Shown here one piece after another: positions 1 to 64,000 of a stretch of 64,000 nucleotides of DNA (within the stretch, counting starts at the first letter, position 1; the number at the start of each line of letters is the position of its first letter). This stretch comes from an uncultured bacterium (GTDB lineage Bacteria; Myxococcota_A; CAZTSL01). Position numbers and translations under genes: made by a program. The stretch covers positions 8,933 to 72,932 of the forward strand of contig CAZTSL010000001.1 in the NCBI GenBank assembly GCA_964616915.1, written 5' to 3'. The notes under the pieces were generated by a model. That model saw only the letters and a list, made by a program, of their open reading frames with translations. It searched no databases and had not been told where the DNA came from.

Positions 1-92
1 GCGAACCGATTCGCAAGCCTCCCCTCCCGAACCGTGAAGAACCCCATGGGGGCACGGGTTTCCCTACGCCCCCGTTCGATGGAGAAACGACG

Positions 93-503
93 ATGTCCGA
101 CAAGATCGAAAAAACGGAAGCCGAATGGAAAGCCCTCCTCTCCGAGGAAGCCTTCGAGGTGACCCGGAAGAAGGGGACCGAACCCCCCTTCTCCGGCGAA
201 TACCATGCCACCAAGGAGAAGGGGATCTATCGCTGCGTCTGCTGCGGCAACGAACTCTTCACCTCGGAGACGAAGTACGACTCCGGCTCCGGATGGCCCA
301 GCTTCTGGCAACCGATCGCACTGGATCGGCTCCGCTTCGAAAGCGACACGAGCCATGGGATGACCCGCACCGAGGTCCTCTGCAAGCGGTGCGATGCCCA
401 TCTCGGGCACGTCTTCGACGATGGCCCCCCCCCCACCGGCAAACGCTACTGCATCAACTCCGTGGCACTCCGGCTCGACCGCGTGGAAAAGGCCGGAGAA
501 TGA
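93..503 (+). CDS. msrB: Peptide-methionine (R)-S-oxide reductase MsrB
   Basis: 136 aa with the SelR/MsrB fold motifs: two CxxC pairs (CVCCG...[12 protein letters not shown]) and the catalytic RYCINS motif. A Shine-Dalgarno-like sequence lies upstream. Confidence 0.9.
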
Positions 504-739
504 ACTTCCTCCCCGGGAGTGGAAAAAAAATTCCCTTTTCTCCCTCCCTTTTTTCCCTGAGGATCGCAACCTCCTCTCCTCTCGATCTGCGCGAACACCC
601 ATCTCTCCAAAGAGACGTGGAAAGGGAGAAGAATTGGAGTGGGATTTGCAGAGACATCCCCCCGGGAGAAAGGCTCCGACCCCTTCCGGGAGCCGCCTGG
701 AAGGAGCCGGCCAACGATCGCACGCAAAGGGGATGGCAG

Positions 740-1336
740 ATGCGCCGAAAAGTGGGAGTTCTGATCGTGATCTTGCTCGTTGCGGGGAGTATGCTTCCCC
801 TCCTCCTTCGCCAGGCCGCTCGCACGTGGGAGGCACACCTCCTGGCCCAGCGGATCGATGCCGAACGAATCCAGATCCTCTCGATTCGTCTGAAGGTCGA
901 GGCCTACATTGCGCTCTACGAGGCGGTACCGACCCGGGCGCAACTGACGGATGCCTTCTTCCCGGACGGGTTTCCCGAGCGGTTCGGCTATCTCAAGGTG
1001 GAGGAGGCCCCGGCGCCGGAGACGGCCTCTCCGGTGAGCCGGGCGATGGGGTCGTTCGATGCGCTCTTCCTCCACACGATCGTGGCGCGTAACCCCGTGC
1101 GCGACCTCGCCCTCCCGATCGAGGATACCGGCGGCTCCTTCCCCCCCCGCTTTCAGATGTCGGTGGGGAAGGAGCAGGAGGCCGGGATCGCCTTCCTGAT
1201 CTACGGGAAGGATCGGATCGAAGATTCCTATCTCGTGGCCACCCGATACCTGGGTCCCGTTTTCCTCGAGGATCTCCCCGATCCGATCCGGGAGCGGCTC
1301 GAAGCACTGCGGGCACATGCAGGGGAGGGACGATGA
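740..1336 (+). CDS. Hypothetical membrane-anchored protein
   Basis: This is the in-frame ATG at 740 inside ORF 125..1336. The product starts MRRKVGVLIVILLVAGSMLPLLL, i.e. an N-terminal TM/signal anchor. The upstream part of the ORF overlaps msrB in another frame and is rejected. The stop overlaps the ilvA start (ATGA). Confidence 0.5.
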   Translation: MRRKVGVLIVILLVAGSMLPLLLRQAARTWEAHLLAQRIDAERIQILSIRLKVEAYIALYEAVPTRAQLTDAFFPDGFPERFGYLKVEEAPAPETASPVSRAMGSFDALFLHTIVARNPVRDLALPIEDTGGSFPPRFQMSVGKEQEAGIAFLIYGKDRIEDSYLVATRYLGPVFLEDLPDPIRERLEALRAHAGEGR

Positions 1337-2550
1337 AGGCACACCGTTCCCGCCTCGAGGCCGCGCGCGAGCGGATCGGCGACCGGATCAAACCCACCCC
1401 GATCGACCGTTCCGAGACCCTCTCCCGGCAACTCGGCGCCGACGTCCATCTCAAGATGGAACTCTTCCAGACGACCGGTTCCTTCAAACTGCGCGGTGCC
1501 TTCAATCGTCTCCTCCAGCTCTCCCCGGAGGCGGCCGCGGCCGGCGTGGTGACGACTTCGGCCGGAAACCATGCGCAGGCCCTGGCCAAGGCGGCCTCCG
1601 ATCTCGGGATGGCCGCTTACATCTTCATGCCGGAGACGACCCCCCTCGTCAAGATCGAAGCCACTCAGGGCTATGGCGCAGAGGTTCACCTCCACGGCAA
1701 GAGTTTCGAGGAGGCCTTCGAGGCGGCCGACCGTTTCGCCCGGGAACGGGGGAAGACCTACGTCCACGGCTTCGACGACTGGCAGATCGTCTATGGCGCG
1801 GGGAGCGTGGGTCTCGAAATCCTCGAGGCACTCCCCGACATCGATACCCTCCTCTGTCCGGTCGGAGGCGGGGGGCTCGTCTCCGGCGTCGCCCTGGCCG
1901 CAAAGAGCCACGATCCCTCGATCGAGATCGTGGGGGTCCAGTCGAGCCATGTGCCGGGAATGGCGGAATCGATCACCAGGGGAGAGCGGATCGAGGCGTT
2001 CTATCGCCCCACGATCGCCGAGGGGATCGCGATCAAACGCCCCGGCAAGATCAACTTCGAGATCTGCCGGAACCACGTCGATCGTTTCCTCCAGGTCGAT
2101 GACGACGCGATCGCGCAGGCGATCCTCTTTCTGATGGAGCGCTGCAAGGTCGTTGCCGAAGGTGCCGGCGCCGCCGCCCTGGCCCCCCTTCTGGTCGCCT
2201 CCAATCCCGCGCGATGGAAGGGGCGGAAGATCTGCGTCATCGTCAGCGGGGGGAACATCGACTTCCATACGATATCGAGCATCATCACCCGCGGGCTTTC
2301 CCGCTCCGGGCGCTTCCTCCAGTTCTCCGCCCATGTGCCCGACACGCCGGGCCATCTCAAGAAGCTCGTCGATGGGGTCTCCGCGGTCAAGGGGAACATC
2401 CTCGACATCACTCACGACCGCACCGCGCCCGATCTTCCGCTCGGCTACGTCAAGATCAACATCATCCTCGAGACGAGGAACAAGGCCCACGGCCAGCAGA
2501 TCGTCAGCGACCTCTCCCGTCTGGGATATCCGATCCGGGAGATCACCTGA
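1333..2550 (+). CDS. ilvA: Threonine ammonia-lyase (threonine dehydratase), PLP-dependent with C-terminal ACT-like regulatory domain
   Basis: 405 aa. It has the PLP-lysine motif (GSFKLRGA) and the glycine-rich loop (VGGGGL) of the Trp-synthase-beta-superfamily fold, plus a C-terminal regulatory domain (FLQFSAHVPDTPGHL...). Confidence 0.85.
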   Translation: MKAHRSRLEAARERIGDRIKPTPIDRSETLSRQLGADVHLKMELFQTTGSFKLRGAFNRLLQLSPEAAAAGVVTTSAGNHAQALAKAASDLGMAAYIFMPETTPLVKIEATQGYGAEVHLHGKSFEEAFEAADRFARERGKTYVHGFDDWQIVYGAGSVGLEILEALPDIDTLLCPVGGGGLVSGVALAAKSHDPSIEIVGVQSSHVPGMAESITRGERIEAFYRPTIAEGIAIKRPGKINFEICRNHVDRFLQVDDDAIAQAILFLMERCKVVAEGAGAAALAPLLVASNPARWKGRKICVIVSGGNIDFHTISSIITRGLSRSGRFLQFSAHVPDTPGHLKKLVDGVSAVKGNILDITHDRTAPDLPLGYVKINIILETRNKAHGQQIVSDLSRLGYPIREIT

Positions 2551-3685
2551 CGCCGAATTCCTCGAAGATCCGATCGACGATTCGCTCCGCGGCCTTTCCA
2601 TCCCAGAGGGGGGGGCGCTCGCCCCGCTTCCATTTGCCGGCAAGCACGCGGTCGGCCGCATCGACGATCCGTTCGGGATCGGTGCCCACGATCTCGTTCG
2701 TGCCGAGGGTGACGGTGACGGGGCGCTCGGTGTTCTCCCGGAGCGTGATGCATGGCACCCCGAGGATGGTCGCCTCCTCCTGGAGGCCCCCCGAATCGGT
2801 GAGGACCATCTTCGCGTCCCGTTGCAATCGAAGCATCTCGTGATAATCGAGGGGAGGGGTCGTCCAGATCCCTTTGGTGGGCGCGTTCGCCGAGAGATCG
2901 TCGGGGAGGGGGGGGAACTTTTCCTGGAGCCCGAAGCGTTCCACCTGCTTTCGCGTCCGGGGATGGATCGGAAAGACGATCGGAATCCGGGTGGCGATCT
3001 CTTCGAGTGCCCCGAGGATCCGCAGGAAGGTCTCCCGGTCGTCCACGTTGCTCGGCCGGTGGAGCGTCAGCGCGGCGTACGCCCCGAGCCCCTCGAAGCG
3101 GGTGATCCGATCCACCTTGGGAAGCTGCTCGAGGAGCGTATCGATCATGACGTTGCCCACGAAGAAGATCCGCTCCCGCGGGATCCCTTCCCGGGCCAGA
3201 TTCTCGTTGGCCTCCGGGTCGGTCGTGAAGAGGTAGTCGCAGAGGATGTCCGTGACCATCCGGTTGATCTCTTCGGGCATCCGCATGTCCCGGCTCCGAA
3301 GCCCCGCCTCCACGTGGGCACAGGGGATCCAGAGCTTGCGGGCCGTCACCGTGCAGGCGAGCGTGGAGTTCACATCCCCCACGACGACCACGAGATCGGG
3401 TGATTCCTGCAAGAGGACCTTCTCGAAGGCGATCATCACCCGCCCCGTCTGCTCCGCGTGGCTCCCCGAACCGACCCCGAGATCGATGTCGGGGTAGGGG
3501 ATCCCGAGCTTGTCGAAGAAGGCCGCCGACATCGCCCGGTCGTAGTGTTGCCCCGTATGCACGAGGAGCGTCTCCACGGCCGCTCCTCCCTCCCGGCGCC
3601 GCCGTAGTTCCTCCATGATCGGGGCGATCTTCATGAAGTTCGGCCGGGCGCCGACGACATTGAGGAGTTTCATCATCCCTCCCAC
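2543..3685 (-). CDS. wecB: UDP-N-acetylglucosamine 2-epimerase (non-hydrolysing)
   Basis: 380 aa with the Epimerase_2 family signature (LLVHTGQHYD, GDVNSTLA, HVEAGLRS, TDSGGLQEEA). It is convergent with ilvA (8-nt overlap). The start may be an internal Met (MMKLLNV). Confidence 0.85.
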   Translation of the reverse strand: MGGMMKLLNVVGARPNFMKIAPIMEELRRRREGGAAVETLLVHTGQHYDRAMSAAFFDKLGIPYPDIDLGVGSGSHAEQTGRVMIAFEKVLLQESPDLVVVVGDVNSTLACTVTARKLWIPCAHVEAGLRSRDMRMPEEINRMVTDILCDYLFTTDPEANENLAREGIPRERIFFVGNVMIDTLLEQLPKVDRITRFEGLGAYAALTLHRPSNVDDRETFLRILGALEEIATRIPIVFPIHPRTRKQVERFGLQEKFPPLPDDLSANAPTKGIWTTPPLDYHEMLRLQRDAKMVLTDSGGLQEEATILGVPCITLRENTERPVTVTLGTNEIVGTDPERIVDAADRVLAGKWKRGERPPLWDGKAAERIVDRIFEEFGVR

Positions 3686-3806
3686 GAGACGCCGCTTCCG
3701 CCCGATCGGAAGTCAGGATCGTCTCGAATCGGGGCGCATTATAGAGGCCGCCCTGCTCCCCGTCAACCCCGCCGCGCCGGAGAGGAACGGAGGGGGAAAG
3801 GAAGAA

Positions 3807-3836
3807 TTGACATCCTGCCGTCCTTTCCTTTACGCT
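3807..3836 (+). promoter_or_regulatory. Putative sigma-70 promoter upstream of zorA
   Basis: TTGACA (3807-3812), a 17-18 nt spacer, then tacgct (TA...T) at about 3831-3836. It sits in the 178-bp wecB/zorA intergenic region, about 30 nt upstream of the zorA Shine-Dalgarno sequence. Confidence 0.35.
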
Positions 3837-3863
3837 GGAGAGAACGTTTCAGATGGAGGAGGT

Positions 3864-6239
3864 ATGATCGTCCTGGAAGTACTCAAGTGGCTGGTCGAAC
3901 CGGGGCCGGGGGAAGGGCTCACGAGGAACTTCATCCTGGCCATCGCCCTCTATCTCCTCCTCTCGAGCCTCTGGTTCTTCTGGAAGACCGATTCCCTTCG
4001 CCAGCGCGTCGAGCGGCTCCTTCGGAACGCGGAGGGAGAGGAAGGGGCAAGGGGGAAGGGTGACCTCGATCGGGAATACACACCGCCAGAGATCGACGAG
4101 TTCCTCGACAGATTCGCTACGGCCTTCGAGACGGCAGGCAACCCTCTCACTCCCCTGTGGCGGGAATACACCGCAACCTTCCTTCGAGAAGCGCGGAAAA
4201 CCACGCACGATGCCCGAAACTACTTCGATGTGACGCGTCTTCTCAGCGTCTCCATGGACCTGCGCTACTGGTTCGCGCTCCCCGGCCTCTTCGTGGGGGT
4301 CGGCGTCCTGGGGACCTTCGTCGGTCTGACCTGGGGGCTCTCCGACTTCCAAGTCGGCAACGACGTCATGATCCGGGAGAGCATCGGCAATCTTCTGCGT
4401 GGGATGAAGACCGCCTTCGGGACCTCGATTGCCGGCATGCTCTCCTCGATCCTCTTCTCCCTCCTCGAAAAGACGATGGTCCGGAGGGTCGAAAGGAGGA
4501 GCCAGGCCCTCGTCGAGCGCTTGAACGCAACCTTCCTCCTCACCGAGGAGGCCGCTGCGGCCTGGCAGGAGGAACGCCTCGCGGACCGGATCGATACGAT
4601 CCTCTCCCGCCACCTCTCCGTGACCGCCCGAACGAAGGGTGGAGAGGAGATCGAGCTTCCGATCGGCAGGATCCTCCGGAAACTCCTCGACGAGGCGGAA
4701 GAGGTGCGAGCCGCGATCAAGAGCTTCTCCACCGATCTTGCCGAGGGGATCATGCTCTCTACCGAGACGATCCATGCACTGGGAGATCGGCTCCGGGATG
4801 CCGTCGGAGAAGCTTTTGGCGAATCGTTCGGTCCCCTCTTCGAAGAGATGAAGCGGATCCTCGCAAAGATCGAAGAAACCGGCATGCAGAGCAACGCCCA
4901 CCTCGTCGAACGGCTCGAAAGGGAACTCTCGAACATCCTCCAGGAGATCGGGAAGGGGGTCGAGGAGATCTTCTCGACGAGGATGGCCGAATCGCTCGAA
5001 AGGATCGCTCACATCGTCGAGACCTCCACCGGCCAGCTCGATCGCCTCCCGCAGCGGGTCGATGAGACGCTCCAGGAGATGACGGCCGAACGCAAACGGG
5101 CCCATGCGCTCTTCTCCGAGACGGTCCACTCGATGCAGACGGCCAACGAGCAGCAGATCGCCACCACCCGCTCGCTGCTCAAAGGCGTCTTCTCCGCCAC
5201 CCGCCAGGAACTCCAGCGACAGACGGAGACCTTCGCCGGGATGGCCAAGGGCTTCGAGACGACCGCGCAACAACGACTCCAGCGCCAGGAGGAGGCCCTC
5301 TCCGCTTTCCTCGCCCGCTTCACCGAAGAGGTCGAGGAGGCCCGTCGGGCGCAACAGCTCCTCTTCGAGGAGGGGACGAAACGGTTCCAGACAGGGATGC
5401 GTGAGAGCTTCCAGAACTTCGAGGAGGGGATCGAGGAGATCCTCTCGGAGCGCATGACGGAACCCCTCGAAAAGATCGTCGCGGCCGCGGAGCGCTCGAC
5501 ACACTTGCTCGAACGGCTCCCCGCGCAACTGCAAGCGTCCCAGGAGACGATCGCGGCCCACATCGAGGGGCTGCGAGAGAGTGGCGAGATCTTCGAACGA
5601 CGGCTTCATGAAAGCGCCGAGCGCCTCGAAGGGACACTCACCCGCTTCACCGAACGGACGGAGGAGGAGATCGAACGGGCCGAAGGGATGCACGCGCGTC
5701 TCCTTGCCGGAATGCGCGCCGAGATCGAGGCCGTCCGCGCGACGCTCGCGCAGCACCGGGAACATCTCGAATCCGCTGGAAAGCTGACCGCAGGAATGAA
5801 CGACATCCTCTCCGGGTTGCACGAAGGCATCGGCACCCTCGACCGATGCGCAACGGCCTTCTCCTCCCATGCCACGACCGTCGAGGAGAGCGGCAACCGG
5901 CTCATCGACACGCTCGAGACCTTCCAGAAGGGAAGCGTCCAGGCCACAGAGCGGCTCCATGACGTTCTGGCGAAGATCGAGCAATCCCTCGAAGACACGA
6001 CGAAACTCCACGAACGCGTGACCCACGACTTCTTCACCATCCGGGAGGGACTCTCCGGCATCTTCGAGGAGATCGAGCAGGGGCTCGGCCGTTACCAGGA
6101 GACGACCCGGGATTCGCTCAACCAGTACCTCCGCGACTTTGCGGAGAACCTTTCCCAGGCGGCCGACAGACTCAAGAGCATGGTCGAAGAATTGAGCGAA
6201 CTGCTGGAAGATGTCGTCGAAATGAAGGAGCAGCGCTGA
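3864..6239 (+). CDS. zorA: Zorya anti-phage defence protein ZorA (MotA/ExbB/TolQ-like proton-channel subunit with long coiled-coil tail)
   Basis: The ATG at 3864 is preceded by GGAGGAGG. The N-terminal ~230 aa have three TM helices with MotA/TolQ/ExbB-type motifs (LPGLFVGVGVLGTFVGLTWGL; TAFGTSIAGMLSSILFSLLEK). They are followed by a ~560-aa tail rich in E/R/L/A heptad-like sequence. The stop overlaps the zorB start (ATGA). The reading frame 5' of 3864 overlaps wecB and is rejected. Confidence 0.8.
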   Translation: MIVLEVLKWLVEPGPGEGLTRNFILAIALYLLLSSLWFFWKTDSLRQRVERLLRNAEGEEGARGKGDLDREYTPPEIDEFLDRFATAFETAGNPLTPLWREYTATFLREARKTTHDARNYFDVTRLLSVSMDLRYWFALPGLFVGVGVLGTFVGLTWGLSDFQVGNDVMIRESIGNLLRGMKTAFGTSIAGMLSSILFSLLEKTMVRRVERRSQALVERLNATFLLTEEAAAAWQEERLADRIDTILSRHLSVTARTKGGEEIELPIGRILRKLLDEAEEVRAAIKSFSTDLAEGIMLSTETIHALGDRLRDAVGEAFGESFGPLFEEMKRILAKIEETGMQSNAHLVERLERELSNILQEIGKGVEEIFSTRMAESLERIAHIVETSTGQLDRLPQRVDETLQEMTAERKRAHALFSETVHSMQTANEQQIATTRSLLKGVFSATRQELQRQTETFAGMAKGFETTAQQRLQRQEEALSAFLARFTEEVEEARRAQQLLFEEGTKRFQTGMRESFQNFEEGIEEILSERMTEPLEKIVAAAERSTHLLERLPAQLQASQETIAAHIEGLRESGEIFERRLHESAERLEGTLTRFTERTEEEIERAEGMHARLLAGMRAEIEAVRATLAQHREHLESAGKLTAGMNDILSGLHEGIGTLDRCATAFSSHATTVEESGNRLIDTLETFQKGSVQATERLHDVLAKIEQSLEDTTKLHERVTHDFFTIREGLSGIFEEIEQGLGRYQETTRDSLNQYLRDFAENLSQAADRLKSMVEELSELLEDVVEMKEQR

Positions 6240-7075
6240 TGCGTCCACCGTTCCTTCGGGCCGTACCGACGGAGGAGAACCCCTTCGCGCTTTCGGTCGG
6301 GGATCTCATGGCCGCGCTCCTCCTCATCTTCATCCTCCTCCTCTCGAGCACGCTGCTGCGCCTCGAAAAGGAGTTCCAGCGGAAACGGGAGGAGACCGAG
6401 GCGGTGAAGCGGGCCGCGGAGCAGATCCAGGCGATCGCACAGACCTACAAGCGGCTCAAGGAGGATCTCTACGAGGATCTCTACCGCGAGTTCGCCAAGG
6501 ATCTCGAGCGGTGGGACGCGGTGATCGACCAGAAGACGCTCTCTGTGCGCTTCCGGGAGCCGGAGGTCCTCTTCGGGGTCGGGGACGCGCGCCTCAAACC
6601 GAGGTTCAAGGAGATCCTTCGTGATTTCTTTCCCCGTTACATCGGGATCCTCCTCCAGGAGGCGTACCGCGACAATATCGAGGAGATCCGGATCGAGGGG
6701 CATACCTCGAGCGAGTGGAACCGCCATGTCTCCTCCGATCTCGCCTACATCTACAACATGCGCCTCTCCCAGGATCGAACCCGCAGCGTCCTCTCCTTCT
6801 GCCTCGACCTCCTCTCCGGCGCGCGACGGGAATGGGCGAGAAGCAAGATCACGGCCAACGGCCTCTCCTTCAGCAAACGGATCCTCCGGGATGGCGTGGA
6901 GGACAAGAAGGCCTCCCGCCGGGTCGAGTTCCGGGTGCGCACCGACGCGGAACGGCAAATCGGCGAGATCCTGGGGATCGGTTTCCCCTCGGGAAAGACC
7001 CACGGCATCCCCCCTGGCCGCGGGGGGGGAGAGGGCCAGCGCGGGAATGCCGAAACGAGGAGAACGCAACCTTGA
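6239..7075 (+). CDS. zorB: Zorya protein ZorB (MotB-like TM anchor plus OmpA-like peptidoglycan-binding domain)
   Basis: 278 aa. It has an N-terminal TM helice (LMAALLLIFILLLSSTLL) and a conserved Asp in the plug region (SVGDLMA). The OmpA-like core carries IRIEGHTSSEW ... NMRLSQDRTRSVLSF (GHTD..G / N..LS..RA..V signature). It is translationally coupled to zorA. Confidence 0.8.
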   Translation: MRPPFLRAVPTEENPFALSVGDLMAALLLIFILLLSSTLLRLEKEFQRKREETEAVKRAAEQIQAIAQTYKRLKEDLYEDLYREFAKDLERWDAVIDQKTLSVRFREPEVLFGVGDARLKPRFKEILRDFFPRYIGILLQEAYRDNIEEIRIEGHTSSEWNRHVSSDLAYIYNMRLSQDRTRSVLSFCLDLLSGARREWARSKITANGLSFSKRILRDGVEDKKASRRVEFRVRTDAERQIGEILGIGFPSGKTHGIPPGRGGGEGQRGNAETRRTQP

Positions 7076-8529
7076 AGCCGGGCAAAGAACGTGATCGGGT
7101 CGAGGCGGCGAAACGATCGCTCTCCTTCTCCTTCTCGGCGGCATCCTTCCCCCTTGCCGCCCGGGGGATGATCGAGAAGGAGACCGAACGGGTGCTCGCC
7201 GAGCAGAAGCGAAGACTCGTGCGAATCAGCGGTGATGCCCGGGATCTCGGTCGCCCCGACGCCTCCCGGATGGCGGAGACCTGCCGGCGTTTCTTCCTCC
7301 ATGCTCCCCTGGGGGAGGCGGCGATCTTTCGGGCGTTCGATTCCCGGCGTCAGGTGAGGCGGTTGGCCTGGGCGCTCCCCTACCGGCTCGGCGAGAAACC
7401 TTCGATCGCCGAGTCCCCCCATCTTGCGCTCGCCCTCTCCCTGATCGAACGCCACTGGCGGAATCGCCTGATCGCTCCGCTCCGCTTTGCCCTTCTGCGC
7501 TACTGGCGCTCCCTCCCCCGGGAGAACGGAGCGCGGCTGCGCGCCCTCCTGCACGCCAGGGGGAGGAGGAAGCTGGGGGAACGGATCGTCTTCTTCACCG
7601 CCGAGGCGGGCCCTGAGCTGGCGGCCCGTTTCCTCCTCGAGAAGGAGGTTCCCCTCGATCGGGGGATGGAATACCTCGACATCTCCGATTCCCTGCGGGA
7701 CAGTGAGTACTTCCAGCACTTCCTCTTCGCCTATACGGAGAGGGCGATGAAGGGAAAGAACCCCCTGCGGCACGCAGGCGAGATCCTCGACTTCCTCGAA
7801 GGGGTGAAGAAGAGAGAAGTCGTCCGTCGCGGCATTGCGCCCCTCGTCGTGGGGTGTGAAGCGCTTCCCCCCCTTGCCCCCCTGAAAGGGCGGATCGAAC
7901 GCCTCTTCCGCAGCGAGATCGGCGACCCGATCGATCCGGTCGCCTGCCGCCCCTGGCCGGACGCCACGCCGGCGGAGCGCAAGAGGTGGGAGGAGGCCTG
8001 CCGCATCGTCAAGGGGTGGATCACCCAGAACTTCATCGAGCGCTTCTTCGACAAGATCGTGGTCGATGCGGATCGAAAGGCCTTCTGGCTGCGCTACATC
8101 GATGCCATCGAGCGCTTCAAGCTCTACGTGAACGAGGGAGAACGGTATCATCTCCAACACGATCCCACCCTTGCTCCTTACTTCGAGTCCCGCGTCGGCA
8201 GGCTCGCGGGGAGGCAGCAGAACGCGATCCTGATCCAGATCGATGACTACCTCTTCGTCGAGTTCGCCAAGACAGGGGACGCCTGTTACGTCTATTTCAT
8301 CCCGAACGGCAACGCTCCTTCCCTGGAGAAGGAAACATACTCGATCCATGCCCTCAAATCCCGCAGACTCATGGACCAGGGCAACGCTTTCCTCGATCCG
8401 GCATGCTGGGGGATCAACGGCCTGGAAGGGAAGGTGAATCATCATTCTGGATGGCAATGGCGGTTCGATCGGTGGTTCCGGGAATACCTCGGGATCGAGC
8501 CCCGGCAGAGGGGAAAGGCGAGACGCTGA
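7072..8529 (+). CDS. zorC: Candidate Zorya protein ZorC (third gene of the operon; start uncertain: TTG 7072 or ATG 7168)
   Basis: A single long ORF in operon position 3, coupled to the zorB stop (TTGA overlap at 7072-7075) with an alternative ATG at 7168. It is an arginine-rich 453-485-aa protein with no motif I recognise directly. The assignment is by synteny with type I Zorya, where ZorC carries an EH-signature domain. Confidence 0.5.
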   Translation: MKPGKERDRVEAAKRSLSFSFSAASFPLAARGMIEKETERVLAEQKRRLVRISGDARDLGRPDASRMAETCRRFFLHAPLGEAAIFRAFDSRRQVRRLAWALPYRLGEKPSIAESPHLALALSLIERHWRNRLIAPLRFALLRYWRSLPRENGARLRALLHARGRRKLGERIVFFTAEAGPELAARFLLEKEVPLDRGMEYLDISDSLRDSEYFQHFLFAYTERAMKGKNPLRHAGEILDFLEGVKKREVVRRGIAPLVVGCEALPPLAPLKGRIERLFRSEIGDPIDPVACRPWPDATPAERKRWEEACRIVKGWITQNFIERFFDKIVVDADRKAFWLRYIDAIERFKLYVNEGERYHLQHDPTLAPYFESRVGRLAGRQQNAILIQIDDYLFVEFAKTGDACYVYFIPNGNAPSLEKETYSIHALKSRRLMDQGNAFLDPACWGINGLEGKVNHHSGWQWRFDRWFREYLGIEPRQRGKARR

Positions 8530-8552
8530 GGGGGAGAGAGGAGTCCATCGGA

Positions 8553-11500
8553 ATGATCGCGTTCAAGGTCGCCGAAGATGGCGTGCTCTTCCGCCGATCG
8601 GCGGAGGGAACCGGGGGAGAAGGGGAAGCCGCCCATCTCCTCGAGGAATGGCTCGACAATGGCCTGGCCGTTTCGGTGCCGCAAGGGGTGAAGGTCCCTC
8701 ACGAGGTCGTTGCCGATCTCGACAGGGAGGAGGGGCAGATCGTGGGACTCCCCGATCCCTACCCCTTCGAGATCGCACTCTTCCCGAACGAGGCGATCAT
8801 CCCCGATCCGTCGTTCCGCTACCGGCTCGAATTCCTCCCCCACCCTCTGGCCCCACCCTTTGCCGTTGCGCGGGTGGGGTGTTTCATCACGATCGACGGG
8901 GCGGTGACCTATCGCCTCACGCCTCCTCAGTTCCGGCTCTGCGAGGCGGTGGCGGCCTTCGATGCCCTCCCCGAGGGGGCGCGCACGATCGAGTGCCACT
9001 GGTCGAGATTCGCCGAGATCCGCGCGCTGGCCAGGGCGGGGGAGGTGTACCTCGATCCGTACCTGGCCAACGAAGAGGTCGTGCTTCCGGAACGGATCCG
9101 CCTCAAGATCGAACGGCAGGGGGAAGGGACGATCACCCTCCACCCGGAGATCGAGGGGATCGACCAGCCTCAGTTCGAAAAGCGTTTCCGGTCTCCGCGG
9201 ATCCGGAAGGTCTATTCGCTCGAGTCTCCGGAGGGGAAGCGCCGGCGGATCGTCTTCTCCCCCGCGCAGCAGCGTGAACTCGAAAAGATCAAGAAGTACC
9301 GGCGGCTCGAAGGGGAGATGCGCGAGCGTCTCCTCGAAGCGCCGCAGGAGATCTTCGACCCCGATCTGATCGATCTCGACGACTTCAGCGAACGCGTCGT
9401 TCGTATCGGCCTCTACAAGCCCCGGGTCTACCCCTTCGTCTCCCCCTACAAGTCGCAGTGGATTCCGGGATCGATCGTGGAAACCTCCCCCACGCAACGG
9501 CTCAGGATCCCCTTCCCCACCCGGGAGGCGGTCGAACGCTTCGCAGCGGCCTACGAGGAAGCGAGAGCCAAGGGGGCGCGCGCCATGCGCTGGGAGGGAG
9601 AGGAGATTCCGCTCCAGGCCGCCGGATCGGCGCTTCGCCATGCCCGGCGGCAATGGGAGCAACCCGATCGCCCCATAAACCAGGGGGAGGGGGGGGAACC
9701 GGTCCTCATCATCAAGGAAAACATCGAGACCCTCGAACATGCGGAGGCGCAGCCCCGCGCTCCCCTCGCGCCCGATCGTTTCGAGCATCGCTACCAGGCC
9801 ATTCCCGGCCTGAAGGGGGGGGTGGAGATCCTTCCTCACCAGCGGGAGGGGATCGCCTGGCTCCAGAGCCTCCACCTCGACGGATACCGTGGGGCGCTCC
9901 TTGCCGACGACATGGGCCTTGGCAAGACCTTGCAGATCCTCGCCTTCCTCTCCTGGCACCGGGCGAAGCGAAACGTGGAAGGGAAACCCTACCTCCTCGT
10001 GGCCCCCGTCTCCCTCCTCGAAAGCTGGGAGGAAGAGTACGGGAAGTTCTGGGCGCAACGGATGCCGGTCGTGCGGGAGTACGGGGGCGCACACAACCTG
10101 GACGACGTGGGGAAGGGGGACGCTGGGATCGTGCTCACCACCTACGAAACGCTGCGCCGGCGGCAATTCGAGTTCTGCCGCATCGCATGGAGCGTGGTCG
10201 TTCTCGACGAGGCCCAGAAGATCAAGACCCCGGGAACCCTCGTCACGAACGCGGTGAAAGCGCTCAAGGCCGATTTCAAGATCGCAGCCACCGGCACCCC
10301 GGTGGAGAACACCCTCGTCGATCTCTGGTCGATCTGCGACTTCATCGTGCCGGGTCTCCTGGGGAGTGCCCGATCGTTTGCGCAGAGCTACCAGACCCCC
10401 CTCAAGAAGGAGGAGACCGATCTCGAGCAGCTCGGGGAACGGCTCCGCGCGCAGATCGGATGCCACATCAAGCGGCGTCTCAAGGAGGACGTACTCGAAG
10501 CCCTGCCCCCAAAGCGGATCGTCTGCCGCAAGCGGCGCATGCCCCCCGAACAGGAGGCCCGCTACCTGGCCGCCCTGCGGGGGGGGGTGGAGGAAAGGGC
10601 GCCGGGACGCAACGCAATGCTGAGATGCCTCTTCGAGATCCGCGATATCAGCGATCATCCCGCTCTCCCCGACCGGGAGATCGATGCCATTCCGATCGAT
10701 CGCCTCCTGGCCACCTCCGCGAAGCTCGCAGAGACCCACCGGTGCCTCGAGGAGATTCGAGAGCGAGGGGAAAAGGTGATCCTCTTCTCCGATCGGCGCA
10801 AGACGCAGCGTCTCCTGGCCCGGCTCCTGCGCGAGTGCTTCGGGGTCAACCCGAGCATCATCCACGGCCAGACCCCGGTGCATGCGACCCGCAGCAAGGA
10901 GAGCCGCCGGGAAGCGGTGGAGCGGTTCCAGGCGCAACCCGGCTTCCACGCGATCGTCATCTCTCCGCTGGCCGCGGGGGTGGGTCTCAACATCACCGCC
11001 GCGAACCATGTGATCCACTACACCCGTTCCTGGAATCCGGCCAGGGAGGAGCAGGCCACGGACCGGGTGTACCGGATCGGACAGAGACGCACGGTCTACG
11101 TGCATCTTCCCATGGCGGTCTCGGACGATTTCAAGAGCTTCGATCTCGTGATCCACGAATTGCTCGAACGGAAGCGCGCTCTTGCGCGTGCCTCCCTCTT
11201 CCCCACGGAGCAGGCGGAGATCTCTCCCCTGGAACTCTTCGAGCATCTCCATGAGCATCTTCCGGGCTCCTCCCACCCCCTTGCAGCCGAGTCTCCCCTT
11301 GGGATCGAGGATCTCGACACCTTGGAGCCCTTCTGCTTCGAGGCTGCCGTGGCGGCGCTCTGGGATGCGGCGGGGTATGCGGTGATCCTCACGCCGAGAC
11401 GGGGGGACCATGGCGCGGACGTCGTTGCGCGCAGAGGGGAGCGGGGATTCCTCCTCCAGGTGAAGTCGGGCCGCAGTTCCCTTGGCCCCCATTCCGTCAT

Positions 11501-11720
11501 CGGAGAGATCCTGCGGGCGAAGTCTTTCTACGGCGAACGTTTCGGGTGCGACTTTTCGCTCGGGATCGTCACGAACCGTCCCCTCACCCCCCAGGCGGAG
11601 GCGGAGAGTGCCATCAACGGCATCGAGATCTACGGCCGCGATTGGCTCGCCGAGCAGATCACCCGCCATCCCCTCACCCTCTCCCAGATCCACGCCTGGG
11701 AAGCACGCCGGGAGCAATGA
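8553..11720 (+). CDS. zorD: Zorya protein ZorD-like: SNF2-family helicase (SNF2_N + Helicase_C) fused to a C-terminal Mrr-like PD-(D/E)xK nuclease domain
   Basis: The ATG at 8553 lies 8 nt after GGAGAGAGGAG and 24 nt after the zorC stop. SNF2 motifs: LADDMGLGKTLQ (I), VVLDEAQKIK (II, DEAQ), AATGTPVEN (III). Helicase_C motifs: IISPLAAGVGLNITAANHVIHY, SWNPAREEQATDRVYRIGQ. The C-terminal ~130 aa carry GDHGADVV...GFLLQVKSG, matching the Mrr catalytic D-x(n)-(E/Q)xK core. Confidence 0.8.
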   Translation: MIAFKVAEDGVLFRRSAEGTGGEGEAAHLLEEWLDNGLAVSVPQGVKVPHEVVADLDREEGQIVGLPDPYPFEIALFPNEAIIPDPSFRYRLEFLPHPLAPPFAVARVGCFITIDGAVTYRLTPPQFRLCEAVAAFDALPEGARTIECHWSRFAEIRALARAGEVYLDPYLANEEVVLPERIRLKIERQGEGTITLHPEIEGIDQPQFEKRFRSPRIRKVYSLESPEGKRRRIVFSPAQQRELEKIKKYRRLEGEMRERLLEAPQEIFDPDLIDLDDFSERVVRIGLYKPRVYPFVSPYKSQWIPGSIVETSPTQRLRIPFPTREAVERFAAAYEEARAKGARAMRWEGEEIPLQAAGSALRHARRQWEQPDRPINQGEGGEPVLIIKENIETLEHAEAQPRAPLAPDRFEHRYQAIPGLKGGVEILPHQREGIAWLQSLHLDGYRGALLADDMGLGKTLQILAFLSWHRAKRNVEGKPYLLVAPVSLLESWEEEYGKFWAQRMPVVREYGGAHNLDDVGKGDAGIVLTTYETLRRRQFEFCRIAWSVVVLDEAQKIKTPGTLVTNAVKALKADFKIAATGTPVENTLVDLWSICDFIVPGLLGSARSFAQSYQTPLKKEETDLEQLGERLRAQIGCHIKRRLKEDVLEALPPKRIVCRKRRMPPEQEARYLAALRGGVEERAPGRNAMLRCLFEIRDISDHPALPDREIDAIPIDRLLATSAKLAETHRCLEEIRERGEKVILFSDRRKTQRLLARLLRECFGVNPSIIHGQTPVHATRSKESRREAVERFQAQPGFHAIVISPLAAGVGLNITAANHVIHYTRSWNPAREEQATDRVYRIGQRRTVYVHLPMAVSDDFKSFDLVIHELLERKRALARASLFPTEQAEISPLELFEHLHEHLPGSSHPLAAESPLGIEDLDTLEPFCFEAAVAALWDAAGYAVILTPRRGDHGADVVARRGERGFLLQVKSGRSSLGPHSVIGEILRAKSFYGERFGCDFSLGIVTNRPLTPQAEAESAINGIEIYGRDWLAEQITRHPLTLSQIHAWEARREQ

Positions 11721-11891
11721 TGGAGGCTCGGGATGCCCGCCGCAATCGATCGATGAAAGACCCCCTTTCCCCCACTCGGGGGCGATCGGCTTTCCATCAT
11801 GACAAGAAATTTTTCGATAGGCGTGAACGGTTACGGCGGTGAAGGAGGGAGCGCCGAAGGGATCGGATACCGTCTCGAAACGTCGGGAGGA

Positions 11892-13559
11892 TCAGAGGGC
11901 TTCCTTCCCCGAGGTGAGTGTGAACCAGCGATCGATGAGATCCCGATATTCGTCGCCGAGCTGGGAGGTATATCCGGTGAAGTTGACCGAGAGATCCGCC
12001 CGCGCATCCTCGGAGGAAACCGCCCCCTGAATGAGGAGAGGCAGGAGCGTCACGAGATGGGCGTCCCTTACATTCCCGACATTCCGGTCCAGAATCTCGG
12101 AGACCTTCTTCTCGACGACCTCCCGCTTCGCCTCCTTCGTCTCGGGATCCTTGTACTGGATCTCGAGCGTGAAGGTCGCCTCCGGGTCGAGGGGGGTCTG
12201 TGGATCACAGAGGGTGAACCCCTCGAAGAAGAACTGGGAGGTGTTGAACGAGAAGTTCGTCGTGGCGACCTCCGATTCGTTCGTCGAGGATTCCTCGGAG
12301 GCCGTGATCCGGCGGGTGAGCATCTCCGGGAAGTCGAGGCGGAAGCGCACGTCCCTGGCCGCAACGCTCAGCAGCGCGATGAAGCGGTCCTTGAAGGCAC
12401 GCTTCGCGTCGAAGGGGGTGATGACCGCGAAGTAGGCTCCCTTCCCCGCCTCGGTCAACTCGTCGAGGAACGCCTCCTGGAAGTCTGCGCCGAAACCGAT
12501 GCCGGAGAAGTAGATCCCCTCCCGCTCGTTGATCGAGGTCGCCTGCGCGATCACGCTGGGATTGACCTCACCCCGATTGGCGTAGGCATCGGTCAGGAGG
12601 ATGACGCGGTTCATCTTCGCCGGATCGTACTGGCGCCACGCGACTTCGTAGCCGAGTTCGATCCCCCGGTTCAGGTTCGTACTCCCGATCGTGTGGAGCG
12701 CCTCGATATACTGGAGATAGCGCTCCTCGCCGTCGGTGTAGGCGTATCCCTCGAAGACGACGTCGGCGTCGTCGGAGAACTCCACGAGATTGACGACGTC
12801 GCCCGGCTTGAGGCTGCCGTACATCACGGAGAGCCCGAACTTGGCCGCATCGAGGAGGGTCTTGATCTGGCTCTCCCCCGAATCGTAGAGGAGTTCCGTA
12901 TCCATCGAGCCGGAGACGTCCACGATCAGGGTGACGACGGCGTTGCGCCGTTCCTCCCGCGTGATCGTCGGCGCCGAGAGGTGAATCCCGAGATCGTAGA
13001 CCGTGCGTTTCGGATCGGTGGGGTCCTTGAGATCCCAGAGGCCGACGGAGACATCGAAGAGACCGATCTTCTCCGCGCCCTCCTGGGAGAAGTGTTCATA
13101 GTTGAGGAACTCCCAGGGTCGTGCCCACCCCTTCGAGGGCACCCGCCCCGACTGGAGGGCGGACTTCGTCAGTTCGACGCCGGCGGTGCTGGCCGAATCG
13201 TCGTAGGAGAAATAGAAGAACTTCGGTTCTTCCGAACAGACGAGTTCCGCGGAAGATTCTGCCGATGCCTCCTCTGTCTCCGATACGGAGAATTCTCCCG
13301 ACTCGGCTTCCGCACCCGTTTCCGACCCGGTTGCTGCGCCCGATTCCCCATCGTCGAAGACGGCGTCGGAGCCCTGTCCTTCCCCGTCTCCCGCCGGTGC
13401 GGCTGCGGGCTCGTTTCCGCCGCCGTTGCTCTGGATGCCTGCCTCCGTCTTGTTCGTATCTTCCCCCTCTCCGCCACAGGCCACGGCAACGAGGGGAAGG
13501 AGCAGGGCGATCCAGGAGATGATGTGGATGTGGGTCTTTCCCACCGCGCTTCGCTTCAT
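11892..13559 (-). CDS. Secreted VWA (von Willebrand factor A) domain lipoprotein
   Basis: Internal Met start MKRSAVGK... followed by a lipobox (LLPLVAVAC|GG). It has a long acidic G/E/S/A-rich linker and a VWA domain with the MIDAS motif (VTLIVDVSGSM ... VILLTDAYANRG). It is convergent with zorD. Confidence 0.7.
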   Translation of the reverse strand: MKRSAVGKTHIHIISWIALLLPLVAVACGGEGEDTNKTEAGIQSNGGGNEPAAAPAGDGEGQGSDAVFDDGESGAATGSETGAEAESGEFSVSETEEASAESSAELVCSEEPKFFYFSYDDSASTAGVELTKSALQSGRVPSKGWARPWEFLNYEHFSQEGAEKIGLFDVSVGLWDLKDPTDPKRTVYDLGIHLSAPTITREERRNAVVTLIVDVSGSMDTELLYDSGESQIKTLLDAAKFGLSVMYGSLKPGDVVNLVEFSDDADVVFEGYAYTDGEERYLQYIEALHTIGSTNLNRGIELGYEVAWRQYDPAKMNRVILLTDAYANRGEVNPSVIAQATSINEREGIYFSGIGFGADFQEAFLDELTEAGKGAYFAVITPFDAKRAFKDRFIALLSVAARDVRFRLDFPEMLTRRITASEESSTNESEVATTNFSFNTSQFFFEGFTLCDPQTPLDPEATFTLEIQYKDPETKEAKREVVEKKVSEILDRNVGNVRDAHLVTLLPLLIQGAVSSEDARADLSVNFTGYTSQLGDEYRDLIDRWFTLTSGKEAL

Positions 13560-13844
13560 CGTCTTCCTCCTTTGTCTCTTCCCGGATGGTGGCGATCGTG
13601 TTTCAAAGGTGAAGTGCAAAGTTTGGGCCATAGGGCATCCCCTTCCCGCCCCAGGGAGCAGGGATGCGCCATACCCGCCACGATGCATCGGTTGCCGGCG
13701 GGGAAATCAGAGGAGAATCCTCCTCCCCTGGGGGGCAGGGGAGGAGAGATTCGAGCATGGAATTCGGGACGGACGATCAGAAAATCGAGGGCGTCGTCTC
13801 ACTTTTTCGGAGGGTTCCCCTTTCTCGTTCTCTTCGTAACGCGC

Positions 13845-14738
13845 TCACCTCGTCTCATGCCCCCCCGGCTCCGGGGGGGGCGCCGAGATCCCGAGCCCGA
13901 TCCCGAGGAGGGTGAGGATGCCCCCGGCAATGACGCGGAAGGCCGGAACTTCTCCCAGCACGATCCATCCGATGAGGGTGGCCAGGAACGGCTCGCTCAA
14001 GATCCAGAGGCCGAGTTCCACCGGTCCCTTGAAGCGCAGGAGGTAATTGAGTCCGCCATGGCCAAGAAGGGTGGGGAAGAACGCCAGTGCCGCACAGGCG
14101 AACCAGGTCACCCGGTCGAACCCCCGCCAGGGCGTCCCCATCTTCGCGACCACAAGGGCGGTGACGACCGCAGCGGTGAGATAGACCGTGGCGACGTAGG
14201 CGAAGAAACCACTCTCTCCGCGCGCGCGGCGTCCGGAGAAGACATAGCCCACCCAGCAGAAGGCTCCAAGGAGCGCCAGGAGATCCCCGGAAAGGTGATG
14301 CGCGCCCCCTCCCCCGCCCGTCACCACGATGCCGATCCCGAGGAAGGCAACGACGAGTCCGATCCACTGCCGCCGCTCGACCCGTTCCCCCAGGAGGGGG
14401 CGCGAAAGGAGGGCAGACCAGAGCGTGCCGGTGGTCACCAACAGCGTGGCACTGGCAATCGAGGTTCGCTGGACCGCCGTAATCCAGGAGATGAGGTGGA
14501 ACGCGAGGAAGAGACCGGCCCATCCCCCGCGCCACAGCGGCCACCGTTCCCGCCGCAGGAACGCGGCAGCGGAAAAGTAGGGGAGCGCAAAGAGGAGCCG
14601 CCACAAGACGATCGCCAACGCCGGGGCACGTGCCACCCGAACGAGGGGCGCACTCACGGAGAGTGCAAGGAGCGCCGCGCAAAGCACGCATCCGATCCAT
14701 ATGCGCGTGGCGCGCCCCTCGTCAGGCTCACCCGACAT
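13845..14738 (-). CDS. EamA/DMT-family (drug/metabolite exporter) membrane transporter
   Basis: 297 aa with ~10 TM helices and the two-repeat EamA architecture. Confidence 0.7.
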   Translation of the reverse strand: MSGEPDEGRATRIWIGCVLCAALLALSVSAPLVRVARAPALAIVLWRLLFALPYFSAAAFLRRERWPLWRGGWAGLFLAFHLISWITAVQRTSIASATLLVTTGTLWSALLSRPLLGERVERRQWIGLVVAFLGIGIVVTGGGGGAHHLSGDLLALLGAFCWVGYVFSGRRARGESGFFAYVATVYLTAAVVTALVVAKMGTPWRGFDRVTWFACAALAFFPTLLGHGGLNYLLRFKGPVELGLWILSEPFLATLIGWIVLGEVPAFRVIAGGILTLLGIGLGISAPPPEPGGHETR

Positions 14739-14792
14739 GTGTCGGACCCCTCCGATCCCGGACGAAACACCGCCAGCAGCCGGGGAAACGCT

Positions 14793-15227
14793 TCATGAAG
14801 GGAAACTGACGGTCTGAAGCCAGAAGTCCCGCAATTTTCCCACCATGTCTTCGAATTCGGCGCGCTCCGCGGGTCTGACGATACAGGCGTTGGCACCCCG
14901 GTGGTAAGCGGCCAGGATCGCCGAGGGGGCATCGTGATGGATCAGGACGATCACCGGAACCCTCCGGAGCCTCTCATCCCCTTTGATCGCCGTGAGGATT
15001 CCTTCTTCCTCTCCGGGGGTGGCAGGGGCGAGGACGACGAGATCGGGGCGTGGGGTTTCACCCGGACTGCCTCCCAGGATCTCGATGGCCTCGCTTTCAT
15101 CGGTTGCAGTCCGGGTCCGCACTCCCCTCCTCCCTGCACTCAGAGTCTCTGAAATCCTCCGGAGGATTTCCGCATCCCCTCCGACCAGGAGGATTTCGAT
15201 CGGTCTGCTGAGAATCGTCATGAACAC
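14793..15227 (-). CDS. Atypical (pseudo-)receiver domain protein, CheY-like fold
   Basis: 144 aa with an overall REC-domain pattern (ILLVGGD..., PDLVVLA, VPVIVLIHHD, ACIVRP). The acidic pocket and the phospho-acceptor Asp are replaced (GG for DD; A for D; R for K). Confidence 0.5.
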   Translation of the reverse strand: MFMTILSRPIEILLVGGDAEILRRISETLSAGRRGVRTRTATDESEAIEILGGSPGETPRPDLVVLAPATPGEEEGILTAIKGDERLRRVPVIVLIHHDAPSAILAAYHRGANACIVRPAERAEFEDMVGKLRDFWLQTVSFPS

Positions 15228-15449
15228 CTTTCCTCGCTACAAGGGGATACCGATGGGAGCCATTATATTCCCTCTGCCTTCCGCTGTCACCTCCCCGCCT
15301 CGAGCTTCGTGCATCCCTCTCCTTCTCCAAAGTCCCATCTTGGTGACGTGGCCGCTTCGTTCAGAAACCGATTGATCTTTTCGGGCGACATCGCTATAAT
15401 CGAGCCATTGAATCGCTGCTCGAAAACGTTACGCGCTCAGCACGAGGTG

Positions 15450-17345
15450 ATGGCCGTGAATTTGGAGCCGAACATTCCCCAGATGATCTTCAACCGGGTG
15501 GAGCGTTTTGGAAACCAGCCCGCCTTCCGGAGGAAGGTCCGCCGCAATTGGCAGGAGACGTCATGGAGCCATCTGGGAGGATGGATCACGAGCGTGGGGA
15601 TCGGACTGATCGAAAAGGGCTTCCAGCCGGAGGACAAGGTCGCGATCTATGCCGCGAACTGTCCGGAGTGGTTCTACATCGACTTCGCAGCCCAGGCGAT
15701 CGGGGGGATCACCTGTCCGATCTACAAGAATGCCGGACCGGAGGAGGTCTTCTATATCCTCGAACATTCCGAGGCCAACTGCATCTTCGTCGATACCGAG
15801 GAGCGCCTCTCCAACGTGATGCGTTTCAAATCGCGGCTCCCCGATCTCAAGATCGTGATCACGCTGGAGGAGGGACTGACCTACGAGGACACCTCCGTGC
15901 TCGAGGAGACGCCATCGGGCCAGTTTACCCCCGATCTCCTCGATGCGCCCGCGCTCGACTACCAGCTCGTGTCGATCAAGCAGTTGATGGAGACGGGGGA
16001 GGAACTCCGTTTCGTTCATCACCACGAGTTCAGCAGCCGCCTGAGTGACACGAACCGCGACGCCGTGGCGACGATCGTCTACACCTCGGGGACGACCGGG
16101 AACCCCAAGGGGGTGATGCTGACCCACGGCAGCATCCTTTCCGTACTCGAAGCCACCGCCGCCTTTCTCCCCGAGGAGGTCGGGGTGGGAGAGGCGACGA
16201 TCTCCTACCTCCCCCTCTCCCAGATCGCGCCCCGGATCATGGACTATCGGAGTTTCCATCACGGCTTCGTCGTCCATTTCCTCTCCGATGAACGGCTCTT
16301 CCAGCAGACCTTGCGGGAGATCCAGCCCACCCTCCTCTACACGAACCCCTTCGTGATCGAACGGGTGTACCGGCAGATCCATGAGAAGATCGAGACCTTT
16401 CCCCCGATGACGAAGCGGTTTTTCCGGTGGGCGGAGAAGATCGGGCGCAATTTCTACGAGGAGACCGTCTATCGGGATGGGGTGTCGTCACGAACCCGTT
16501 TCCGGCGTCGGATCGCGGAACGCTTCGTCTATCCGAAGCTCCGGGAGCAGTTCGGCGCCCGCCTCAAACTCGTCGTCACCTCGGGCGCCCCTCTGGCGCC
16601 CGAGGCTGCGGCCTTCTTCTTCGGAATCGGGATCCCCGTCCTCGAATTCTACGGTCTCACCGAAACGTCGGGAATCCTCACCCACACGAGCATCGATTCG
16701 GCCCGTTACGGTACCGTGGGGCTTCCGATCCCCGGCACCGAGGTCATCGTGGACGAAACGGGGGAGATTCTCTGCCGCGGCCCCAACCTCTTCCACGGCT
16801 ACGACAAGGAGCGCCAGACCACGGAACGGGCGATGCGCGGGGGGTGGTTCCATACCGGAGACATCGGGGAGATCGACGAAGAGGGCTTCCTGCGTGTGAT
16901 CGGCCGCAAGGAGGAGATCTTCGCCTGCGCCGATGGCACCCTCGTTTCCCCTACGCACATCGAGTCGCGCCTCCGCGCCCATCCACTCATCGCCCACGCC
17001 TACGTCCACGGCGAAAACCGTCCCTATCTCACCGCGCTCCTCACCCTCGACATGGATGCGGTCTCTCAGTTCGCCCGGAGCGAAAACATCAAGTTCAAGG
17101 ACATCTACGATCTGCTCGACAACGAGATGCTCGTTGCCTACATCCACACCCACGTCGTATCGCTCAACCAGCAACTCCCAACACAGGAGCGGATCAAACG
17201 CTATCAGATCCTCCCCGAGGGCTTCTCGGTGGAGGCAGGTGAACTGACCTCCACCTATCAGCTTCGGCGCAGCGTCATTGCCGAGCGCTACCACGATCTG
17301 ATCGAGGAGATGTACACGGAGGATGCTCGTGCCGCGCATCCCTGA
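15450..17345 (+). CDS. AMP-dependent synthetase/ligase (long-chain-fatty-acid--CoA ligase-like)
   Basis: The ATG at 15450 follows GAGGTG. The AMP-binding signature is TIVYTSGTTGNPKGVMLTHGSI, with the C-terminal ...GELTSTYQLRRS motif typical of long-chain acyl-CoA synthetases. Confidence 0.85.
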   Translation: MAVNLEPNIPQMIFNRVERFGNQPAFRRKVRRNWQETSWSHLGGWITSVGIGLIEKGFQPEDKVAIYAANCPEWFYIDFAAQAIGGITCPIYKNAGPEEVFYILEHSEANCIFVDTEERLSNVMRFKSRLPDLKIVITLEEGLTYEDTSVLEETPSGQFTPDLLDAPALDYQLVSIKQLMETGEELRFVHHHEFSSRLSDTNRDAVATIVYTSGTTGNPKGVMLTHGSILSVLEATAAFLPEEVGVGEATISYLPLSQIAPRIMDYRSFHHGFVVHFLSDERLFQQTLREIQPTLLYTNPFVIERVYRQIHEKIETFPPMTKRFFRWAEKIGRNFYEETVYRDGVSSRTRFRRRIAERFVYPKLREQFGARLKLVVTSGAPLAPEAAAFFFGIGIPVLEFYGLTETSGILTHTSIDSARYGTVGLPIPGTEVIVDETGEILCRGPNLFHGYDKERQTTERAMRGGWFHTGDIGEIDEEGFLRVIGRKEEIFACADGTLVSPTHIESRLRAHPLIAHAYVHGENRPYLTALLTLDMDAVSQFARSENIKFKDIYDLLDNEMLVAYIHTHVVSLNQQLPTQERIKRYQILPEGFSVEAGELTSTYQLRRSVIAERYHDLIEEMYTEDARAAHP

Positions 17346-17365
17346 GGTCGTTTCACGGGTCCGCC

Positions 17366-18334
17366 GTGCAGCGTGAGGTTTCCGTGTGGCGACGGGTCCT
17401 CCAGGCCGGTATCGTGGCCGTGGCCTTCTTCTACGTCGGCAGGACGTTCTACGCCGGTCTCGGCGAACTCGAAAGGACGCGCTTTGCGTTTCACCTGCCC
17501 CTTCTCCTCCTCTCCATGGCGCTGCTCCTCGTCTATCTCCTCTGCCAGGGGGGGATCTGGGCGCTGCTGCTCGGCCGAAGCCTTTCCGGCAAGCATCCTT
17601 TCCGTTTCGGGGAGGCGCTGCGGGTCTTCCTGATCTCCCAGCTCGGGAAGTATATTCCGGGGCGGGTGTGGGTGCTTGCGGGGCGGATCTATTTCGGGGG
17701 GCGTGTCGGGATTCCCAGGCGCAGGATCGTGGCCGTCTCGGTCCTTGCGGATCTCTTTTCGATTCTGGCGGCCAGTGCGATCGCACTGCCGCTTCTGTTG
17801 CGCCGCACGGAACTCCCCCAGGGGGCGTTCTGGGCGCTTCTGCCTTTTGCCGGGGGGGGGGTCCTCCTTGGACTCTTCCCCGAAAGGGTCAAGGGGATCG
17901 CCAACCGTCTCCTGGTGTGGCTGAAGCGTCCCCCCCTGACGATCGTGCTGCGGCGGAGGGACTTCCTCCTCGTATTCGCCGCTTCCCTCCTTTCATGGGG
18001 AATTTTCGCGTTTGGCTACGTCCTCTTCGCCATTGCGGTCGTGGAGACGGCTCCGGAGGACTTCCTCTGGGTCTCGGCGAGCCACATCGTGGCGCTCGTT
18101 CTCGGCTTCCTCTCCCTGGTGACCCCGGGGGGGATCGGAGTGCGGGAGGGGATCTTGACCTATCTCCTCGGATTTTGTTACCCTGCCCCGATCGCTGCGA
18201 TGATGGCGGTCCTCTCCCGTCTGTGGTTGACGATTGGAGAACTCCTCTCCATCCTCCTGGCGTTCCTGGTCGAACGCAGGAGGGCTTCCAGCACGGTCGC
18301 CGCGGGGGGGGATCGCCGAGGAGGCCATCGATGA
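17366..18334 (+). CDS. UPF0104/'flippase-like' (lysylphosphatidylglycerol-synthase TM region family) membrane protein
   Basis: 322 aa and multi-TM, with the family-typical GKYIPGRVW motif. Its stop overlaps the start of the downstream GT2 gene (ATGA). Confidence 0.65.
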   Translation: MQREVSVWRRVLQAGIVAVAFFYVGRTFYAGLGELERTRFAFHLPLLLLSMALLLVYLLCQGGIWALLLGRSLSGKHPFRFGEALRVFLISQLGKYIPGRVWVLAGRIYFGGRVGIPRRRIVAVSVLADLFSILAASAIALPLLLRRTELPQGAFWALLPFAGGGVLLGLFPERVKGIANRLLVWLKRPPLTIVLRRRDFLLVFAASLLSWGIFAFGYVLFAIAVVETAPEDFLWVSASHIVALVLGFLSLVTPGGIGVREGILTYLLGFCYPAPIAAMMAVLSRLWLTIGELLSILLAFLVERRRASSTVAAGGDRRGGHR

Positions 18335-19230
18335 CCTCACCGAAAGATGCCGGCCCGACACCCAGAACATTCCGGATCAGCGTCGTGCTTCCCGTCTACA
18401 ACGAGGCGGAGAACCTGGAGGGCCTCCTGCGTCGTCTCATGTCCCGCCTCCTCCCCGGAGACGAGGTGATCGTCGTCGATGACTGCTCCACGGACGCCTC
18501 CCGGGAGATCGCTGCCCGTTTCGACGTGCGCCTCATCGAACACCCCTACAACATGGGCAATGGCGCCGCCGTCAAGAGTGGCATCCGCGCCGCCAGCAAC
18601 GAGGTCATCGTGATGATGGACGGCGACGGCCAGCACGATCCAGCGGACATCGACCGACTGCTGGCGCATCTTCCCCGCTTCGACATGGTCGTGGGCGCCC
18701 GGAGTGCCGATTCCCAGGCCAACACCCACCGTTGGCTCGCCAACCGGATCTACAGCCTTTTCGCTTCCTATGTCACCGGATTTCCGATCCCCGATCTCAC
18801 CTCCGGCTTCCGGGCGATCAAGCGGCAGATCGCCCGGAAGTACCTCTATCTCCTTCCGAACACCTTCTCCTATCCCACGACGCTGACGCTCTGTCTCATC
18901 AAGACGGGGCGCAGCGTCGAGTTCGTGCCGATCCATGCCCGCGCGCGCAAGGGGAAGAGCAAGATCCGCCTTCTGGCGGACGGCAGCCGTTTCCTCCTCA
19001 TCATCGTCAAGATCGGGAGCATCTTCTCCCCCTTCAAGGTTTTTCTCCCGGTCTCGGCCTTCTTCTTCCTCCTCGGGGTAGGCTACTACTCCTATACCTT
19101 CATCACGGCCCATCGCTTCACGAACATGTCGATGTTGCTCTTCATGACCTCGATCATCATTTTCATGCTCGGCATCATCGCCGAGCAGATCGCCCAGATC
19201 CGCCTCGACCGCAGCGAGGAGGAGCCCTAG
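18331..19230 (+). CDS. Family 2 glycosyltransferase, polyprenol-phosphate sugar transferase type (DPM1/ArnC/GtrB-like)
   Basis: ATG at 18331. GT-A motifs present: ISVVLPVYNEAENL, VIVVDDCSTD, MMDGDGQHDP, plus two C-terminal TM helices as in GtrB/ArnC. The 5' 315 codons of ORF 17386..19230 are an alternate-frame artefact. Confidence 0.85.
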   Translation: MTSPKDAGPTPRTFRISVVLPVYNEAENLEGLLRRLMSRLLPGDEVIVVDDCSTDASREIAARFDVRLIEHPYNMGNGAAVKSGIRAASNEVIVMMDGDGQHDPADIDRLLAHLPRFDMVVGARSADSQANTHRWLANRIYSLFASYVTGFPIPDLTSGFRAIKRQIARKYLYLLPNTFSYPTTLTLCLIKTGRSVEFVPIHARARKGKSKIRLLADGSRFLLIIVKIGSIFSPFKVFLPVSAFFFLLGVGYYSYTFITAHRFTNMSMLLFMTSIIIFMLGIIAEQIAQIRLDRSEEEP

Positions 19231-19328
19231 GGCTGCGGGGGGGCGTGGAGTGGCCCATCTCTTCCCCTGGCCAGGGAGAGGGGCACGAAAGGACGTTTCG
19301 AGAAACGGCCCATGGAGTAAGGAGCCTC

Positions 19329-22145
19329 ATGACACTTGCAACGCTGCGTAGATGGATCAAGCTCTGTTTCTTCCTCTCGGGGCTGACGGGTCTCGTCTAT
19401 CAGATCGCCTGGACGCGGATGCTCGGTCTCATCTTCGGCTCGACGCTCTATTCCGTGACCACGGTTCTTTCCGTCTTCTTTGCGGGACTTGCGATCGGGG
19501 CGCACTTCTTCGGTCGTTTCATCGACCGTCGCGGCACGCGCAAGCCGCTCGAAGTCTATGGGTGGCTGGAGATCGGGATCGGGTTGTGGGGAGCGATCGT
19601 GCCGGGGCTCCTCCACCTGATCGAGGTCCTCTACATCGAGCGTCTCCACCCCCTCGACCTCTCCTTCGAGATGCTGACCCTGCTGCGTTTTCTCTTCACC
19701 TTCCTCGTTCTCCTGCTCCCCACCACGTTGATGGGGGGGACGCTGCCGGTGCTCGTGAAATTCTTCGTCCGCCGGCTCGAAGGGGTGGGGGAGGGGATCG
19801 CTTCGCTCTACTTCATCAACACGATCGGTGCGATGGTGGGGGTGGGGTTGTGCGGTTTCTTCCTCTTCCAGCTCGTCGGGGTACCGGGGGCGACATGGGT
19901 GGCGGTCGGGATCAACCTCCTCGTGGGGGGGGTGGCGATCTGGGGGAATCGTGCGCTTGCGGCTTCCGGTGAGCGGGAGCGTCCCTCCCCGGAGGGGGGA
20001 GAGGGGGTGAGCGTCTCTCCCTCTTCCTCTGAGGCTGCACCGGTCGATCCCCTCTGTGCCCTCTTCTCGCCACGCCCCGTGCCCCCCTTCCCCACCCCGC
20101 AGGCGATCCTCAATGCGGCGTTCTTCTCCGGTCTGGCCGCGCTCGCCTACGAGGTCTACTTCAACCGTGTCCTTTCGATCATGCTCGGTGACACGGTCTT
20201 CGTCTTCTCGATCATCCTGATCGTCTTCCTTGGGGGGATCGCGTTGGGGAGTGCGGTCTTCCGCCGCCGGATCGACCGGCTCTCCCATCTCGAGGAGTGG
20301 CTGGCGCTCTGTCAGTTCGTGATCGGGTGTTCGATCCTCCTGCTCACCCCCTTCCTCGACTGGCTCCCCGTGGTGTATGCGGGGATCATGGTCGCGCTCG
20401 ATCATCTCTTCCCCCAGATCCACGTCAACTGGGTCGTCGTCAACCTCGTCAAACTGATGCTCTGCACGTTCATGCTGGGGATCCCGACGCTCCACATGGG
20501 GGCTTCCTTTCCGATCCTGGGGCGGCTCTACACGCGGTCGCTTCGCCACCTGGGCGAGGAGGTCGGTACCGTCTATCAGTGGAACACGGTGGGGGGGATT
20601 TTTGGATCGATCCTGGCCGGCTTCGTGGCGCTGCCCCTCTTCGGGAGCCGTGTGAGTCTCGTGCTCACCGCGCTCGTGAGCATCGCGATCGGGCTCTACT
20701 TCTGGAAGGAGCGGCTCCGCCGCCTCTCCGCGGCCGCGTTCCCCCCCCTCCTCGTCCTCTTTGCCGTCGTGGCCGCTGTTCTCCTCCATCCCTGGGACGT
20801 GCTCCGGATGCATGCCCAGACCTTCCTCCATTACGTGGACTTCGCCGCCATGACGAGGGGGGAGAGGGGAAAGCAGGGAGGTGAGGGAGGCCGTGAGGCC
20901 GCGCATCGCGAGGGGGGAGAGGTCCGGCATTACGGTTACCGCGCCCTCTACTATAGCGAGGGGATCCATACGAACGTCCTCGTATCGGGGAAGGGGAAGA
21001 ACCTTCAGATCCATGTCGGTTCCAAGGTGCAGGCGAGCACCTATTTCGACGATCTCATCAACCAGTATCTTCTCGGCCACCTCCCCACGCTGCTGCACCC
21101 CGCCCCCCGCACGGGGCTGATCACGGGGCTTGGCGCGGGGATCGCGCTCGGATCGATGGCGCGCCACGATTCCTACCGCGTCATCGATGTGGCCGAGATC
21201 TCGGCGAACGTCATTCCGGCGGCCCGTCTCTTCGGCGAGTTCAACGGCAACGTCCTCGACGATCCCCGCGTGACGATCCACCTCGGGGACGGGCGCAACT
21301 ACATCCTGGCCACACGGACGATCTACGACGTGATATCGACCGATGCCTTCGAGCCGTACCAGGCCAACGCCGCCGGTTTCTATACCTACGACTACATGTC
21401 GGCCTGCCGGCGCAAGCTCTCGAAAGATGGGGTCTTCTGTCTCTGGTTGCCCCTCACCACGCTGCCGGTGGCCTACAACAAGGTCATCATCCATTCCCTC
21501 GAGGCGGCCTTTCCGCACATGAGCGTCTGGGCGCTTGGCCCCCAATGTCTCCTGATCGGGACGATGCAGCCGCTTCGCCTCGACGTGGCGGCACTCGAGC
21601 GCCGCTTCCTCTCCCCCGCGGTGCAGCGGGAACTGGCGCCGATGGGGCTGGTACGCATCGAGACCTTCCTTGCGTACCTCTCCCTCACGGAGAAGGAATC
21701 GGAGCGTCTCGTTCAGGGGGTATCACTCAATACGGACGATCATCCGATCCTCGAACTCTCCGCTTCCCGCAACCTCACCCGTCCGACGATCGGTGAGAAC
21801 CAGGCCTTCCTTGCGGAGGTGCGCAGATCTGCCGGAATGAAGCGGCGACTCCGTGAACTCCTCGTTCCCCCCCCCGACGATCCCACCTTCTGGGAACGGA
21901 TGGACCGGGCCTACGAGATGGTCACGATCCTTCTCGATGCCCTGGCCAAGGCGAACATGGGGGATCCCGAGGGGGCCCAACGCGATTTCGAGCGTGCCTT
22001 CGCCATCGACGGCACCGATCCCTATCTGCGCAAGACCTACGAGGATGCCCTCCTGCGCATCTTCGACCACTACATGGAGCGGGGAGAGACGGAGAAGATC
22101 GAAATCCTGAAGGAACGATCCCGCAGGCTCCTCGGCGATCGATGA
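19329..22145 (+). CDS. Fused MFS-like transporter / spermidine-synthase-like protein with C-terminal TPR region
   Basis: ATG at 19329 after TAAGGAG. The N-terminal ~470 aa hold ~12 TM helices. The central spermidine-synthase-like Rossmann domain carries LITGLGAGIALGSM..VIDVAEISANVI...DVISTDAFEP. A TPR-like tail is at the C-terminus. The 5' extension of ORF 18732 is rejected. Confidence 0.75.
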   Translation: MTLATLRRWIKLCFFLSGLTGLVYQIAWTRMLGLIFGSTLYSVTTVLSVFFAGLAIGAHFFGRFIDRRGTRKPLEVYGWLEIGIGLWGAIVPGLLHLIEVLYIERLHPLDLSFEMLTLLRFLFTFLVLLLPTTLMGGTLPVLVKFFVRRLEGVGEGIASLYFINTIGAMVGVGLCGFFLFQLVGVPGATWVAVGINLLVGGVAIWGNRALAASGERERPSPEGGEGVSVSPSSSEAAPVDPLCALFSPRPVPPFPTPQAILNAAFFSGLAALAYEVYFNRVLSIMLGDTVFVFSIILIVFLGGIALGSAVFRRRIDRLSHLEEWLALCQFVIGCSILLLTPFLDWLPVVYAGIMVALDHLFPQIHVNWVVVNLVKLMLCTFMLGIPTLHMGASFPILGRLYTRSLRHLGEEVGTVYQWNTVGGIFGSILAGFVALPLFGSRVSLVLTALVSIAIGLYFWKERLRRLSAAAFPPLLVLFAVVAAVLLHPWDVLRMHAQTFLHYVDFAAMTRGERGKQGGEGGREAAHREGGEVRHYGYRALYYSEGIHTNVLVSGKGKNLQIHVGSKVQASTYFDDLINQYLLGHLPTLLHPAPRTGLITGLGAGIALGSMARHDSYRVIDVAEISANVIPAARLFGEFNGNVLDDPRVTIHLGDGRNYILATRTIYDVISTDAFEPYQANAAGFYTYDYMSACRRKLSKDGVFCLWLPLTTLPVAYNKVIIHSLEAAFPHMSVWALGPQCLLIGTMQPLRLDVAALERRFLSPAVQRELAPMGLVRIETFLAYLSLTEKESERLVQGVSLNTDDHPILELSASRNLTRPTIGENQAFLAEVRRSAGMKRRLRELLVPPPDDPTFWERMDRAYEMVTILLDALAKANMGDPEGAQRDFERAFAIDGTDPYLRKTYEDALLRIFDHYMERGETEKIEILKERSRRLLGDR

Positions 22146-22315
22146 GGGCCTCCTGGGATTTCCTCCTCCGGACGTCCTGGGCAGGATCGATCCGTGAAAG
22201 ATCCTCGCTTCACTCAACCTTTCTTCGGTGAGAGGGGACTTGCCCACCGCAAGCGGCGAACGCACCCGTGGATGACGATAGCGCGTTTCAAGGGCTCATC
22301 ATCCGACGTCATGTG

Positions 22316-22921
22316 TCAGGTCAGCTCGAAGGTCTCGTAGAGGGAGGCGAGCGTCTCGTGATCGGGGAATTCGACCCCATAGCGTTCGCAGAGTCGGCGT
22401 GCTCGTTCGAGCCAGGTTTGGTGGCGTTTCCCTCCTGCTTCCGATTCGACGCGCAGGAATGCCTCGAGGAGTTCCGACTTGGCCGCTTCGGAGAGGGCCT
22501 GATCCGCCATCCGGAAGAGGATCGTGTTCTCCTTTGCGATATGGGCGTGGAGCAGATCGATGAAGGCGAGGGCATGCTTCTGAAAGGCTGCGCATTGCTG
22601 AGGATCTCCCGCTGTGGCGCCTGGAAGCGACTGGGCCATCCCCTGGACGCATTCCCGCCCCATGACGTGTTCGTGGAGCATGACCGCGATCGGTCCAGCC
22701 TGCCGGGGGAAGCCGTGCGCTTCCATCGCGGGGAAGAGGCGCTCTTCCTCCTTGGAATGATGGCAATGATCGGCGAAGTTCCGGAAGAAGTCGATCGCCT
22801 CCTGACCGGCCTCCTCGTCGAGGCTTCCCTTCTGCGTCATCTCCTCGACGATCCGTCCCAGAACACGAAGTACGGCCTCGATCACATGATGTTCCGCGAT
22901 CAGAATCTCCGTGGCTTTCAT
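22316..22921 (-). CDS. Hemerythrin-like (HHE cation-binding) domain protein
   Basis: Start at the internal Met MKATEILIAEHHV. Repeated H/E metal-ligand motifs: HHVIE, HCHHSKEE, MLHEH, HIAKEN. Confidence 0.65.
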   Translation of the reverse strand: MKATEILIAEHHVIEAVLRVLGRIVEEMTQKGSLDEEAGQEAIDFFRNFADHCHHSKEEERLFPAMEAHGFPRQAGPIAVMLHEHVMGRECVQGMAQSLPGATAGDPQQCAAFQKHALAFIDLLHAHIAKENTILFRMADQALSEAAKSELLEAFLRVESEAGGKRHQTWLERARRLCERYGVEFPDHETLASLYETFELT

Positions 22922-23269
22922 TGGGTATCCTTCATCTTTTCGATGGTTGTTCGATGGTCGATGGCTGAACGATGTCGTAACGATGTCGATGGAATCGTCG
23001 ATGATGGGTAAGGCCGCCTTGGGTGCCCAACGGCGTGGCGTTTGGATTTCACATACCGGAAATATACCAGCCTCGGCACGGAACTTCAAGTCAGCGTGAT
23101 GCCCTGATCCCCCATCCGCGCCCAGTCATCGTGAAATCTCGGGACGAGCCGTGATCCACGAAGATTCGCTGGTTGCTCATCCGTTCGAGATCATCGACGC
23201 CCCCCGATCCCGGATCGGTACCCGTCGTCACGACTTCCGGTTGCAACGTCCAAAGCCAGCATCTCCAAC

Positions 23270-23298
23270 TTGACAAACCAGCAGGGATCGAATAGAGT
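23270..23298 (+). promoter_or_regulatory. Putative sigma-70 promoter upstream of tRNA-Met
   Basis: TTGACA (23270-23275), a 17-nt spacer, then TAGAGT (23293-23298). It lies about 100 nt upstream of the tRNA. Confidence 0.35.
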
Positions 23299-23399
23299 AG
23301 GAGGGTTCAGAAGCGTGAGATGATCGGATTCCCTCTTGTGAACCCGAGGCATTGGTCCCCTGAAGCGTGGGATCGGGGCGGGGGGAAAGGTCGTCGAGT

Positions 23400-23472
23400 G
23401 GGCTCATAGCTCAGCGGGTAGAGCTCCCGGCTCATAACCGGAGGGTCCCTGGTTCGAACCCAGGTGAGCCCA
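23400..23472 (+). tRNA. tRNA-Met (anticodon CAT), elongator type (could alternatively be the lysidine-modified tRNA-Ile2)
   Basis: The 73-nt cloverleaf is GGGCTCA / TGAGCCC acceptor, GCTCAGCGGGTAGAGC D-arm, CTCATAA anticodon loop and GGTTCGAACCC T-arm. No CCA is encoded. Confidence 0.85.
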
Positions 23473-23684
23473 CATCGTTGTCCCGACGGTTCGACCGGGC
23501 GTGGATGGCTCGATCGCAGAGATCACGATATCCATGAAAGCAGCCGTATTCATAGGGGAGAGAGCCGATTCCCATGCATGGGATGCCAGGCCGAGAACGC
23601 ACCTGAGTCCAGGGGCGTTTTTTTGTTGGCTGACCTGGAAACGCTCATGATCCCTCGACCACCCGACGACACGGAGGAAACGTC

Positions 23685-24407
23685 GTGCTAGACCAGATCA
23701 GAAAATTGGTCCATCTCCAGAAGATCGATCAGCATCTCGGTGAGCTGCTGCGCCGCCGGGAGAATGCCTCCCGCAAGGTGAGCGATGCCGAAGGCTCCTT
23801 GCAGCACGAACAGGAGAAACAGACCGAGTGGAAAGAGCGCCTCTCCGTGCGGAAGAATGAAGAGGAACAGACGCGGGAACAGATCCGGGATGTCGAGTCC
23901 CAACTCGCGAAACTCGAAGCGAAACAGCAGGAAGTCAAGACGACGAAGGAATATGACGCCGTACGGAAGGAGTTCGAAAGCGCAGAGCAGACGAAACAGA
24001 CCCTTGAAGCGGGGATCACGGCGATCAGCGCGGAGATCGTCGAACTCGAGACGAATCTGCGGGAGAGCGAGAGCCGGGTCGCATCCCTGAAGACGACCCT
24101 CGAAAGGGTGAAAAACGAACTCGCCCACGTCCTGGAGAGCGTCGGTGAGGAAGAAAAGGAACTCCAGGAGAAGCGTGACGAACTCGCCGGAACGATCAAG
24201 GCTCCCCTCCTCAGGAAGTATGAAAGGATCCGGAAATACAAGATGGGGTTGGGCATCGCAGAGGCCAAGGACGGCGCCTGCACCGCCTGCCACATGAGCG
24301 TCCCCTCACAGCAGTACTCGAGGATCCTGCGTGGGGAGCTGCTCGAGTGCCAGAATTGCCAGCGGATCCTCTACCATGAAACGATTCTGGAACAGAATGC
24401 ATCCAAA

Positions 24408-24410
<3 letters not shown>
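23685..24410 (+). CDS. C4-type zinc-ribbon domain protein (DUF164/COG1579 family; coiled-coil plus C-terminal Zn ribbon)
   Basis: 241 aa. A long coiled coil is followed by CTAC....CQNC. Confidence 0.75.
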
Positions 24411-24815
<405 letters not shown>

Positions 24816-24830
<15 letters not shown>

Positions 24831-24847
24831 AATCGCCTGCCGTTTCC
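24816..24847 (+). terminator. Perfect 13-bp stem-loop immediately 3' of rnpB (putative terminator/processing hairpin)
   Basis: GGAAACGGCAGGC-ATAATC-GCCTGCCGTTTCC, followed by a T-containing tract (CTTCGTACGGTTTCGG). Confidence 0.4.
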
Positions 24848-24957
24848 TTCGTACGGTTTCGGTCCGGTCGGATCTCTTACGGTACCCGGCAACAGGCAGC
24901 ATACCGCTCTGCGCATCCCGGGAGCGGCGCGGCGTTCCGCCGGCAGTGTGCGCGCGA

Positions 24958-25473
24958 TCATTCCTCTTCGGTGATCACTTCTCCCCAGATGTTCTCGATC
25001 CGAACGATCTCCCATTCGTGCGTTCGATCCCTCCATTGGACATCGACGATCTCGCCGCAGGGCTGGCCGAGGAGGGCCTGGGCGATGGGGGAATGGAAGG
25101 AGATCCCATTGGGGCAGGCTTCCATCTCGAGGATGTCGGCGAGCGAGATGAGAAAGGATCTCTCCATCTCCGTTTCGCAATCGATCACCGTCACGGTGGA
25201 GAAGAGCGTCACGCGGTCCCGCGGGAAGGTTTCCAGGTCGATCCTGTTGACCATCTCGAATTTCTCGTAGAGTTGGCGTAAGCGTCCTTGAAGGAAACTC
25301 TGGCGTTGTTTGGCCGCATCGTATTCGGCGTTTTCGCTCAGGTCGCCATGTTCGGCCGCGGTGTGGAGCGCCTTGGGGATCTCGACATGGAGTTCGTACT
25401 CCATCTTCTCGATATCCTCCCGGAGTTTTCGCCGGACGGCTTCGAGCTTCTGTTTGATCTCCTCCATCTTCAT
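24958..25473 (-). CDS. greA: Transcription elongation factor GreA
   Basis: 171 aa. The N-terminal coiled coil carries the conserved acidic tip (HGDLSENAEYDAAK) and a C-terminal FKBP-like domain. Confidence 0.9.
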   Translation of the reverse strand: MKMEEIKQKLEAVRRKLREDIEKMEYELHVEIPKALHTAAEHGDLSENAEYDAAKQRQSFLQGRLRQLYEKFEMVNRIDLETFPRDRVTLFSTVTVIDCETEMERSFLISLADILEMEACPNGISFHSPIAQALLGQPCGEIVDVQWRDRTHEWEIVRIENIWGEVITEEE

Positions 25474-25518
25474 CCTTTCCTGGTTGCCAAATCCTTTCGG
25501 GTCGTCTTTTTCCCCGTG

Positions 25519-27966
25519 CTATTTCCTGGACGGTTTCTTTTCGATCTGCGCGACGATTCCTGCTTCGAGCAGGTCGATGACGACTTCGTAGTGCTGCCCT
25601 GCCCGGGTGGTGAAGGGGATCTTCTTACGTTTGCCCGGATCGAGCGTGGAGACGAGGAGGAAGTCGTGGCGGCCGTGAGGGATCTCCTTCGCTACGATCG
25701 GCGTCGTTCCAACGAAGCGATCATCGACATAGACCTCGACGGCTTCATCCGATTTCACCCGCACGGAGAGCAAGGCGGGAAAACGCCTTCGAACGGTTCG
25801 ATAACGGTGCGCTTCGACCCGGATCCGCTCCGTTCGATGGATGCCCAGATCCCGCCTGCTGAAGGTGACGTCGTGCTCCCCCGCGGGCACCTTGAAGAAG
25901 GTCTTCGGGGAGGGGCGCCGATGGATCTTTCCATCGAGATGGACATCGACGGGAGGATCGATGTCGAAGGCGACGAAACCGTACGCCACTTCGAGACGGG
26001 CCAGGAGTTTCCGCACGAGCCCGGCTTCGATCGGCATTTCGGTCTTCCATTCCTCGAAGCCCTCCTTTCGCAGGACGATCTCATAGGTCTTTCCCCCCGG
26101 CAGTCGGACTTCCGCAGGGGTTTTCTGCTCCAGGGGCTGTCCATCGATGAAGATCCGGCACCCCTCCGGAATGGAGGAGAGGAGCACACCGCCCATCTCG
26201 CCGAGTTCCTTCGATCTTTCGAGTTGCACGGTGATGGCAGTCTCCTCCCCTGCCGAGAGGACGAACGATTTTTTCCAGGGCACGAAGCCCGTTTTGTGGA
26301 TCTCGATCTCGTGCGGGACGCATGCCTGGATCGAGGAGAGGCGAAGGGGGGTACGTGCAGGAACGGGATCTCCGAAGGCATTCGTCGATGTCTGGGTCTT
26401 GCCGTCGAAGCTCACCTCCGCGCCGGGGGGATCGGTGTAGATGTCGAGTTGCGCCATACGGGGGGAGAGTCGGAGATCCCGACGCCCTCCCTCCTTCCCT
26501 CCCCCTGGGAGGGAAAGGGTGGCGGTTTCGTAGCAGGGATGGACGAAGTGGAGTTCCGCCTCCTTTCGCGGTCCGATCCCCTCGATGACGGCGATTCCCG
26601 CTTCATCCGTGGTGGCGATCTGCTTGCCATCGAGGAGCACCGCGACGTCGGCCACACCGGTACGCACGACCCACGGTTCCGTTCCGGCCGGTCGCAAGAG
26701 ATGGTAGATCCCCACCCCTCCGGCGATCGCGCCGGCAAAGATGAGGGTGCCCAGGAGAAGGTTCCGCCCCTCTCCTGCGGTCCACCGCCCGAGCCTTCCG
26801 ACCGCACGCTTCAGCGTTCCGGCCCAGGCGAGCGGGAGCATCCGATCGGTCGCTTCCGCCCTCTTTGGCAGGGGGGGGGGGGGGGCCTCGGCCGGAGGGA
26901 GATCCGAACCGACGAGACGTTCCGACGACGCATTCCCCCCACCCGACGAGGCCGCCGATGGGGACGTGGCTGCCGCGGCCGCGGGCGCGCTCTCCTCCGC
27001 TGCCTGGCTCAAGAGCTTGATCGCTTCCTTCTCCGCGATCTTCTCCTCGAACATGTCGTGGAGGAACGTATCGAGATCGATCGTGGTCGGGCGCCGATGT
27101 CGTTCCTGCAGGTAGGCTTCGAGTTCGCGGCGAAAAACGCGGGCGGAAGGGAAACGCGCCGCAGGATCCTTGGCCAACGCACGGGCCACGATCGCCTCGA
27201 ATCGCTCGTCCACCTCGACCCCGAATTTCCGCATCGGTGGCACGGGCGCGCTCTTGATCGCCTCGAGGGTCAGATAGTCGCTACGGCGGTCGAAGGGACG
27301 CACGCCGGTGACCATCTCGTAGAGCACGACCCCGAGCGAGAAGATGTCGGAGCGTTTGTCGAGCGCGTTGCTCAAGACCTGCTCCGGGGACATGTAGGAA
27401 TATTTCCCCTTGAGCATTCCCCCCTTCGTCTTCTGGTCGTCGGCCCGTTTCGCAATCCCGAAATCGGTGATCTTGACCTCCCCATTGTAGGAGATCAGGA
27501 TGTTCTGGGGGGAGATGTCCCGGTGGATGATGTTGAGCGGTTCCCCGGAGAGGTCGTCCCGTTTCGTATGCGCATAATCGAGTCCCTTGCAGACGTCGAT
27601 TCCGATCTTCGCCGCGAAGAGATCGGGAAGACGCGCTTTGCGCCGGGCGAGTTCATCGATGACCGTGGCAAGGTTCTCCCCCTGCACGTACTCCATCTCG
27701 ATGAAGTAGGTCTCCTCGATGAGGCCGAAATCGTAGACCCGTACGATATTGGGGTGATTCAGCTGGGCGGCCAACTGCGCTTCGTTGAAGAACATCTCGG
27801 TAAAGCGTTGGCTCGAACCGAGATAGGGGAGGATGACCTTGATCGCCACCGGCATGCTGAAGCCGCGGGGGCCTCGTTTCTGGGCCAGATAGACCTCGCC
27901 CATTCCCCCCACGGCGATCCGTTTGAGCAGCACGTACTTGCCGAATGGCTTCCCCGGTTCCATCAA
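25519..27966 (-). CDS. Serine/threonine protein kinase with proline-rich linker, TM segment and C-terminal PEGA-domain repeats
   Basis: Hanks kinase motifs: GGMGEVY (G-loop), AIK, HRDISPQNILI, DFG, SPE. A TM helix (LLGTLIFAGAIAGGVGIYHLL) is followed by three or more PEGA-like repeats (PPGAEVSFDGK, PEGCRIFIDGQ, VDVHLDGK). Confidence 0.85.
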   Translation of the reverse strand: MMEPGKPFGKYVLLKRIAVGGMGEVYLAQKRGPRGFSMPVAIKVILPYLGSSQRFTEMFFNEAQLAAQLNHPNIVRVYDFGLIEETYFIEMEYVQGENLATVIDELARRKARLPDLFAAKIGIDVCKGLDYAHTKRDDLSGEPLNIIHRDISPQNILISYNGEVKITDFGIAKRADDQKTKGGMLKGKYSYMSPEQVLSNALDKRSDIFSLGVVLYEMVTGVRPFDRRSDYLTLEAIKSAPVPPMRKFGVEVDERFEAIVARALAKDPAARFPSARVFRRELEAYLQERHRRPTTIDLDTFLHDMFEEKIAEKEAIKLLSQAAEESAPAAAAATSPSAASSGGGNASSERLVGSDLPPAEAPPPPLPKRAEATDRMLPLAWAGTLKRAVGRLGRWTAGEGRNLLLGTLIFAGAIAGGVGIYHLLRPAGTEPWVVRTGVADVAVLLDGKQIATTDEAGIAVIEGIGPRKEAELHFVHPCYETATLSLPGGGKEGGRRDLRLSPRMAQLDIYTDPPGAEVSFDGKTQTSTNAFGDPVPARTPLRLSSIQACVPHEIEIHKTGFVPWKKSFVLSAGEETAITVQLERSKELGEMGGVLLSSIPEGCRIFIDGQPLEQKTPAEVRLPGGKTYEIVLRKEGFEEWKTEMPIEAGLVRKLLARLEVAYGFVAFDIDPPVDVHLDGKIHRRPSPKTFFKVPAGEHDVTFSRRDLGIHRTERIRVEAHRYRTVRRRFPALLSVRVKSDEAVEVYVDDRFVGTTPIVAKEIPHGRHDFLLVSTLDPGKRKKIPFTTRAGQHYEVVIDLLEAGIVAQIEKKPSRK

Positions 27967-28035
27967 ACGATCCCGGTCGAAGTGCGGGGATTCGAAGGGG
28001 AGATCCGACCCGCAAGTCCGGTGATGGTTGACGGC

Positions 28036-28326
28036 TCACTCCACGAATTGATAGACGACCTCGGTTTTCCGCACCATCCCATACGTCGATCGGAGATATC
28101 TTTCAATGTAGTCCGCATCATGGGTCAAGGCTTCGATCTCGGCTTCCAATCTTCGGTTCGTTGCCTCCAATCGAGCGATCTTCTCCTCGAGTTCGGTATG
28201 TTTCTGGCGTAGCCGCATCCCTTCGTGCAAGCCATGCCTTCCGTAGATCGTGTAGGCGATCATGGCGCCGACGAAGAGGAATACCACGAGGATGGTGACC
28301 GAATCGTTGTGTTCTCGCTTCCGCAT
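28036..28326 (-). CDS. Septum-formation initiator (FtsB/DivIC-like) protein
   Basis: Internal start MRKREHN... gives ~97 aa. It has a single TM helix followed by a leucine-zipper-like coiled coil (LRQKHTELEEKIARLEATNRRLEAEIEAL). Confidence 0.6.
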   Translation of the reverse strand: MRKREHNDSVTILVVFLFVGAMIAYTIYGRHGLHEGMRLRQKHTELEEKIARLEATNRRLEAEIEALTHDADYIERYLRSTYGMVRKTEVVYQFVE

Positions 28327-28571
28327 CGTGATGCTCCGCAGCTGTGATCTCCCTTCCATGAGCGACACGCTTTGTCGCTGCCTCTCCGGCCTCACTTCCC
28401 CGCGCGAAGAATTTCCCTTCATGACAGGACGTTTCGTCGATTCAGAGTACGCTCTACCATAGAGCAAAGATTCTGGCGTGTCAAGAGAATTTCGGCATTC
28501 TGGACGCTTCTCGAGAAAACCCGCTTTCCCCTTTCCTTTCGACCTTTCCTCGTGTAAACTGGCCTCAGTCG

Positions 28572-31301
28572 ATGGTGTGGCTTTGGAGAGGAATACACGG
28601 TTTCATGGTGATGCGGGAAGAGCAGACGATCGTTCGATGGCTCGATGAAGCGATACGGGTCGAGGAGGTGGGCGGAAAAGCGGCGCACCTTTCGGTACTC
28701 TTGCGCAAGGGGCTCCCGGCGGTTCCGGGGTTCGTCGTCACGACGTACGCGCTCGATCTCTTTCTCGAAGCATGTGGGCTTCCCCTTCCATCCCTCCTTT
28801 CGGGGTGCGGGGATCCGGATTCCCTGGCAGAACGATCGGAAGCGATCCGGGCTCGGATGTGCGCGACCCCCTTGCCGGAAGCGATCGTCACGGCGGTGGA
28901 GGGGGCCATCGAGCGGGCGGGTTTCGAGGAGACGCCCGTGGCGGTGCGTTCCTCTGGAATCCTCGAAGATGCAGCGGCGACCTCCTTTGCGGGGCAGTAC
29001 GACACCCTCCTCGGGGTGACCGGGAAGGGGGCGATCCTCAGGGCGATTCGACGCTGCTGGCGTTCCCTCTTCTCGGTGCGCGCGCTCACCTATCATGCGA
29101 ACCTCGAGGAGAAACGACGGGAGGAGGGGTACCACCCTTCCCCCTTCCGGATGGCCGTCCTCGTGCAGCGGATGATTCCCGCGACGGTCTCCGGCATCCT
29201 CTTCACCGCGAACCCCAAGACGGGAAACCGTTCGGAGATGCTCATCGATGCCGTCGCCGGACTGGGCGATCGGCTCGTCTCGGGGCGCGTCCGACCGAGG
29301 AGCTACCGGATCCGGCGAGGGCGTTTCGGCAGGCTCCATCCCCTCCCTCTCGAAGCGAACGGCACCGACAGCGGCGAAGAGGCAGAAGAACTGTTGCAGG
29401 CGAGGGATCTCGAGGCATTGGGGCGACTCGGTCTACGGATCGAACGGATCTTCGAGGTTCCGCAGGATATCGAGTGGTGCCTCTCTGCGGGGCGCTTCCA
29501 TCTCCTGCAGGCACGGCCGATCACCTCCCTCCTTTCTCCCCCGGCTACGCAGGAGGCAGCGGTGATCTGGACCCGCCGCTTCTCTGGGGAACGGTGGACG
29601 CAGCCGGTCTCTCCCCTCGGATGGTCCGTGATGCAGCGGATCCTCCATCATTTCACCCATTTCCCCCGCACTTCCGAGCGTTTTCTCAAGGGGACGATGC
29701 CGACCCGGATCGTGGGGGGACACATCTACTTCAACATCACGATCCTCGTGCGTCTCCTCGTGAAGTTTCCCGGCTCCTTCCTCCCGGAATTCCTGCTGGA
29801 ACTCCTCCCCGCCTCGGAGCGAAAGCGTCTCGAGGGACGTCGCTTCCTCTTTCCACCGATCCCCTTTCTCTGGTCGATGTTCGTCGATGCCTGCCGGGAG
29901 GGGATGTGGGGGCGCTTCGATTGGAACATCCTCGCCAACGATCGTCATTGGGAGGCGTTCATTCCGGAATTCGAGGCCCGGCTCTCCGCGATCGAGGCGG
30001 CTTTCGCGCAGGCACCCGATGCCCGTTCCTGCCTTGGGCATCTCGAGGCGACCCATGCCCTTGCCCTCGATTACATCCGGATCCATCTGATGAGCCTGGC
30101 CTACTCCAACCTCTTCTACCAGGGACTCGGCTTCCTCCTGCGACGATGGGTGAGGGAGCGGCAGGATGAACGACGGGCCATGCTCGTATCGGGCCTTCCG
30201 GGCAATATGACTGTGGAGATGAACAAGGAACTGTGGCGTCTCTCCCGGATGGCAGCGGCCTCTCCCGGCTTGCGGGAACTCTTCCGCACCACGAGGCCGG
30301 AGCGGATCCCCCCTCACCTCGCCTCCGTATCTCCCGAGTTCGTCGAGGCGCTCGATCGGTTCCTCGAAAGGTTCGGGCATCGTTCCCACGCATCGTGGGA
30401 GATCTTCGCCCCCCGCTGGCGCGAGGACCCCTCCTTCGTCCTGGCGATCATCCAGGAATACCTGAATCTCGAGGTGGAGGGGGAGTGGTTCCCTTCCGGC
30501 GCAGGGAAGCAGAGGGAGGGGACTGCGCCGATCGATCCGATCGCGCGGGAACGGGAGATGCGTCTCCAGCGGGAGGAGGTGACGCGTTCGATCGAAGCGG
30601 AAATCGCCCGGCTCCCCATGGAACGCCTCTTTCCCCTGAGAACCTGGATCTTCCGCAGGGTCCTCGGATACGCCCAGCGCTACATGGCCACCCGGGAGAA
30701 CCAACGCTTCTACTTCGACAAACTCGTCTTTCTCAAGAAGCACCTCCTCCAGGCGATCCTCGAAGAGCTTGCCGCCAGGGATCTGCTCGAGGATTCCAGA
30801 GCGGGCAGCTTCCTTGCCCTCCAGGAGGTCAGCGATCTCCTCGAGGGGCGTCTCGAGCCGCGCGAGGCCGCCCGACGGATCGCAGCGCGGCGTGCCGAAT
30901 ACGAACGAGACCGCAGGCGTGAGGCTCCCGTTTTTCTCCTCGACGACGTGCCGCTCCATGAACCTCCGGAGGGCGCGAAAGCGACGCTCATGGGGCTTGG
31001 GGTGAGTCCTGGTCGTTTCACCGGCCGCGTCAAGATCCTCTTCGATCCTTCCGAGGCCCGGCGCCTTACGGCCGGAGAGATCCTCGTCACCCGCGCGACC
31101 GATCCGGGATGGACCCCGATCTTCCTCAAGCTCGGCGGTATCGTGATGGAACTGGGGAGTCTCCTCTCCCACGGCGCCGTCGTCGCCCGGGAGTACAGGC
31201 TTCCGGCGGTCGTCAACGTCCCCGGCGCCACCACCCGCCTGCGTGACGGGCAGCTCATCACGATCGACGGTTCGAGCGGATCGATCTTCCTCCATTCCTG
31301 A
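28572..31301 (+). CDS. PEP-utilising-enzyme family protein, rifampicin-phosphotransferase / PEP-synthase-like (PPDK_N ATP-grasp N-terminus, swivel phosphohistidine domain at extreme C-terminus)
   Basis: The N-terminal PPDK_N motif is VGGKAAHLSVL. The C-terminal mobile domain GEILVTRATDPGWTPIFLKLGGIVMELGSLLSHGAVVAREYRLPAVVNV carries the catalytic His. There is no C-terminal TIM-barrel PEP-binding domain, which is the RPH-like architecture. The start may be 28572 or the nearby MVMREEQ. Confidence 0.7.
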   Translation: MVWLWRGIHGFMVMREEQTIVRWLDEAIRVEEVGGKAAHLSVLLRKGLPAVPGFVVTTYALDLFLEACGLPLPSLLSGCGDPDSLAERSEAIRARMCATPLPEAIVTAVEGAIERAGFEETPVAVRSSGILEDAAATSFAGQYDTLLGVTGKGAILRAIRRCWRSLFSVRALTYHANLEEKRREEGYHPSPFRMAVLVQRMIPATVSGILFTANPKTGNRSEMLIDAVAGLGDRLVSGRVRPRSYRIRRGRFGRLHPLPLEANGTDSGEEAEELLQARDLEALGRLGLRIERIFEVPQDIEWCLSAGRFHLLQARPITSLLSPPATQEAAVIWTRRFSGERWTQPVSPLGWSVMQRILHHFTHFPRTSERFLKGTMPTRIVGGHIYFNITILVRLLVKFPGSFLPEFLLELLPASERKRLEGRRFLFPPIPFLWSMFVDACREGMWGRFDWNILANDRHWEAFIPEFEARLSAIEAAFAQAPDARSCLGHLEATHALALDYIRIHLMSLAYSNLFYQGLGFLLRRWVRERQDERRAMLVSGLPGNMTVEMNKELWRLSRMAAASPGLRELFRTTRPERIPPHLASVSPEFVEALDRFLERFGHRSHASWEIFAPRWREDPSFVLAIIQEYLNLEVEGEWFPSGAGKQREGTAPIDPIAREREMRLQREEVTRSIEAEIARLPMERLFPLRTWIFRRVLGYAQRYMATRENQRFYFDKLVFLKKHLLQAILEELAARDLLEDSRAGSFLALQEVSDLLEGRLEPREAARRIAARRAEYERDRRREAPVFLLDDVPLHEPPEGAKATLMGLGVSPGRFTGRVKILFDPSEARRLTAGEILVTRATDPGWTPIFLKLGGIVMELGSLLSHGAVVAREYRLPAVVNVPGATTRLRDGQLITIDGSSGSIFLHS

Positions 31302-31319
31302 ACGAGGGGAGCCGATGAG

Positions 31320-31754
31320 ATGGCAAAGATTCCGTTGACCGTCGGGAAGATCGTGCGCCTGCGGGAGGGGCGTGAAACCTCGCTGGGCTGTGAAGGACGC
31401 TGTGGTATCGTCATGGCTGCTCGATCACGCTCCCTGCAGGTCTTCTTCCCCGAGATCCGGCGGGGATTCTGGCTCCCCACGGAGGCCGTGCAACGGATCT
31501 CTCCCCTCGATCCTTCCGTTCCCAGGCCGATCCGCAGGATCGTTGCCCTCTTCCGGATGAGTGGAGCAAAGGGCTGGGAACTCGAAGCGCTCGAAGGGAA
31601 CCGCGTCGAACTCCGGCTTCGGATCGAGCGGTGCGACATCTCCCGTCTCGAGGAACTCCGTGCCTATCTCTCCGACGATTTCCACGATCTCGTGATCGAA
31701 CCGGGGGGACGGGCCTGGATGACGCTGGGGATCGTCTTCGACAACCCTCGGTGA
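31320..31754 (+). CDS. Hypothetical protein (co-oriented, 18 nt downstream of the RPH-like gene)
   Basis: 144-aa ORF with coding-like composition and no motif I recognise. Confidence 0.4.
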   Translation: MAKIPLTVGKIVRLREGRETSLGCEGRCGIVMAARSRSLQVFFPEIRRGFWLPTEAVQRISPLDPSVPRPIRRIVALFRMSGAKGWELEALEGNRVELRLRIERCDISRLEELRAYLSDDFHDLVIEPGGRAWMTLGIVFDNPR

Positions 31755-31806
31755 AGCGGCCCTTCTCTTCCCCGATCTTCGGGATTCCGAGCATCGAATT
31801 TTTCTC

Positions 31807-31835
31807 TTGACATTCGGTGCTCAACCCTCTATGAT
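31807..31835 (+). promoter_or_regulatory. Consensus sigma-70 promoter
   Basis: TTGACA (31807-31812), an exactly 17-nt spacer, then TATGAT (31830-31835). It sits in a locally AT-richer stretch. Confidence 0.6.
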
Positions 31836-31841
31836 TATGGG

Positions 31842-31922
31842 TGAGAGGAGTTTTCCTCTTAACCTCTTCCTCATTTGGATAAATCCTTCAAGGCAGGGAA
31901 CCCAATTCTCTGCCATTTTTTT
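31842..31922 (+). ncRNA. Candidate small RNA / terminated leader transcript
   Basis: The predicted TSS is ~7 nt after the -10 element. An intrinsic terminator lies at 31892-31922: an 8-bp stem GGCAGGGA/TCTCTGCC with a 7-nt loop, followed by TTTTTTT. The transcript would be about 80 nt. It lies inside the spurious N-terminal extension of ORF 31807. Confidence 0.4.
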
Positions 31923-31986
31923 GTACGCTCCGGGGGGTGGGGAAGAGGGGAAAGCAACCGCCCCCGCTCCATGTCGGGATGGTGAG

Positions 31987-32541
31987 ATGCCGGAACCAGA
32001 CGTCACGGATCCTCTGCCGGAATCGAGGGAGTCGTCCCGCATCACGCTCCTCCTTCTGGCGATCATCCTCCTCTATATCGCCTTTCGGGCGGTGATCTGG
32101 CTCGTGCGTGACGATCGCCGTCTCGCCTCGGAGCCGTTGCGTTCCCCGCCGGACTGTCCCGAAGTGGACGTAGGCTACCGCTTCGATGCGTGGGTCGAAG
32201 ATCTCTCCTTCCACCTCGGCATGGGCGAGGCGTACGCCCGGGCCGGGTACTTCGATCCAGCGATCCTCGAATACCGTCAGGCCCTTCGTCTGGCACCCAG
32301 ACACGCGGGCGCGCACGCGCAACTGGCCAGGATCTACGGGAACCTGGGGCTCTACGAGGAAGCGATGGCCGAACTGAAGGCGGCGATCCGTCACGACCCT
32401 TCGGGAACGGCCACCCGCGAGGCGATCCGGGAGGTCTATGAGAAGCGGATCGAGGCCGCCATCACCCCGGAAGATCGGGAACGGCTGCGCGCCGAATCCG
32501 CGAAGCTCCTGGGAGAGCCCTTCCCCTCTCCCTCCCACTGA
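31987..32541 (+). CDS. Membrane-anchored TPR-repeat protein
   Basis: Start at the internal Met MPEPDV. It has a TM helix (ITLLLLAIILLYIAFRAVIWLV) and TPR-like repeats (AYARAGYFDPAILEYRQALRLAPRHAGAHAQLARIYGNLGLYEEAMAELKAAIRHDP). Confidence 0.55.
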   Translation: MPEPDVTDPLPESRESSRITLLLLAIILLYIAFRAVIWLVRDDRRLASEPLRSPPDCPEVDVGYRFDAWVEDLSFHLGMGEAYARAGYFDPAILEYRQALRLAPRHAGAHAQLARIYGNLGLYEEAMAELKAAIRHDPSGTATREAIREVYEKRIEAAITPEDRERLRAESAKLLGEPFPSPSH

Positions 32542-32966
32542 GCGACCTTCTCCTCGCCGAATCGGACCCTTTCCGCTGACCGCCGTTGCAGCGCCTCCTG
32601 CCCTCCATCCCCCTCTCCCTTCGCCCTCCGCGCGAAACGGTAGTCCCCACTTTACATCGTGTCATGGGAAATAGACGTTGAATATCTGAGATCCTCCTCA
32701 GATTCCTGAGCCCCCCCCGGACGGCTCCACGATCCGCAGGCGTTGCCATGGTGACCCGATTCCTGGGGATGTTTGGCACCGTTATTGCGTTTCCCCCCCT
32801 TCCAAAACTTTCCCGGCAACGTTTTTTCCGGTCGGGGCACTCTACGAGGAAGGAGGACCGGAAACGCGGGATCGCGCTTCCCCCCTTCGACATTCCCACC
32901 GGAGATGCCGGGCCTTTCGTGTGATCTCACTTCGCGTCGTTCACGAACGCATCTCAAGGTGGTACA

Positions 32967-33647
32967 ATGTCGCAAGAGACGAAGACTTGGAGTGATGGGG
33001 AACGCACCTATACGATCGAGGAGATCGCCACGCTCGTGGCCGCCGTCAAGGAGAACCGGCAGAATCTCGAAGCCGTGACTGCGCTCTATCAGAGCTTTGT
33101 CCACGAGATCTACCGTTTCTTCCGTAACCGGGTCTACTCGGTCGCCGATGTTCACGATCTTACGAGTGAAACCTTCGTCATCATGCTCCGGAATATCGAC
33201 AAACTCGAGCAGAATCAGAGCTTCCACAGTTGGCTCTTCGGAATCGCGCTCAACCTGCTCCGGAAGTACTACAAGCGAAAGAAGCGGGAGATCGAGGAGA
33301 TCTCCGACGAAGGGAACAGCGATTTCCAGCGTTATCTCGCGCAAACGACGCCGCCGCCCCCGATGCCGGACATCATCGTGGACCGAAAGCACTTGCGGAT
33401 CTACCTCGGAGAACTCATGTCGAAGATGAAGCAGGAACAGCAGATGGTGCTCTATCTGCGCTTCTACGAGGAGATGCGCATCCGCGAGATCGCCGAGATC
33501 ATGCAGAAGTCGGAAGAGGCGATCAAGTCTCTCCTCTTCCGCTCCCAGAAGAAACTCCACAAACTCCTCCTCAAGAAATTCCGCACGGGATTGCGGAATC
33601 CCGCGGAATACTACGCGGAGATCCTCAGATCCTTCGCGGACGCATGA
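32967..33647 (+). CDS. RNA polymerase sigma-70 factor, ECF subfamily
   Basis: 226 aa. The sigma-2 region (ETFVIMLRNIDKL...FHSWLFGIALNLLRKYY) and sigma-4 HTH (MRIREIAEIMQKSEEAIKSLLFRSQKKL) are both present. Its GC content is visibly lower than that of its neighbours. Confidence 0.85.
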   Translation: MSQETKTWSDGERTYTIEEIATLVAAVKENRQNLEAVTALYQSFVHEIYRFFRNRVYSVADVHDLTSETFVIMLRNIDKLEQNQSFHSWLFGIALNLLRKYYKRKKREIEEISDEGNSDFQRYLAQTTPPPPMPDIIVDRKHLRIYLGELMSKMKQEQQMVLYLRFYEEMRIREIAEIMQKSEEAIKSLLFRSQKKLHKLLLKKFRTGLRNPAEYYAEILRSFADA

Positions 33648-33657
33648 CGAAGATGGA

Positions 33658-34314
33658 ATGAGCCGGAAGAAATCCGAATTTCCCCGATTGCATCACCTCC
33701 GCGTCGTTCCTTCCGACCTGGACGCCGCCGTCCCGGAAGGAACCCTTCGTGATTTCGACGCGGCCCGATTCATCGAACAGATTCGGATCTCCCCGGCCAC
33801 GAAGGCTCCTCCTTACCTCGTTCGACGGATCGAAGCGCGTCTCCGTTGCGAGGTGGAACGTCTCCCTGCGTCGGGCGCTCGGCGGCCCTCCTCGGGGTTT
33901 TTCCGAGGTTTCCGCCGCCTCTTCCCGATCGCCGCTCTCCTTCTTCTTCTCCTCCTTCTGCTGCCGGGAACGTTCTCGGTGACCGGTTCTCCGAGCGGAG
34001 GGGAACGCCCCGACGAGGGGAGTGGGGACCTCTGTGCCACCTCTCTGGGCGATCGGCCTCGGCAGGTTCCAGAACGACCGCGTCGCATCGATCTTCCTGC
34101 CGTGGAAGCCAGGGCGCCCCATTCTCCCTTTCCGCGGGGGGCGTCGGCTCGAACGGGCGCCTCCCTTCTCGAACGACGGCGCAGCGGCGCCCGGCACCAC
34201 CTTCCTGCACATCATCGCTCGGTGGGGACGCCTCCGCCTCCCTCCCTCGAAACGCCCAGCTCTTCCCATCCCCCCGATTCTTCGCGATCCGCCCGGACGC
34301 AATTCGGGAAATAA
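33658..34314 (+). CDS. Putative anti-sigma factor (single-pass membrane protein downstream of ECF sigma)
   Basis: It starts 11 nt after the sigma gene and has a central TM helix (FPIAALLLLLLLLLPGTF). No Zn-finger anti-sigma motif is present. The assignment is by genomic context. Confidence 0.35.
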   Translation: MSRKKSEFPRLHHLRVVPSDLDAAVPEGTLRDFDAARFIEQIRISPATKAPPYLVRRIEARLRCEVERLPASGARRPSSGFFRGFRRLFPIAALLLLLLLLLPGTFSVTGSPSGGERPDEGSGDLCATSLGDRPRQVPERPRRIDLPAVEARAPHSPFPRGASARTGASLLERRRSGARHHLPAHHRSVGTPPPPSLETPSSSHPPDSSRSARTQFGK

Positions 34315-34328
34315 CGCGCCCTCATCGT

Positions 34329-37112
34329 TCACGCGTTTCGTGAGGACGATCCCGGCGTCGGAGAACCGTAATCGATGCCTTCTTCCCGATGGGGGGGGGG
34401 CGCAGGGTGCTCCTGCGTCGGGGGGTACTTGTGGTAGATCACCCGGCGGGGGAAGGGGATCTCGATCCCCCGTTGATCGAAGACCTGTTTGATCCGCCGG
34501 CGCAGTTGCCGTTCCGCTTCCCAGTGCTCCATCGCTTTGACCTTGATGACGAGGCGCAGGATCACCTCCGAGGGACCGAGCGCAATCGGTCCCTGGACCT
34601 TGGGGGGGTCGAGCACGATGTCGGGATGCGTGGCGCAGAACGCCTCTCCAATCTCCTGGAGGGCGAGGAAGGCCTTATCGATATCCGCCTCGTAGGCCAC
34701 GGAGACCTCGACGATCGCGCGCATCCACTCCCGGTTGAAGTTCCCCAGGCGGCTGATCTCTCCGTTGGGGATCACGTGGAGCTTTCCGTTGAACTCTCGG
34801 ATATGGGTGACCCGTATCCCGATCTCCTCCACCGTTCCGGTGATCCCCACCGCCTCCACCACGTCGCCGACCGCGATGCTGTCCTCGAGAACGAGAAAGA
34901 AACCGGTGATGATATCCCGCACGAGTGTCTGGGCCCCAAAGCCGATCGCGATCCCCACGACACTGATTCCGGCCAGGAGCCCCTTGGGGTTGACTCCGAG
35001 CGTGCTCAAGGCGAGAAACCCCGCAACCGTGTAGGTGATATACCGGATCACGCTCTTGAGCAGCGGTCCGAAGGTCGTACGTCGCCGTAGCGAGAACGCC
35101 GACCACGAGATGTCCGGGGAGAAGAAGAGGAGATCGATGAAACGTGTCGTCCAGCGAACGAAGAACACCGATCCGAAGAGGATCATCACGGTCTTGACCA
35201 GACGCCAGAAGACGTTCCTCACCGTATCGGAGGTGATCAATGAAACGATCTGTCTGCTCTCGATCCCCCAGATCGAAAGGGAGAGAAAGAGCATTGCCAG
35301 TGCGATCGAGAACTGGAGGGCATTGACGAGGTACGTCATCCCGACCGTCCTGAGGAATTTCCGATCCAAAGCGAGCGAAAAGGGACTCTGCTCCGCCTTC
35401 CCCGTCGGGCGGAACCGGTCGAAGAAGCGCACCAGGGAAATCGAGAGGAAGAGGAGGACGATCGTCTGGAGGAACGAAGAGAGGAGTTCCGTGGCCTCGA
35501 TGATCTCGTTCCCCAGAAAAAGCGCGAGGACCACGAGCAGGAAGGCCAGGAGACACCAGAAGAGGAACTGGATGATCCCGTTGTAGAGTCGGGCAATGAG
35601 CGAAGGATTCGGCACCTTGAAACGTTCCTGAATCTCCTTCCCCTTGTGCACCAGGATGAAGATCAGGATCAACAGAATCCCGAAGTAGGTCACGTACCGA
35701 TGGGCGAAACGCAACGTCTCCCCAACGTCGTAGAGATCGAGAAGGACCCCGGCTGGAACGACGCAGGCCAGGAAGAGTCCGATCACGAAGAGCCATCCGA
35801 TCAGCGCGCGTTGCATCTGCTGGGGAGCGAACTCGCGAATCAGGGGGGGGCCGAGAGAGAGGAGAAACTGCAACGCCACCGGTGTCGAGAGGAGCGTGAG
35901 GACGAGGAGACGATACTTCTCCGGGATCCGGAAGATCCGCAGGAGAAGATACCCCATCCCAAGGAGCGTGAAACCGAGAAGGGAGCGATTGATCGCATCT
36001 ACGATCTTCGTGAGGATCCGGGCGATACGCTGCGGGAAGATCTTCGAGAGTTCCTCCGGGACACGCCGGGACAGCCACCGTCGGATTCCGATGAAGAGGA
36101 TCACACCGGCGAGGAAGAGGGTGGTCGCCAGATAGAGAGCCCCCCGATTGCCAGGCTTGGAGAACTCGATCCCCCTGCGCATACAGATCTCCCCAAAAAC
36201 CTTCCCCTCCCTGGCAACGAAGCGAGGCAGATGCGCCACGGCCTGGAAGACCTCCTCGATCGTCTTCCCCGTGATCCGTGTCTCCTCCGCCTTGCGGTAC
36301 CCCGAGAGGGTGGCGATCACCTGCCGGAAGAACGCCGCTTCTTCCTCCATCCCCCGCAGCAATGCCTCGAAGAGGGCAAGGCGGCGGTCCAGAAGGACCA
36401 ACCGCCGGCGCAACAGGTCGAGAAGGGGCATCTGGAACTGATGTTGCCCCTCTGTCTGGGCTTTCTGGAGCACCTGTTCCAGATCCCCGATCCGTTTTGC
36501 CAACGCAGCCCGTTCCTGGGCGGTCTCGTCGAACGCTTCTCGGATCCCGGCTCGTTCCGCATCGAGGCGGCTCTGCTGCGCCACGATCCGGTCGATCCGG
36601 GCCTCGATCCCCCGGGCCTGTTCGGGATCCTCGGCGATCTGCTGGAGGAAGGTGCTCAGTTTCGTGGCCTCCTCGATCTTGCGTTCCGCGGAGGCCGACC
36701 GGTAGGTGGCGAGACGATTCTCGAGGTTCCGGTTCTCCGCTTCGAGATTGCGCAGCGCGATCTTTTCCTTGAGGAGGAGGATGCGGTTCTCCAACACCCG
36801 CAGGCGTTGCTGCCGTTCCTCCTCATCGAGCGTTTCCTCGGCGAGTCGTCTCTTTTCCGCATCGAGGGCCGCAATCTCCTCCTCGAGTCGTGCGACTTCC
36901 CCTCCCAACGCCCCATCGCTCGGAAGTTTCGGGCTCCCCTTCCCTCCCGTCAGGAAGAGGCCAGTGAAACCCGCGAGAAGGAGGGGAAGGATCCGCCGGG
37001 ACAAGGCCCTCCGCCATCCCGATCGCTCCCCTTTCCCCTCGCCCCTGACATCCCTCGTCTTCATCTCCCCGTGGGTGGCACCCATGATCCCATCCTCGAT
37101 CGAAGTGTTCAC
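34329..37112 (-). CDS. Large mechanosensitive channel, MscS family (MscK/KefA-like, with N-terminal periplasmic coiled-coil domain)
   Basis: It has an N-terminal signal/TM and ~300 aa of coiled coil, then ~11 TM helices. The MscS pore/beta domain is GFGAQTLVRDIITGFFLVLEDSIAVGDVVEAVGITGTVEEIGIRVTHIREFNGKLHVIPNGEI. Several start candidates exist (MNTS / MGATHGE / MKTRD). Confidence 0.8.
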   Translation of the reverse strand: MNTSIEDGIMGATHGEMKTRDVRGEGKGERSGWRRALSRRILPLLLAGFTGLFLTGGKGSPKLPSDGALGGEVARLEEEIAALDAEKRRLAEETLDEEERQQRLRVLENRILLLKEKIALRNLEAENRNLENRLATYRSASAERKIEEATKLSTFLQQIAEDPEQARGIEARIDRIVAQQSRLDAERAGIREAFDETAQERAALAKRIGDLEQVLQKAQTEGQHQFQMPLLDLLRRRLVLLDRRLALFEALLRGMEEEAAFFRQVIATLSGYRKAEETRITGKTIEEVFQAVAHLPRFVAREGKVFGEICMRRGIEFSKPGNRGALYLATTLFLAGVILFIGIRRWLSRRVPEELSKIFPQRIARILTKIVDAINRSLLGFTLLGMGYLLLRIFRIPEKYRLLVLTLLSTPVALQFLLSLGPPLIREFAPQQMQRALIGWLFVIGLFLACVVPAGVLLDLYDVGETLRFAHRYVTYFGILLILIFILVHKGKEIQERFKVPNPSLIARLYNGIIQFLFWCLLAFLLVVLALFLGNEIIEATELLSSFLQTIVLLFLSISLVRFFDRFRPTGKAEQSPFSLALDRKFLRTVGMTYLVNALQFSIALAMLFLSLSIWGIESRQIVSLITSDTVRNVFWRLVKTVMILFGSVFFVRWTTRFIDLLFFSPDISWSAFSLRRRTTFGPLLKSVIRYITYTVAGFLALSTLGVNPKGLLAGISVVGIAIGFGAQTLVRDIITGFFLVLEDSIAVGDVVEAVGITGTVEEIGIRVTHIREFNGKLHVIPNGEISRLGNFNREWMRAIVEVSVAYEADIDKAFLALQEIGEAFCATHPDIVLDPPKVQGPIALGPSEVILRLVIKVKAMEHWEAERQLRRRIKQVFDQRGIEIPFPRRVIYHKYPPTQEHPAPPPHREEGIDYGSPTPGSSSRNA

Positions 37113-37211
37113 GAAATCGTCCCCGCTCCTTACTCCAAGCCCGGAGCATACCAGAAAAAGATCTGCGATTCCAACGAGTTCGATCGAACCCTACAAAAAT
37201 CCGGTGAAGAC

Positions 37212-37240
37212 TTGACAAGCCGACATCCATCGGATAGGAT
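37212..37240 (+). promoter_or_regulatory. Putative sigma-70 promoter for initiator tRNA
   Basis: TTGACA (37212-37217), a 17-nt spacer, then TAGGAT (37235-37240). It is 47 nt upstream of the tRNA 5' end. Confidence 0.45.
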
Positions 37241-37287
37241 GGCATCATCCTCGGGAGCCACGGTTCCCGCAGGGAGCAACGACATGA

Positions 37288-37361
<74 letters not shown>

Positions 37362-37644
37362 CTCCTCGAAGGGGGGAATCGGCAAAGCGGTTCCCCCCTT
37401 TCGTTTTGCGACGAGGTGAGGATTTTGCCTTTTGCACCTCGCTGTGTTATCCTTCCCCCCGCCCGGCGGGACTCCCCATTCGCTCTCGATTCCCCCGTAC
37501 CCTGCCCGGTCCTCCGCTCCAGCAAGGGAGGACGTGGAAGAGGGGACACCTCGCCGAGCGAAATTCCAAGACCGAACGACCCATCATGGAGGATGCGGTG
37601 GATCCCCGTTTCGATGAAGGGAACCCGCCGCGTAGTGCTGTTCG

Positions 37645-38712
37645 ATGAAAAGAGAAGAGCGTGTGCAGGGAACCTCGAGTTCCCCGCAGAATGTATGGCT
37701 CCACCGTTTCGCGCTGCTGACCGCTGCTGCCACCTTCTGCCTGGTGATCGCGGGGGGACTCGTCACGAGTACCGGCTCGGGACTCGCGGTCCCCGACTGG
37801 CCGCTGAGCTATGGGCAGTTCTTCCCCCCGATGGTGGGCGGGATCTTCTTTGAGCATGGCCATCGCCTCGTGGCTGCCACGGTTGGCGTGCTGACGACGA
37901 TTCTGGCGATCTGGCTGATCTTGAGAGAGGAGCGTCGCGCGATCCGGATGACAGGGATCGCAGCCCTCGGTGCGGTGATCCTCCAGGGCGTGCTCGGGGG
38001 GTTGACCGTGCTCTACCTCCTGCCCACCCCGATCTCCGTGGCGCATGCCTGTCTCGGGCAGATCTTCTTCTGCATCATGGTCACGCTGGCGCTCGTCACC
38101 TCTCCCTTCTGGCGGAGACCCGTCGAGGTGACGGAAGGAACGGAAAGTTCCCTTCCCCTCCCCTTCGTTGCGGCACTGACCACAGGGGTGATCTTTCTCC
38201 AACTCGTGCTCGGCGCGCTCATGCGGCATACGGGAGCGGGACTTGCCATTCCCGACTTCCCGATCGTGGGGGGACGGCTTCCCGATCTCTCCACCCGGGA
38301 AGCCGTGATCCACTTCACGCATCGACTCGGCGCCCTGGCAGTCAGTGGGGTGGTCCTCGCGACATTCCTCCGGGTACGCCGGGAGGGCACGAGATTCCCG
38401 GAGATCTCCCGCACGGCAGGGGGGATGCTCCTCCTCCTCACCCTCCAGGTGCTGCTCGGGATCTTCACCGTGCTGTCGAGAAAGTCGGTGGCGATCACGA
38501 CGGCGCACGTGGCCACAGGGGCCCTGCTCCTGGCCACCTCCCTCCTCCTGACGCTTCTGAGCTTCCGGCGCTTCCCCATCGCGAGGGAGGAGAAGGCCAT
38601 CCGCTCCCTCTGGGAAAAATTGGGGAGGTTTGCCCCGTCGGGGAGGCCGGAGACGAACGCCGAAGGGGATGTGGCACATCAGCGCTACGCAACGGGGAGG
38701 CAACAGGGATGA
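37645..38712 (+). CDS. ctaA: Heme A synthase (COX15/CtaA family)
   Basis: 355 aa and 8 TM helices, with the conserved His pairs (FFEHGHRLVA; IHFTHRLGAL) typical of CtaA/COX15. The stop overlaps the ctaB start. Confidence 0.8.
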   Translation: MKREERVQGTSSSPQNVWLHRFALLTAAATFCLVIAGGLVTSTGSGLAVPDWPLSYGQFFPPMVGGIFFEHGHRLVAATVGVLTTILAIWLILREERRAIRMTGIAALGAVILQGVLGGLTVLYLLPTPISVAHACLGQIFFCIMVTLALVTSPFWRRPVEVTEGTESSLPLPFVAALTTGVIFLQLVLGALMRHTGAGLAIPDFPIVGGRLPDLSTREAVIHFTHRLGALAVSGVVLATFLRVRREGTRFPEISRTAGGMLLLLTLQVLLGIFTVLSRKSVAITTAHVATGALLLATSLLLTLLSFRRFPIAREEKAIRSLWEKLGRFAPSGRPETNAEGDVAHQRYATGRQQG

Positions 38713-39590
38713 AGACGCTCGAACTCTCCGCCCCCCGCCAGACCCTCTCCGCCTATCTCGAACTGACGAAACCGGGCATCTCGATGATGGTCGCGGTGAC
38801 GACGGTCGTGTGCGCGTACATGGGCTTTTCCGGTGACATCGATCTCGTGCGGCTCCTTCACGCCTTTGTGGCGAGCATCCTCGTGGCCTCGGGGGGCAAT
38901 GCCCTCAACATGTTCATGGAACGCGACTCCGACCGCCAGATGCGCCGCACCCGGATGCGTCCCCTGCCGCAGAACCGGATCCACCCGGCAGAGGCGTTCC
39001 TCTTCGGGCTCTCGGTCGCGCTCCTGGGGGCGGCCTACTTCACCCACTTCGTCAACCCGACGACGGGACTCATCTCGGTGATCTCCGTAGGGAGTTACGT
39101 CCTGCTCTACACGCCGCTCAAGAAGAAGACCGAACTCTGCACCGTGGTGGGCGCCGTTCCCGGCGCCCTCCCCGCCCTGGCGGGGTGGACCGCTGCGCGA
39201 GGCACGATCGATCCAGCGGGGATCGTCCTCTTTGCGATCCTCTTCCTCTGGCAGGTCCCCCACTTCTTCGCGATCGGGTGGATCTATCGGGAGGACTATG
39301 CGAACGCCCGAATCCCGATCCTTCCGGTGATCGACCCCCAGGGGGAGCGGACCGCCTTTCAGAGCATCCTCTTCACCGCGCTCCTCTTCCTGGTCAGTCT
39401 CCTCCCCACCCTCCTTCGGATGACCGGGTGGATCTACCTCGTCGGGGCGATGGGACTGGGCGGCTTCTTCCTCACCGCGGCACTCCGCTTCCGGCGAAAC
39501 CGCACGATTCCGGTCGCGCGGAAGCTCTTCTTCGCCTCGATCCTCTATCTTCCCCTCCTTTGGGCATTCATGGTGATCGATAAGGTGTGA
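38709..39590 (+). CDS. ctaB: Protoheme IX farnesyltransferase (heme O synthase)
   Basis: UbiA-family motifs are present: ASGGNALNMFMERDSDRQMRRTRMRPLP and WQVPHFFAIGWIYREDY. Confidence 0.85.
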   Translation: MKTLELSAPRQTLSAYLELTKPGISMMVAVTTVVCAYMGFSGDIDLVRLLHAFVASILVASGGNALNMFMERDSDRQMRRTRMRPLPQNRIHPAEAFLFGLSVALLGAAYFTHFVNPTTGLISVISVGSYVLLYTPLKKKTELCTVVGAVPGALPALAGWTAARGTIDPAGIVLFAILFLWQVPHFFAIGWIYREDYANARIPILPVIDPQGERTAFQSILFTALLFLVSLLPTLLRMTGWIYLVGAMGLGGFFLTAALRFRRNRTIPVARKLFFASILYLPLLWAFMVIDKV

Positions 39591-39697
39591 GGCCGGCTCT
39601 CCTCCCCTGGGAACGACGCGCTTCAAGAGGACGGCCGCTTCCCCGCACGGCCCACGAAGGGGGGGAGGATCATCGAAATCGGAGGAAACGGATTCCA

Positions 39698-40633
39698 ATG
39701 ATCGAAATCGGTGACTTGACCTATCGCTATGGCAAACGGGCTGCGCTACGCGGCGTCTCCCTCCGGATCGAGGAGGGGGAGATCTTCGGGTTCCTCGGCC
39801 CCAACGGCAGCGGAAAGACGACGCTCTTCCGCGTCCTCTCCACACTCCTCTCGTTACAGGAGGGACACGTGCAGATCGAGGGGTTCGATCTGCGTTCCGA
39901 ATTCCGCCAGATCCGCAGAACGATCGGCGTCGTCTTCCAGTATCCGAGCCTCGACCTCAAATTGACGGCACGGGAGAACCTCATCCACCAGGGGCATCTC
40001 TACGGCCTCTTCGGAAAAACCCTCCACACCCGGATCACAACGCTCCTCGAACGCTTCTCCTTGACGGAGCGGGCCGGGGAACGCGTCGAGACCTTCTCGG
40101 GGGGCATGCGCCGCAGGCTCGAGATCGCCAAGGGACTCCTGCACACCCCTCGGATCCTCATCCTCGACGAGCCCTCCACCGGCCTCGACCCCGGCGCACG
40201 CTTCGACCTCTGGGCCTACCTGCGGCAACTGCGGGAGGAAGAGGATCTCACGATCCTCGTGACCACGCACCTCATGGAGGAAGCGGAGCATTGCGACCGG
40301 TTGGCGATCCTGAGCCAGGGGGAACTCGTGGCCCTCGATACGCCCACGGCCCTCAAGGAGGAGATCGGCGGCGAGGTGATCCTCGCCCAGGTAGACGACC
40401 CCGAAAGACTCCTTCCCGTCGTTCGGGAACGAATCGATCCCAACGCCGACCTCATCGATGGGATGCTCCGGATCGAGTGCGAGGCGGCCAGCGCACCCCA
40501 ACGGATTACGGAGATGATGAACGCCTTCGAGGACGAAATCGAAACGATCACGATCCGGAAACCCACCCTGGAGGACGTCTTCATGGAGAAGACGGGACAT
40601 CTCTTCTGGGAGAACGCAGAAGGGGAGGCATGA
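39698..40633 (+). CDS. ABC transporter ATP-binding protein (ABC-2 exporter type)
   Basis: ATG at 39698 (ORF 39587 begins at an upstream GTG). Walker A GPNGSGKTT, signature LSGGMRRRL, Walker B ILILDEPSTGLD and the H-loop are all present. Confidence 0.85.
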   Translation: MIEIGDLTYRYGKRAALRGVSLRIEEGEIFGFLGPNGSGKTTLFRVLSTLLSLQEGHVQIEGFDLRSEFRQIRRTIGVVFQYPSLDLKLTARENLIHQGHLYGLFGKTLHTRITTLLERFSLTERAGERVETFSGGMRRRLEIAKGLLHTPRILILDEPSTGLDPGARFDLWAYLRQLREEEDLTILVTTHLMEEAEHCDRLAILSQGELVALDTPTALKEEIGGEVILAQVDDPERLLPVVRERIDPNADLIDGMLRIECEAASAPQRITEMMNAFEDEIETITIRKPTLEDVFMEKTGHLFWENAEGEA

Positions 40634-40634
40634 G

Positions 40635-41429
40635 ATGAAAGAGACGTTCTGGCTGCCTGCGTTCACGCTCTGCCGCAGAGAACTCGTCCGCTTCTTCCGC
40701 CAGCCCAACCGGGTGATCGGCGCGATCGGTTCCCCCCTCGTCTTCTGGGTGCTCATCGGCGCCGGTGTCGGCCCCACCTTCCAGATGGGCGAAGCGGGGA
40801 GCGATCTCTCCTACCTGGCCTACTTCCTCCCCGGTGTGGTGGCGCTCGTCGTCCTCTTCACCGCGATTTTTTCGACGATCTCGATCATCGAGGACCGCAA
40901 GGAGGGGTTTCTGCAGGCCGTGCTCGTTGCGCCGATCGACCGCTCCGCGCTCGTGCTGGGCAAGTTCCTCGGGGGAACCCTGATCGCCGTGGTGCAGGGG
41001 CTCGTCTTTCTCGTTCTGGCGCCGACCGCGGGGCTCCACCTGACGGCCGGCTCGGTCCTCTTTACGGTCCTGGCGCTCTTCCTCGTGGCCTTCGGGCTGA
41101 CGGGCCTCGGTTTCCTCATGGCGTGGCGGATGACGTCGGTTCAGGGATTTCATGCGATCATGAACCTCTTCCTCTTTCCGATGTGGCTTCTGTCGGGAGC
41201 GGTCTTCCCGATCACGGAGAAGACCCCCGCATGGATCGCCTGGATCATGCGGCTCAACCCGCTCACCTACAGCGTCGAACTCATTCGCCGGGGGTTTCAT
41301 CCGGGGGGTGGTTTCGGAGCGAAATCCCCATCCCTTGCCCTGTCACTTGGACTCTCCATTGCATTTTGCCTCGTCACCTTCACGATCTCCAGCATCATGG
41401 CCGCAAGTCCCGGCGGAGAGATCGGTTGA
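40635..41429 (+). CDS. ABC-2 family transporter permease
   Basis: 264 aa with six TM helices. It starts 2 nt after the ATPase gene stop. Confidence 0.75.
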   Translation: MKETFWLPAFTLCRRELVRFFRQPNRVIGAIGSPLVFWVLIGAGVGPTFQMGEAGSDLSYLAYFLPGVVALVVLFTAIFSTISIIEDRKEGFLQAVLVAPIDRSALVLGKFLGGTLIAVVQGLVFLVLAPTAGLHLTAGSVLFTVLALFLVAFGLTGLGFLMAWRMTSVQGFHAIMNLFLFPMWLLSGAVFPITEKTPAWIAWIMRLNPLTYSVELIRRGFHPGGGFGAKSPSLALSLGLSIAFCLVTFTISSIMAASPGGEIG

Positions 41430-41466
41430 TCCCCCCCTGGCCGGCCTCTCTCACGGAGGAAAGCGG

Positions 41467-42105
41467 ATGAAAGGCCCGAAGATCATCATTGGAGGCTTGG
41501 TCGGCTTCACCCTCTGTGCCCTCGCTTTTTCGATCCTCTTCTACCACTTCACGCAACGCAGGTCGGGCGGCGGTACCCCGGCCCTCCCGATCATGGGCAG
41601 CCTCCCCGACCTCGATGCCACCTTCACCGATCAACTGGGACGGGAGGTCCGCCTGGCCGACCTTTCGGGAAAGACCTGGCTCTGCGCCTTCATCTTCACC
41701 CGCTGCGCCTCCTCCTGCCCGATCATGACCGCCAGGATGGCACAGATCGCGGAGATGTCGAAGGGGATTCCCGACTTTCGCCTCGTTTCCTTCTCCGTCG
41801 ATCCGATCCACGACACACCCGAGGTTCTGGCCCGCTACGCCCGACAGTACGGGGCCGATCCCGAACGCTGGCGCTTCCTCACGGGGGAGAAGGGAGCGAT
41901 CTATGCGCTGGCCCGGAAAGGCTTCAAGCTCGGTGTCGAAAAGGACGATACGACGGAGAATATCGCCACCGCCTTCCTCCACAGCAACCGTTTCGTCCTC
42001 GTCGATCAACGGGGAAGGATCCGGCGCTACTACGACAGCACTGAAGCCGACGTCCCGGAGCGGGTGATCGCGGATATCGGGCGTCTCGCCGGGGAAGGGC
42101 GATGA
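41467..42105 (+). CDS. SCO1/SenC family copper chaperone (cytochrome oxidase CuA assembly)
   Basis: ATG at 41467 after GGAGGAAAG. It has an N-terminal TM anchor, a thioredoxin-like fold with CxxxC (FTRCASSCP) and the conserved His (TAFLHSNRFVLVD). Confidence 0.8.
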   Translation: MKGPKIIIGGLVGFTLCALAFSILFYHFTQRRSGGGTPALPIMGSLPDLDATFTDQLGREVRLADLSGKTWLCAFIFTRCASSCPIMTARMAQIAEMSKGIPDFRLVSFSVDPIHDTPEVLARYARQYGADPERWRFLTGEKGAIYALARKGFKLGVEKDDTTENIATAFLHSNRFVLVDQRGRIRRYYDSTEADVPERVIADIGRLAGEGR

Positions 42106-42527
42106 CGGCCGCCGATCTCCCCACGCTGAACGCCACGTTGAACGCCACGGCGACCCTTCTGCTCCTGAGCGGATTCTTCTTCATCCGCCGGGGGGCGAGG
42201 GAGGCCCACCGGCGGTGCATGATCGCCGCCACGATCGTCTCGGCGCTCTTCCTCCTCTCCTACGTCGTCTACCACGCCGAGGCCGGCTCGAAGCCCTTTC
42301 CGGGCACGGGGGGGGTTCGTCCTCTCTACTACACGATCCTCCTGACCCACATCCTTTGTGCAGCAGCGATCGTCCCCCTCGTTCCACTGACCCTCCTTCG
42401 CGCCCGTCAGGGGCGATTCGAGGCCCACCGGAAACTCGCCCGGATCACCTTTCCGGTCTGGTTTTATGTTTCGATCACCGGGGTGGTGATCTACGTGATG
42501 CTCTACCACCTCTTTCCGGGGAACTGA
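42102..42527 (+). CDS. DUF420 family membrane protein (commonly encoded in caa3-type oxidase assembly clusters)
   Basis: 141 aa with four TM helices. It overlaps the SCO1 stop (ATGA). Confidence 0.55.
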   Translation: MTAADLPTLNATLNATATLLLLSGFFFIRRGAREAHRRCMIAATIVSALFLLSYVVYHAEAGSKPFPGTGGVRPLYYTILLTHILCAAAIVPLVPLTLLRARQGRFEAHRKLARITFPVWFYVSITGVVIYVMLYHLFPGN

Positions 42528-42530
42528 GGC

Positions 42531-44633
42531 TCATTCTTCCGATTCGAGGTCGGTGAGGTCGGTTCGGAGTTTCCGGATACCGGGAACCTCGCCGATCACC
42601 GTGAGGCGATCCCCCTCCTGCAGACGGGTGTCGCCGCGCGGAACGAGGATCTGCCGATTGCGGTGGATGATGGCCACGAGGCACCCATCGGGGAGGGGAA
42701 TGTCGCGGACCTTCCGATCGATCCATCCTTCGGTCCTCGTGCCGTGGCGCAGGACGAGGGAGAGATAGCGCTCGTTGCGCAGGAGGATCTCCTTGAGTTC
42801 CTGTTCGTCGGGTGCCGAACGCCACTCATCGATGAAGCCTTCGTCATCGGCCCGTTCTGCGATCTGGGCCAGGAAGCGGAGGTGCTGCCCCGGATTCTCC
42901 TCGGGGCTGACGAGGAAGAAGAAGGCGTAGATCGACTGATTCGGGGAGTGATCCCCCCAGAACTCGTTGAGGATCTCGACCTCGATCCCATCGACGGCCC
43001 GAACGAGGACGATCTCGGGTTGTTCGATCCCGGGAAGCCGCAGGTGGGGAAGTGCACACCCCGCCTCCACGGGGGTGGCCCCCACCCGGCTCCCCTCCAT
43101 GAACCCCTTGTAGATCGTCTCCGCGGGAACGGAAAGCCGGAGGGCCAACGCCTGGGAGGCTTGCTCGACGATCTGCTCGAAGGACGCCTCCCCCTCGACA
43201 TCGATCACCGTGGCCTCGGCGATCACCCTGTCGAAGGGGTCCTCCTTGCGCAGTCCCTTCTCCTTGAGGATCGTGCGCAACTCGAGATCGAGTCCTTCGT
43301 AGCGCTGCCGGCCGAGCCGCTCGAAGATGTGGTAGATCGCCCCATCGCGAATCACCCGGGAACGAGCATAGGAAAAGTACCAGGCCGTCCCCACGCCGAA
43401 GAGACCCAGACTGAAGAGCATGGGGATCCATCCCATCTGCACGATCAGAAAGAAGGGGGCCAGCATCCCGACGATCTGCATCCAGGGATAGAGCGGCGAT
43501 CGGAACCCCGGATCGTACGACGCGAGCCCACTCTCCCGCATCACGATCACCGCAACGCATTGGAGCGCAAAGAGGATGAGCTGGAAGGAACTGGCCAGCT
43601 TGGCGATCTTCGTGGCATCGAAGAAGAGGAGCAGAACGATGATCGTCCCCACGGAAAGGAGGATGCTGTTGGCGGGAACACCGCGGGCGTTGCACCGACG
43701 CCAGCGCGGGGGCAGGAGGTGATCCCGGCTCATCGCCAAGGGATAGCGCGAGGAACTGAGCACCCCCGCGTTCGCCACGGAGGAGAAGGCAAAGAGCGCC
43801 GCGATCGAGAGGAGAATCTTCCCCACCCTTCCGGAAACCGCCTCCGCGGCTGCCGCCCACGGCGTGAGGCTGCCGTAGAGCTTTGCTGGGGCCAGAATTC
43901 CCACGAGAACGCTCGTGCCCAGAATATAGACGAACACCGCCGTGACCACGGAGAGAATCACGCCGAGCGGCAGATTCCGCTCCGGATTCTTGATCTCCTC
44001 CGAGACGCTGATCACCTTCGTGACCCCGACATAGCTCACGTACACGAGACCGGTCGTGCGCAGGATCGCGTCGAAGCCTCTGTCGAAGAAGCCGGCGTAG
44101 TGGGCCGGTTCGATCCGAAAGATGCCCAGAGAAAAGAACCAGCCCAGGATCGCAAAGAGTCCGAAGAGGAGGAGGACCTGCGCTGCCCCCGATTCCTTGC
44201 TCCCCCGCAGATTGAGGAGACCGAAAACGACGGCGAAGAAGATCGCAAGCGGTACCACCGGCACTTTCGGAAAAAAGAGCCCGATGTAGGCTCCCATCCC
44301 GATCAGCGCAAAGGCACTCTTGAGGATGAGCGCAAGCCAGGTGCCGATCCCTCCGATCGTGCCCATCAGCGGACCCATGCTCCGGTCGAGGAAGAAGTAG
44401 GCCCCCCCCGCCCGAGGCATCGCAGTGGCCAGCTCGATCTTGCTCAAGGTCGCCGGGATGAGCGGAATCACGGCCAGCGCATAGCAGAGGATCATCGCAG
44501 GGCCTGCCTCCGCCGCCGCAATGCCCGGCAAGAGGAAGAACCCGGAACTCAACGTCGCACCGGTAGCCAGGGCATAGACATCGAGCAACCCCAGGGCCCG
44601 CTCGAGGCGCTTCGGACGGGAACGATCGGTCAT
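42531..44633 (-). CDS. APC-superfamily amino-acid permease fused to PTS-EIIA(type 2)-like and TrkA-C (RCK_C) regulatory domains
   Basis: The N-terminal ~12-TM APC core is followed by an EIIA-2-like segment (ATPVEAGCALPHLRLPG) and a C-terminal RCK_C-like segment (RDIPLPDGCLVAIIHRNRQILVPRGDTRLQEGDRLTVIG). Confidence 0.75.
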   Translation of the reverse strand: MTDRSRPKRLERALGLLDVYALATGATLSSGFFLLPGIAAAEAGPAMILCYALAVIPLIPATLSKIELATAMPRAGGAYFFLDRSMGPLMGTIGGIGTWLALILKSAFALIGMGAYIGLFFPKVPVVPLAIFFAVVFGLLNLRGSKESGAAQVLLLFGLFAILGWFFSLGIFRIEPAHYAGFFDRGFDAILRTTGLVYVSYVGVTKVISVSEEIKNPERNLPLGVILSVVTAVFVYILGTSVLVGILAPAKLYGSLTPWAAAAEAVSGRVGKILLSIAALFAFSSVANAGVLSSSRYPLAMSRDHLLPPRWRRCNARGVPANSILLSVGTIIVLLLFFDATKIAKLASSFQLILFALQCVAVIVMRESGLASYDPGFRSPLYPWMQIVGMLAPFFLIVQMGWIPMLFSLGLFGVGTAWYFSYARSRVIRDGAIYHIFERLGRQRYEGLDLELRTILKEKGLRKEDPFDRVIAEATVIDVEGEASFEQIVEQASQALALRLSVPAETIYKGFMEGSRVGATPVEAGCALPHLRLPGIEQPEIVLVRAVDGIEVEILNEFWGDHSPNQSIYAFFFLVSPEENPGQHLRFLAQIAERADDEGFIDEWRSAPDEQELKEILLRNERYLSLVLRHGTRTEGWIDRKVRDIPLPDGCLVAIIHRNRQILVPRGDTRLQEGDRLTVIGEVPGIRKLRTDLTDLESEE

Positions 44634-44666
44634 GACTTCCTTGTCCCTCGTTTCATGCCCCTCCGC

Positions 44667-45938
44667 TCACCCTCCGACCGCCAGATCGAGGAGGAGGGGG
44701 TTGTGGTCGGAGGCTCGCCGCCCCTGCCAGGTGGGGCGCTCGATCACCTGGGGGGAGAGCGCTTCCCCGCTGGGCGCCGCAGGCTCGACCCCGCGGGCGG
44801 CGAACCAGTCGATCCGGTTCTGGACCACTCCCCCCCACGGTTCGAGCTTCTTCGCCAGCCACCGCAGCACGAAGTCGGGGACGTGCATCCGTGATTTCTC
44901 GAGCACGACCGGATCGGTCATGTCGTAATAGCAGGTCCCCTTGCTCCGGTCGTTGTACCGATCGACCTCGTATCCGAACCGCTCGAGGACCTCGAAGACG
45001 GGACGCTCGAAGATCCGCTCCGGTGTCATGTAGTGGGCGATCGTCCCCTCGATGCCGAGGCGGAGGAACTTGTGGAGGAGGCTCCAGGCGAGCAGGAATT
45101 TGTTCTTGAGGTTGTAGGTGCAGGTATTGAAGTCCCCCCCCACGAGCTTTCGATCGCAGCGCAGCGCTTCGAGCTGCTCGAGGAGTACGTGCAGCTGGCG
45201 TGCCCGCTCCATGGAGGAGGCAAAGATCTCCAGATGCGTCGTCGCCACGTCGATCGGACCATCGGGGAGGAGGATCCGTACGATGACGCCCCGCTGATGA
45301 CCGATTCGCGGTTCCGCGGTCTCGAAGTAGTCCCGGATCCGGGGGAGCGACACGTTGCGCGCCCCCAGAATCGGAAAACGGCTCAGGATCGCATCGCCGT
45401 ACAACGCCTCCTCGTTGGGCAGCCCATGATCCCGCTCCCCGACCTCCCCCGGACAGAGGACGAAGAAGGAAGGGACGAAGCAGTAGTACATCCCGAGCGC
45501 ATCGGCCAGCGCGGCGGCCACGTTCCGGTTGCCACTGCGCCCCATCCCAAGGTCCACCTCGTTCAAGAGGAGGAGATCCACCCGCGAGAGGAGGGGATGG
45601 TGCAGGAGGAGGTTGCGGATCGCACAAAACGCCTTCCCCCGTTCGATGTTCCAGAAGAGCGCCCGCACGAACCCCCGGTTGCGGGAGGGAAGGAGCTTGC
45701 GTCCCCTCCCCCATTCGAGCGAAGCCAGCGTGGCCTCGATCCGGCCCCGGATCTCCTGGTAGAGGGGAGAGGCAAGCAGACGCTCCCGTGTGCGAAAGGC
45801 GGCGAGCGCTTCGAGATGGGGGTGAAGATCGTGACGCAAAGGGTGAACCGGCGGGGAGGAACAATCGACCCATCCTTCTTCCTCGAGCAGAGATCCCTTC
45901 TGCGCCTCGCAGCGGAGCTGCCCCTTTCCTCGATCCAA
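44667..45938 (-). CDS. Endonuclease/exonuclease/phosphatase (EEP) family protein
   Basis: EEP catalytic motifs are present: LLLNEVD, GDFN and SDHNPLLLDL. Confidence 0.7.
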   Translation of the reverse strand: MDRGKGQLRCEAQKGSLLEEEGWVDCSSPPVHPLRHDLHPHLEALAAFRTRERLLASPLYQEIRGRIEATLASLEWGRGRKLLPSRNRGFVRALFWNIERGKAFCAIRNLLLHHPLLSRVDLLLLNEVDLGMGRSGNRNVAAALADALGMYYCFVPSFFVLCPGEVGERDHGLPNEEALYGDAILSRFPILGARNVSLPRIRDYFETAEPRIGHQRGVIVRILLPDGPIDVATTHLEIFASSMERARQLHVLLEQLEALRCDRKLVGGDFNTCTYNLKNKFLLAWSLLHKFLRLGIEGTIAHYMTPERIFERPVFEVLERFGYEVDRYNDRSKGTCYYDMTDPVVLEKSRMHVPDFVLRWLAKKLEPWGGVVQNRIDWFAARGVEPAAPSGEALSPQVIERPTWQGRRASDHNPLLLDLAVGG

Positions 45939-46080
45939 AGCTGAACTCCTCGTTTTCCGAAGCCGACGCCCTCCCCACGATCGGGGGACGTCCTCACCCC
46001 GCCGTCACTCCCCGTTGCCCCGAGGGAGCGGAGCATCGACCCTGCGAATATGCGGTCGCCCCATTTCCCGATCGAAGCCC

Positions 46081-46941
46081 CTACGCGGTGGCGGCAAGGG
46101 TCGTCTGCAGGGCCCGATCCACGAGGTGGCGGTTGTCCTCCGCCCATGGGTGGAAATCGGGACGCAGGTACTTGCCCAGCGCCCAGAAGGTGCGGTTGAA
46201 GATCTTCTCCTTCGTGAAGAAGAAACCGGCCAGTTCCCGGAGCACCTTCCCGCGAAGGAGGGTGCGGTCTTGCACGAGAAACATTCCGGTGCCGAGGAAA
46301 GTGAAGAAGACGAGCGTGTAGAATCCAATGAGCATCCCGGCCACCCGTAGCAGATAGCGGTCATCGACCTCCTGCAAGACGTCGTAGGCGACCCCTTTGT
46401 GTTCGATCTCCTCGATCGAATGCCAGGCAAAGAGCTTTCGCAGCGCTTCCTGGGCCTCGGCCGTGGCCTCCTCCTCTTCGAGGTAGATCTGGGCGAGCAC
46501 CGCAGTACAGTGCTCCAGCGCCGCCGTGATCGCCAGGTTGAGGCTGTCGCCGCAACGGGCCTCCACGACCCTTTCGAGGAAGAAGCGGAAGAGGGCCAGG
46601 AAGCGGTCGTAGTGGTATCCCTGGACCTCGAGGTTGTGCCAGTACTTCTTGTGCTGCATCGAGTGCTGCATCTCCTGCTGCATGAACCCCCGGATCGCCT
46701 CCTGGAGGGCGGGATCCTCGATGCGATCCCGGAACCGGTTCACGGAACGGATGAAGTACTGCTCCCCCTCGGGAAAGAGGAGGGTGATCGTGTTGAAGAC
46801 GTGCGTCTTTACCGCACTCCCGCCGAACCAGTACTTCTCGATCTCTTCGGGGAACTCGAAATCGATCTTGCGGACGTGGATCGGATGCGGCGTGGGGCTT
46901 CGTCTCTTCCTCTCCCGGGAACGGATGATTCGCTTCAACAT
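46081..46941 (-). CDS. Predicted metal-dependent hydrolase (PF10118/COG3687-like)
   Basis: 286 aa with His/Glu-rich motifs (QQEMQHSMQHKKYWHNLEV ... WHSIEEIEHKGVAYD). Confidence 0.5.
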   Translation of the reverse strand: MLKRIIRSRERKRRSPTPHPIHVRKIDFEFPEEIEKYWFGGSAVKTHVFNTITLLFPEGEQYFIRSVNRFRDRIEDPALQEAIRGFMQQEMQHSMQHKKYWHNLEVQGYHYDRFLALFRFFLERVVEARCGDSLNLAITAALEHCTAVLAQIYLEEEEATAEAQEALRKLFAWHSIEEIEHKGVAYDVLQEVDDRYLLRVAGMLIGFYTLVFFTFLGTGMFLVQDRTLLRGKVLRELAGFFFTKEKIFNRTFWALGKYLRPDFHPWAEDNRHLVDRALQTTLAATA

Positions 46942-47042
46942 CGCAGGCTACCTCCTTTGTACGGTTGCCTTTCGTATCTCTCCTGCACGCTTCATTATGC
47001 GGGATCGACGCCATTTAGGCAAGCCCATGGGATGGGTATCCT

Positions 47043-47969
47043 TCAAGATGCCTCACTCGTTTGCGGGGGAAGGCCACCGATCTCGACCCGGTTCCTCCCG
47101 CCTCCCTTGGCGCGGTAGAGGGCTTCGTCCGCCCGTTGGATCAGCTCGTCCCGTTTGGAGATCCCTTCGTCGTATGCGGCGATGCCGATGCTGCAGGTGA
47201 CGTGGAAGGGGGATTCGTCGTCGGCGTAGAAGGTGAGACGGGCGATCGCCTCGCGGAGGCGCTCCGCAGCGATCTTCGCCTCCGAGAGGGTGGTATTCGG
47301 CATGCAGACACAGAACTCCTCCCCGCCGAACCGACCCGCCAGGTCGCTGCGACGCAGTGTCCCTTGGATCACCTCGCCCACCCTTCGGAGGACCTCGTCC
47401 CCGGCGAGGTGGCCATGGTGGTCGTTGACCTTCTTGAAGAAATCGATGTCGAGGAGGAGAAGCGCGAGTTGGAAGCGGTGGCGCCTGGCCCGGACGATCT
47501 CCTGCTCCAGGCAGTTCATGAAGGTCCGGCGGTTCATCAACTCGGTGAGGGGATCGTAGGCGGCCAGATGCTGCAACTGCTCATGGGTCCGCTTGAGGGT
47601 GAGCTGCGTGCGGATGCGGGCCAGGGCCACGGAGAACGCCACCGGCTTCGTGATGTAGTCGTTGGCACCCAGCTCGAGTGCCTGGACGATGTCCGCGCTC
47701 TTGACCTGGCCGGTGACCATGATGACCGGCAGGGTGAAGGGATCATGCGTCTCCCGAATGCGGGTGAGGAGTTCGAGGCCGGAAAGATCGGGCATCACGA
47801 CATCGAGGAGGAGAAGATCGAACTCGTGGCTCGCCAGCAAGGCAAGCGCTTCCTCCCCCCTCGCCGCCGTGGTGACCTCGTAGCCGCGTCGCTTCAGGCG
47901 CCGCAGGAGGATCTCGCGGTTTCCGGGATCGTCGTCCACGATCAGGATCCGTCCACTCGTCTCTTCCAT
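47043..47969 (-). CDS. Response regulator with GGDEF (diguanylate cyclase) output domain, PleD/WspR-like
   Basis: The internal start MEETSGRILIVDDD gives a canonical REC domain (D...DLLLLDVVMP...KP). The GGDEF domain has an intact GGEEF motif and no obvious inhibitory RxxD site. Confidence 0.85.
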   Translation of the reverse strand: MEETSGRILIVDDDPGNREILLRRLKRRGYEVTTAARGEEALALLASHEFDLLLLDVVMPDLSGLELLTRIRETHDPFTLPVIMVTGQVKSADIVQALELGANDYITKPVAFSVALARIRTQLTLKRTHEQLQHLAAYDPLTELMNRRTFMNCLEQEIVRARRHRFQLALLLLDIDFFKKVNDHHGHLAGDEVLRRVGEVIQGTLRRSDLAGRFGGEEFCVCMPNTTLSEAKIAAERLREAIARLTFYADDESPFHVTCSIGIAAYDEGISKRDELIQRADEALYRAKGGGRNRVEIGGLPPQTSEAS

Positions 47970-48009
47970 GGCACCTGTCTCCCCTCGAGCCGAATCGCCC
48001 GCTTCCTCG

Positions 48010-49293
48010 CTATCTCCTCCGGAACCACCGGAGAAACCAGGGTGATTTCTTCTTTGGCCCTTCATGCTTTTCCAGGGATTCGATCGCATACCGGAACTCG
48101 GTCATGTCGCGATAGCGATTCTCCTTTTTCCGTTCGATCGCTTTGAGGATCACGGCATCGACCTCGGCGCCGAGGGACGCTTCATGGAGCGAGGGAGGGG
48201 ACGGGTGGCTCGTGAGCGCCTCCCGGATGCAGTTCTCTTCCGTTCCGAAGGGGAACGTTCCCGTCAACACGTAGTAGAAACTCACCCCCAACGAGTAGAT
48301 GTCGGAACGGAAGTCGAGAGGAGCCCGGTACAACTGCTCCGGTGACATGAAGAGGGGGGTTCCGAAGCCCTTGGGCTCCCCCGTGATATCGAGATCCGCA
48401 TTGTCGAGCGGCTTGGAGATCCCGAAATCGACGAGCTTGACTCCCCCCGTCTCGGTCACGATGATGTTCTGCGGCTTGATGTCGCGATGGATGATCCCCC
48501 GCAGATGCACAGCCTCGAGCGCCTCGCAGAGCGCCTTCATGATGGGCAACGCTCGCGGGAGGGGGAGCGGACCCCGACGCCGTACGATCTGCCGAAGCGT
48601 CTTGCCCCGGACGAACTCCATCGTAAAATAGGGGTATTCCTGGAAGACCCCGTAATCGAAGATCCGGATGACGTTGGGATGGTTGACCTGGCGCGCAAGC
48701 GCGATCTCCCGTTTGAAGCGGGCGACCGTCTCCTCCCGGTCGGGATCGTTCGGATCGACGTCGAGGATCTTGATCGCGAGGTCCTCCGCGAAGAGTTCGA
48801 GATCCCGGGCACGGTACACCACGGCCGTTCCCCCCTTGCCGAGGGGTTCGACGACTTCGTAGCGTCCGGCGATCCGGATACCGGCATCGAGACGAAAGAT
48901 GTCGAGGAAGCGGTCGCTCCGGCGACTGGGGTGGCGGGCTTCCTGGGTGATCTCCCCCGAGCCCTCCTCCTCCTCGGCCATCGGATTCACCCGGGGATGC
49001 GTGGTCTCCCCATCCCCTTGCAGGGGGATGGACGCTTCCTGTCCACTCCCCTCTTCCTTCCCCCCTTTCGGTGCATCCCCGATTTCGGGCCTGCGCCTTC
49101 CCTCCTCCCCCCCCTTTTCCTGGACGAGCGCAATGAGCGCGGCCGCTTTCTGGCCGTAGAGGGTATGTCGCTGCGGATCGAGCCGGAGTACCGCTCCCCA
49201 TTGCTTCATCGCCTCGGCATAGCGGGCCGCCTTCATCGATTTCAGCCCCTCCCGGAAATGATGGCGCAGACGGGCTTCGCTCTTCTCATCCAT
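48010..49293 (-). CDS. Serine/threonine protein kinase with N-terminal TPR-like/acidic region
   Basis: A Hanks kinase domain occupies the C-terminal 270 aa (GKGGTAVVYRA, AIK, HRDIKPQNIIV, DFG, SPE). Confidence 0.8.
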   Translation of the reverse strand: MDEKSEARLRHHFREGLKSMKAARYAEAMKQWGAVLRLDPQRHTLYGQKAAALIALVQEKGGEEGRRRPEIGDAPKGGKEEGSGQEASIPLQGDGETTHPRVNPMAEEEEGSGEITQEARHPSRRSDRFLDIFRLDAGIRIAGRYEVVEPLGKGGTAVVYRARDLELFAEDLAIKILDVDPNDPDREETVARFKREIALARQVNHPNVIRIFDYGVFQEYPYFTMEFVRGKTLRQIVRRRGPLPLPRALPIMKALCEALEAVHLRGIIHRDIKPQNIIVTETGGVKLVDFGISKPLDNADLDITGEPKGFGTPLFMSPEQLYRAPLDFRSDIYSLGVSFYYVLTGTFPFGTEENCIREALTSHPSPPSLHEASLGAEVDAVILKAIERKKENRYRDMTEFRYAIESLEKHEGPKKKSPWFLRWFRRR

Positions 49294-49446
49294 CCCCGAT
49301 CTTCCTGGTTCCTCGTTTCCGATCTTCTATCAAATCGCCTCGCATTATGCAAGCATCGTGTGATCGTGAGCAAAGGGAGACTTGACTTTCTGAGGACGTC
49401 GGGTATCCTATCGGTCGGATGGTTGGACCACCCGACCATCGAACCA

Positions 49447-50142
49447 ATGGAGGCGAAGGCGTTGTTTTCGGCGATCAAGAAGATGCGGGCTTCGGACCAG
49501 ATTCTCGAGAAGATCCGGCAGACGATCCTGAGCGGGAAGTTCGGGGTGGAGGAGCGGTTGCCCTCGGAGCGGGAGCTGGCGGAGCAGTTCGGGGTGAACC
49601 GGGGGACGGTGCGGGAGGCGCTCAAGATCCTGGAGGAGTCGGGGCTCGTGAAGGTGCAGCAGGGGGGGGGAGCGCGGGTGACCGATTTCTGGCGGTGGGG
49701 AGGGCTCGATCTGCTCCCCTACCTCGTCTTCCGGCATGGGGAGATCGATCTCGAACTCCTCGGGGAGATCCTCGAAGCGCGGCGCTTCTTCTGCACGCAG
49801 ATCGCGCGGCTGGCCGCGACTCGTCGGACGCAGGAGGATCTCGACCGGCTCTCGGCGTTGTATCGGGCGACCCTGGCCGCCGGAGAGGATCGTGACGAGA
49901 TCCAGCGGCTCGATTTCGAGTTCTTCTACGCGCTTTCCCGCGCGGCCGGAAACCGGGTCTTCCTCCTCGTGATGAACGCGATTCGTCGGGTCTACTTCCT
50001 CCACCGGGAGGCGTTTCGCCCCCTCTATGAAACGCCGCAGCGGGTTGCCACGGCCCAGGAAGCGATCGTTCAGGCCCTGCAAGGGCAGGACCCTGCTGCC
50101 GCGGCGGCCGCGGTGGAACGCTACATGGCCGTAACGGGATGA
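49447..50142 (+). CDS. GntR-family transcriptional regulator (FadR/FCD subfamily)
   Basis: Start MEAKALF at 49447. It has a winged-HTH (LPSERELAEQFGVNRGTVREALKILEESGLV) and an FCD-type C-terminal domain. The 5' extension of ORF 48487 is rejected. Confidence 0.8.
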   Translation: MEAKALFSAIKKMRASDQILEKIRQTILSGKFGVEERLPSERELAEQFGVNRGTVREALKILEESGLVKVQQGGGARVTDFWRWGGLDLLPYLVFRHGEIDLELLGEILEARRFFCTQIARLAATRRTQEDLDRLSALYRATLAAGEDRDEIQRLDFEFFYALSRAAGNRVFLLVMNAIRRVYFLHREAFRPLYETPQRVATAQEAIVQALQGQDPAAAAAAVERYMAVTG

Positions 50143-50175
50143 GATGCCACGTTATGGCCCGCAGAGGAGGATTTC

Positions 50176-51306
50176 ATGAAGAAAGGGAAGATTCGGCACG
50201 TACTCGTCACCGGCGCTGCCGGGTGTGTGGGACACCTCGTGGTGGGGGAACTCCTCGAACGGGGGTATCGGGTCCGGGCGCTCGACCGGCCCGGCGCGGA
50301 CTTCGAGGAGTGGCCGGAGGATCGTGTGGAGATCGTGGAAGGGGATCTCACCGATCGAGCCACGGCGCGAAGCGCAGTGGCGGGGATGGACGCCGTCGTC
50401 CACACCGCCGCCTGCGTCGATATTGCCAAGACTTTCGAGGAACTCGCACCGATCAATCTCGATGCGGTCCGCGATCTCTACGAGGCCGGAAAGGATCATC
50501 TCTCCGTCTTCATCCACTTCGGCACCGGTTCCGCGTATGCGGCGGGCCCCCATCCCCACAAGGAGACGGATCCCTTCTACGAGGCGAACGACTACATCCG
50601 CACGAAGATCCTCTCGGAGGACGATCTTCGGAGCCGGCCGGCGACGGGACCGCGGGTGAACATCGTGCGTCCCGCCCTGATCTTCGGACCCAAGGGTCGG
50701 GTGCTCCTGGCGCCGCTGGCCACGCTGGCGCCCCTCCTCGAGGCGGTGGGGGGGTATGCGGTCCGACTCTCCGGAGGTCCCCGCACGAACCTGGTGCATG
50801 CCGAGGATGTGGCGCGCGCCGCGGTCCACCTCCTCGAGAACCCGCAACCCCACGGGGAAGCCTTCAACGTGGCCAACGACGACGTCCGGCCGATCGGCGA
50901 CCTCGTCACGGAGGCCCTGGAACTGGGCGGCGTATCGTTCCTTCCGATCACGATTCCCTATCCTCGCCGGGGGATCCGATGGCTCAAACCCCTCTCGAGT
51001 CCCCCCATCGTCTTCCAGACGGTCAACGCCCTCCTCGGTAGCCTCTGGGAGGGGTATCGCCGCCGCCACCGGCTCGAAGCGGGGCTCCGGCTCTGGATCG
51101 ATCGGGAGGCGCTCGATTTCGCCTACGAAGACACGATCTTCGACAACGCGAAGATCAAGGGGACCGGATTCTCCCTGAAATACCCCGACTTTCGTTCCGG
51201 CTGGCTCGATACGCTCCGCTGGTACGAACGCGCGGGGTGGCTCCCTGCGCACCATCGGCTCGAACCCGGCGAAACGCCAGATGAAGGTGTGAGGAATGCA
51301 CGATGA
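50176..51306 (+). CDS. NAD-dependent epimerase/dehydratase family protein (extended SDR)
   Basis: A Rossmann motif VLVTGAAGCVGHLV is present. The catalytic YxxxK (YIRTK) appears to be present. Confidence 0.75.
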   Translation: MKKGKIRHVLVTGAAGCVGHLVVGELLERGYRVRALDRPGADFEEWPEDRVEIVEGDLTDRATARSAVAGMDAVVHTAACVDIAKTFEELAPINLDAVRDLYEAGKDHLSVFIHFGTGSAYAAGPHPHKETDPFYEANDYIRTKILSEDDLRSRPATGPRVNIVRPALIFGPKGRVLLAPLATLAPLLEAVGGYAVRLSGGPRTNLVHAEDVARAAVHLLENPQPHGEAFNVANDDVRPIGDLVTEALELGGVSFLPITIPYPRRGIRWLKPLSSPPIVFQTVNALLGSLWEGYRRRHRLEAGLRLWIDREALDFAYEDTIFDNAKIKGTGFSLKYPDFRSGWLDTLRWYERAGWLPAHHRLEPGETPDEGVRNAR

Positions 51307-51800
51307 AGTACGAATTCCTGGAGACGATGACGGGTCATCTCGAATGGGCAGGTACGAAGCGCCCCTTTACCTTCCGGGTGGCCGCGCGTTGTGACAATGT
51401 GCTCGATGAGCTTTTCGGCAAACCCCTTCGCCTCGAGGGGATCGTGGAGATCCCCGGGATCGCGGAGGGAAGGGCGTGCAAGGGAACGCTCCTCATCGCC
51501 CTTCCCTTCGGGCGCAAGCTGGTCTATGCCCTGACCTTCACCGGAGACAAGGGGAAGACCTGCCGTTTCTACGGACGGAAGGATGTCCGTTATCTCCGGT
51601 TGCTGCGAACGATGACGACGCTGCGCGGGGAACTCTTCGAGGACGGGGTGAAGGTGGGGGAGGCAACGCTTCACTTCCCCCTTCGCACGCTCCCCCGCTT
51701 CCTCCTGAGCTTCCGTCCCTGGCATACGAAGCGTTCCCCCACGACGGAAGGCACTCCTGCGGACGCCCCCGCACCGAGACCCGGGGCGCTTCCTTCCTGA
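51303..51800 (+). CDS. Hypothetical protein, translationally coupled to the epimerase gene
   Basis: ATGA overlap with the upstream gene. 165 aa, with no motif I recognise. Confidence 0.4.
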   Translation: MKYEFLETMTGHLEWAGTKRPFTFRVAARCDNVLDELFGKPLRLEGIVEIPGIAEGRACKGTLLIALPFGRKLVYALTFTGDKGKTCRFYGRKDVRYLRLLRTMTTLRGELFEDGVKVGEATLHFPLRTLPRFLLSFRPWHTKRSPTTEGTPADAPAPRPGALPS

Positions 51801-51915
51801 GATCGCAGAGGGGGGTGCGAAGCGATCGTCTCATGGTGCGGGAGATCCCCGTCACGGCACCGCAGGCGTCGGGGTCCAAGGGCTGCGGGTCGAGCCTTTC
51901 CCTCACGGTGGACGC

Positions 51916-52596
51916 TCAGAGGGTGGAAGAAAGCCCAAGAAGGGGGCGAAGCGCGCGAAGGTCGGTGACCGTGGCGTCCGCGCCGCTCAGCTCCTCGGCG
52001 GAACCGTAGCCGTAGAGGCACCCCACACAGCGGAGGCCGTGATGGCGGGCCGCAGCGATATCGAAGCCTCGATCCCCGACGAGGACGACCTCCCGGGCAA
52101 CCACGGGGGAGAGCCGCGCCAGCGCCAGCGCCACGAGATCGATCTTCGAGCCCCCTTCGATGTCGCCGATGCAGTGGACCGTGTCGAAAAAGTCACCGAT
52201 GCGCAACGTCTCGAGGACGGCTTCGAGGTAGGGACGACCGCAGTTCGTGACGAGTCCGAGTGCGATGCCAGCCGAGCAAAGATCGGACAATAGTTCCCGA
52301 ACACCGGTAAAGAGCCTGCAACATCCCGCCGCCATCAATGCCCGCTCTTCTTCGACGACGAACGCCCGCACGAGGGATGCCGCCGCGGCGAATTCCTCCG
52401 GAACGAGTCCCCGGAAGTAATCGGGGGAAGGGGCGCCAATGAGGGAAAGGATCCGTTGCGGGGAGGGAATCCGGGGGGGGAGCCCCCTGGCGGCAAAGAA
52501 ACGACGCACGCCCGCCTGGGCCGACCGGACCGCCAATTCCCGCGAATCGACGAGGGTGCCGTCCATGTCGAAGAGCACGGCTGCAATCCGTTCCAT
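51916..52596 (-). CDS. HAD-superfamily hydrolase (phosphoglycolate-phosphatase-like)
   Basis: Internal start MERIAAVLFDMDGTLVDS (HAD motif I DxDGT) after GGAGG. Motif III/IV GDRGFDIAAARHHG is present. The 119-codon upstream extension of ORF 52953 is rejected. Confidence 0.8.
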   Translation of the reverse strand: MERIAAVLFDMDGTLVDSRELAVRSAQAGVRRFFAARGLPPRIPSPQRILSLIGAPSPDYFRGLVPEEFAAAASLVRAFVVEEERALMAAGCCRLFTGVRELLSDLCSAGIALGLVTNCGRPYLEAVLETLRIGDFFDTVHCIGDIEGGSKIDLVALALARLSPVVAREVVLVGDRGFDIAAARHHGLRCVGCLYGYGSAEELSGADATVTDLRALRPLLGLSSTL

Positions 52597-52697
52597 CCTC
52601 CGTTCCTCCCCCGGTCTTCCCGATCGACGACGATCCGATGGAAGGCTCTCCGGCGTCTCTCCCTGGCCTCTCGGGGAACCGCCCGATCGGCGCCGCC

Positions 52698-55600
52698 TCA
52701 CTTCAGGCCATATCGGTCGAGCTTCTCGTAGAGCGTCCGCCGGCCGATCCCGAGCAATTTTGCGGCACGGACCTTGTTGCCGGCGACCTCCTCGAGGATC
52801 TGTTCGATCACGCGCTTTTCGTAACGCTCCACGATCTCCTTGAGGGGTTTGGGCTGGTGAAGGGGGAAAGCGAGGGGATCCTCCTCCCGGACCGGCCGGG
52901 TGCCGGCGCGAATGGCCGGAGAGATATCCTCGATCGTGACCCGGCCATCGCACAGGACGACGATCCGCTCGATCTCATGCTCGAGTTCCCGCACGTTGCC
53001 CGGCCAGTCGTAGGCAAGGAGGAGGCGGCGCGCCGCCGGATCGATCTCGATCTTCTTGCCCGGCATCTTCTGGCGCTTGCGTTCGAGAAAATGTTCGATG
53101 AGGAGCGGGATGTCCTCCCGTCGCTCCCGCAGGGGGGGAAGCTCGATCGTGACGACATCGAGACGGTAGAAAAGATCCTCGCGAAAACGCCCCTCCTCGA
53201 TGAGCCTGCGGAGGTTTCGGTTCGTGGCGGAGATGAGGCGCACATCGACCCGGATGAGATCCTTCCCCCCCACCCGCCGGAAGGCCTGTTCCTCGATGAC
53301 GCGAAGGAGCTTGGCCTGCATGTTGAGGCTCATGTCGCCGATCTCGTCGAGGAAGATCGTCCCCCGGTGCGCAAGCTCGAAGAGGCCCCGCTTCTCCCGG
53401 ACCGCGCCGGTGAAGGCCCCCTTGACATGGCCGAAGAGCGCGGCCTCGAGCAGGGTCTCGGGGATGGCTGCGCAGTTCTCGCTCACGAAGGGGTGGGCCT
53501 TGCGAGGACCGTTGAAGTGGATCGCACGGGCCACCAGATCCTTCCCCGTCCCCGATTCCCCCTGGATGAGCACCGGCACCTCGCTCTCCACGACCCGGTC
53601 GAGCAACTGGAAGACACGCTGCATCGCGTCGCTTCGGCCGATGATGTTCGCGTAGTTGTACTTCGTCTCCATGTCGGCACGGTTGCGCTGGAGGAGTTCC
53701 GTGACGACCTCGAGCTGCTCGCTCTGGCGTTCGAGCCGGTCCTCCAGGGAACGGTTGAGTTCCTCGATCCGCCGGTAGGAACGTTCCAACTCCCGCTGCT
53801 TGGCGATGTTCTCCTCGATGAGTCGGGCCTTCTCGATGGCAATGGCCGCCTGGTCACCGAAGGCGTGGAGCAACTCGAGGTCCTGCGGCGTGAAGGAGCC
53901 CCCCTGGAAGCGGTTGTCGAGGTAGATCGTACCGATCGTGGCCCCAGAGACCTTGAGGGGAACGCAGAGGATCGAGCGGAGCTTGAGGTCGTGCACGCTG
54001 AGGTACCCGGCGAAGCGTTCGTCGTTGCGCGCATCGATGGCGATGATCGCCTCCCCTCGCTCCACGACCTCCTTGGCGATCGAATGGCTCACCTTGAACT
54101 TCGACTTGTGGATGTTCTCCCGATCGATGTTGCGGGCAACACGGACCTTCATCTCCTCCCCCTCCAGCAGGATGAGAAAGCCCCGTTCCGCATGGGTCAG
54201 TTCGATCGCCGTATCCATGATGAACTCGAGCAGGTGGGAGAGATCGTGCTGGGAGTTGAGCGATTTGTTGATCTCGAGGAGATGGCGGAGCCGTTTGTCC
54301 CCGGCGTCTTCTTGCGGGGGAACGGAAGGGGGAGGGGTGCCTTCCCCCGCCATCCTTCGGCGAAGCTCCTCCATATCCGCCAGGAGCTGGTCGTAACCTT
54401 TCATCTTCATGAAATCTCTCCGGAATTCCTGTGGGATCTGCTCGATCACCCGGCGCTGGAGTTCGACGACGGCATGGAAGTGTTCGAGCGCCGATTCGTC
54501 GTCTCCCCCCTGGAGGGCCAGACGCGCCAGGAGGAGATGAAGATCCCAGAGGAGTTCGGGACGGTCGATCTCTCTCGACCTCCGGCGGGCTGGTTCGAGG
54601 GTTTGCCAGGCGCTTGCCAGATCCCCCCCCCGCCGGAAGACCTCTCCGAGGAGGACGCGCCACTCGATCTCGAGATCGAGGCTCTCGAGTTCCGAGGCGA
54701 GATCACCGGCGATATCGAGGTAGAAGCGGGCTTCGGAGAGATCGTCGCCGGCAAGGGCCGACTCCGCCAGACGCAGATTCGTCCGGCAGAGTTCATGACG
54801 GCTCTGGAGTCTTCCGAAGAGCGCGAGGGCCCGAGTCAGGTGGGCCGCGGCTTCCCCTCGCTGCCCGGCATGGATCCCCACGGCCCCGAGGAGGAGATGG
54901 TTGTAGCCGGTGACGAGTTCCATCCGATGCCGGCAACAGAGTTCGAGGGAACGGTCGAGATACCGGCGCGCCTGCGCCAGCCGTCCCAACGTGAGGTGGA
55001 TGTTCCCCAGATTGCTCGATACCCGCAGGAGAATCTGGTCGTCCGCGATTCGTTCGGCCAGCCGAAACGCCTGCTCGTAGTAACGGATCGCCTCGCCGTA
55101 GGCACTGCGCTCATGGGCGATCGTGCCAAGGTTCATCGCATAGGTCGCGGCACCGTGAAGATCCCCCAGTTCGTGGGCGATGGCGAAGGAACCGCGGTAG
55201 GCCTCGACCGCGGCGTCGTAGCGACCACGCCGTTGCAAGAGCATCCCGAGGCTGTTGAGCATCCGGGCATGCAGATGGCGATCCCCCCTGGCATGGCGCA
55301 ACCCCTGCCGGTAGTAGGTCTCGGCCGTATCGTAGTGACCGAGATAGAAATGGGAGAGGCCCAGGACATCCTCGATACGGGGCAGAAGCCCCGTGGGGGG
55401 GGCTAGGTGAAGCGCTTCCTCCCCAGCGCGGATCGCACCGGCGTAGTCCCCCTGGAGGATCCGGATCCGTCCGAGAACCCAGAGGATGCGGCAGAGCGCC
55501 TCCTGATCGTCGCGTTTCCGGGCGTTGGCCTGCGCCGATTCGAGGATCGCCGCGGCCCGGTCGTGCTCCCCAAGACGCAACAAGGCTTCTCCCATCGAGA

Positions 55601-57872
55601 TCTCGATCCCGCAGCGAGCGGAGAGGTCGGACTCCGTTTCGAGGGCCCCCTCGAGGATCTCGAGCGCCTCCCTCGGGTTTCCACTCTTGAGGTGCGCCTC
55701 TCCCCACAGGTGACGCAGCCGGCCGGGGAGAGGGCAGCCGCTACGGTCGCAGATCTCCGCGATGTGCCGCCCGAAGTGGGCCGCCCGGGCCCACGCCCCC
55801 CCCGACAGCAACCGTTCGAGCGCGGTAATGCTCCATGCGATCCCCGCCTCGTGGCGCTGCGCAAGGAGCGCCTGTTCGGCGATCCTCTCCGGATCGTCCT
55901 CCCCTTCCCCCAGGAGGAAGGCCAGAATCCGCTGGTGGAGGAGGGGACGACGGGAAGGGGGGATTCGCTCGTAGAGGAGGGGACGAAGCCGGGGGAAGGC
56001 CAGAACGTAGCGACGCTCCTCCTCTTCGATGAGTCCCTTTTCGCGCAGGGAGACGACGTCGGCGATCGGATCCTCCCCCCCCTCTCCTTCGCGTTCGATC
56101 AGGAAGGAGAGGGGAAGGGGGCGTCGAGTCGCAGCGAGTTTCCAGAGGATTTCGATCTCTCCGGGAGCGAGGCCAAGGAGCCGCTCCTCGAGCCGTTTTG
56201 TGATCCGGGCCGGTATCGAAGCGCCCTCTTCCCCTTCGAGCGCTGCACCGTCGCAGACCCATCCCCCTTCCGTTCCATCCTGCGTTGGCGCGTACCGGAG
56301 GATCCCCCGCTCGACGAGATGGTAGACGTCTTCCTGGAGGAAGAGGGGATTCCCCCCACTACGTCGAATGATTCGGGTTCTCTCCTCCTCCGGGAGGCCG
56401 GGAAGGATCGAATCGAGCAGCGCCTTTTGCGCCGTTTCTGGGAGGGAGCCCAGTTCGATGGCCCTCACCCCTGGCCGTTGCAGGAACGCCTCGATCCATG
56501 CTTCCCCCGACTCCCGGGGGGGAAGGGTGGCGGCCAGCAGCATCCCGGAGGGAATCGAGAAATTCCGGATGAGGTAGTCCATACATTCGAGGCTCTCCCG
56601 GTCGGCTTCGTGCAAATCATCGAAGAGGACGAGTGGGGAGAGTTCCGCCATGCAGCGGGTGAAGAGCCGCAAGATCTGCTCGAAACGTTGGGCTTCGGAG
56701 ACGATCTCCCCTCCGGCAGAAAGTTCCGCATATTCGGGGAAGAGCCGAAAACTTCCATCGAGGGTGGTGAGGGGGGCGACCAGTGCCTTCAACGCCGATC
56801 GCACCGCCGGCTCGAGCATCGTCAACATCTGCCGAAGGAGGGAGCGGAAGGGGGAGAAGGGCCCGGCATCGGCACAGCGTACCGAAAAGACGAGCGCGCC
56901 CTCGATCTGAACCTCGTTCTTGAACGCCTGAAGGAGACGGCTCTTTCCGATGCCCGTCTCCCCCACGAGGAGGGTGAGGACCGGGGGGGGGCACGACGAT
57001 CCTCCCCCCCGGATCTCGGCGAGGGCCAGGCGTTCCCCCTCCCGCCCCACGAGCCGCCCCAACCCCGCCACGGGTCGATGCCTGGAACGCTGGGGAGAGA
57101 GGAGATGGACGACCTCCGTGATCCGCTGCGGTCTTCGTTCGGGATCAGGATCGAGGAGCCGACCCAGGAGCCGATCGATCTCCTCCGGAATCTCCGGGTT
57201 CTGGTGCCTTGCCGGCAGCGGGGGTCCGCCAGGGATGGGGAGGGGAGCGATATCCTCCCCCACCGGATGGGGCAAAACACCGGTATAGACCTGGTAGAGC
57301 GTGACCCCGAGCGCGTAGAGATCGGAGGCGACGCTGTTGTTGCCTCCCTTCAACACTTCGGGCGCGAGATAGGGAAAGGTCCCGGTGGCCCGTCCCTCCC
57401 CCGTGGCGCTCATATCGACGACCTTGACGAGTTCCCCCCCCCCGATGCGGGTGACGAGAATGTTTCCCGGTTTGAGATCCCCGTGGAGGAGACCGAGCGC
57501 ATGGAGATACTCGAGCGCATGACAGAGCTGAACGACGAGGGGCGTGATCCGTGAGGGATCCCGACCACGGGTCGCCGCGAAGAGATCCGCCCCTTCGATG
57601 TACTCCACCGTGAAATAGGGGCGTCCTTCGGCTCGAAGATATCCGAAGTCATATACCCGCGGGAAGTGTGGATGATTCAGGTCGGCAAGGGTTCTGAACT
57701 CGTCGAGGAAGATCGTCGAGGAGATCGTCTCCTCCCGCGGCGCGAAGACCTTCACCGCGACCCGTTCGCCGTAGAACTCGTCCCACGCCAGATAGACCCG
57801 CCCGATGCTCCCCGTACCGAGGAGCCGTTCCACCCGGTAGCGCCCGTCGATGATCGTGCCGGTTCGCGTCAC
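52698..57872 (-). CDS. Giant multidomain regulator: Ser/Thr protein kinase + AAA/NTPase + TPR repeats + GAF + sigma-54 interaction (AAA+) domain + Fis-type HTH
   Basis: 1724 aa with the following domains:
- N-terminal kinase: GTGSIGRVYLA, AVK, HGDLKPGNILV.
- P-loop: LLVGETGIGKSRLL.
- Long TPR array: many AxxYxxAL repeats.
- GAF domain: LEFIMDTAIELTHAERGFLILLEG...
- Enhancer-binding domain: Walker A GESGTGKDLVARAIH, the GAFTGA motif (HVKGAFTGA) and an arginine finger.
- C-terminal HTH: NKVRAAKLLGIGRRTLYEKL. Confidence 0.85.
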   Translation of the reverse strand: MTRTGTIIDGRYRVERLLGTGSIGRVYLAWDEFYGERVAVKVFAPREETISSTIFLDEFRTLADLNHPHFPRVYDFGYLRAEGRPYFTVEYIEGADLFAATRGRDPSRITPLVVQLCHALEYLHALGLLHGDLKPGNILVTRIGGGELVKVVDMSATGEGRATGTFPYLAPEVLKGGNNSVASDLYALGVTLYQVYTGVLPHPVGEDIAPLPIPGGPPLPARHQNPEIPEEIDRLLGRLLDPDPERRPQRITEVVHLLSPQRSRHRPVAGLGRLVGREGERLALAEIRGGGSSCPPPVLTLLVGETGIGKSRLLQAFKNEVQIEGALVFSVRCADAGPFSPFRSLLRQMLTMLEPAVRSALKALVAPLTTLDGSFRLFPEYAELSAGGEIVSEAQRFEQILRLFTRCMAELSPLVLFDDLHEADRESLECMDYLIRNFSIPSGMLLAATLPPRESGEAWIEAFLQRPGVRAIELGSLPETAQKALLDSILPGLPEEERTRIIRRSGGNPLFLQEDVYHLVERGILRYAPTQDGTEGGWVCDGAALEGEEGASIPARITKRLEERLLGLAPGEIEILWKLAATRRPLPLSFLIEREGEGGEDPIADVVSLREKGLIEEEERRYVLAFPRLRPLLYERIPPSRRPLLHQRILAFLLGEGEDDPERIAEQALLAQRHEAGIAWSITALERLLSGGAWARAAHFGRHIAEICDRSGCPLPGRLRHLWGEAHLKSGNPREALEILEGALETESDLSARCGIEISMGEALLRLGEHDRAAAILESAQANARKRDDQEALCRILWVLGRIRILQGDYAGAIRAGEEALHLAPPTGLLPRIEDVLGLSHFYLGHYDTAETYYRQGLRHARGDRHLHARMLNSLGMLLQRRGRYDAAVEAYRGSFAIAHELGDLHGAATYAMNLGTIAHERSAYGEAIRYYEQAFRLAERIADDQILLRVSSNLGNIHLTLGRLAQARRYLDRSLELCCRHRMELVTGYNHLLLGAVGIHAGQRGEAAAHLTRALALFGRLQSRHELCRTNLRLAESALAGDDLSEARFYLDIAGDLASELESLDLEIEWRVLLGEVFRRGGDLASAWQTLEPARRRSREIDRPELLWDLHLLLARLALQGGDDESALEHFHAVVELQRRVIEQIPQEFRRDFMKMKGYDQLLADMEELRRRMAGEGTPPPSVPPQEDAGDKRLRHLLEINKSLNSQHDLSHLLEFIMDTAIELTHAERGFLILLEGEEMKVRVARNIDRENIHKSKFKVSHSIAKEVVERGEAIIAIDARNDERFAGYLSVHDLKLRSILCVPLKVSGATIGTIYLDNRFQGGSFTPQDLELLHAFGDQAAIAIEKARLIEENIAKQRELERSYRRIEELNRSLEDRLERQSEQLEVVTELLQRNRADMETKYNYANIIGRSDAMQRVFQLLDRVVESEVPVLIQGESGTGKDLVARAIHFNGPRKAHPFVSENCAAIPETLLEAALFGHVKGAFTGAVREKRGLFELAHRGTIFLDEIGDMSLNMQAKLLRVIEEQAFRRVGGKDLIRVDVRLISATNRNLRRLIEEGRFREDLFYRLDVVTIELPPLRERREDIPLLIEHFLERKRQKMPGKKIEIDPAARRLLLAYDWPGNVRELEHEIERIVVLCDGRVTIEDISPAIRAGTRPVREEDPLAFPLHQPKPLKEIVERYEKRVIEQILEEVAGNKVRAAKLLGIGRRTLYEKLDRYGLK

Positions 57873-58226
57873 CTGTTCGCTCCACCCTTTCCCCCGAATT
57901 TTACCAAATTTCCCCCGCCGTTACAATTTGAAAGGGAGCGGTCGTCGAGAAAATGACACAACGGATGGATCCCGTTTCCCCTCCGATCTCTCGATCCCCC
58001 GCTACGTCGCTCTTTTCGGGGAGAACCCCCTTTCCATCCGGGGGAGCCCACCCGCTGGCATACCCTCTGCAACGGCAAGGGGGGAGGTTCTGCGCTTCCG
58101 GTGGGAAAGGCCATCCCTTTCTCCCGGAAGCGGGCAGTGGTACGAACCTCGATCGATGCACGTTCGATCCGCCGGAAATGCCGTGCATCGTCGCTTGGAG
58201 AAGATGCATTCCGGCCCTTGGGAAGG

Positions 58227-59432
58227 ATGAGTCTGATGAACGAGAAAAGTGAACGACACGAAACGACCGATGAATCGGCCGTCCCCCCCCGCGACCCGAC
58301 CTTCGTCCCCCCCTCGAAACAGCGCCGCACGGAGGTTTCGGAGGAAGATCTCCTCGATCGGCTCGTCGATACCCAGGAACTCACGGAGACGCTCAAGGCG
58401 CAGGCACTCGCCCGTCTCCTCGAAACGGACGGGATCATCGAATCGACCGCTCCGCCATCCGGAGAAGGGGAGGACTCGAAGCGGGAGCGCACAGACCATG
58501 CCCAGAGCCGCGCCGAAGCGCTCGAACGGATCGCGGCCCAGCTTGCGGAAGCCCAGGGGGGCACCTGCGACGACGAGAAGGCCCGGCGACGAAGCACTTC
58601 TCCCCCCCCCCAAGGGGGAAAGGGGCAGGAGGTCGCTTCTCCTGCGCAACCCTCGAGCGTACCCCCGAAGGGAAGAGCGGCCGCACGGGCGCGGATCCTT
58701 CAGCGCTCCGCATACCGGCATCCCCCCGGAAGCCCGAAACGGGAATGGGTCTCCCCTTATCAGGCCTTCCGGAAGCGACGCGAGGCTGCGAAACGCGAGG
58801 CTGCGAAACGCGAGGCCGCGCTTCGTCGGCAGCGGCGGGAGGGAGAAGCGGAGCGGACCTTCGAGACGTGGCACCGCAACGACCTCCTCCTCCTCTTCTC
58901 CCTCCTCTTTGCCTGGCGCTTCTTTGCCACGCTCTGGAGCGGGGATGCCGGTTATACCGATTCGACCCTCCTGCACCTGATCGATCTCTGCTCCGGCACG
59001 CTGCTGCTCCTCCTCCTGCACCCCACCCTGATCGGGAAAGCGGGGCGTGTAGGATCGGTGATCCTTGCCGGGAGTGCATCCTTCGTCGTCGCGGTCTTCC
59101 TCTTCTCCTTCCTCTCGCTCTCTCCCACCCTCTTCGATACTCTTCCCCGCAAATACCAGGAGATCACGACGGGTCTGAGGGGTCTTTCGCTCCTTCCCCC
59201 CCTCATCGTGTTCTTCGGGAAGTACATCTTCATTGCCGCGGTCACCCTCACCTTCGCCGAACGCCGCCGCAACCGGGAAGTCGAAGAGAACCGGCGTCGC
59301 AAGGTGGCATACGATACCTCCTGGGGGAACGTGACGCAGGGGGAGAAACACCATACATGGAGGGAGACGGCGTCGTCTCACCGGAAACCCCACCCGATCG
59401 TTCTCCAGCCCACGAATTGCGCGACACGATGA
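58227..59432 (+). CDS. Hypothetical membrane protein (charged/low-complexity N-terminal half, five TM segments in C-terminal half)
   Basis: ORF 58101..59432. The likely start is the internal ATG (MSLMNEK) at about 58227. It contains a tandem REAAK repeat and the C-terminal hydrophobic helices LLLFSLLFAWRFF and VILAGSASFVVAVFLFSFLSL. No recognisable domain. The start is uncertain. Confidence 0.4.
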   Translation: MSLMNEKSERHETTDESAVPPRDPTFVPPSKQRRTEVSEEDLLDRLVDTQELTETLKAQALARLLETDGIIESTAPPSGEGEDSKRERTDHAQSRAEALERIAAQLAEAQGGTCDDEKARRRSTSPPPQGGKGQEVASPAQPSSVPPKGRAAARARILQRSAYRHPPGSPKREWVSPYQAFRKRREAAKREAAKREAALRRQRREGEAERTFETWHRNDLLLLFSLLFAWRFFATLWSGDAGYTDSTLLHLIDLCSGTLLLLLLHPTLIGKAGRVGSVILAGSASFVVAVFLFSFLSLSPTLFDTLPRKYQEITTGLRGLSLLPPLIVFFGKYIFIAAVTLTFAERRRNREVEENRRRKVAYDTSWGNVTQGEKHHTWRETASSHRKPHPIVLQPTNCATR

Positions 59433-59626
59433 CGCCGAAACTCCGTGACATCCGGAATCCATGAAGACGGGATCCCCGATATCCCCGGGAAATGAGATAC
59501 GATTCCCCTGATTCCCCCTTGCAATCCCCCTGCGCTTGGGGCATAATTTCCTCATTCAAGGTGGGACTTCTGCTGCATCGGTCGGGAGGTACCGATCGTG
59601 TGCTGGAAGATGTGAGGAGAACGGGG

Positions 59627-60241
59627 ATGAAACAGAAGGCGATCGTCTGGCTTTGCTGTCTCTTGGGTGTGTGGGTACTCCTTGCACCCGGCTGTCCGAC
59701 CGACCCGATTCCGAACGGGGATTTCGAGAGCGGCGCCCTCGATCCGTGGACTTCCCGTGGGGTCAACGGGGGATTCGCGCAAATCGTGGAGGAGGGGACC
59801 CAGTGGTCTGCGAATCCGACGCAGAACATCACCTTCGAGAACCCGATCTATGCGGCGAATGTTCGTTCGTCCGGGCCTGCGCCGACGAATTCGGTCGGGA
59901 TCCTCACCTCTCCCGCCTTTACGGTCGCATTCCCGGCGGTGACCTTCATCGCGCTCTCCGAGACGACGGGAAACCGGCCGAATCCGGTGACCCTGACCTA
60001 CCGGATCCTCAACGCAACCGATGGAAGCGTCCTCTTCACGTCGGAGCAGGTGGCCACCGCGATCGTCAACCTCGATACTGCGGTCGATGCGCCGGAGGGG
60101 TGGAGCCATCACTGTATCGATCTCACCCGTTTCGCGGGGTTGTCGGTCCAGCTCGAGTTTCAGCAGCACACGAACGTAGCCGGCAATGGATATTTTACGC
60201 TCATCGATGACGTGAACGAATCACCGGCCCCATGTCCGTGA
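59627..60241 (+). CDS. Hypothetical secreted lipoprotein
   Basis: ATG at 59627 after GAGGAGAACGGGG. It has a signal peptide with a lipobox (VLLAPGC) and a beta-rich secreted domain. It overlaps the downstream gene by 10 nt. Confidence 0.55.
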   Translation: MKQKAIVWLCCLLGVWVLLAPGCPTDPIPNGDFESGALDPWTSRGVNGGFAQIVEEGTQWSANPTQNITFENPIYAANVRSSGPAPTNSVGILTSPAFTVAFPAVTFIALSETTGNRPNPVTLTYRILNATDGSVLFTSEQVATAIVNLDTAVDAPEGWSHHCIDLTRFAGLSVQLEFQQHTNVAGNGYFTLIDDVNESPAPCP

Positions 60242-62175
60242 GGGATCACTTTCGGGGGGAGGCGCCGTTGTGGCGGTGGGTCCTCCTCCTCTCGATCGTG
60301 GGGGGGGCCGGCTGGCTCTACAGCCAGCCGCTGGGCAGCTACGACGTCTGGTGGCACATGGCCGCTGCCCGCCAAATCCTCGAGACGGGGCATTTCCCCC
60401 GGCGGGATACCTTTTCCTTCACGATCGAGGGGATCCCCTGGTACGACTTCCAGTGGCTCTCCCAGATGATCTTCCTCGGTGTGTACCGCCTGGGGGGGGT
60501 AGCGGGACTCGTGTGGGCACGAATCCTTCTTCTCACGGGCACCCTCGTTTTGCTCTACCTGGCGGCGAGGGTGCGCGGCGCCTCCCGGATCGTGGCGATG
60601 AGCCTCCTGCCCATCGGCGCGGCGGGTCTCTTCACCCGTTTCAACCTGGGGCCTGAGCATCTCTTCTTTCTGGCGCTGGCCACGCTCTCCCTCCTGAGAG
60701 GGATGCAGCGGAGGGGGCGGGCATGGGTGCGATGGGGACTCATCCCGGTCCATCTGCTGATCGCCAATCTCCACGGGGGCATGACGCTCGTGAGCCTGGC
60801 GATGATCGGGATCTATCTTGCGACGGATGCATTCGAAGGGTACCGGCGGGGGGAGGTGCGCAGAGAATGGCTCGATCGGAATGCCTGGCTCCTGGGGGGG
60901 GTGGTGCTCGTAACCTTCTTCACCCCGCTCGGAACCGATATCGTGGCCGTCTTCCGTGATGCATTCACCTATGACAACACGCGGGTGCTCAACACGGATT
61001 GGCTCCCGCTGCGGCGTTCCGATTTCGGAGACGTGGCACGGGGATTCGGCTATTGGGCTTTCGGTCTCCTTGCCCTCCTTACGCCCCTTGCCCTCCTCGC
61101 GCGGGGACGGCGGATCTTCCTCGACGATCTCCTCCTCTACCTCCTCTTCCTCCTTCTCGCCTTCGAACGGCGCCGGGTCGTGGCACAGTTCGTGATCGTT
61201 TCGCTCCCGATCTGTGCGGGGGCGATCGGGGCGTGGATGGCAGCACGCAAGGAGGAGAAGCCAGGGCGGGGGAAGGGGAAGGCGCACAGGATTTCGGCTG
61301 CCTCGGCGTTTCTCCCCCTCCTCCTTCCGCTGTCGAGTGCAGCGATCTTCCTCTTCCCCCACGCGGGCAGGGCGACGCTGGGGCGAAGGTTCGAGCTGGT
61401 CCACCCCGGATTTCCGGTCGGAGCCACCCGATGGATCAAGGAGCACCGGCCCGTCGGAAACCCCTGGCATCCCTATCACTTCGGCGGTTATCTCATCTGG
61501 CACCTCTACCCCGACTACCGGGTGCTCATCGATGGACGGGATCATCCCTACCAGAAGACGGGGGTGGCCCGACACGTGATCGAGGCGATCACGGACCGGG
61601 AGAAGTTCGACCGCCTCGTGGAGAGTTACGGGATCACTTTCGCGATCGTGCCGAACACCGGCAACTGGATCGAACTCCATCAGACCGCCGAGCCGCTGGC
61701 CTTCTTCACGAAGGAGCGCTGGGCGCTCGTCTTCCACGACGACGACGCCTCCATCTTCCTCAAGCGGACGCCCGAACACCGCAAGCTGATCGAACGCTTC
61801 GAGTATCACCTCATTCGCCCGCAGTACGTCGTGCGGTACGTCGATCTGCTCCAGGATCCCTTCGTCAACGGTTCTTCGGCCTTTCTGCGGGAGACGGACC
61901 GTCTCCTCTCCGAATCTCCCGGAATGAGTGAGGCCAACCTCCTGCGGGGTCGTTACTTCGAGACGCACGCCGGTGCCGATTATTCTTCGATCGTGGAGGC
62001 GTGCTACCGGCAGGCGATCGAGGATCTCCCCTGGAGTTTGACGGGGTATTATCTCCTCTTCGACTTCTACTTCAACAGGGGACGCCGGAAGGAGGCGTGT
62101 GAACTCTATGCAGCGGCGCGCCGGAGGGTCTATTACAAACCGGGGCTTGCGCCGATGGCGGCGCGCTGCCGCTAG
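60232..62175 (+). CDS. Large polytopic membrane protein (GT-C-fold glycosyltransferase-like / DUF), with soluble C-terminal domain
   Basis: 647 aa with 12 or more TM helices in the N-terminal 400 aa, including a periplasmic-loop motif region (WWHMAAARQILETGHFPRRDTFSFT...IPWYDFQWL). It is operonic with the lipoprotein gene. The function is not assignable by eye. Confidence 0.5.
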   Translation: MSVRDHFRGEAPLWRWVLLLSIVGGAGWLYSQPLGSYDVWWHMAAARQILETGHFPRRDTFSFTIEGIPWYDFQWLSQMIFLGVYRLGGVAGLVWARILLLTGTLVLLYLAARVRGASRIVAMSLLPIGAAGLFTRFNLGPEHLFFLALATLSLLRGMQRRGRAWVRWGLIPVHLLIANLHGGMTLVSLAMIGIYLATDAFEGYRRGEVRREWLDRNAWLLGGVVLVTFFTPLGTDIVAVFRDAFTYDNTRVLNTDWLPLRRSDFGDVARGFGYWAFGLLALLTPLALLARGRRIFLDDLLLYLLFLLLAFERRRVVAQFVIVSLPICAGAIGAWMAARKEEKPGRGKGKAHRISAASAFLPLLLPLSSAAIFLFPHAGRATLGRRFELVHPGFPVGATRWIKEHRPVGNPWHPYHFGGYLIWHLYPDYRVLIDGRDHPYQKTGVARHVIEAITDREKFDRLVESYGITFAIVPNTGNWIELHQTAEPLAFFTKERWALVFHDDDASIFLKRTPEHRKLIERFEYHLIRPQYVVRYVDLLQDPFVNGSSAFLRETDRLLSESPGMSEANLLRGRYFETHAGADYSSIVEACYRQAIEDLPWSLTGYYLLFDFYFNRGRRKEACELYAAARRRVYYKPGLAPMAARCR

Positions 62176-62193
62176 GTATTCCCTCTCCCCAGG

Positions 62194-63441
62194 CTATTGG
62201 TTCATCGAGTCGAGGAACTCCTGATTCGTCTTCGTTCGGCTCAGCTTGTCGAGGAGGAACTCCATGCTGTCGATCGGGTTGAGGGGCTGGAGGAGCTTGC
62301 GCAGGATCCAGATCCGGTTGAGGACGTCGGGGGCCAGGAGGAGTTCCTCTTTCCGGGTGCCGGAGCGGTTGATGTCGATCGAGGGGTAGAGTCGTTTCTC
62401 CACGAGGCGGCGGTCGAGATGGATCTCGAGGTTGCCCGTCCCCTTGAACTCTTCGAAGATCACTTCGTCCATCCGGCTCCCCGTGTCGATGAGCGCGGTG
62501 GCGATGATCGTGAGGCTTCCCCCGTCCTCGATGTTGCGTGCGGCCCCGAAGAAGCGTTTGGGACGGTGCAGGGCATTGGAATCGACCCCGCCGGAGAGGA
62601 TCTTGCCGCTGGGGGGCACGACCGTGTTGTAGGCCCGGGCCAGACGGGTGATGCTGTCGAGGAGGATCACGACGTCATACTTGTGTTCGACGAGCCGTTT
62701 GGCCTTCTCGATGACCATCTCGGCGACCTGGACGTGGCGCTGGGCGGGTTCGTCGAAGGTGGAACTGATCACCTCCCCCCGCACGGAGCGCTGCATGTCC
62801 GTCACCTCCTCGGGCCGCTCATCGATGAGGAGCACGATGAGGATCACCTCGGGGTGATTCGCCGTGATCGCATTGGCGATGTTCTGAAGCAGGATCGTCT
62901 TTCCGGTCCGGGGGGGCGCCACGATCAGGCCGCGCTGTCCCTTGCCGATCGGCGTCATGAGATCCATCACCCGGGTGGAGAGGTTCTGGGGGTGGAACTC
63001 GAGGTTGAACTTCTCCTCGGGATAGAGGGGGGTGAGGTTGTCGAAGAGAATCTTCTCCCGCGCGACGTCTGGATCCTCGAAGTTGATCGACTCGACCTTC
63101 AGGAGCGCGAAGTAGCGCTCCGTGTCCTTGGGCGGCCGGATCTGCCCCGAGATCGTATCGCCGGTGCGCAGGTTGAAACGCCGGATCTGGGAGGGAGAGA
63201 TGTAGATATCGTCCGGACCGGGGAGGTAGTTGTAATCCGGGGCCCGCAGAAAGCCGAATCCATCGGGAAGGGTCTCGAGAACACCCTCCCCGAAGATCAT
63301 GCCGTTCTTTTCCGTGTGGGCCTGAAGCAGGGCGAAGATGAGTTCCTGCTTGCGCATCCCCGCCGCTCCCTCGACGTTGAGTTCCTTGGCAAGCTGCGTC
63401 AGTTCGTTGATCTTCTTCTCTTTCAGCTCCTTCAGGTTCAT
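62194..63441 (-). CDS. rho: Transcription termination factor Rho
   Basis: Internal start MNLKELKEK (415 aa). It has an N-terminal RNA-binding domain ([14 protein letters not shown]), Walker [14 protein letters not shown]- and R-loops, and a near-E. coli-like C-terminus ([20 protein letters not shown]). Confidence 0.9.
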
Positions 63442-63875
63442 GGAGGCTCCTCGATGGAATGGCTCAGATACATTCCGGTAGGACGATCGATTCGTTGACT
63501 GGAGCGTCACTCCTCCCCCCCGCGACGATCATCGGCCAGGGAGGAAGGGGTGGAAGCATCGGTTCATGCCGGGGTATCCTGGAAGGGAGGACCGAGACGA
63601 TGGATAAGGATCCTGCCGGGACGAATCCGTCCAGAATGCGCGACCATATGCTCTACTGTCAGATGGATCGAACGCCATCCTTCCTCCTGAAATCGGAGAA
63701 AGGTCGTTGCGCGGCCGATGGGAATCCGACACACCTTTTCCTGGGATGACGGACGGGAATGGCGGAAGATTACGTTCGCAGCAGGCTACATCGTGCAGAT
63801 ACGCCCCGATGGCCGTGCAATACGCGAGACGACTGGCGTGCGCTTATCTGTTGATCTGTACGTGAAAGAGACTTC

Positions 63876-63920
63876 GTGGTCCGCCCCTGCGGCTTCTTTG
63901 TGGTCCGCCCCTGCGGCTTT
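63876..63920. repeat. Tandem direct repeat, 2 x ~21 bp (GTGGTCCGCCCCTGCGGCTT[C/T])
   Basis: Two adjacent near-identical copies at about 63876-63897 and 63898-63920, in the long non-coding region upstream of rho. Confidence 0.6.
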
Positions 63921-64000
63921 GGGGAAGGGGAAGGCTCAAGATCGCTCGATGCCTCATCCCTCTTTTCAAAATGATAGGAAAACGAAAGCCTTTTGTCAAG

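Follow-up and report, generated by a model that had tools for sequence, protein, structure and literature searches.

The structure and mechanism of Zorya have already been published (PMC11946911, PMC11890865). The dissected type I system is that of E. coli NCTC9026 (EcZorI), represented by the entries 8qyd (ZorAB), 8r68 (ZorC) and 8qy7 (ZorD) (PMC11946911), and a type II system (zorABE) is described from Sulfuricurvum kujiense (8vvi; PMC11890865). The Zorya motor belongs to the same membrane-motor superfamily as the 5:2 motors MotAB and ExbBD/TolQR (PMC11946911). Ever since type I Zorya was discovered, it has been described as including ZorD proteins with an Mrr domain (PADLOC model description; PMC11890865), and in E. 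coli the C-terminal globular domain of ZorC (~479–560) is needed for DNA binding and defence (PMC11946911).

Here we describe a four-gene operon in a window of 64,000 nucleotides (the whole stretch of DNA analysed) from an uncultured deltaproteobacterial MAG. Judged from its sequence, the operon is very probably a complete and apparently functional type I Zorya (zorABCD) anti-phage system. We regard it as a divergent member, so far without a name, of a well-described system and not as a new kind of system; PADLOC or DefenseFinder would call it as a matter of routine.

Gene map, junctions and genomic setting

The ORF map and the junction sequences bear out the preliminary description of four co-directional, tightly coupled genes at positions 3864–11720 of the forward strand (Table 1). 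The GC3 of the four zor frames is 0.71–0.80, a real-gene pattern; the long antisense ORFs mirror this pattern, as shadow ORFs do, and were rejected. The zorA start lines up with the N-termini of ZorA relatives in the alignment. The zorA stop and zorB start had been reported to overlap as ATGA, but the junction reads cgcTGATGcgt, a TGATG with a 1-nt overlap. The two remaining junctions are as reported: the zorB stop overlaps the TTG start of zorC as TTGA, and zorC and zorD are separated by 23 nt. The TTG start is supported because there is no alternative start codon from 7072 up to the ATG at 7169, and starting at that ATG would cut off the N-terminal motif AK(S/R)LL.F.F, which relatives conserve. 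The overlaps, close spacing and Shine-Dalgarno-like motifs indicate that zorABCD are probably co-translated. The divergent wecB–zorA intergenic region (178 nt) contains a possible promoter for zorA, which was read by eye and lies below the pass mark of a consensus scan.

Table 1. Coordinates of the zor operon, its parts and its flanking genes in the window.
Feature	Position	Strand	Product	Remarks
IlvA	1333–2550			TIGR01127, 452 bits
WecB	2543–3685	−		divergent from zorA
Candidate zorA promoter	3807–3836	+		weak, sigma-70-like; TTGACA, 18 nt, TACGCT
zorA	3864–6239	+	791 aa	GGAGGAGG at 3855–3862, just 5′ (Shine-Dalgarno-like)
ZorA tail repeat, copy 1	4908–5342	+	residues 349–493	
ZorA tail repeat, copy 2	5379–5777	+	residues 506–638	
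zorB	6239–7075	+	278 aa	AAGGAG at 6225–6230 (Shine-Dalgarno-like)
zorC	7072–8529	+	485 aa	TTG start; GAGGAG at 7057–7062, 9 nt 5′ (Shine-Dalgarno-like)
zorD	8553–11720	+	1055 aa	GAGGAG at 8538–8543 (Shine-Dalgarno-like)
ZorD Snf2 ATPase	9837–11081			
ZorD Mrr-type domain	11313–11654		residues 921–1034	PD-(D/E)xK nuclease domain
VWA protein	11892–13688	−		convergent with zorD

The flanking genes match the earlier placement of the operon between ilvA/wecB and a VWA gene. No defence genes or mobile elements were found among the operon neighbours, and the locus is not a defence island; the GC content of the operon equals that of its flanks, with no compositional anomaly. Such housekeeping surroundings and uniform composition would also suit a relic, intact in sequence but no longer used for defence or taken over for some other function in envelope sensing, and decay does occur among relatives: the loci L035 and L036 have a split zorB, L038 has a shattered operon, and in L039 no zorC was called. 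We nevertheless hold a relic to be very improbable, as all four ORFs are full length, every catalytic or essential residue checked is intact, the translational coupling signals are kept, and the 92%-identical ZorA of a second MAG (fragment P0121) stays in frame across 552 residues.

Assignment of the four proteins to type I Zorya

The top PADLOC match of each gene is the corresponding Zor family, with one copy each in the order zorA-zorB-zorC-zorD on the same strand. The type I zorABCD call made beforehand thus agrees with dedicated Zorya PADLOC models, at E-values far beyond chance, and with solved Zorya proteins; the refuting conditions set out beforehand were all checked, and all spoke for the call. 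In Pfam, EH_Signature, SNF2-rel_dom, Helicase_C and Mrr_cat all exceed their cut-offs, while MotA_ExbB and OmpA remain sub-threshold.

ZorA matches PADLOC ZorA1 (PDLC00601) at 5.6e-35 in a profile search and E. coli ZorA (8qyd) at 2.9e-11 across TM2–TM3, and 3502 relatives were recovered at E ≤ 1e-3. Hydropathy finds just TM1 (~21–42) and TM2 (~135–160); TM3 (~183–205) was placed by alignment to TM3 of E. coli ZorA. A helical, proline-poor (5 Pro) cytoplasmic tail of ~565 aa extends over residues ~227–791. This is the MotA/ExbB/TolQ-like module with a long tail that had been proposed for gene 1; the underlying homology is clear with the dedicated ZorA models, whereas the general Pfam MotA_ExbB model reaches 16.2 bits, under its gathering cut-off of 22.9.

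For gene 2, a MotB-like TM helix and an OmpA-like domain had been proposed. ZorB has a single N-terminal TM helix (~14–44), followed by a helical linker, an OmpA-like peptidoglycan-binding domain and a Gly/Arg/Pro-rich C-terminal extension of 33 aa. The channel Asp22 (codon 6302–6304) lies in SVGDLM, which aligns with D26 in SYADLM of E. coli, and Y172/N173/L176/R180 correspond to E. coli Y151/N152/L155/R159, with the peptidoglycan-binding motif Y-N-x-x-L-x-x-x-R. The proposal therefore holds on the ZorB models (PADLOC ZorB2, 263 bits; ZorB1, 206 bits) and the retained Asp and motif, but not on Pfam OmpA, which scores 26.2, just under its cut-off of 27.2.

In sequence, ZorB is closer to type II ZorB than to its type I counterpart in E. 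coli: its periplasmic domain is most similar to that of S. kujiense (8vvi, 5e-43, compared with 2.7e-7 for E. coli 8qyd_F), and its top models are PADLOC ZorB2 and NCBIfam ZorB2. The type I model PDLC00609 matches too, over its full length (206 bits), so that ZorB proteins of this type are already known from type I systems. A type II system was rejected for the operon, since zorC and zorD follow zorB and neither PADLOC nor Pfam gave an HNH match, whereas the S. kujiense system has the HNH nuclease ZorE. A type II ZorA was rejected as well: the window ZorA aligns from residue 10 to the type I models and has ~105 residues before the region that it shares with type II ZorA. S. kujiense ZorA measures 378 aa against 791 aa for the window ZorA, whose tail is far longer and whose extra N-terminal residues, the type I elaboration, precede TM2.

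ZorC matches Pfam EH_Signature (PF15611) with 88 bits (cut-off 27.5; model positions 65–423 of 423), PADLOC ZorC1 at 1.5e-16 and E. coli ZorC (8r68) at 3.6e-10. With a pI of 9.9 it is strongly basic, in agreement with the earlier account of a basic protein in the ZorC position. D332/R335/W339/E397/W461 align to E. coli D332/R335/W339/E400/W458. In the subfamily alignment E397 (codon 8260–8262) and H457 (codon 8440–8442) are invariant, and E. coli His443 aligns ambiguously with His457. A single-sequence AF2 model of ZorC had a pLDDT of 48, too poor for use.

ZorD gave the strongest match, with 1023 bits to PADLOC ZorD1 (PDLC00631; protein 4–1046 against model 6–1070 of 1071) and 3e-121 to E. 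coli ZorD (8qy7), N-terminal stretches included. An N-terminal ZorD-specific domain is followed by the Snf2 ATPase and a C-terminal Mrr-type domain, and the Pfam scores (SNF2-rel_dom 177, Helicase_C 64 and Mrr_cat 39 bits, the last against a cut-off of 21) are all above the cut-offs. The Walker A motif GLGKT (455–459) and the DEAQ box (552–555) are present, E494 corresponds to E. coli E651, and five ZorD sequences share the Mrr core residues D956, Q969 and K971. Gene 4 had been read as the SNF2 helicase ZorD, which is confirmed by the end-to-end ZorD1 match and by NCBIfam (ZorD 491 against RapA 31). A housekeeping RapA was rejected, as PRK04914 scores 30.6 bits against a cut-off of 576 and covers the helicase C-lobe only.

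The sub-threshold MotA_ExbB and OmpA scores raise the question of whether a MotAB/ExbBD/TolQR-type pair could lie by chance beside an unrelated SNF2-Mrr helicase; SNF2 helicases are common, and a scan of the genome gave many generic ones. The pair does share with those motors the channel Asp and OmpA-like peptidoglycan anchor on the B subunit and the Ser/Thr ring on the A subunit. However, the dedicated ZorA, ZorB, ZorC and ZorD models match strongly, whereas the window proteins score below the cut-offs of the general MotA_ExbB, OmpA and MotB models; in NCBIfam, ZorB reaches 28 bits (MotB-family) and 21 bits (MotS) against 186 bits for ZorB2. The window shows no plug or linker architecture of the MotAB/ExbBD/TolQR kind, and flagellar, Ton or Tol partners are absent from the neighbourhood. 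Four traits are Zorya-specific: the coiled-coil tail of 565 aa, the EH-signature gene, the full-length ZorD match and the nuclease/helicase effectors. Distant taxa also have the four genes in this order. We therefore give chance association next to no weight and regard it as effectively refuted already.

The expectation that the operon is probably unannotated was also correct: the identical fragments from the MAG carry the label 'hypothetical protein', and all four proteins fall under the NCBIfam curated cut-offs (ZorA_2, 94.2 against 100; ZorB2, 185.5 against 400; ZorC, 58.8 against 490; ZorD, 490.8 against 1500). The NCBIfam Zor models cover a narrow range centred on enterobacterial-type sequences, so that the scores explain the missing annotation and are no argument against Zorya membership.

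Lineage-specific features of the tail and effectors

The operon shares the zorABCD order with EcZorI, and in the alignments each of the four proteins keeps residues shown by experiment to be essential in E. coli. The likeness extends to the three TM helices and long tail of ZorA with its T/S ion filter (T151/S188/P140, equivalent to T147/S184/P136 in 8qyd), the channel Asp and Y-N-L-R residues of ZorB, the EH core of ZorC (D332, R335, W339, E, W) and, in ZorD, the N-terminal domain and Snf2 ATPase with GLGKT, DEAQ and the ribose-contacting Glu. Identity to EcZorI is nonetheless low: ZorA aligns confidently at TM2–TM3 only, and the ZorB match is weak, at the E-value given above. P163/E164, which help lock the motor of EcZorI, are D167/V168 in the window, and no equivalents of the Ca2+-site residues E86 and E89 of E. 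coli ZorA could be mapped in the window ZorA.

Closer relatives are found in other phyla. The nearest full-length ZorD relatives (43–51% identity) lie in zorA-zorB-zorC-zorD operons of Limnocylindrales, Poribacteria and other MAGs, with components of similar size. The operons carrying PDLC00631-type ZorD (L035, Limnocylindrales; L037; L040, Poribacteria) match the window ZorD end to end, including the Mrr domain, and have the same type of ZorB peptidoglycan-binding domain, a conserved ZorA tail tip and tightly coupled genes, although ZorA and ZorC are only ~30% identical. The window ZorB has a longer C-terminal extension than theirs, and the window ZorA a ~30-residue insertion in the membrane-proximal cytoplasmic domain.

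The window ZorA is also 155–225 residues longer than those of these operons because of a tail duplication (its tail compares with 507 residues in EcZorI). The internal local alignment scores 120, against 54 ± 9 for shuffles, and a 69-nt DNA core at 4939–5007 is 77% identical to 5410–5478, at an offset of 471 nt, or 157 codons. A segment approximating copy 2 is missing from ZorA relatives of 566–670 aa, and the duplication is present in the P0121 fragment. The tail was lengthened by an in-frame duplication of 157 codons.

The effectors differ from those of EcZorI in two respects. ZorC, at 485 aa, has no C-terminal globular domain and ends 24 residues past W461, whereas E. coli ZorC continues to 560; therefore the effector step may differ. 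ZorD has a shorter N-terminal part and an extra Mrr nuclease domain with a D...QxK core, whereas E. coli ZorD ends right past its Snf2 domain (the alignment reaches position 1068 of 1080); such a nuclease domain occurs in part of the ZorD family. Both traits are common to relatives, with ZorC of 465–480 aa lacking the C-terminal domain and PF04471 in nearly all of the best 120 ZorD matches. The PADLOC ZorC1 models span 426 to 575 positions, and the C-terminal globular domain belongs to the E. coli subfamily and is not general to type I ZorC. The same family could consequently follow a different effector logic, in which the Mrr domain of ZorD is the sole nuclease and ZorC is chiefly an adaptor linking the ZorA tail tip to ZorD, not a DNA binder. 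This is conceivable, but it is not the reading that we favour: the basic ZorC keeps the EH-signature core, a part that makes DNA contacts in E. coli as well, and the long-standing place of Mrr-bearing ZorD in the type I description (PMC11890865) points to a sub-variant and not to a separate system.

Proposed mechanism and implications

For type I Zorya as assigned here, we infer the whole mechanism by homology to the dissected E. coli system (PMC11946911). In the inner membrane, five copies of ZorA and two of ZorB would make up a proton-driven 5:2 rotary motor, with the ZorB dimer holding peptidoglycan through its OmpA-like domain and Asp22 carrying protons, gated by ZorA Thr151 and Ser188. 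Envelope perturbation upon phage DNA injection would activate the motor, and its rotation would pass down the pentameric ZorA tail (~565 residues, ~75–80 nm if scaled from E. coli), whose conserved tip would recruit two soluble effectors to the injection site, ZorC as a basic EH-signature DNA-binding protein and ZorD as a Snf2 ATPase. There, the incoming phage DNA would be degraded. The Mrr domain (D956...Q969-x-K971) is most likely the DNA-cutting module, with translocation supplied by the Snf2 motor.

It is rather doubtful, on present evidence, that the lineage constitutes a mechanistically distinct type I sub-variant, in which the ZorD Mrr domain destroys the DNA and ZorC is an adaptor only. 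If this were true, the ZorA tail, which the duplication has made ~40–65% longer than those of the nearest relatives, would be a natural experiment on tail length and signalling reach.

None of the lineage traits (Mrr-bearing ZorD, short ZorC, type II-like ZorB and long ZorA tail) is new in kind; the architecture and mechanism of the system, like the system itself, are in the literature already, and the operon opens no new question. Its analysis gives correct names to four 'hypothetical' genes of an uncultured deltaproteobacterial MAG and shows that the NCBI Zorya models miss divergent environmental members. As comparative material, the operon could help to tell which features of the E. coli model are universal and which are peculiar to E. 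coli.

Gene calls and assignment to type I Zorya

Stop-to-stop ORF mapping together with the junction sequences placed four co-directional genes, zorA, zorB, zorC and zorD, on the + strand. In this sequence of 63% GC, the four zor frames carried the codon-position signature of real genes (GC3 0.71-0.80, GC2 0.44-0.49), and the long antisense ORFs displayed the mirrored shadow pattern. The TTGA overlap of zorB and zorC and the 23-nt zorC-zorD spacer proposed in the preliminary description were both correct on the junction sequence, whereas the zorA/zorB overlap, given there as ATGA, actually reads cgcTGATGcgt, with one base common to the stop and the start. The TTG of zorC is the sole start codon 5' of an N-terminal motif, AK(S/R)LL.F.F, kept in ZorC relatives; use of the next start option, an ATG at 7169, would remove it. 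Judging from its sequence, an element upstream of zorA may act as a weak promoter, and no convincing terminator was found 3' of zorD by scanning or by folding of the spacer between zorD and the VWA-domain gene (z-score +1.46).

Coordinates of the zorABCD operon and other features of the window
Feature	Position	Strand	Remarks
ORF	125-1336	+	403 aa
wecB promoter	3738-3766	-	sigma-70, TTGACG-17-TATAAT
candidate weak zorA promoter	3807-3836		TTGACA-18-TACGCT
zorA Shine-Dalgarno-like motif	3855-3862	+	GGAGGAGG
zorA	3864-6239	+	791 aa
zorB Shine-Dalgarno-like motif	6225-6230	+	AAGGAG
zorB	6239-7075	+	278 aa
ZorB C-terminal extension	6974-7072		residues 246-278
zorC Shine-Dalgarno-like motif	7057-7062	+	GAGGAG
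zorC	7072-8529	+	485 aa, TTG start
zorD Shine-Dalgarno-like motif	8538-8543	+	GAGGAG
zorD	8553-11720	+	1055 aa
tRNA-Met (CAT)	23400-23473	+	nearest tRNA to zorABCD, not adjacent
RNase P RNA, bacterial class A	24433-24809	+	290 bits; not adjacent to zorABCD
Hanks-type Ser/Thr kinase with PEGA domains	25519-28035	-	838 aa
tRNA-Met (CAT)	37288-37362	+	not adjacent to zorABCD
ORF	47043-48101	-	352 aa
Hanks-type Ser/Thr kinase	48010-49326	-	438 aa
kinase-AAA16-TPR-GAF-sigma54 activator-HTH protein	52698-57920	-	1740 aa

Among PADLOC models, ZorA matched ZorA1 best (5.6e-35), ZorC matched nine ZorC1 models (best 1.5e-16), and ZorD matched ZorD1 (PDLC00631) with 1023 bits, residues 4-1046 aligning to positions 6-1070 of the 1071 in the model. 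ZorB matched both ZorB2 (PDLC00641, 263 bits) and ZorB1 (PDLC00609, 206 bits). Pfam matches over the cut-off were EH_Signature in ZorC (88 bits vs 27.5) and SNF2-rel_dom (177 bits), Helicase_C (64 bits) and Mrr_cat (39 bits, residues 921-1034) in ZorD; the general models MotA_ExbB (16.2 vs 22.9) and OmpA (26.2 vs 27.2) fell slightly below threshold. Zorya models ranked first in NCBIfam for all four proteins, with all four scores under the curated cut-offs. The reading of the fourth gene as ZorD and not as a RapA-like housekeeping SNF2 protein was borne out by NCBIfam scores of 491 bits for ZorD vs 31 bits for RapA.

Among solved structures, too, the best match of each protein was a Zorya protein already published: ZorA (8qyd, 2.9e-11), ZorC (8r68, 3.6e-10) and ZorD (8qy7, 3e-121) of E. 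coli, and for ZorB the type II protein of S. kujiense (8vvi, 5e-43; 2.7e-7 vs E. coli ZorB). Hydropathy analysis located ZorA TM1 (21-42) and TM2 (135-160) and the single ZorB TM (14-44), while ZorA TM3 (about 183-205) was located via alignment to TM3 of E. coli ZorA; ZorC and ZorD are soluble proteins. The 565-residue ZorA tail contains 5 prolines in all.

Residues needed for defence have been mapped by mutation in E. coli Zorya (Hu et al., PMC11946911). ZorB D26 of E. coli corresponds to D22 in the window, and its peptidoglycan-binding residues Y151/N152/L155/R159 correspond to Y172/N173/L176/R180. The ZorA filter residues T147/S184 align with T151/S188, and P136 with P140, whereas the motor-locking P163/E164 are not kept (D167/V168 in the window); the E. 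coli ZorA Ca2+ site could not be mapped onto window ZorA. In ZorC, D332, R335 and W339 are numbered alike in both proteins, E400 equals E397, and W458 equals W461. The E. coli H443 falls in a gapped loop in pairwise and multiple alignments; an invariant subfamily His, H457, lies four residues ahead of the invariant Trp and is a plausible equivalent of H443. A single-sequence AlphaFold model of ZorC was of poor quality (mean pLDDT 48, <50 across the EH region). Window ZorD has Walker A GLGKT (455-459) and a DEAQ box (552-555), and E. coli E651 equals E494.

The exact window ZorD sequence was not on record in a database look-up, and a genome-collection scan with ZorD recovered no close relative, returning only generic SNF2 helicases over residues about 428-890 (24-40% identity). 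Word-indexed searches with ZorA and ZorC gave almost no matches past partial self-matches from two metagenome-assembled genomes (MAGs); relatives of ZorC were drawn from operons located via ZorD. Identical partial ZorD and ZorC fragments are recorded as hypothetical proteins in a 'Deltaproteobacteria bacterium' MAG (locus tags D6795), and a second MAG (D6812) holds a ZorA fragment 92% identical to the window protein. The nearest full-length ZorD relatives share just 43-51% identity. Four of these relatives (P0002, P0012, P0017 and P0036) are encoded in a complete zorA-zorB-zorC-zorD operon; they come from two metagenome assemblies and from MAGs of Limnocylindrales and Poribacteria, with ZorA of 566-636, ZorB of 235-251, ZorC of 465-480 and ZorD of 1059-1082 aa. 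Since the four-gene unit is kept across phyla, chance adjacency is excluded. The four-gene operon is confirmed, and its interpretation as type I Zorya is supported: it is canonical in kind, though divergent in sequence and unannotated.

Some related loci depart from this arrangement. In a Desulfobacterales MAG (ZorD relative P0023, neighbourhood L039, 4823-11237), zorA (599 aa), zorB (256 aa) and zorD (1078 aa) are present, with a 450-nt gap and no called zorC between zorB and zorD; the zorA product there has an HTH_8 match, and a HEPN/nucleotidyltransferase pair lies directly upstream of the operon. Next to the closest ZorD relatives, from a Limnocylindrales MAG and related contigs, zorB occurs in two ORFs (L035 7815-8603, L036 7363-8151), and at L038 (748-4079) the zorA-zorC region is fragmented into small ORFs. 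These split and fragmented loci represent either decaying operons or frameshift errors.

Notable traits of the window Zorya proteins

Window ZorA is 155-225 residues longer than ZorA of the nearest operons. Residues 349-493 pair with 506-638 (local self-alignment score 120; shuffles 54 +/- 9), and a 69-nt core of the repeat retains 77% DNA identity at an offset of 471 nt, or 157 codons. In a multiple alignment, the extra segment is an insertion common to the 92% sibling; the tail duplication is therefore real and in frame, and not an artefact of assembly. With the E. coli tail as the yardstick (507 residues, about 70 nm; PMC11946911), the window tail would measure roughly 78 nm and those of relatives about 47-57 nm. 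The best-conserved part of the tail is its tip (about residues 640-791, multiple alignment), which fits the role of the tip in effector recruitment in E. coli. The length of ZorA is not exceptional: 149 representative relatives have a median of 613 aa, with 20 of at least 750 aa and 9 of at least 791 aa.

The periplasmic domain of ZorB is much nearer to type II ZorB (8vvi) than to the type I ZorB of E. coli or of Shewanella, in contrast to ZorA, which has the type I N-terminal elaboration. The full-length match of a type I ZorB model indicates that this combination has been seen before. Past the end of the ZorB models, the window protein carries a 33-residue Gly/Arg/Pro-rich C-terminal extension, exceeding that of relatives (6-25 residues).

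E. coli ZorC requires a C-terminal globular domain to bind DNA; window ZorC and all its close relatives lack this domain. E. coli ZorD stops directly after the Snf2 domain, whereas window ZorD ends in an Mrr-type nuclease domain with a conserved core, D956 ... Q969-x-K971. The SNF2, Helicase_C and Mrr_cat architecture recurs in nearly all of the best 120 ZorD matches listed, and an Mrr domain was already known in part of the ZorD family (PADLOC model description; PMC11890865). One relative, P0024 (1725 aa; 49% identity with window ZorD across 83% of its length), is a different fusion, with protein kinase and NERD domains in place of Mrr.

Genomic surroundings

The operon is flanked by wecB, which is divergent, and by a convergent gene with a VWA domain. 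IlvA lies upstream; downstream are housekeeping genes that include an EamA transporter and an acyl-AMP ligase. The strong, near-consensus wecB promoter (11/12 matches) sits in the intergenic region common to wecB and zorA. A reading as horizontal transfer or a defence island was unsupported, with no GC shift, integrase, adjacent tRNA or multi-gene defence neighbours. Same-clade Zorya loci elsewhere, unlike the window copy, lie beside a type I restriction-modification system (L037, 1-5901) or a type III CRISPR-Cas (Cas10/RAMP) module and integrase (L040, 14254-19192).

A PADLOC scan of about 30 further window ORFs revealed no second multi-gene defence system. All three kinases, the 1740-aa protein included, are of Hanks type (Ser/Thr) and matched single-gene PD-T4-6 models (up to 270 bits) via generic kinase domains, and the largest also matched RtcR/PspF models via generic domains. 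A PADLOC run might flag them as single-gene defence; they are most likely signalling proteins in a kinase-rich deltaproteobacterium. The 352-aa ORF adjoining the 438-aa kinase has a partial match to the Shedu SduA N-terminus (26 bits, residues 46-109), too weak for a call. The 403-aa ORF, with atypical GC3 and no Pfam or NCBIfam match, is probably not a gene.

Proposed mechanism and significance

Architecture and residue conservation are what the sequence analysis shows. Homology to the E. coli system (PMC11946911; PMC11890865) suggests a mechanism in which ZorA5B2 would form a proton-driven, peptidoglycan-anchored motor, switched on by envelope perturbation during phage injection; the ZorA tail would carry rotation onward, and ZorC and ZorD would be brought in and the incoming DNA degraded. 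For this lineage we tentatively propose a variant, somewhat less likely than not, in which DNA would be cut by the ZorD Mrr domain while the part played by ZorC may be more that of an adaptor.

The operon is callable by any defence-system annotator, and Zorya biology is already published. It is not a new system and adds a divergent representative to known type I Zorya; what it contributes, modestly, is a combination of sub-variant traits, namely the ZorD Mrr domain, a short ZorC, a type II-like ZorB and a longer ZorA.

Follow-up and report, generated by a model that had tools for sequence, protein, structure and literature searches.

In the type I Zorya system of Escherichia coli NCTC 9026, the membrane motor ZorA5B2 was shown to sense phage entry and to bring in ZorC and ZorD via the tail of ZorA; the nuclease effector recruited in this way is ZorD (PDB 8qy7/8qyc; Hu et al., Nature 2024, PMC11946911). 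ATP-dependent DNA degradation was reported for the Snf2 C-terminal half of this ZorD on its own, so that a dedicated nuclease fold is not indispensable in the ZorD family. The mutants that abolished its activity were ATPase-site mutants, and a nuclease active site in the Snf2 core was not mapped (PMC11946911). The PADLOC description of ZorD reads "SWI2/SNF2 helicase, Mrr-like nuclease". In a 2025 paper (PMC11890865), the original Zorya study (2018) is credited with reporting an Mrr-like domain in ZorD. The Snf2 plus Mrr architecture of ZorD is not new; it is common and already annotated. The Mrr-bearing subfamily is represented in PADLOC by the ZorD1 models PDLC00631, PDLC00628 and PDLC00630, and among sequenced bacteria by a protein of plasmid pPNAP01 of Polaromonas naphthalenivorans CJ2 (WP_011797920.1). 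It has the same architecture, operon and catalytic signature as the protein described below. In the literature searched, neither biochemical work on a ZorD Mrr domain nor an experimental characterisation of members of the Mrr-bearing subgroup was found.

Type I restriction HsdR combines a PD-(D/E)xK nuclease with an SF2 motor. HmaA consists of an Snf2 helicase and a NOV_C nuclease-like domain (PMC11232893). Both share with the present ZorD the design principle of an SF2/Snf2 translocase covalently joined to a PD-(D/E)xK-type nuclease for the cleavage of phage DNA, but differ from it in nuclease family, domain order and partner proteins. The PADLOC match of HmaA to this ZorD is restricted to the helicase C-terminal lobe (1.2e-19). 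Mrr, MspJI, AspBHI and AF1548 have the catalytic fold and the D...(Q/E)xK motif in common with the ZorD Mrr domain. Enzymes of the Mrr/MspJI type carry an N-terminal reader of modified DNA and no motor, whereas the present ZorD is an Snf2 translocase fusion in a system coupled to a membrane sensor; the catalytic module alone is common to the two.

The zorABCD operon

The window is the whole analysed stretch of 64,000 nt. The whole of a type I Zorya phage-defence operon lies at positions 3864-11720, with zorA, zorB, zorC and zorD co-directional on the + strand and small overlaps or gaps between the genes. The product of zorA (3864..6239, +; 791 aa) has a membrane part resembling MotA/ExbB and, behind it, a long coiled-coil tail; it matches NCBIfam ZorA subfamily models and, weakly, Pfam MotA_ExbB at residues 229-298. 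The likely start of zorA is ATG 3864. The ORF itself opens at 3615 (874 aa), and the match to PADLOC ZorA1 PDLC00601 (1.2e-34) begins at its residue 93. The product of zorB (6239..7075, +; 278 aa) is MotB-like with an OmpA peptidoglycan-binding domain (PADLOC ZorB2 6e-79, ZorB1 1e-61; Pfam OmpA at 111-221, MotB_plug weak). The gene zorC (7168..8529, +) encodes an EH-signature protein (Pfam EH_Signature PF15611 1e-24; NCBIfam ZorC 3.3e-16; best PADLOC ZorC1 model 1.4e-16). Its start, 7168, is the first ATG past zorB; the mechanical ORF opens at 6715.

The last gene of the operon, zorD (8553..11720, +), is intact and comprises 1055 codons and a stop codon. Its start, ATG 8553, is preceded by a ribosome-binding site, GAGAGGAG, and the zorC stop lies 24 nt upstream. 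An ORF of 1091 aa runs opposite zorD on the minus strand (8442-11717), and a further ORF of 999 aa occupies 11799-14798; both are probable high-GC artefacts.

The protein is ZorD because it occupies the zorD position of a zorABCD operon and because its full-length model finds 8qy7 as the best match among solved structures (Foldseek 1.2e-61, 960 columns). The ZorD-like identity assigned to it by the sequence-only reading is thereby borne out. By phmmer the match to 8qy7 is 3.1e-121. The PADLOC model ZorD1 PDLC00631 spans the whole protein, with a score of 1023 bits for residues 4-1046. The NCBIfam equivalog NF041790, which represents the enterobacterial Mrr-less form and stops at the Snf2 core, scores 490.8 bits, well under its cut-off of 1500. 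A full-length match to PDLC00631 together with a sub-threshold score for NF041790 means that the protein is a ZorD of another subfamily and not the E. coli equivalog.

The ZorD-specific N-terminal domain (8553..9812, +) comprises residues ~1-420. The full-length model predicts it well, and its homologue in E. coli ZorD is the segment 1-502; in the phmmer alignment, residues 62-247 and 270-512 pair with 87-274 and 419-669 of 8qy7. The Snf2-family ATPase core (9813..11222, +; residues ~421-890) contains both modules that were expected ahead of the nuclease, SNF2-rel_dom at 429-703 (4.6e-52) and Helicase_C at 732-843 (1.9e-17). Walker A (G455-L-G-K458-T), the DEAQ box (D552-E-A-Q555) and motif VI (Q834...R838...R841-I-G-Q844) are present. 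Judged by residue conservation, the ATPase motifs are intact: G455/G457/K458, D552/E553/Q555 and Q834/R838/R841 are invariant across the 52-sequence alignment A2. The only Pfam families detected in the protein are SNF2, Helicase_C, ResIII and Mrr_cat.

The E. coli protein occupies the same operon position after zorA, zorB and zorC and has a homologous N-terminal domain and Snf2 core, with GxGKT and DEAQ conserved and an identity of only ~30%. Its presumed role as a DNA-degrading effector recruited by ZorAB is shared. It lacks the Mrr domain. An alignment with it had been proposed as a check: the core is homologous, but the nuclease has no counterpart, as the phmmer alignment ends at query residue 888 and at residue 1068 of the 1080-residue chain, leaving ~12 residues past the Snf2 core. 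The present ZorD is longer by ~165 residues, which consist of the linker and Mrr_cat. A flexible linker of ~30 residues (11223..11312, +; residues ~891-920) joins the Snf2 core to the nuclease domain. It is indel-prone and little conserved in the orthologue alignment, and in the full-length model it is of low confidence at 902-917, with pLDDT below 50 at 907-912 and 59-72 in the surrounding blocks.

The C-terminal Mrr-type domain

The tail of the protein is a real Mrr-type nuclease domain that appears to be active. The sequence-only reading had assigned a C-terminal Mrr-type PD-(D/E)xK domain to this helicase, and a significant Mrr_cat match together with a confident model resembling PD-(D/E)xK nucleases upholds it. 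The peptide quoted there, AAVAALWDAAGYAVILTPRRGDHGADVVARRGERGFLLQVKSGRSS, is found exactly in the + strand ORF ending at 11720, and the range of residues ~920-1055 fits the 1055-aa protein translated from ATG 8553. The Mrr_cat domain (Pfam PF04471) occupies residues 921-1034, that is, 11313..11654 (+), so that the interval first noted, 11320-11720, spans the domain, the C-terminal helix and the stop codon. Residues 1035-1055 (11655..11717, +) form C-terminal helices capping the domain, modelled at 1029-1038 and 1043-1054; coverage by PDLC00631 reaches residue 1046.

The Pfam check proposed for the tail gave Mrr_cat above the gathering cut-off of 21 bits. The match is 7.5e-10 (39.4 bits) in full-length ZorD, and a scan restricted to the last 166 aa gives 3.1e-11 (43.9 bits). 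The AF2 model of the domain (pLDDT 91.3) has alpha-beta-beta-beta-alpha-beta topology with, in domain numbering, helix 37-50, strands 54-57, 68-72 and 75-82, helix 90-108 and strand 112-118. Its Foldseek matches among solved structures are MspJI (7.1e-6), AF1548 (7.6e-6) and AspBHI (7.9e-5), and also NucS/EndoMS and Hjc. With phmmer, the domain alone gave only noise against solved structures, and a homologue search with the 166-aa C-terminal domain alone gave nothing at E <= 1e-3. A profile of 30 ZorD Mrr domains reaches AF1548 (1y88); in this match D956 pairs with Asp and Q969-x-K971 with E-C-K.

The positions expected of a PD-(D/E)xK active site are filled: an acidic residue on helix 1, Asp opening strand 2 and (D/E/Q)xK on strand 3. 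The signature read from the sequence is E930 / D952,D956 / Q969-V-K971, with codons on the + strand at 11340-11342 (E930), 11406-11408 (D952), 11418-11420 (D956), 11457-11459 (Q969) and 11463-11465 (K971). The motif had been given earlier as D/E-x-K, which requires correction: the first residue of the triplet is Gln, as in the Mrr-type D...QxK variant. The D...(Q/E)xK form is a documented variant of the Mrr/MspJI motif, and the activity of MspJI is abolished by D334A or Q355A (PMC2938202).

Distribution of the domain and its probable role

Of the 120 closest homologues, 116 have the same full architecture; they come from many independent assemblies, among them complete genomes and the sequenced plasmid of a bacterium in culture. 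Three Mrr-bearing orthologues (P0002, P0048 and the P. naphthalenivorans pPNAP01 protein) each lie within a zorABCD operon. Among 117 Mrr-bearing close homologues the signature is essentially invariant: E930, D952, D956 and K971 are conserved in all 117 and Q969 in 116, in agreement with the earlier expectation of catalytic residues conserved among orthologues. Of the closest 50%-identity cluster representatives (149), the domain is present in 100 and absent from 49. The catalytic signature is retained in the query and in 82 of the 100 carriers. This retention, across orthologues and carriers, indicates purifying selection on Mrr catalysis.

The entry identical to the query at 100% is a single partial fragment of 690 aa (P0001) on a 2-kb contig, named 'MAG: Deltaproteobacteria bacterium'; the nearest other homologue in the searched databases is ~51% identical. 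The contig index holds no record of the exact 1055-aa sequence. A scan of genome contigs with ZorD yielded no true ZorD orthologues, all its matches being unrelated Snf2 helicases with 24-40% identity across the core, and tblastn against plasmids returned mostly generic Snf2 helicases and two annotated comparators.

The nuclease module had been described as visibly modular, which agrees with the low-confidence linker and with the patchy presence of the domain in the family. At least 20 gains or losses are counted on a rough neighbour-joining tree of the core domain (147 sequences). One of the 49 Mrr-less representatives, P0014, is 51% identical to the query ZorD and is encoded in an ordinary zorABCD operon. 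A split nuclease gene beside its zorD was considered and rejected, the downstream gap of 215 nt being too short; the product of the next gene, 575 aa long, is without a recorded Pfam match and looks membrane-associated by its sequence. Whether the nuclease was the canonical one of ZorD or lineage-specific had been posed as a question. Neither alternative holds: the domain is absent from E. coli ZorD, yet belongs to a widespread and already annotated form of the protein.

The preferred reading, with a probability of about 0.65, is that this ZorD is the effector of a complete type I Zorya system and consists of an N-terminal domain, an Snf2 translocase and a catalytically intact, tethered Mrr domain that cuts. 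A proton-driven membrane motor, ZorA5B2, would sense phage entry, and the ZorA tail would recruit ZorC and ZorD. The Snf2 motor would then engage and track along the invading DNA, and the tethered Mrr domain would hydrolyse the DNA backbone, with a metal ion held by E930, D956 and Q969-x-K971. We infer that the Mrr domain is the cleavage site in this ZorD subgroup. Several observations run counter to cutting by Mrr, namely defence by the Mrr-less E. coli ZorD, the DNA degradation reported for its Snf2 half, the 49 representatives without the domain, and the loss of catalytic Lys/Gln/Glu with retention of the fold in about 12 of the 100 carriers.

The activity of the Mrr-less E. coli ZorD and the degenerate carriers also favour an accessory domain; here the Snf2 C-terminal half would destroy DNA, as reported for E. 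coli ZorD, and Mrr would serve in binding of DNA or DNA ends, oligomerisation or autoinhibition. One degenerate carrier (P0188) has the signature G-S-D-K-N and is nonetheless matched by Pfam Mrr_cat at 1.8e-10; the gains or losses on the core-domain tree and the NCBI equivalog model, which finishes at the Snf2 core, point in the same direction. Against it, this protein and over 80% of the carriers keep the full catalytic set, the Gln and Lys with their purely catalytic function among it, and the E. coli Snf2 core has no mapped nuclease site, its inactive mutants being those of the ATPase. An accessory role is a minority reading, to which about one chance in four is left.

That the protein is a Type IV-like, modification-dependent restriction enzyme selecting modified phage DNA is very improbable. 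The nearest solved structures, MspJI and AspBHI, are modification-dependent, and orthologues are labelled 'restriction endonuclease' in some database sources, but the specificity of Mrr/MspJI enzymes sits in a separate N-terminal recognition domain (PMC2938202). Pfam detects no modified-DNA recognition domain at the ZorD N-terminus, which is made up of the ZorD N-terminal domain and Snf2, and the N-terminal half aligns instead to the N-terminal domain of E. coli ZorD. An origin of the fusion as an assembly chimera, a read-through or a decaying non-functional appendage is effectively refuted: a metagenome-assembled genome is the probable source of the window, and the sole entry identical to the protein is partial and comes from a short contig, but the zorD ORF is uninterrupted, the architecture recurs in many independent assemblies and the catalytic residues are intact.

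Significance for type I Zorya

As a complete type I Zorya system of the ordinary kind, the locus changes little by itself. The E. coli protein is the sole ZorD studied both structurally and biochemically and is without a classical nuclease domain, and two thirds of the nearest representatives of the present ZorD carry Mrr. E. coli ZorD is not known to contain a classical nuclease fold or active site. It is conceivable, though doubtful, that type I Zorya falls into two classes, one with tethered Mrr cutting driven by Snf2, to which this locus would belong, and an E. coli-like one in which Mrr was repeatedly lost or is dead and DNA is destroyed in another way. The repeated loss or inactivation of Mrr leads one to ask what takes its place in the lineages concerned. 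Through point mutants of E930, D956, Q969 and K971, the intact tethered domain makes the chemistry of DNA cleavage in Zorya directly accessible to testing. If the form of ZorD with Mrr is ancestral, the ATP-dependent 'nuclease' activity assigned to the E. coli Snf2 half would require a separate explanation, and the Mrr-bearing proteins would be the better model of phage-DNA cleavage by Zorya.

The zorD gene and its C-terminal nuclease domain

A + strand ORF has its 3' end at 11320–11720, with the stop codon TGA at 11718–11720. The mechanical ORF of zorD opens at 8403. ATG 8553 (MIAFKV...) is the likely start codon, since it lies 24 nt past the zorC stop codon and downstream of a GAGAGGAG ribosome-binding site. 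ZorD is then 1055 aa long, numbered as in the sequence-only reading, whose quoted peptide is matched exactly in the + strand ORF ending at 11720. Two further long ORFs, 8442–11717 (−, 1091 aa, antisense to zorD) and 11799–14798 (+, 999 aa, opposite the vWA and EamA genes), have low-complexity, Arg/Gly/Pro-rich translations and look like high-GC artefacts, not genes.

Pfam Mrr_cat (PF04471) matches ZorD residues 921–1034 over model positions 1–113 of 115, with E 7.5e-10 and 39.4 bits (cut-off 21) on the full protein and 43.9 bits on the tail scanned alone. The last 166 residues, modelled by AlphaFold2 with 49 homologues as input, give a confident structure (pLDDT 91.3, pTM 0.82); its order of elements, helix, three strands, helix and strand, is that of the PD-(D/E)xK core. 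The closest solved structures in Foldseek are MspJI (7.1e-6), AF1548/1y88 (7.6e-6) and AspBHI (7.9e-5), followed by NucS/EndoMS and Hjc resolvases. The Mrr-type nuclease domain claimed from the sequence alone is borne out by family match, fold and structural relatives. AF1548 is also reached by sequence (E 0.0021) with a profile built from 30 ZorD Mrr domains, D956 falling on its Asp and Q969-x-K971 on its E-C-K.

In the predicted active site, helix 1 contributes E930 and strand 3 contributes Q969-V-K971, and D952 and D956 lie at strand 2 (G-D-x-G-x-D). The motif had been given as D...D/E-x-K; the catalytic core stands, and the sole correction concerns the middle residue, which is Gln. This Gln is no defect: D...(Q/E)xK is how the motif reads in the Mrr family, and the change Q355A abolishes the activity of MspJI (PMC2938202). 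When the query is aligned with 119 close homologues, F929, E930, T947, D952, G954, D956 and K971 are kept in all 117 Mrr-bearing sequences, and Q969 in 116. Non-conservation of catalytic residues among orthologues, named in advance as counting against the domain, is not seen.

The full-length model has pLDDT 84.7, and its pTM of 0.52 makes the position of the domains relative to one another unreliable. The last Snf2 helix is joined to the nuclease domain by a low-confidence stretch, 902–917 (pLDDT below 50 at 907–912), where the homologue alignment is least conserved and most prone to indels.

Comparison with E. coli ZorD and distribution of the Mrr domain

The architecture is known and already annotated: PADLOC describes ZorD as 'SWI2/SNF2 helicase, Mrr-like nuclease', and a 2025 Zorya paper (PMC11890865) credits the Mrr-like nuclease domain of ZorD to earlier work. 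It is not, however, that of the model protein, so the question whether this is the canonical ZorD nuclease has a divided answer. Only three of the eight PADLOC ZorD1 models span the C-terminal domain (PDLC00631, 00628 and 00630). Alignment to E. coli ZorD (8qy7, 1080 aa), the protein of determined structure and activity, stops at query residue 888, and the E. coli chain ends 12 residues later. That protein consists of an N-terminal domain (1–502) and an Snf2 C-terminal domain (503–1080); its ATP-dependent DNA degradation is ascribed to the C-terminal half, ATPase-site mutants are inactive, and Mrr is nowhere mentioned (PMC11946911). The NCBI ZorD equivalog model stops at the Snf2 core (query 490.8, cut-off 1500). 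Outside the linker and nuclease domain, the full-length query model is far closer to E. coli ZorD (1.2e-61) than to any other Snf2 protein (about 1e-29). The query is a rather divergent ZorD, at most about 51% identical to any complete homologue found.

PF04471 is present in 116 of the 120 closest homologues (90% clustering). Exhaustive search gives 14,764 proteins at E ≤ 1e-30 (50%-identity representatives); among the best 149 of these, an HMM built from ZorD Mrr domains matches 100 and leaves 49 without a match. Most of the 49 end 4–23 residues past the core, as E. coli ZorD does. Four (P0162, P0170, P0191, P0224) carry tails of 147–178 residues in place of the domain, with no match to the ZorD-Mrr HMM or any Pfam family; these may represent effector modules of another kind, or strongly diverged ones. 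Two others (P0125, P0128) have N-terminal kinase domains, with or without a NERD domain. Similarly, comparison locus L037 (1–12129, Logan SRR27900773) encodes a ZorD-like Snf2 protein (core identity 49%) that has no C-terminal Mrr domain but, at its N terminus, a NERD nuclease-related domain and Ser/Thr kinase domains; upstream are an OmpA/ZorB-like gene and genes for a 745-aa protein without Pfam match and an 830-aa WD40 protein. The locus has the look of a Zorya-like variant whose accessory genes differ.

Presence or absence of the domain requires at least 20 changes on a rough, unbootstrapped neighbour-joining tree built from 147 Snf2 core sequences. Homologue P0014, 51% identical to the query, lacks the domain, yet is found in a normal zorABCD operon; such operons also house the Mrr-bearing P0002, P0048 and Polaromonas naphthalenivorans pPNAP01 proteins. 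The NCBI-annotated ZorD of a Klebsiella plasmid is Mrr-less. In Mrr-bearing locus L039 (zorABCD, 6.1-Mb genome), zorD is followed directly by a small gene for an HNH endonuclease of 185 aa and by an ORF of 117 aa (11736–12636), and a 347-aa gene without Pfam match lies upstream of zorA.

The signature E-D-D-Q-K (positions 930, 952, 956, 969 and 971) is kept in 82 of the 100 Mrr carriers and classical ExK occurs in 2; in about 12, Lys, Gln or Glu is lost and the fold kept. P0188, with the signature G-S-D-K-N, still matches Pfam Mrr_cat at 1.8e-10. Catalytic Glu, Gln or Lys is likewise gone from P0216, P0186, P0229, P0206, P0207, P0155 and P0205; T-N-D-C-M is another degenerate signature. Such domains suggest a non-catalytic role, or domain decay, in some lineages.

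The Zorya operon and its surroundings

The genes zorA (3864 or 3615–6239, +; PADLOC ZorA1 1.2e-34), zorB (6239–7075, +; MotB/OmpA features, PADLOC ZorB models 6e-79), zorC (about 7168–8529, +; Pfam EH_Signature 1e-24) and zorD (8553–11720, +; PADLOC ZorD1 model PDLC00631, residues 4–1046, 1023 bits) are co-directional and followed by a convergent vWA-domain gene. Housekeeping genes flank the operon (PLP-dependent enzyme, UDP-GlcNAc 2-epimerase, EamA transporter, acyl-CoA synthetase), GC content is flat, and further along come an RNase P RNA gene and two tRNA-Met genes; the locus is accordingly a type I system that stands alone on a chromosome, not part of an obvious defence island.

ZorB is clearly closer to type II than to type I models (PADLOC ZorB2 263 bits, ZorB1 206; NCBIfam 185 and 45), yet the operon, with ZorC and ZorD, is type I; mosaic evolution of the ZorAB module may account for this. 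With 791 aa from ATG 3864, or 874 aa from the ORF start, ZorA is long, its coiled-coil tail giving spurious Apolipoprotein-like matches. In the closest homologous operons (L035, L038, L039) ZorA has 569–620 aa, which would make the cytoplasmic tail of the query ZorA unusually long. Elsewhere, 52698–57872 (−) encodes a 1723-aa regulator with Ser/Thr kinase, AAA_16, TPR repeats, GAF, sigma-54 activator AAA+ and Fis-type HTH. A 974-aa candidate ORF (25288–28212, +), which comes shortly after the RNase P RNA gene (24433–24809), has no Pfam match at E ≤ 1e-5; an antisense 815-aa ORF makes its coding strand ambiguous.

Proposed mode of action

In E. coli, ZorA5B2 is a proton-driven motor; upon phage entry ZorC, which binds DNA, and ZorD, an autoinhibited nuclease effector, are recruited via the ZorA tail (PMC11946911). 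In the query ZorD both the ATPase motifs and the tethered PD-(D/E)xK site are intact. The Snf2 motor would move along the incoming DNA, with the Mrr domain cutting it, an arrangement resembling that of other motor-nuclease fusions such as HmaA and HsdR. The main rival is an auxiliary role of the Mrr domain, which the ability of the ZorD family to do without it favours; in the query protein, however, residues needed only for catalysis are strongly conserved, which makes such a role less likely here. A Type IV-like, modification-dependent enzyme is unlikely, since the recognition domain conferring specificity on such enzymes (PMC2938202) is absent. Fusion as an assembly artefact is excluded by recurrence of the same architecture in many independent genomes. 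Overall, the helicase-nuclease fusion noticed by the sequence-only reading is confirmed as an observation and supported in its interpretation.

Three points go a little further than routine annotation: the difference from E. coli ZorD with its lack of Mrr, the patchy spread of the domain and the carriers with dead active sites. Mrr-bearing ZorDs are therefore a sensible system in which to locate the cleavage chemistry of Zorya.

Follow-up and report, generated by a model that had tools for sequence, protein, structure and literature searches.

The window analysed here, a 64-kb stretch of DNA from an uncultured bacterium, contains at 52698-57872 on the minus strand a gene for a 1724-aa protein (GTG start; TGA/TAA stop included) in which a kinase, a STAND module with a TPR array, a GAF domain and a sigma-54 activator are joined in one chain. 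Divergent from this activator gene lies a plus-strand cluster (58227-62175), which is present as three genes of membrane or lipoprotein-like kind, much as the initial annotation had described it. On the other side, 98 nt downstream of the activator gene and on the same strand, is a gene for a HAD-family hydrolase (51916-52599, minus strand); the gap between the two contains no terminator-like site, and the hydrolase gene is possibly co-transcribed with the activator gene.

The reading frame at 52698-57872 runs for 5175 nt without an internal stop, its GC content at the three codon positions (0.71/0.43/0.79) is typical of the real genes of the window, and its codon statistics are uniform. The start codon choice (MTRTG...) is identical in the annotation that accompanies a fragmentary assembly from this organism, and the exact M-start protein (P0241) is present in a public collection, together with fragments (P0242, P0244 and P0245) that are identical to the corresponding parts of the 1724-aa protein; one independent fragment covers residues 70-1099, from the kinase through the TPR array. 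A search of protein databases returned ~50 clusters with the order Pkinase, AAA_16, TPR, GAF, Sigma54_activat and HTH_8, at 29-48% identity, four of which (P0005, P0011, P0013 and P0026) are colinear with 99-100% of the query. The initial annotation had raised the possibility that the frame is really two genes. In favour of at least two genes having been joined through a frameshift or a chimeric assembly, the older assembly of this organism has the locus split over at least three short contigs, and none of the independent fragments in the public collection covers residues 1100-1480, the TPR-GAF-AAA+ junction. We nevertheless give this explanation almost no credence, because the ~50 independent clusters, from other organisms, keep the identical domain order across that very junction, and the frame and codon statistics are unbroken and the fragments identical. 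The locus is an intact, uninterrupted single gene and a real fusion, not an assembly artefact; the single polypeptide described in the initial annotation exists exactly as stated, and a Pfam scan recovered all of the domains listed there, in order and above the curated cut-offs.

The N-terminal Hanks-type protein kinase domain (residues 12-254; 57111-57839, minus strand) was recognised by the Pfam Pkinase profile (PF00069; 1.7e-32, 113.3 bits against a cut-off of 31.7), by PDB matches to PknA, StkP and PknB (about 1e-31) and by alignment of the family. Its translation contains the motifs GTGSIG, VAVK (K41), E58, HGDLKPGN (D132, N137), DMS (D153) and APE. All of the residues used in phosphotransfer (K41, E58, D132, K134, N137 and D153) are present, and in the family alignment they are kept in 44-49 of 50 members; on these residues the kinase is predicted to be catalytically plausible. 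The domain shows two deviations, namely HGD (residues 130-132) for HRD, which makes it a non-RD kinase, and DMS (153-155) for DFG. In the alignment, HGD was found in 36 of 46 kinases fused to a sigma-54 enhancer-binding protein (EBP) but in only 12 of 43 kinase-STAND relatives without an EBP, of which 27 carry HRD, a distribution that makes HGD characteristic of the EBP-fused kinase subgroup. No family member has a shorter activation loop, and DMS in combination with such a short loop could mean that kinase activity is reduced or absent. If so, the domain might be a pseudokinase or a nucleotide-binding scaffold, and the protein a purely STAND/GAF-controlled sigma-54 activator. The shortened loop and both motif deviations point in this direction; however, the phosphotransfer residues are retained here and throughout most of the family, and D-x-S variants of DFG also occur in three other members, and we therefore consider a degenerate kinase improbable.

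The kinase is followed by a STAND nucleotide-binding oligomerisation domain (NOD; residues 273-438; 56559-57056, minus strand), a helical, winged-helix and arm region (residues ~439-641; 55950-56558, minus strand), whose approximate boundaries were taken from AF2 secondary structure and the alignment to 6MFV, and a TPR sensor array of ~13 helical hairpins (residues ~642-1174; 54351-55949, minus strand; helices 388-920 in the AF2 model). The NOD matched Pfam AAA_16 above the curated cut-off (8.5e-19), with its Walker A (GETGIGKS) and Walker B (LVLFDD) motifs intact, and TPR_12, TPR_2 and TPR_MalT matched across residues ~720-1035 (TPR_MalT at 1.1e-20). An AF2 model of residues 255-1200 had a pLDDT of 86.7, and when it was used as a Foldseek query the best PDB match was PH0952 (6MFV; E 2e-14 over 766 columns), with Avs3 also among the matches. 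Residues ~273-1174 are thus modelled as a STAND P-loop NOD, an arm and a TPR-type sensor. The Walker A lysine is replaced by arginine in about half of the family, whereas the window protein keeps the canonical motif; NTP hydrolysis is therefore not universally required for the role of this module.

The C-terminal third begins with a GAF domain (residues 1209-1347; 53832-54248, minus strand; Pfam GAF_2 4.9e-18, GAF 4.2e-17), which is joined by a probable helical, coiled-coil-like linker (residues 1348-1409; 53646-53831, minus strand) to a sigma-54 interaction AAA+ domain with its lid (residues 1410-1660; 52893-53645, minus strand), and ends in a Fis-type HTH_8 DNA-binding domain (residues 1681-1721; 52710-52832, minus strand; 3.2e-14). 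The AAA+ assignment draws on Pfam, on PDB matches and on motif conservation: Sigma54_activat (PF00158) matched residues 1410-1577 at 2.3e-73 over its full profile (1-168 of 168), AAA_lid_14 matched residues 1582-1660 at 3.7e-24, and the EBP motifs GESGTGK, GAFTGA (1485-1490), FLDEIG and the arginine finger REDLFYRL (1564-1571) are all present. By these motifs the C-terminal third is a complete sigma-54 enhancer-binding module, with AAA+ domain, GAFTGA loop, arginine finger and HTH. The best PDB match of the AAA+ part was NifA (9QQ6, 2.3e-86), followed by ZraR, FleQ and NtrC1, and the best NCBIfam match was also NifA (TIGR01817, residues 1193-1650), although at 382.9 bits it falls short of the equivalog cut-off of 528.85; nif genes are absent from the 64-kb window. 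Judged by its profile matches, the module thus has a NifA-like layout without being a NifA equivalog. Among the genes of the window there is no rpoN.

By its domain order the 1724-aa protein is a member of a catalogued yet uncharacterised family, which carries the database name 'sigma 54-interacting transcriptional regulator'; some relatives of the protein have the source name 'PknK'. The architecture is therefore not new in kind, as it is already present, annotated automatically, in dozens of public genomes, although outside the same or the sister metagenome-assembled genome (MAG) no family member is closer than ~38% identity. It had been suggested that the arrangement is found mainly in developmental regulators of Myxococcota type. 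This is at most partly supported, since the named relatives come from MAGs of Deltaproteobacteria, Myxococcales, Acidobacteriota and Gemmatimonadales as well as from Polyangium spumosum, our literature search found no accessible paper on a Pkinase-Sigma54_activat fusion, and we know of no family member that is a developmental regulator. The genome and kinome papers on Sorangium cellulosum reportedly mention kinase-sigma54-activator fusions. A scan of genome contigs returned no relative with the full architecture and no close match; there were two EBP-only matches (L004 and L011), and the 11 kinase-bearing loci that were checked encode kinase-TPR reading frames of 489-943 aa without GAFTGA. The Pkinase-AAA_16-TPR N-terminus also occurs on HisKA/HATPase, GGDEF, adenylate cyclase and STAS outputs, which argues that this modular cassette controls whatever is placed C-terminal to it. 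Conversely, six STAND-TPR-EBP relatives (P0033, P0054, P0055, P0057, P0058 and P0062) have no kinase, so the EBP can run on the STAND-TPR part alone.

These observations bear on the direction in which the signal passes through the protein. The initial annotation took the kinase to be a Ser/Thr phospho-signalling input; a kinase with its catalytic residues is indeed there, whereas its role as an input is doubtful, as the protein has no receptor, membrane segment or upstream sensor for it and the kinase precedes the STAND NOD-TPR part. In characterised STAND proteins sensing is done by the TPR part, and the terminal domain acts as effector (PMC6468293); because the kinase lacks a receptor and is N-terminal to the NOD-TPR, it may by analogy work at the output end or as an internal gate instead of providing the input. 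Alternatively, the Hanks kinase could act upstream, being autophosphorylated or trans-phosphorylated, with Ser/Thr phosphorylation of the linker, GAF or AAA+ domain as the main sigma-54 switch and the STAND-TPR part serving as a scaffold or partner-binding surface. This would fit with the intact catalytic residues, with the phosphorylation of transcription factors by PknK, which alters their DNA binding (PMC9045387), and with the co-occurrence of the HGD subtype and an EBP output (36 of 46), which suggests co-adaptation of kinase and activator. It is harder to reconcile with the lack of a sensor upstream of the kinase, with the fully intact STAND P-loop and Walker B of the window protein and with the existence of the six kinase-less relatives. 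Moreover, non-RD kinases are generally not controlled through phosphorylation of the activation loop. Overall, we regard the kinase as an upstream input as unlikely, though well worth keeping in view.

The layout of the N-terminal part also recalls that of Avs-like anti-phage systems, which combine STAND and TPR regions with an N-terminal enzymatic effector, and the protein could in principle belong to a conflict system of this kind instead of being a housekeeping regulator. Avs3 was among the fold matches, the PADLOC kinase models PD-T4-6 and mad6 match the kinase domain, and a Zorya system lies within the same window. However, the Zorya system is 41 kb away, and PADLOC gave no full-length match to a defence component, only domain-level matches (RtcR-type AAA-HTH and PD-T4-6/mad6) with no defence model covering the STAND-TPR part. 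The C-terminal output, moreover, is a complete transcription activator that lies beside a sigma-54-type promoter. A defence function is thus very improbable.

We examined the intergenic region between the activator gene and gene 1 (57873-58226), using for comparison the sister MAG (GCA_003694145.1), which is ~6% diverged there. For the activator gene itself the apparent promoter is sigma-70-like (TTGTAA-17-TAAAAT with TG; 57898-57926, minus strand); it was found by consensus match only, lies ~26 nt upstream of the GTG and belongs to a block that the sister genome conserves. On the opposite strand of the same region there is a sigma-54-type -24/-12 element, TGGCATACCCTCTGCA (58056-58071, plus strand), in which GG-N10-GC is kept and which is located 155 nt upstream of gene 1. 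The chance of such a match in its 354-nt region is 0.008. The element is identical in the sister MAG, where it falls within a 29-nt invariant block; at ~6% divergence, however, a 16-nt site would be expected to come through unchanged ~37% of the time, and this conservation weighs little because the sister genome is too close. Downstream of the element is a putative structured 5' leader of gene 1 (58084-58226, plus strand) with a hairpin at 58093-58132 (fold z = -3.3), which is near-invariant in the sister MAG; no Rfam family was found in the intergenic regions, this leader included. Gene 1 (58227-59432, plus strand) encodes an orphan membrane protein with a hydrophilic N-terminal part of ~250 aa and ~4 TM segments, whose only match among 1.84 billion representatives is in the sister MAG.

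A second sigma-54-like element, TGGGACTTCTGCTGCA (59562-59577, plus strand), lies 50 nt upstream of gene 2 and is doubtful. Its chance of occurrence is 0.004, and that of both elements jointly is about 3e-5; both of the intergenic regions in which the initial annotation had proposed to look for -24/-12 elements contain one on the correct strand. In the sister MAG, however, the -12 GC and the spacing of the second element are lost, whereas both hexamers of a sigma-70-like promoter upstream of gene 2 (TTGCAA-17-CATAAT; 59519-59547, plus strand) are conserved, and we therefore rejected the 59562 site as a conserved promoter. Among seven homologous loci, three have a correctly oriented GG-N10-GC site in the intergenic region adjoining the activator gene (L001 at 13347, L002 at 14274 and L018 at 13064), where a Poisson estimate gives ~0.28 adjacent sites expected (P about 0.003); the other four have no adjacent sigma-54-like site at this stringency. 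We treat 58056-58071 as a candidate target promoter, and gene 1 is the best candidate for a target of the activator. The proposal that the divergent cluster is the target survives, weakly, for gene 1, whose promoter element withstands the comparison with the sister genome, and is not supported for genes 2 and 3, since the 59562 element is lost there.

The search for upstream enhancer repeats, also proposed in the initial annotation, yielded no activating sequence. The NifA-type UAS TGT-N10-ACA is absent from both upstream regions. An enhancer candidate, ACGGGATCC, is found ~90-97 nt upstream of both -24 elements, but it is not conserved in the sister genome and was rejected; the intergenic region has a single poorly conserved patch, into which the copy at 57962-57975 falls, and one or two shared 10-mers of this kind are expected by chance. 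The C-rich repeats TTTCCCCCG (57888 and 57909) and GATTCCCC (59501 and 59510) were likewise not retained as binding sites, because they are only modestly enriched, reach much the same density at 37350 and have changed in the sister MAG.

Comparison with known systems suggests how the parts might work together. Like the window protein, PknK of Mycobacterium tuberculosis (Rv3080c) has a soluble N-terminal Hanks kinase, an AAA_16 NOD and a MalT-type TPR; it has been described as a Ser/Thr kinase of the STAND family with transcription regulators among its substrates (PMC9045387). Unlike the window protein, it lacks the GAF, sigma-54 AAA+ and HTH domains, and its transcription-factor substrates are separate proteins; the likeness is one of domain order. 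The EBP-fused group has HGD, whereas HRD prevails in the kinase-STAND relatives without an EBP. MalT and PH0952 share the NOD-arm-TPR core, and in these proteins inducer-driven multimerisation gathers the DNA-binding effector domains (PMC6468293, PMC4381067). The MalT effector, however, is a LuxR-type HTH that acts on sigma-70 promoters, whereas that of the window protein is a second oligomerising ATPase, with a kinase in addition at the N-terminus. The GAF-AAA+-HTH order of the C-terminal 530 residues is that of NifA, NorR and FhlA, in which repression of the AAA+ domain by the GAF domain is a paradigm (PMC2941729), but the window protein has ~1200 extra N-terminal residues.

The arrangement may be compared further with the cascades of the Streptomyces proteins AfsK and AfsR, the latter a SARP-STAND-TPR protein, and of Myxococcus, where Pkn kinases act on FHA-EBPs. 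In these systems a Hanks kinase also acts on a transcription activator, but the two are separate proteins, and the outputs are of sigma-70 type or the coupling is mediated by FHA; the window protein has everything in one chain and no FHA domain. The NCBIfam models for AfsR and AfsK gave weak partial matches to it.

The reading that we somewhat favour is that a PknK/MalT-type STAND module and a NifA-type enhancer-binding module together make up a cytoplasmic one-component regulator. At rest the STAND core would be closed in its ADP form and the protein monomeric. Binding of a ligand by the TPR array would open the NOD and lead to ATP-dependent multimerisation, which would concentrate the C-terminal modules locally and let the sigma-54 AAA+ domains assemble into an active ring on DNA. 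The GAF domain, like its counterparts in NifA and NorR, would serve as a second brake that is sensitive to small molecules. The ring would then remodel E-sigma54 at 58056-58071 and turn on the divergent gene 1. The non-RD kinase would be activated through induced proximity within the oligomer and would phosphorylate the protein of which it is part, thus providing an internal gate or timer, or other targets in the way that PknK acts on transcription factors in trans, or both. The STAND activation model, and a link between 'MalT family activators and serine-threonine kinases', have been described (PMC6468293). More tentatively, and with rather less confidence, we propose that a STAND 'signalosome' switch and a sigma-54 ring have been brought together in one chain in which a co-evolved HGD kinase places its marks in cis and so gates or times transcription. 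If this is true, the family would represent an uncharacterised single-chain STAND-sigma54 class of one-component regulators in which ligand-induced STAND multimerisation nucleates the enhancer-binding hexamer, and would be a natural 'Rosetta-stone' fusion showing AAA+ transcription activators to be targets of PknK-type STAND kinases.

In Deltaproteobacteria and Myxococcota-like bacteria the connection from Hanks kinases to sigma-54 transcription is mostly known from multi-protein cascades. For now the practical value of the window protein is limited, as it comes from an uncultured MAG, has an orphan membrane protein for its candidate target and shows an architecture that is already public. It does offer a compact single-chain system for asking whether STAND oligomerisation can drive the assembly of an enhancer-binding ring, what role a non-RD kinase has in such an assembly and how two ATPase switches are combined, and the adjacent candidate promoter would provide a ready reporter.

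At the seven homologous loci the neighbouring genes are all different from those of the window, and genes 2 and 3 have another upstream neighbour in the sister genome. Gene 2 (59627-60241, plus strand), which overlaps gene 3 by 10 nt, encodes a putative secreted or lipoprotein-like protein with a signal peptide, a lipobox-like LAPGC that is atypical through its Pro at -2, and a weakly CBM_4_9-like N-terminus. The product of gene 3 (60232-62175, plus strand) has no Pfam match and is predicted to be a polytopic GT-C-fold membrane glycosyltransferase with C-terminal TPR-like helices: its AF2 model (pLDDT 83.5) matched STT3, AglB, PglB, AftA, ArnT and DPY19 in Foldseek (E 7e-8 to 2e-4, TM about 0.4-0.54), and the acidic residue characteristic of the first external loop of GT-C enzymes is present as D38, which is invariant in 22 homologues. 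GT-C-like genes also occur near two of the homologous loci (TMEM260_N in L020 and PMT_2 in L003), with no sequence similarity to gene 3.

The activator gene (52698-57872, minus strand) has a GTG start and 1724 codons with zero internal stops in the ORF translation, and its codon-position GC (0.71/0.43/0.79) is like that of other real genes in the window (63% GC). Seven ordered modules, all exceeding the curated Pfam thresholds, were found in the protein i.e. Pkinase (residues 12-254), AAA_16 (273-438), TPR_12, TPR_2 and TPR_MalT (~720-1035), GAF (1209-1347), Sigma54_activat (1410-1577; 2.3e-73, whole profile covered), AAA_lid_14 (1582-1660) and HTH_8 (1681-1721). The translation contains enhancer-binding protein (EBP) motifs (GESGTGK, GAFTGA, FLDEIG and REDLFYRL), STAND motifs (GETGIGKS and LVLFDD) and the kinase residues K41, E58, HGD130-132, N137, D153 and APE. 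The initial annotation had described a single 1724-aa polypeptide combining a kinase, NTPase, TPR array, GAF, sigma-54 AAA+ and Fis-type HTH, and had expected a domain scan to return Pkinase, TPR, GAF, Sigma54_activat and HTH_8; the ORF, the scan and the motifs bear it out on both points.

A frameshift or chimeric join behind the fusion can be practically discounted, as a search of 5.8 billion proteins gave ~50 clusters that pair Pkinase with Sigma54_activat in the same order, and residues 1-101, 70-1099 and 1480-1724 have identical counterparts on separate short contigs in a fragmentary assembly from this organism. These fragments independently confirm the kinase-NTPase-TPR join; for the TPR-GAF-AAA+ join, support comes from homologues sharing that order. 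A public protein collection also contains this exact sequence, its GTG start read as M, on an NCBI contig that encodes a protein 100% identical to the window Rho as well. The majority of the ~50 clusters additionally have AAA_16, TPR, GAF and HTH_8, and the homologous clusters P0005, P0011, P0013 and P0026 cover 99-100% of the window protein at 29-33% identity. No NCBIfam model reached its cut-off on the whole protein or on its N-terminal 1200 residues, and the protein is at most 38% identical to anything beyond its own lineage; it is a divergent new member of an architecture that public databases already contain, named automatically as, for instance, 'sigma 54-interacting transcriptional regulator' or 'transcriptional regulator with GAF, ATPase, and Fis domain/serine/threonine protein kinase'. 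A search of the accessible literature found no experimental study of a Pkinase-Sigma54_activat fusion. Myxobacterial genome and kinome papers reportedly noted such proteins. Named family members come from Deltaproteobacteria, Myxococcales, Polyangium spumosum, Acidobacteriota and Gemmatimonadales, so the earlier description of the arrangement as one mainly of Myxococcota-type developmental regulators holds for the existence of Myxococcales members but is too narrow in taxonomy, and no link to development was found. Proteins neighbouring the activator are named in GenBank as 'MAG: ... [Deltaproteobacteria bacterium]' (locus tags D6795), the closely related sister MAG is GCA_003694145.1 (locus tags D6812), and the window Rho is 80-86% identical to Rho in MAGs labelled Myxococcota, Myxococcales, Thermodesulfobacteriota and Deltaproteobacteria.

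The C-terminal third is a complete GAF-AAA+-HTH EBP. Its best matches were NifA both in NCBIfam (382.9 bits, under the equivalog cut-off of 528.85) and in the PDB (9QQ6, 2.3e-86, followed by ZraR, FleQ and NtrC1). It shares the layout of NifA, yet is not NifA; no TGT-N10-ACA element was present in the upstream regions scanned, and no nif context among the window genes.

We modeled residues 255-1200 with AlphaFold2 using 38 homologues (mean pLDDT 86.7), giving an alpha/beta NTPase domain, helical and winged-helix segments, and ~13 TPR-like hairpins extending to residue ~1174. The closest solved structure was 6MFV (E 2e-14, 766 aligned columns) i.e. PH0952, a STAND protein with a TPR sensor, which the modeled STAND-TPR part resembles. 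Avs3 was also among the top fold matches, a point in favour of the activator being a defence STAND, which we consider very improbable. In PH0952 and MalT, contacts of the arm and sensor keep the STAND P-loop NTPase (NOD) closed in its ADP form, and inducer frees the NOD, leading to ATP-dependent multimerisation and activation of the effector domain (PMC6468293). The first ~1175 residues resemble the architecture of M. tuberculosis PknK, a multidomain STAND-family kinase that phosphorylates transcription regulators such as VirS, PrrA and MtrA (PMC9045387). In about half of the fusion family the STAND Walker-A Lys is replaced by Arg (GxxGxGRS); the window protein retains canonical GETGIGKS and an hhhhDD Walker B, and its NTPase therefore looks functional.

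The same Pkinase-AAA_16-TPR N-terminus occurs on histidine-kinase modules, GGDEF, adenylate cyclase, and STAS with metallo-beta-lactamase, and the protein search also gave STAND-TPR-EBP proteins without a kinase. This modularity speaks for control by the STAND-TPR part of any output attached C-terminally, and points to an accessory role for the kinase, not that of an obligatory input.

All of the phosphotransfer residues are present in the window kinase (and kept in 44-49 of 50 family members), which makes a pseudokinase the less likely reading, although one with some small probability. The catalytic loop is HGD instead of HRD: kinase-bearing matches with an EBP have HGD in 36 of 46 cases and HRD in one, whereas 27 of 43 kinase-STAND relatives without an EBP have HRD; HGD is a hallmark of the EBP-fused family. 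In the window kinase DFG has become DMS (D-x-S occurs in three further members) and the activation loop is the shortest in the family. Non-RD kinases are generally not switched via activation-loop phosphorylation, which fits a window kinase controlled by induced proximity once oligomers form, and not by another kinase acting upstream. Both this and the kinase-less STAND-TPR-EBP proteins count against the kinase being the primary switch of the sigma-54 activator, which we regard as doubtful. The Ser/Thr phospho-signalling input of the initial annotation is only partly supported: the catalytic residues are in place, but the modular pattern suggests that the kinase is not an obligatory input. A second Hanks-type kinase (25519-27966, minus strand, 815 aa) carries C-terminal PEGA domains.

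Scanning the whole window for TGGCAC-N5-TTGCA with up to two mismatches gave 14 sites against 6.3 expected, with GG-N10-GC retained in nine. Two of these nine, both on the plus strand, fall in precisely the intergenic regions (57873-58226 and 59433-59626) that had been proposed for a -24/-12 search: TGGCATACCCTCTGCA at 58056-58071, 155 nt upstream of gene 1 (58227-59432), and TGGGACTTCTGCTGCA at 59562-59577, 50 nt upstream of gene 2 (59627-60241). Markov simulations put their chance probabilities at 0.008 and 0.004, respectively (~3e-5 jointly). Coding regions are 90-94% identical between the window and the sister MAG. The activator/gene 1 intergenic region shares 94% identity, with the 58056 site inside a 29-nt invariant block, although at this low divergence 16 nt would be perfectly kept ~37% of the time. 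Upstream of gene 2 the sister MAG has lost the -12 GC and the spacing, and has a 27-nt insertion, whereas both hexamers of a sigma-70-like TTGCAA-17-CATAAT are invariant. The comparison therefore separates the two sites, making gene 1 a plausible sigma-54 target and genes 2-3 probably sigma-70-driven; of the divergent cluster 58227-62175 suggested earlier as targets, only gene 1 keeps its site. The activator has its own sigma-70-like promoter by sequence match (57926-57898, minus strand), which with divergent gene 1 would form the classical EBP/target layout, as exemplified by PspF/pspA.

Three of the seven homologous activator loci have a correctly oriented GG-N10-GC site in an intergenic region flanking the activator gene (L001 13347, 26 nt before the next gene; L002 14274; L018 13064), against ~0.28 expected by an estimate from overall site density in the loci (Poisson P ~0.003), so family members tend, on this sequence evidence, to adjoin a sigma-54-type promoter. 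L003 has a fourth site, three genes distant from the activator gene. The genes next to homologous activators show no conservation, and most have no Pfam domain. Elsewhere in the window, the best consensus match, TGGCACCGTTATTGCG (32774-32789, plus strand, one mismatch), is intergenic and 178 nt upstream of an ECF sigma-factor gene (32967-33647), which suggests a sigma-54-to-ECF cascade and, indirectly, sigma-54 use by the organism. A CT398-like coiled-coil/zinc-ribbon protein (23685-24410, plus strand), RNase P RNA (24433-24809, plus strand) and a GreA-like factor (24958-25473, minus strand) adjoin one another; the Chlamydia CT398 protein reportedly binds RpoN.

In our best-supported model, the TPR array would sense a ligand and the STAND NOD would swap ADP for ATP and multimerise, concentrating the tethered GAF-AAA+-HTH modules into a sigma-54-activating ring at a putative upstream activating sequence within 57873-58055. 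The GAF domain would be a second checkpoint, the non-RD kinase would fire within the oligomer, on the activator itself or other targets, and E-sigma54 at 58056-58071 would open for transcription of gene 1. Taken as one package, identification and mechanism together, we favour this model slightly; the identification is near certain, and the chances of the mechanism are about even. The natural fusion could allow tests of how both STAND and kinase couple to an EBP.

Gene 1 is an orphan, the sister MAG being its only match among 1.84 billion representatives, and encodes a hydrophilic N-terminus of ~250 residues and ~four TM segments. Its long 5' leader (58084-58226, plus strand) is almost invariant between the sister genomes and has a stable fold (z = -3.3; hairpin 58093-58132); it matches no Rfam family and could serve as an RNA regulatory element or bind a protein. 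The gene 2 signal peptide ends in LAPGC, lipobox-like but with Pro at -2, which leaves lipoprotein status uncertain. Gene 3 (60232-62175, plus strand) encodes a glycosyltransferase of GT-C fold that ends in TPR-like helices (model pLDDT 83.5); Foldseek matched STT3, AglB, PglB, AftA and ArnT (E down to 7e-8), and an invariant Asp lies in the first loop. In the sister MAG (L021 1-1380, compared with window 59433-59626) a peptidase_S8 gene, not gene 1, precedes the gene 2-gene 3 operon, reflecting either a synteny break between ~90% identical genomes or a mis-join in the 4.2-kb contig. The activator is followed, after 98 nt and on the same strand, by a HAD hydrolase gene, an arrangement not conserved elsewhere.

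The window also holds a type I Zorya-like anti-phage operon (3615-11720, plus strand) of ZorA (3615-6239; PADLOC ZorA1, 1.2e-34), a ZorB-like OmpA-domain protein (6239-7075), ZorC with EH_Signature (~6715-8529) and ZorD, an SNF2 and Mrr protein (8403-11720; PADLOC ZorD1, 1023 bits). Two further genes (47043-48089, minus strand, and 48487-50142, plus strand) encode a REC-GGDEF response-regulator diguanylate cyclase and a GntR/FCD regulator of 551 aa, the latter with an N-terminal extension of ~330 residues without a Pfam match.
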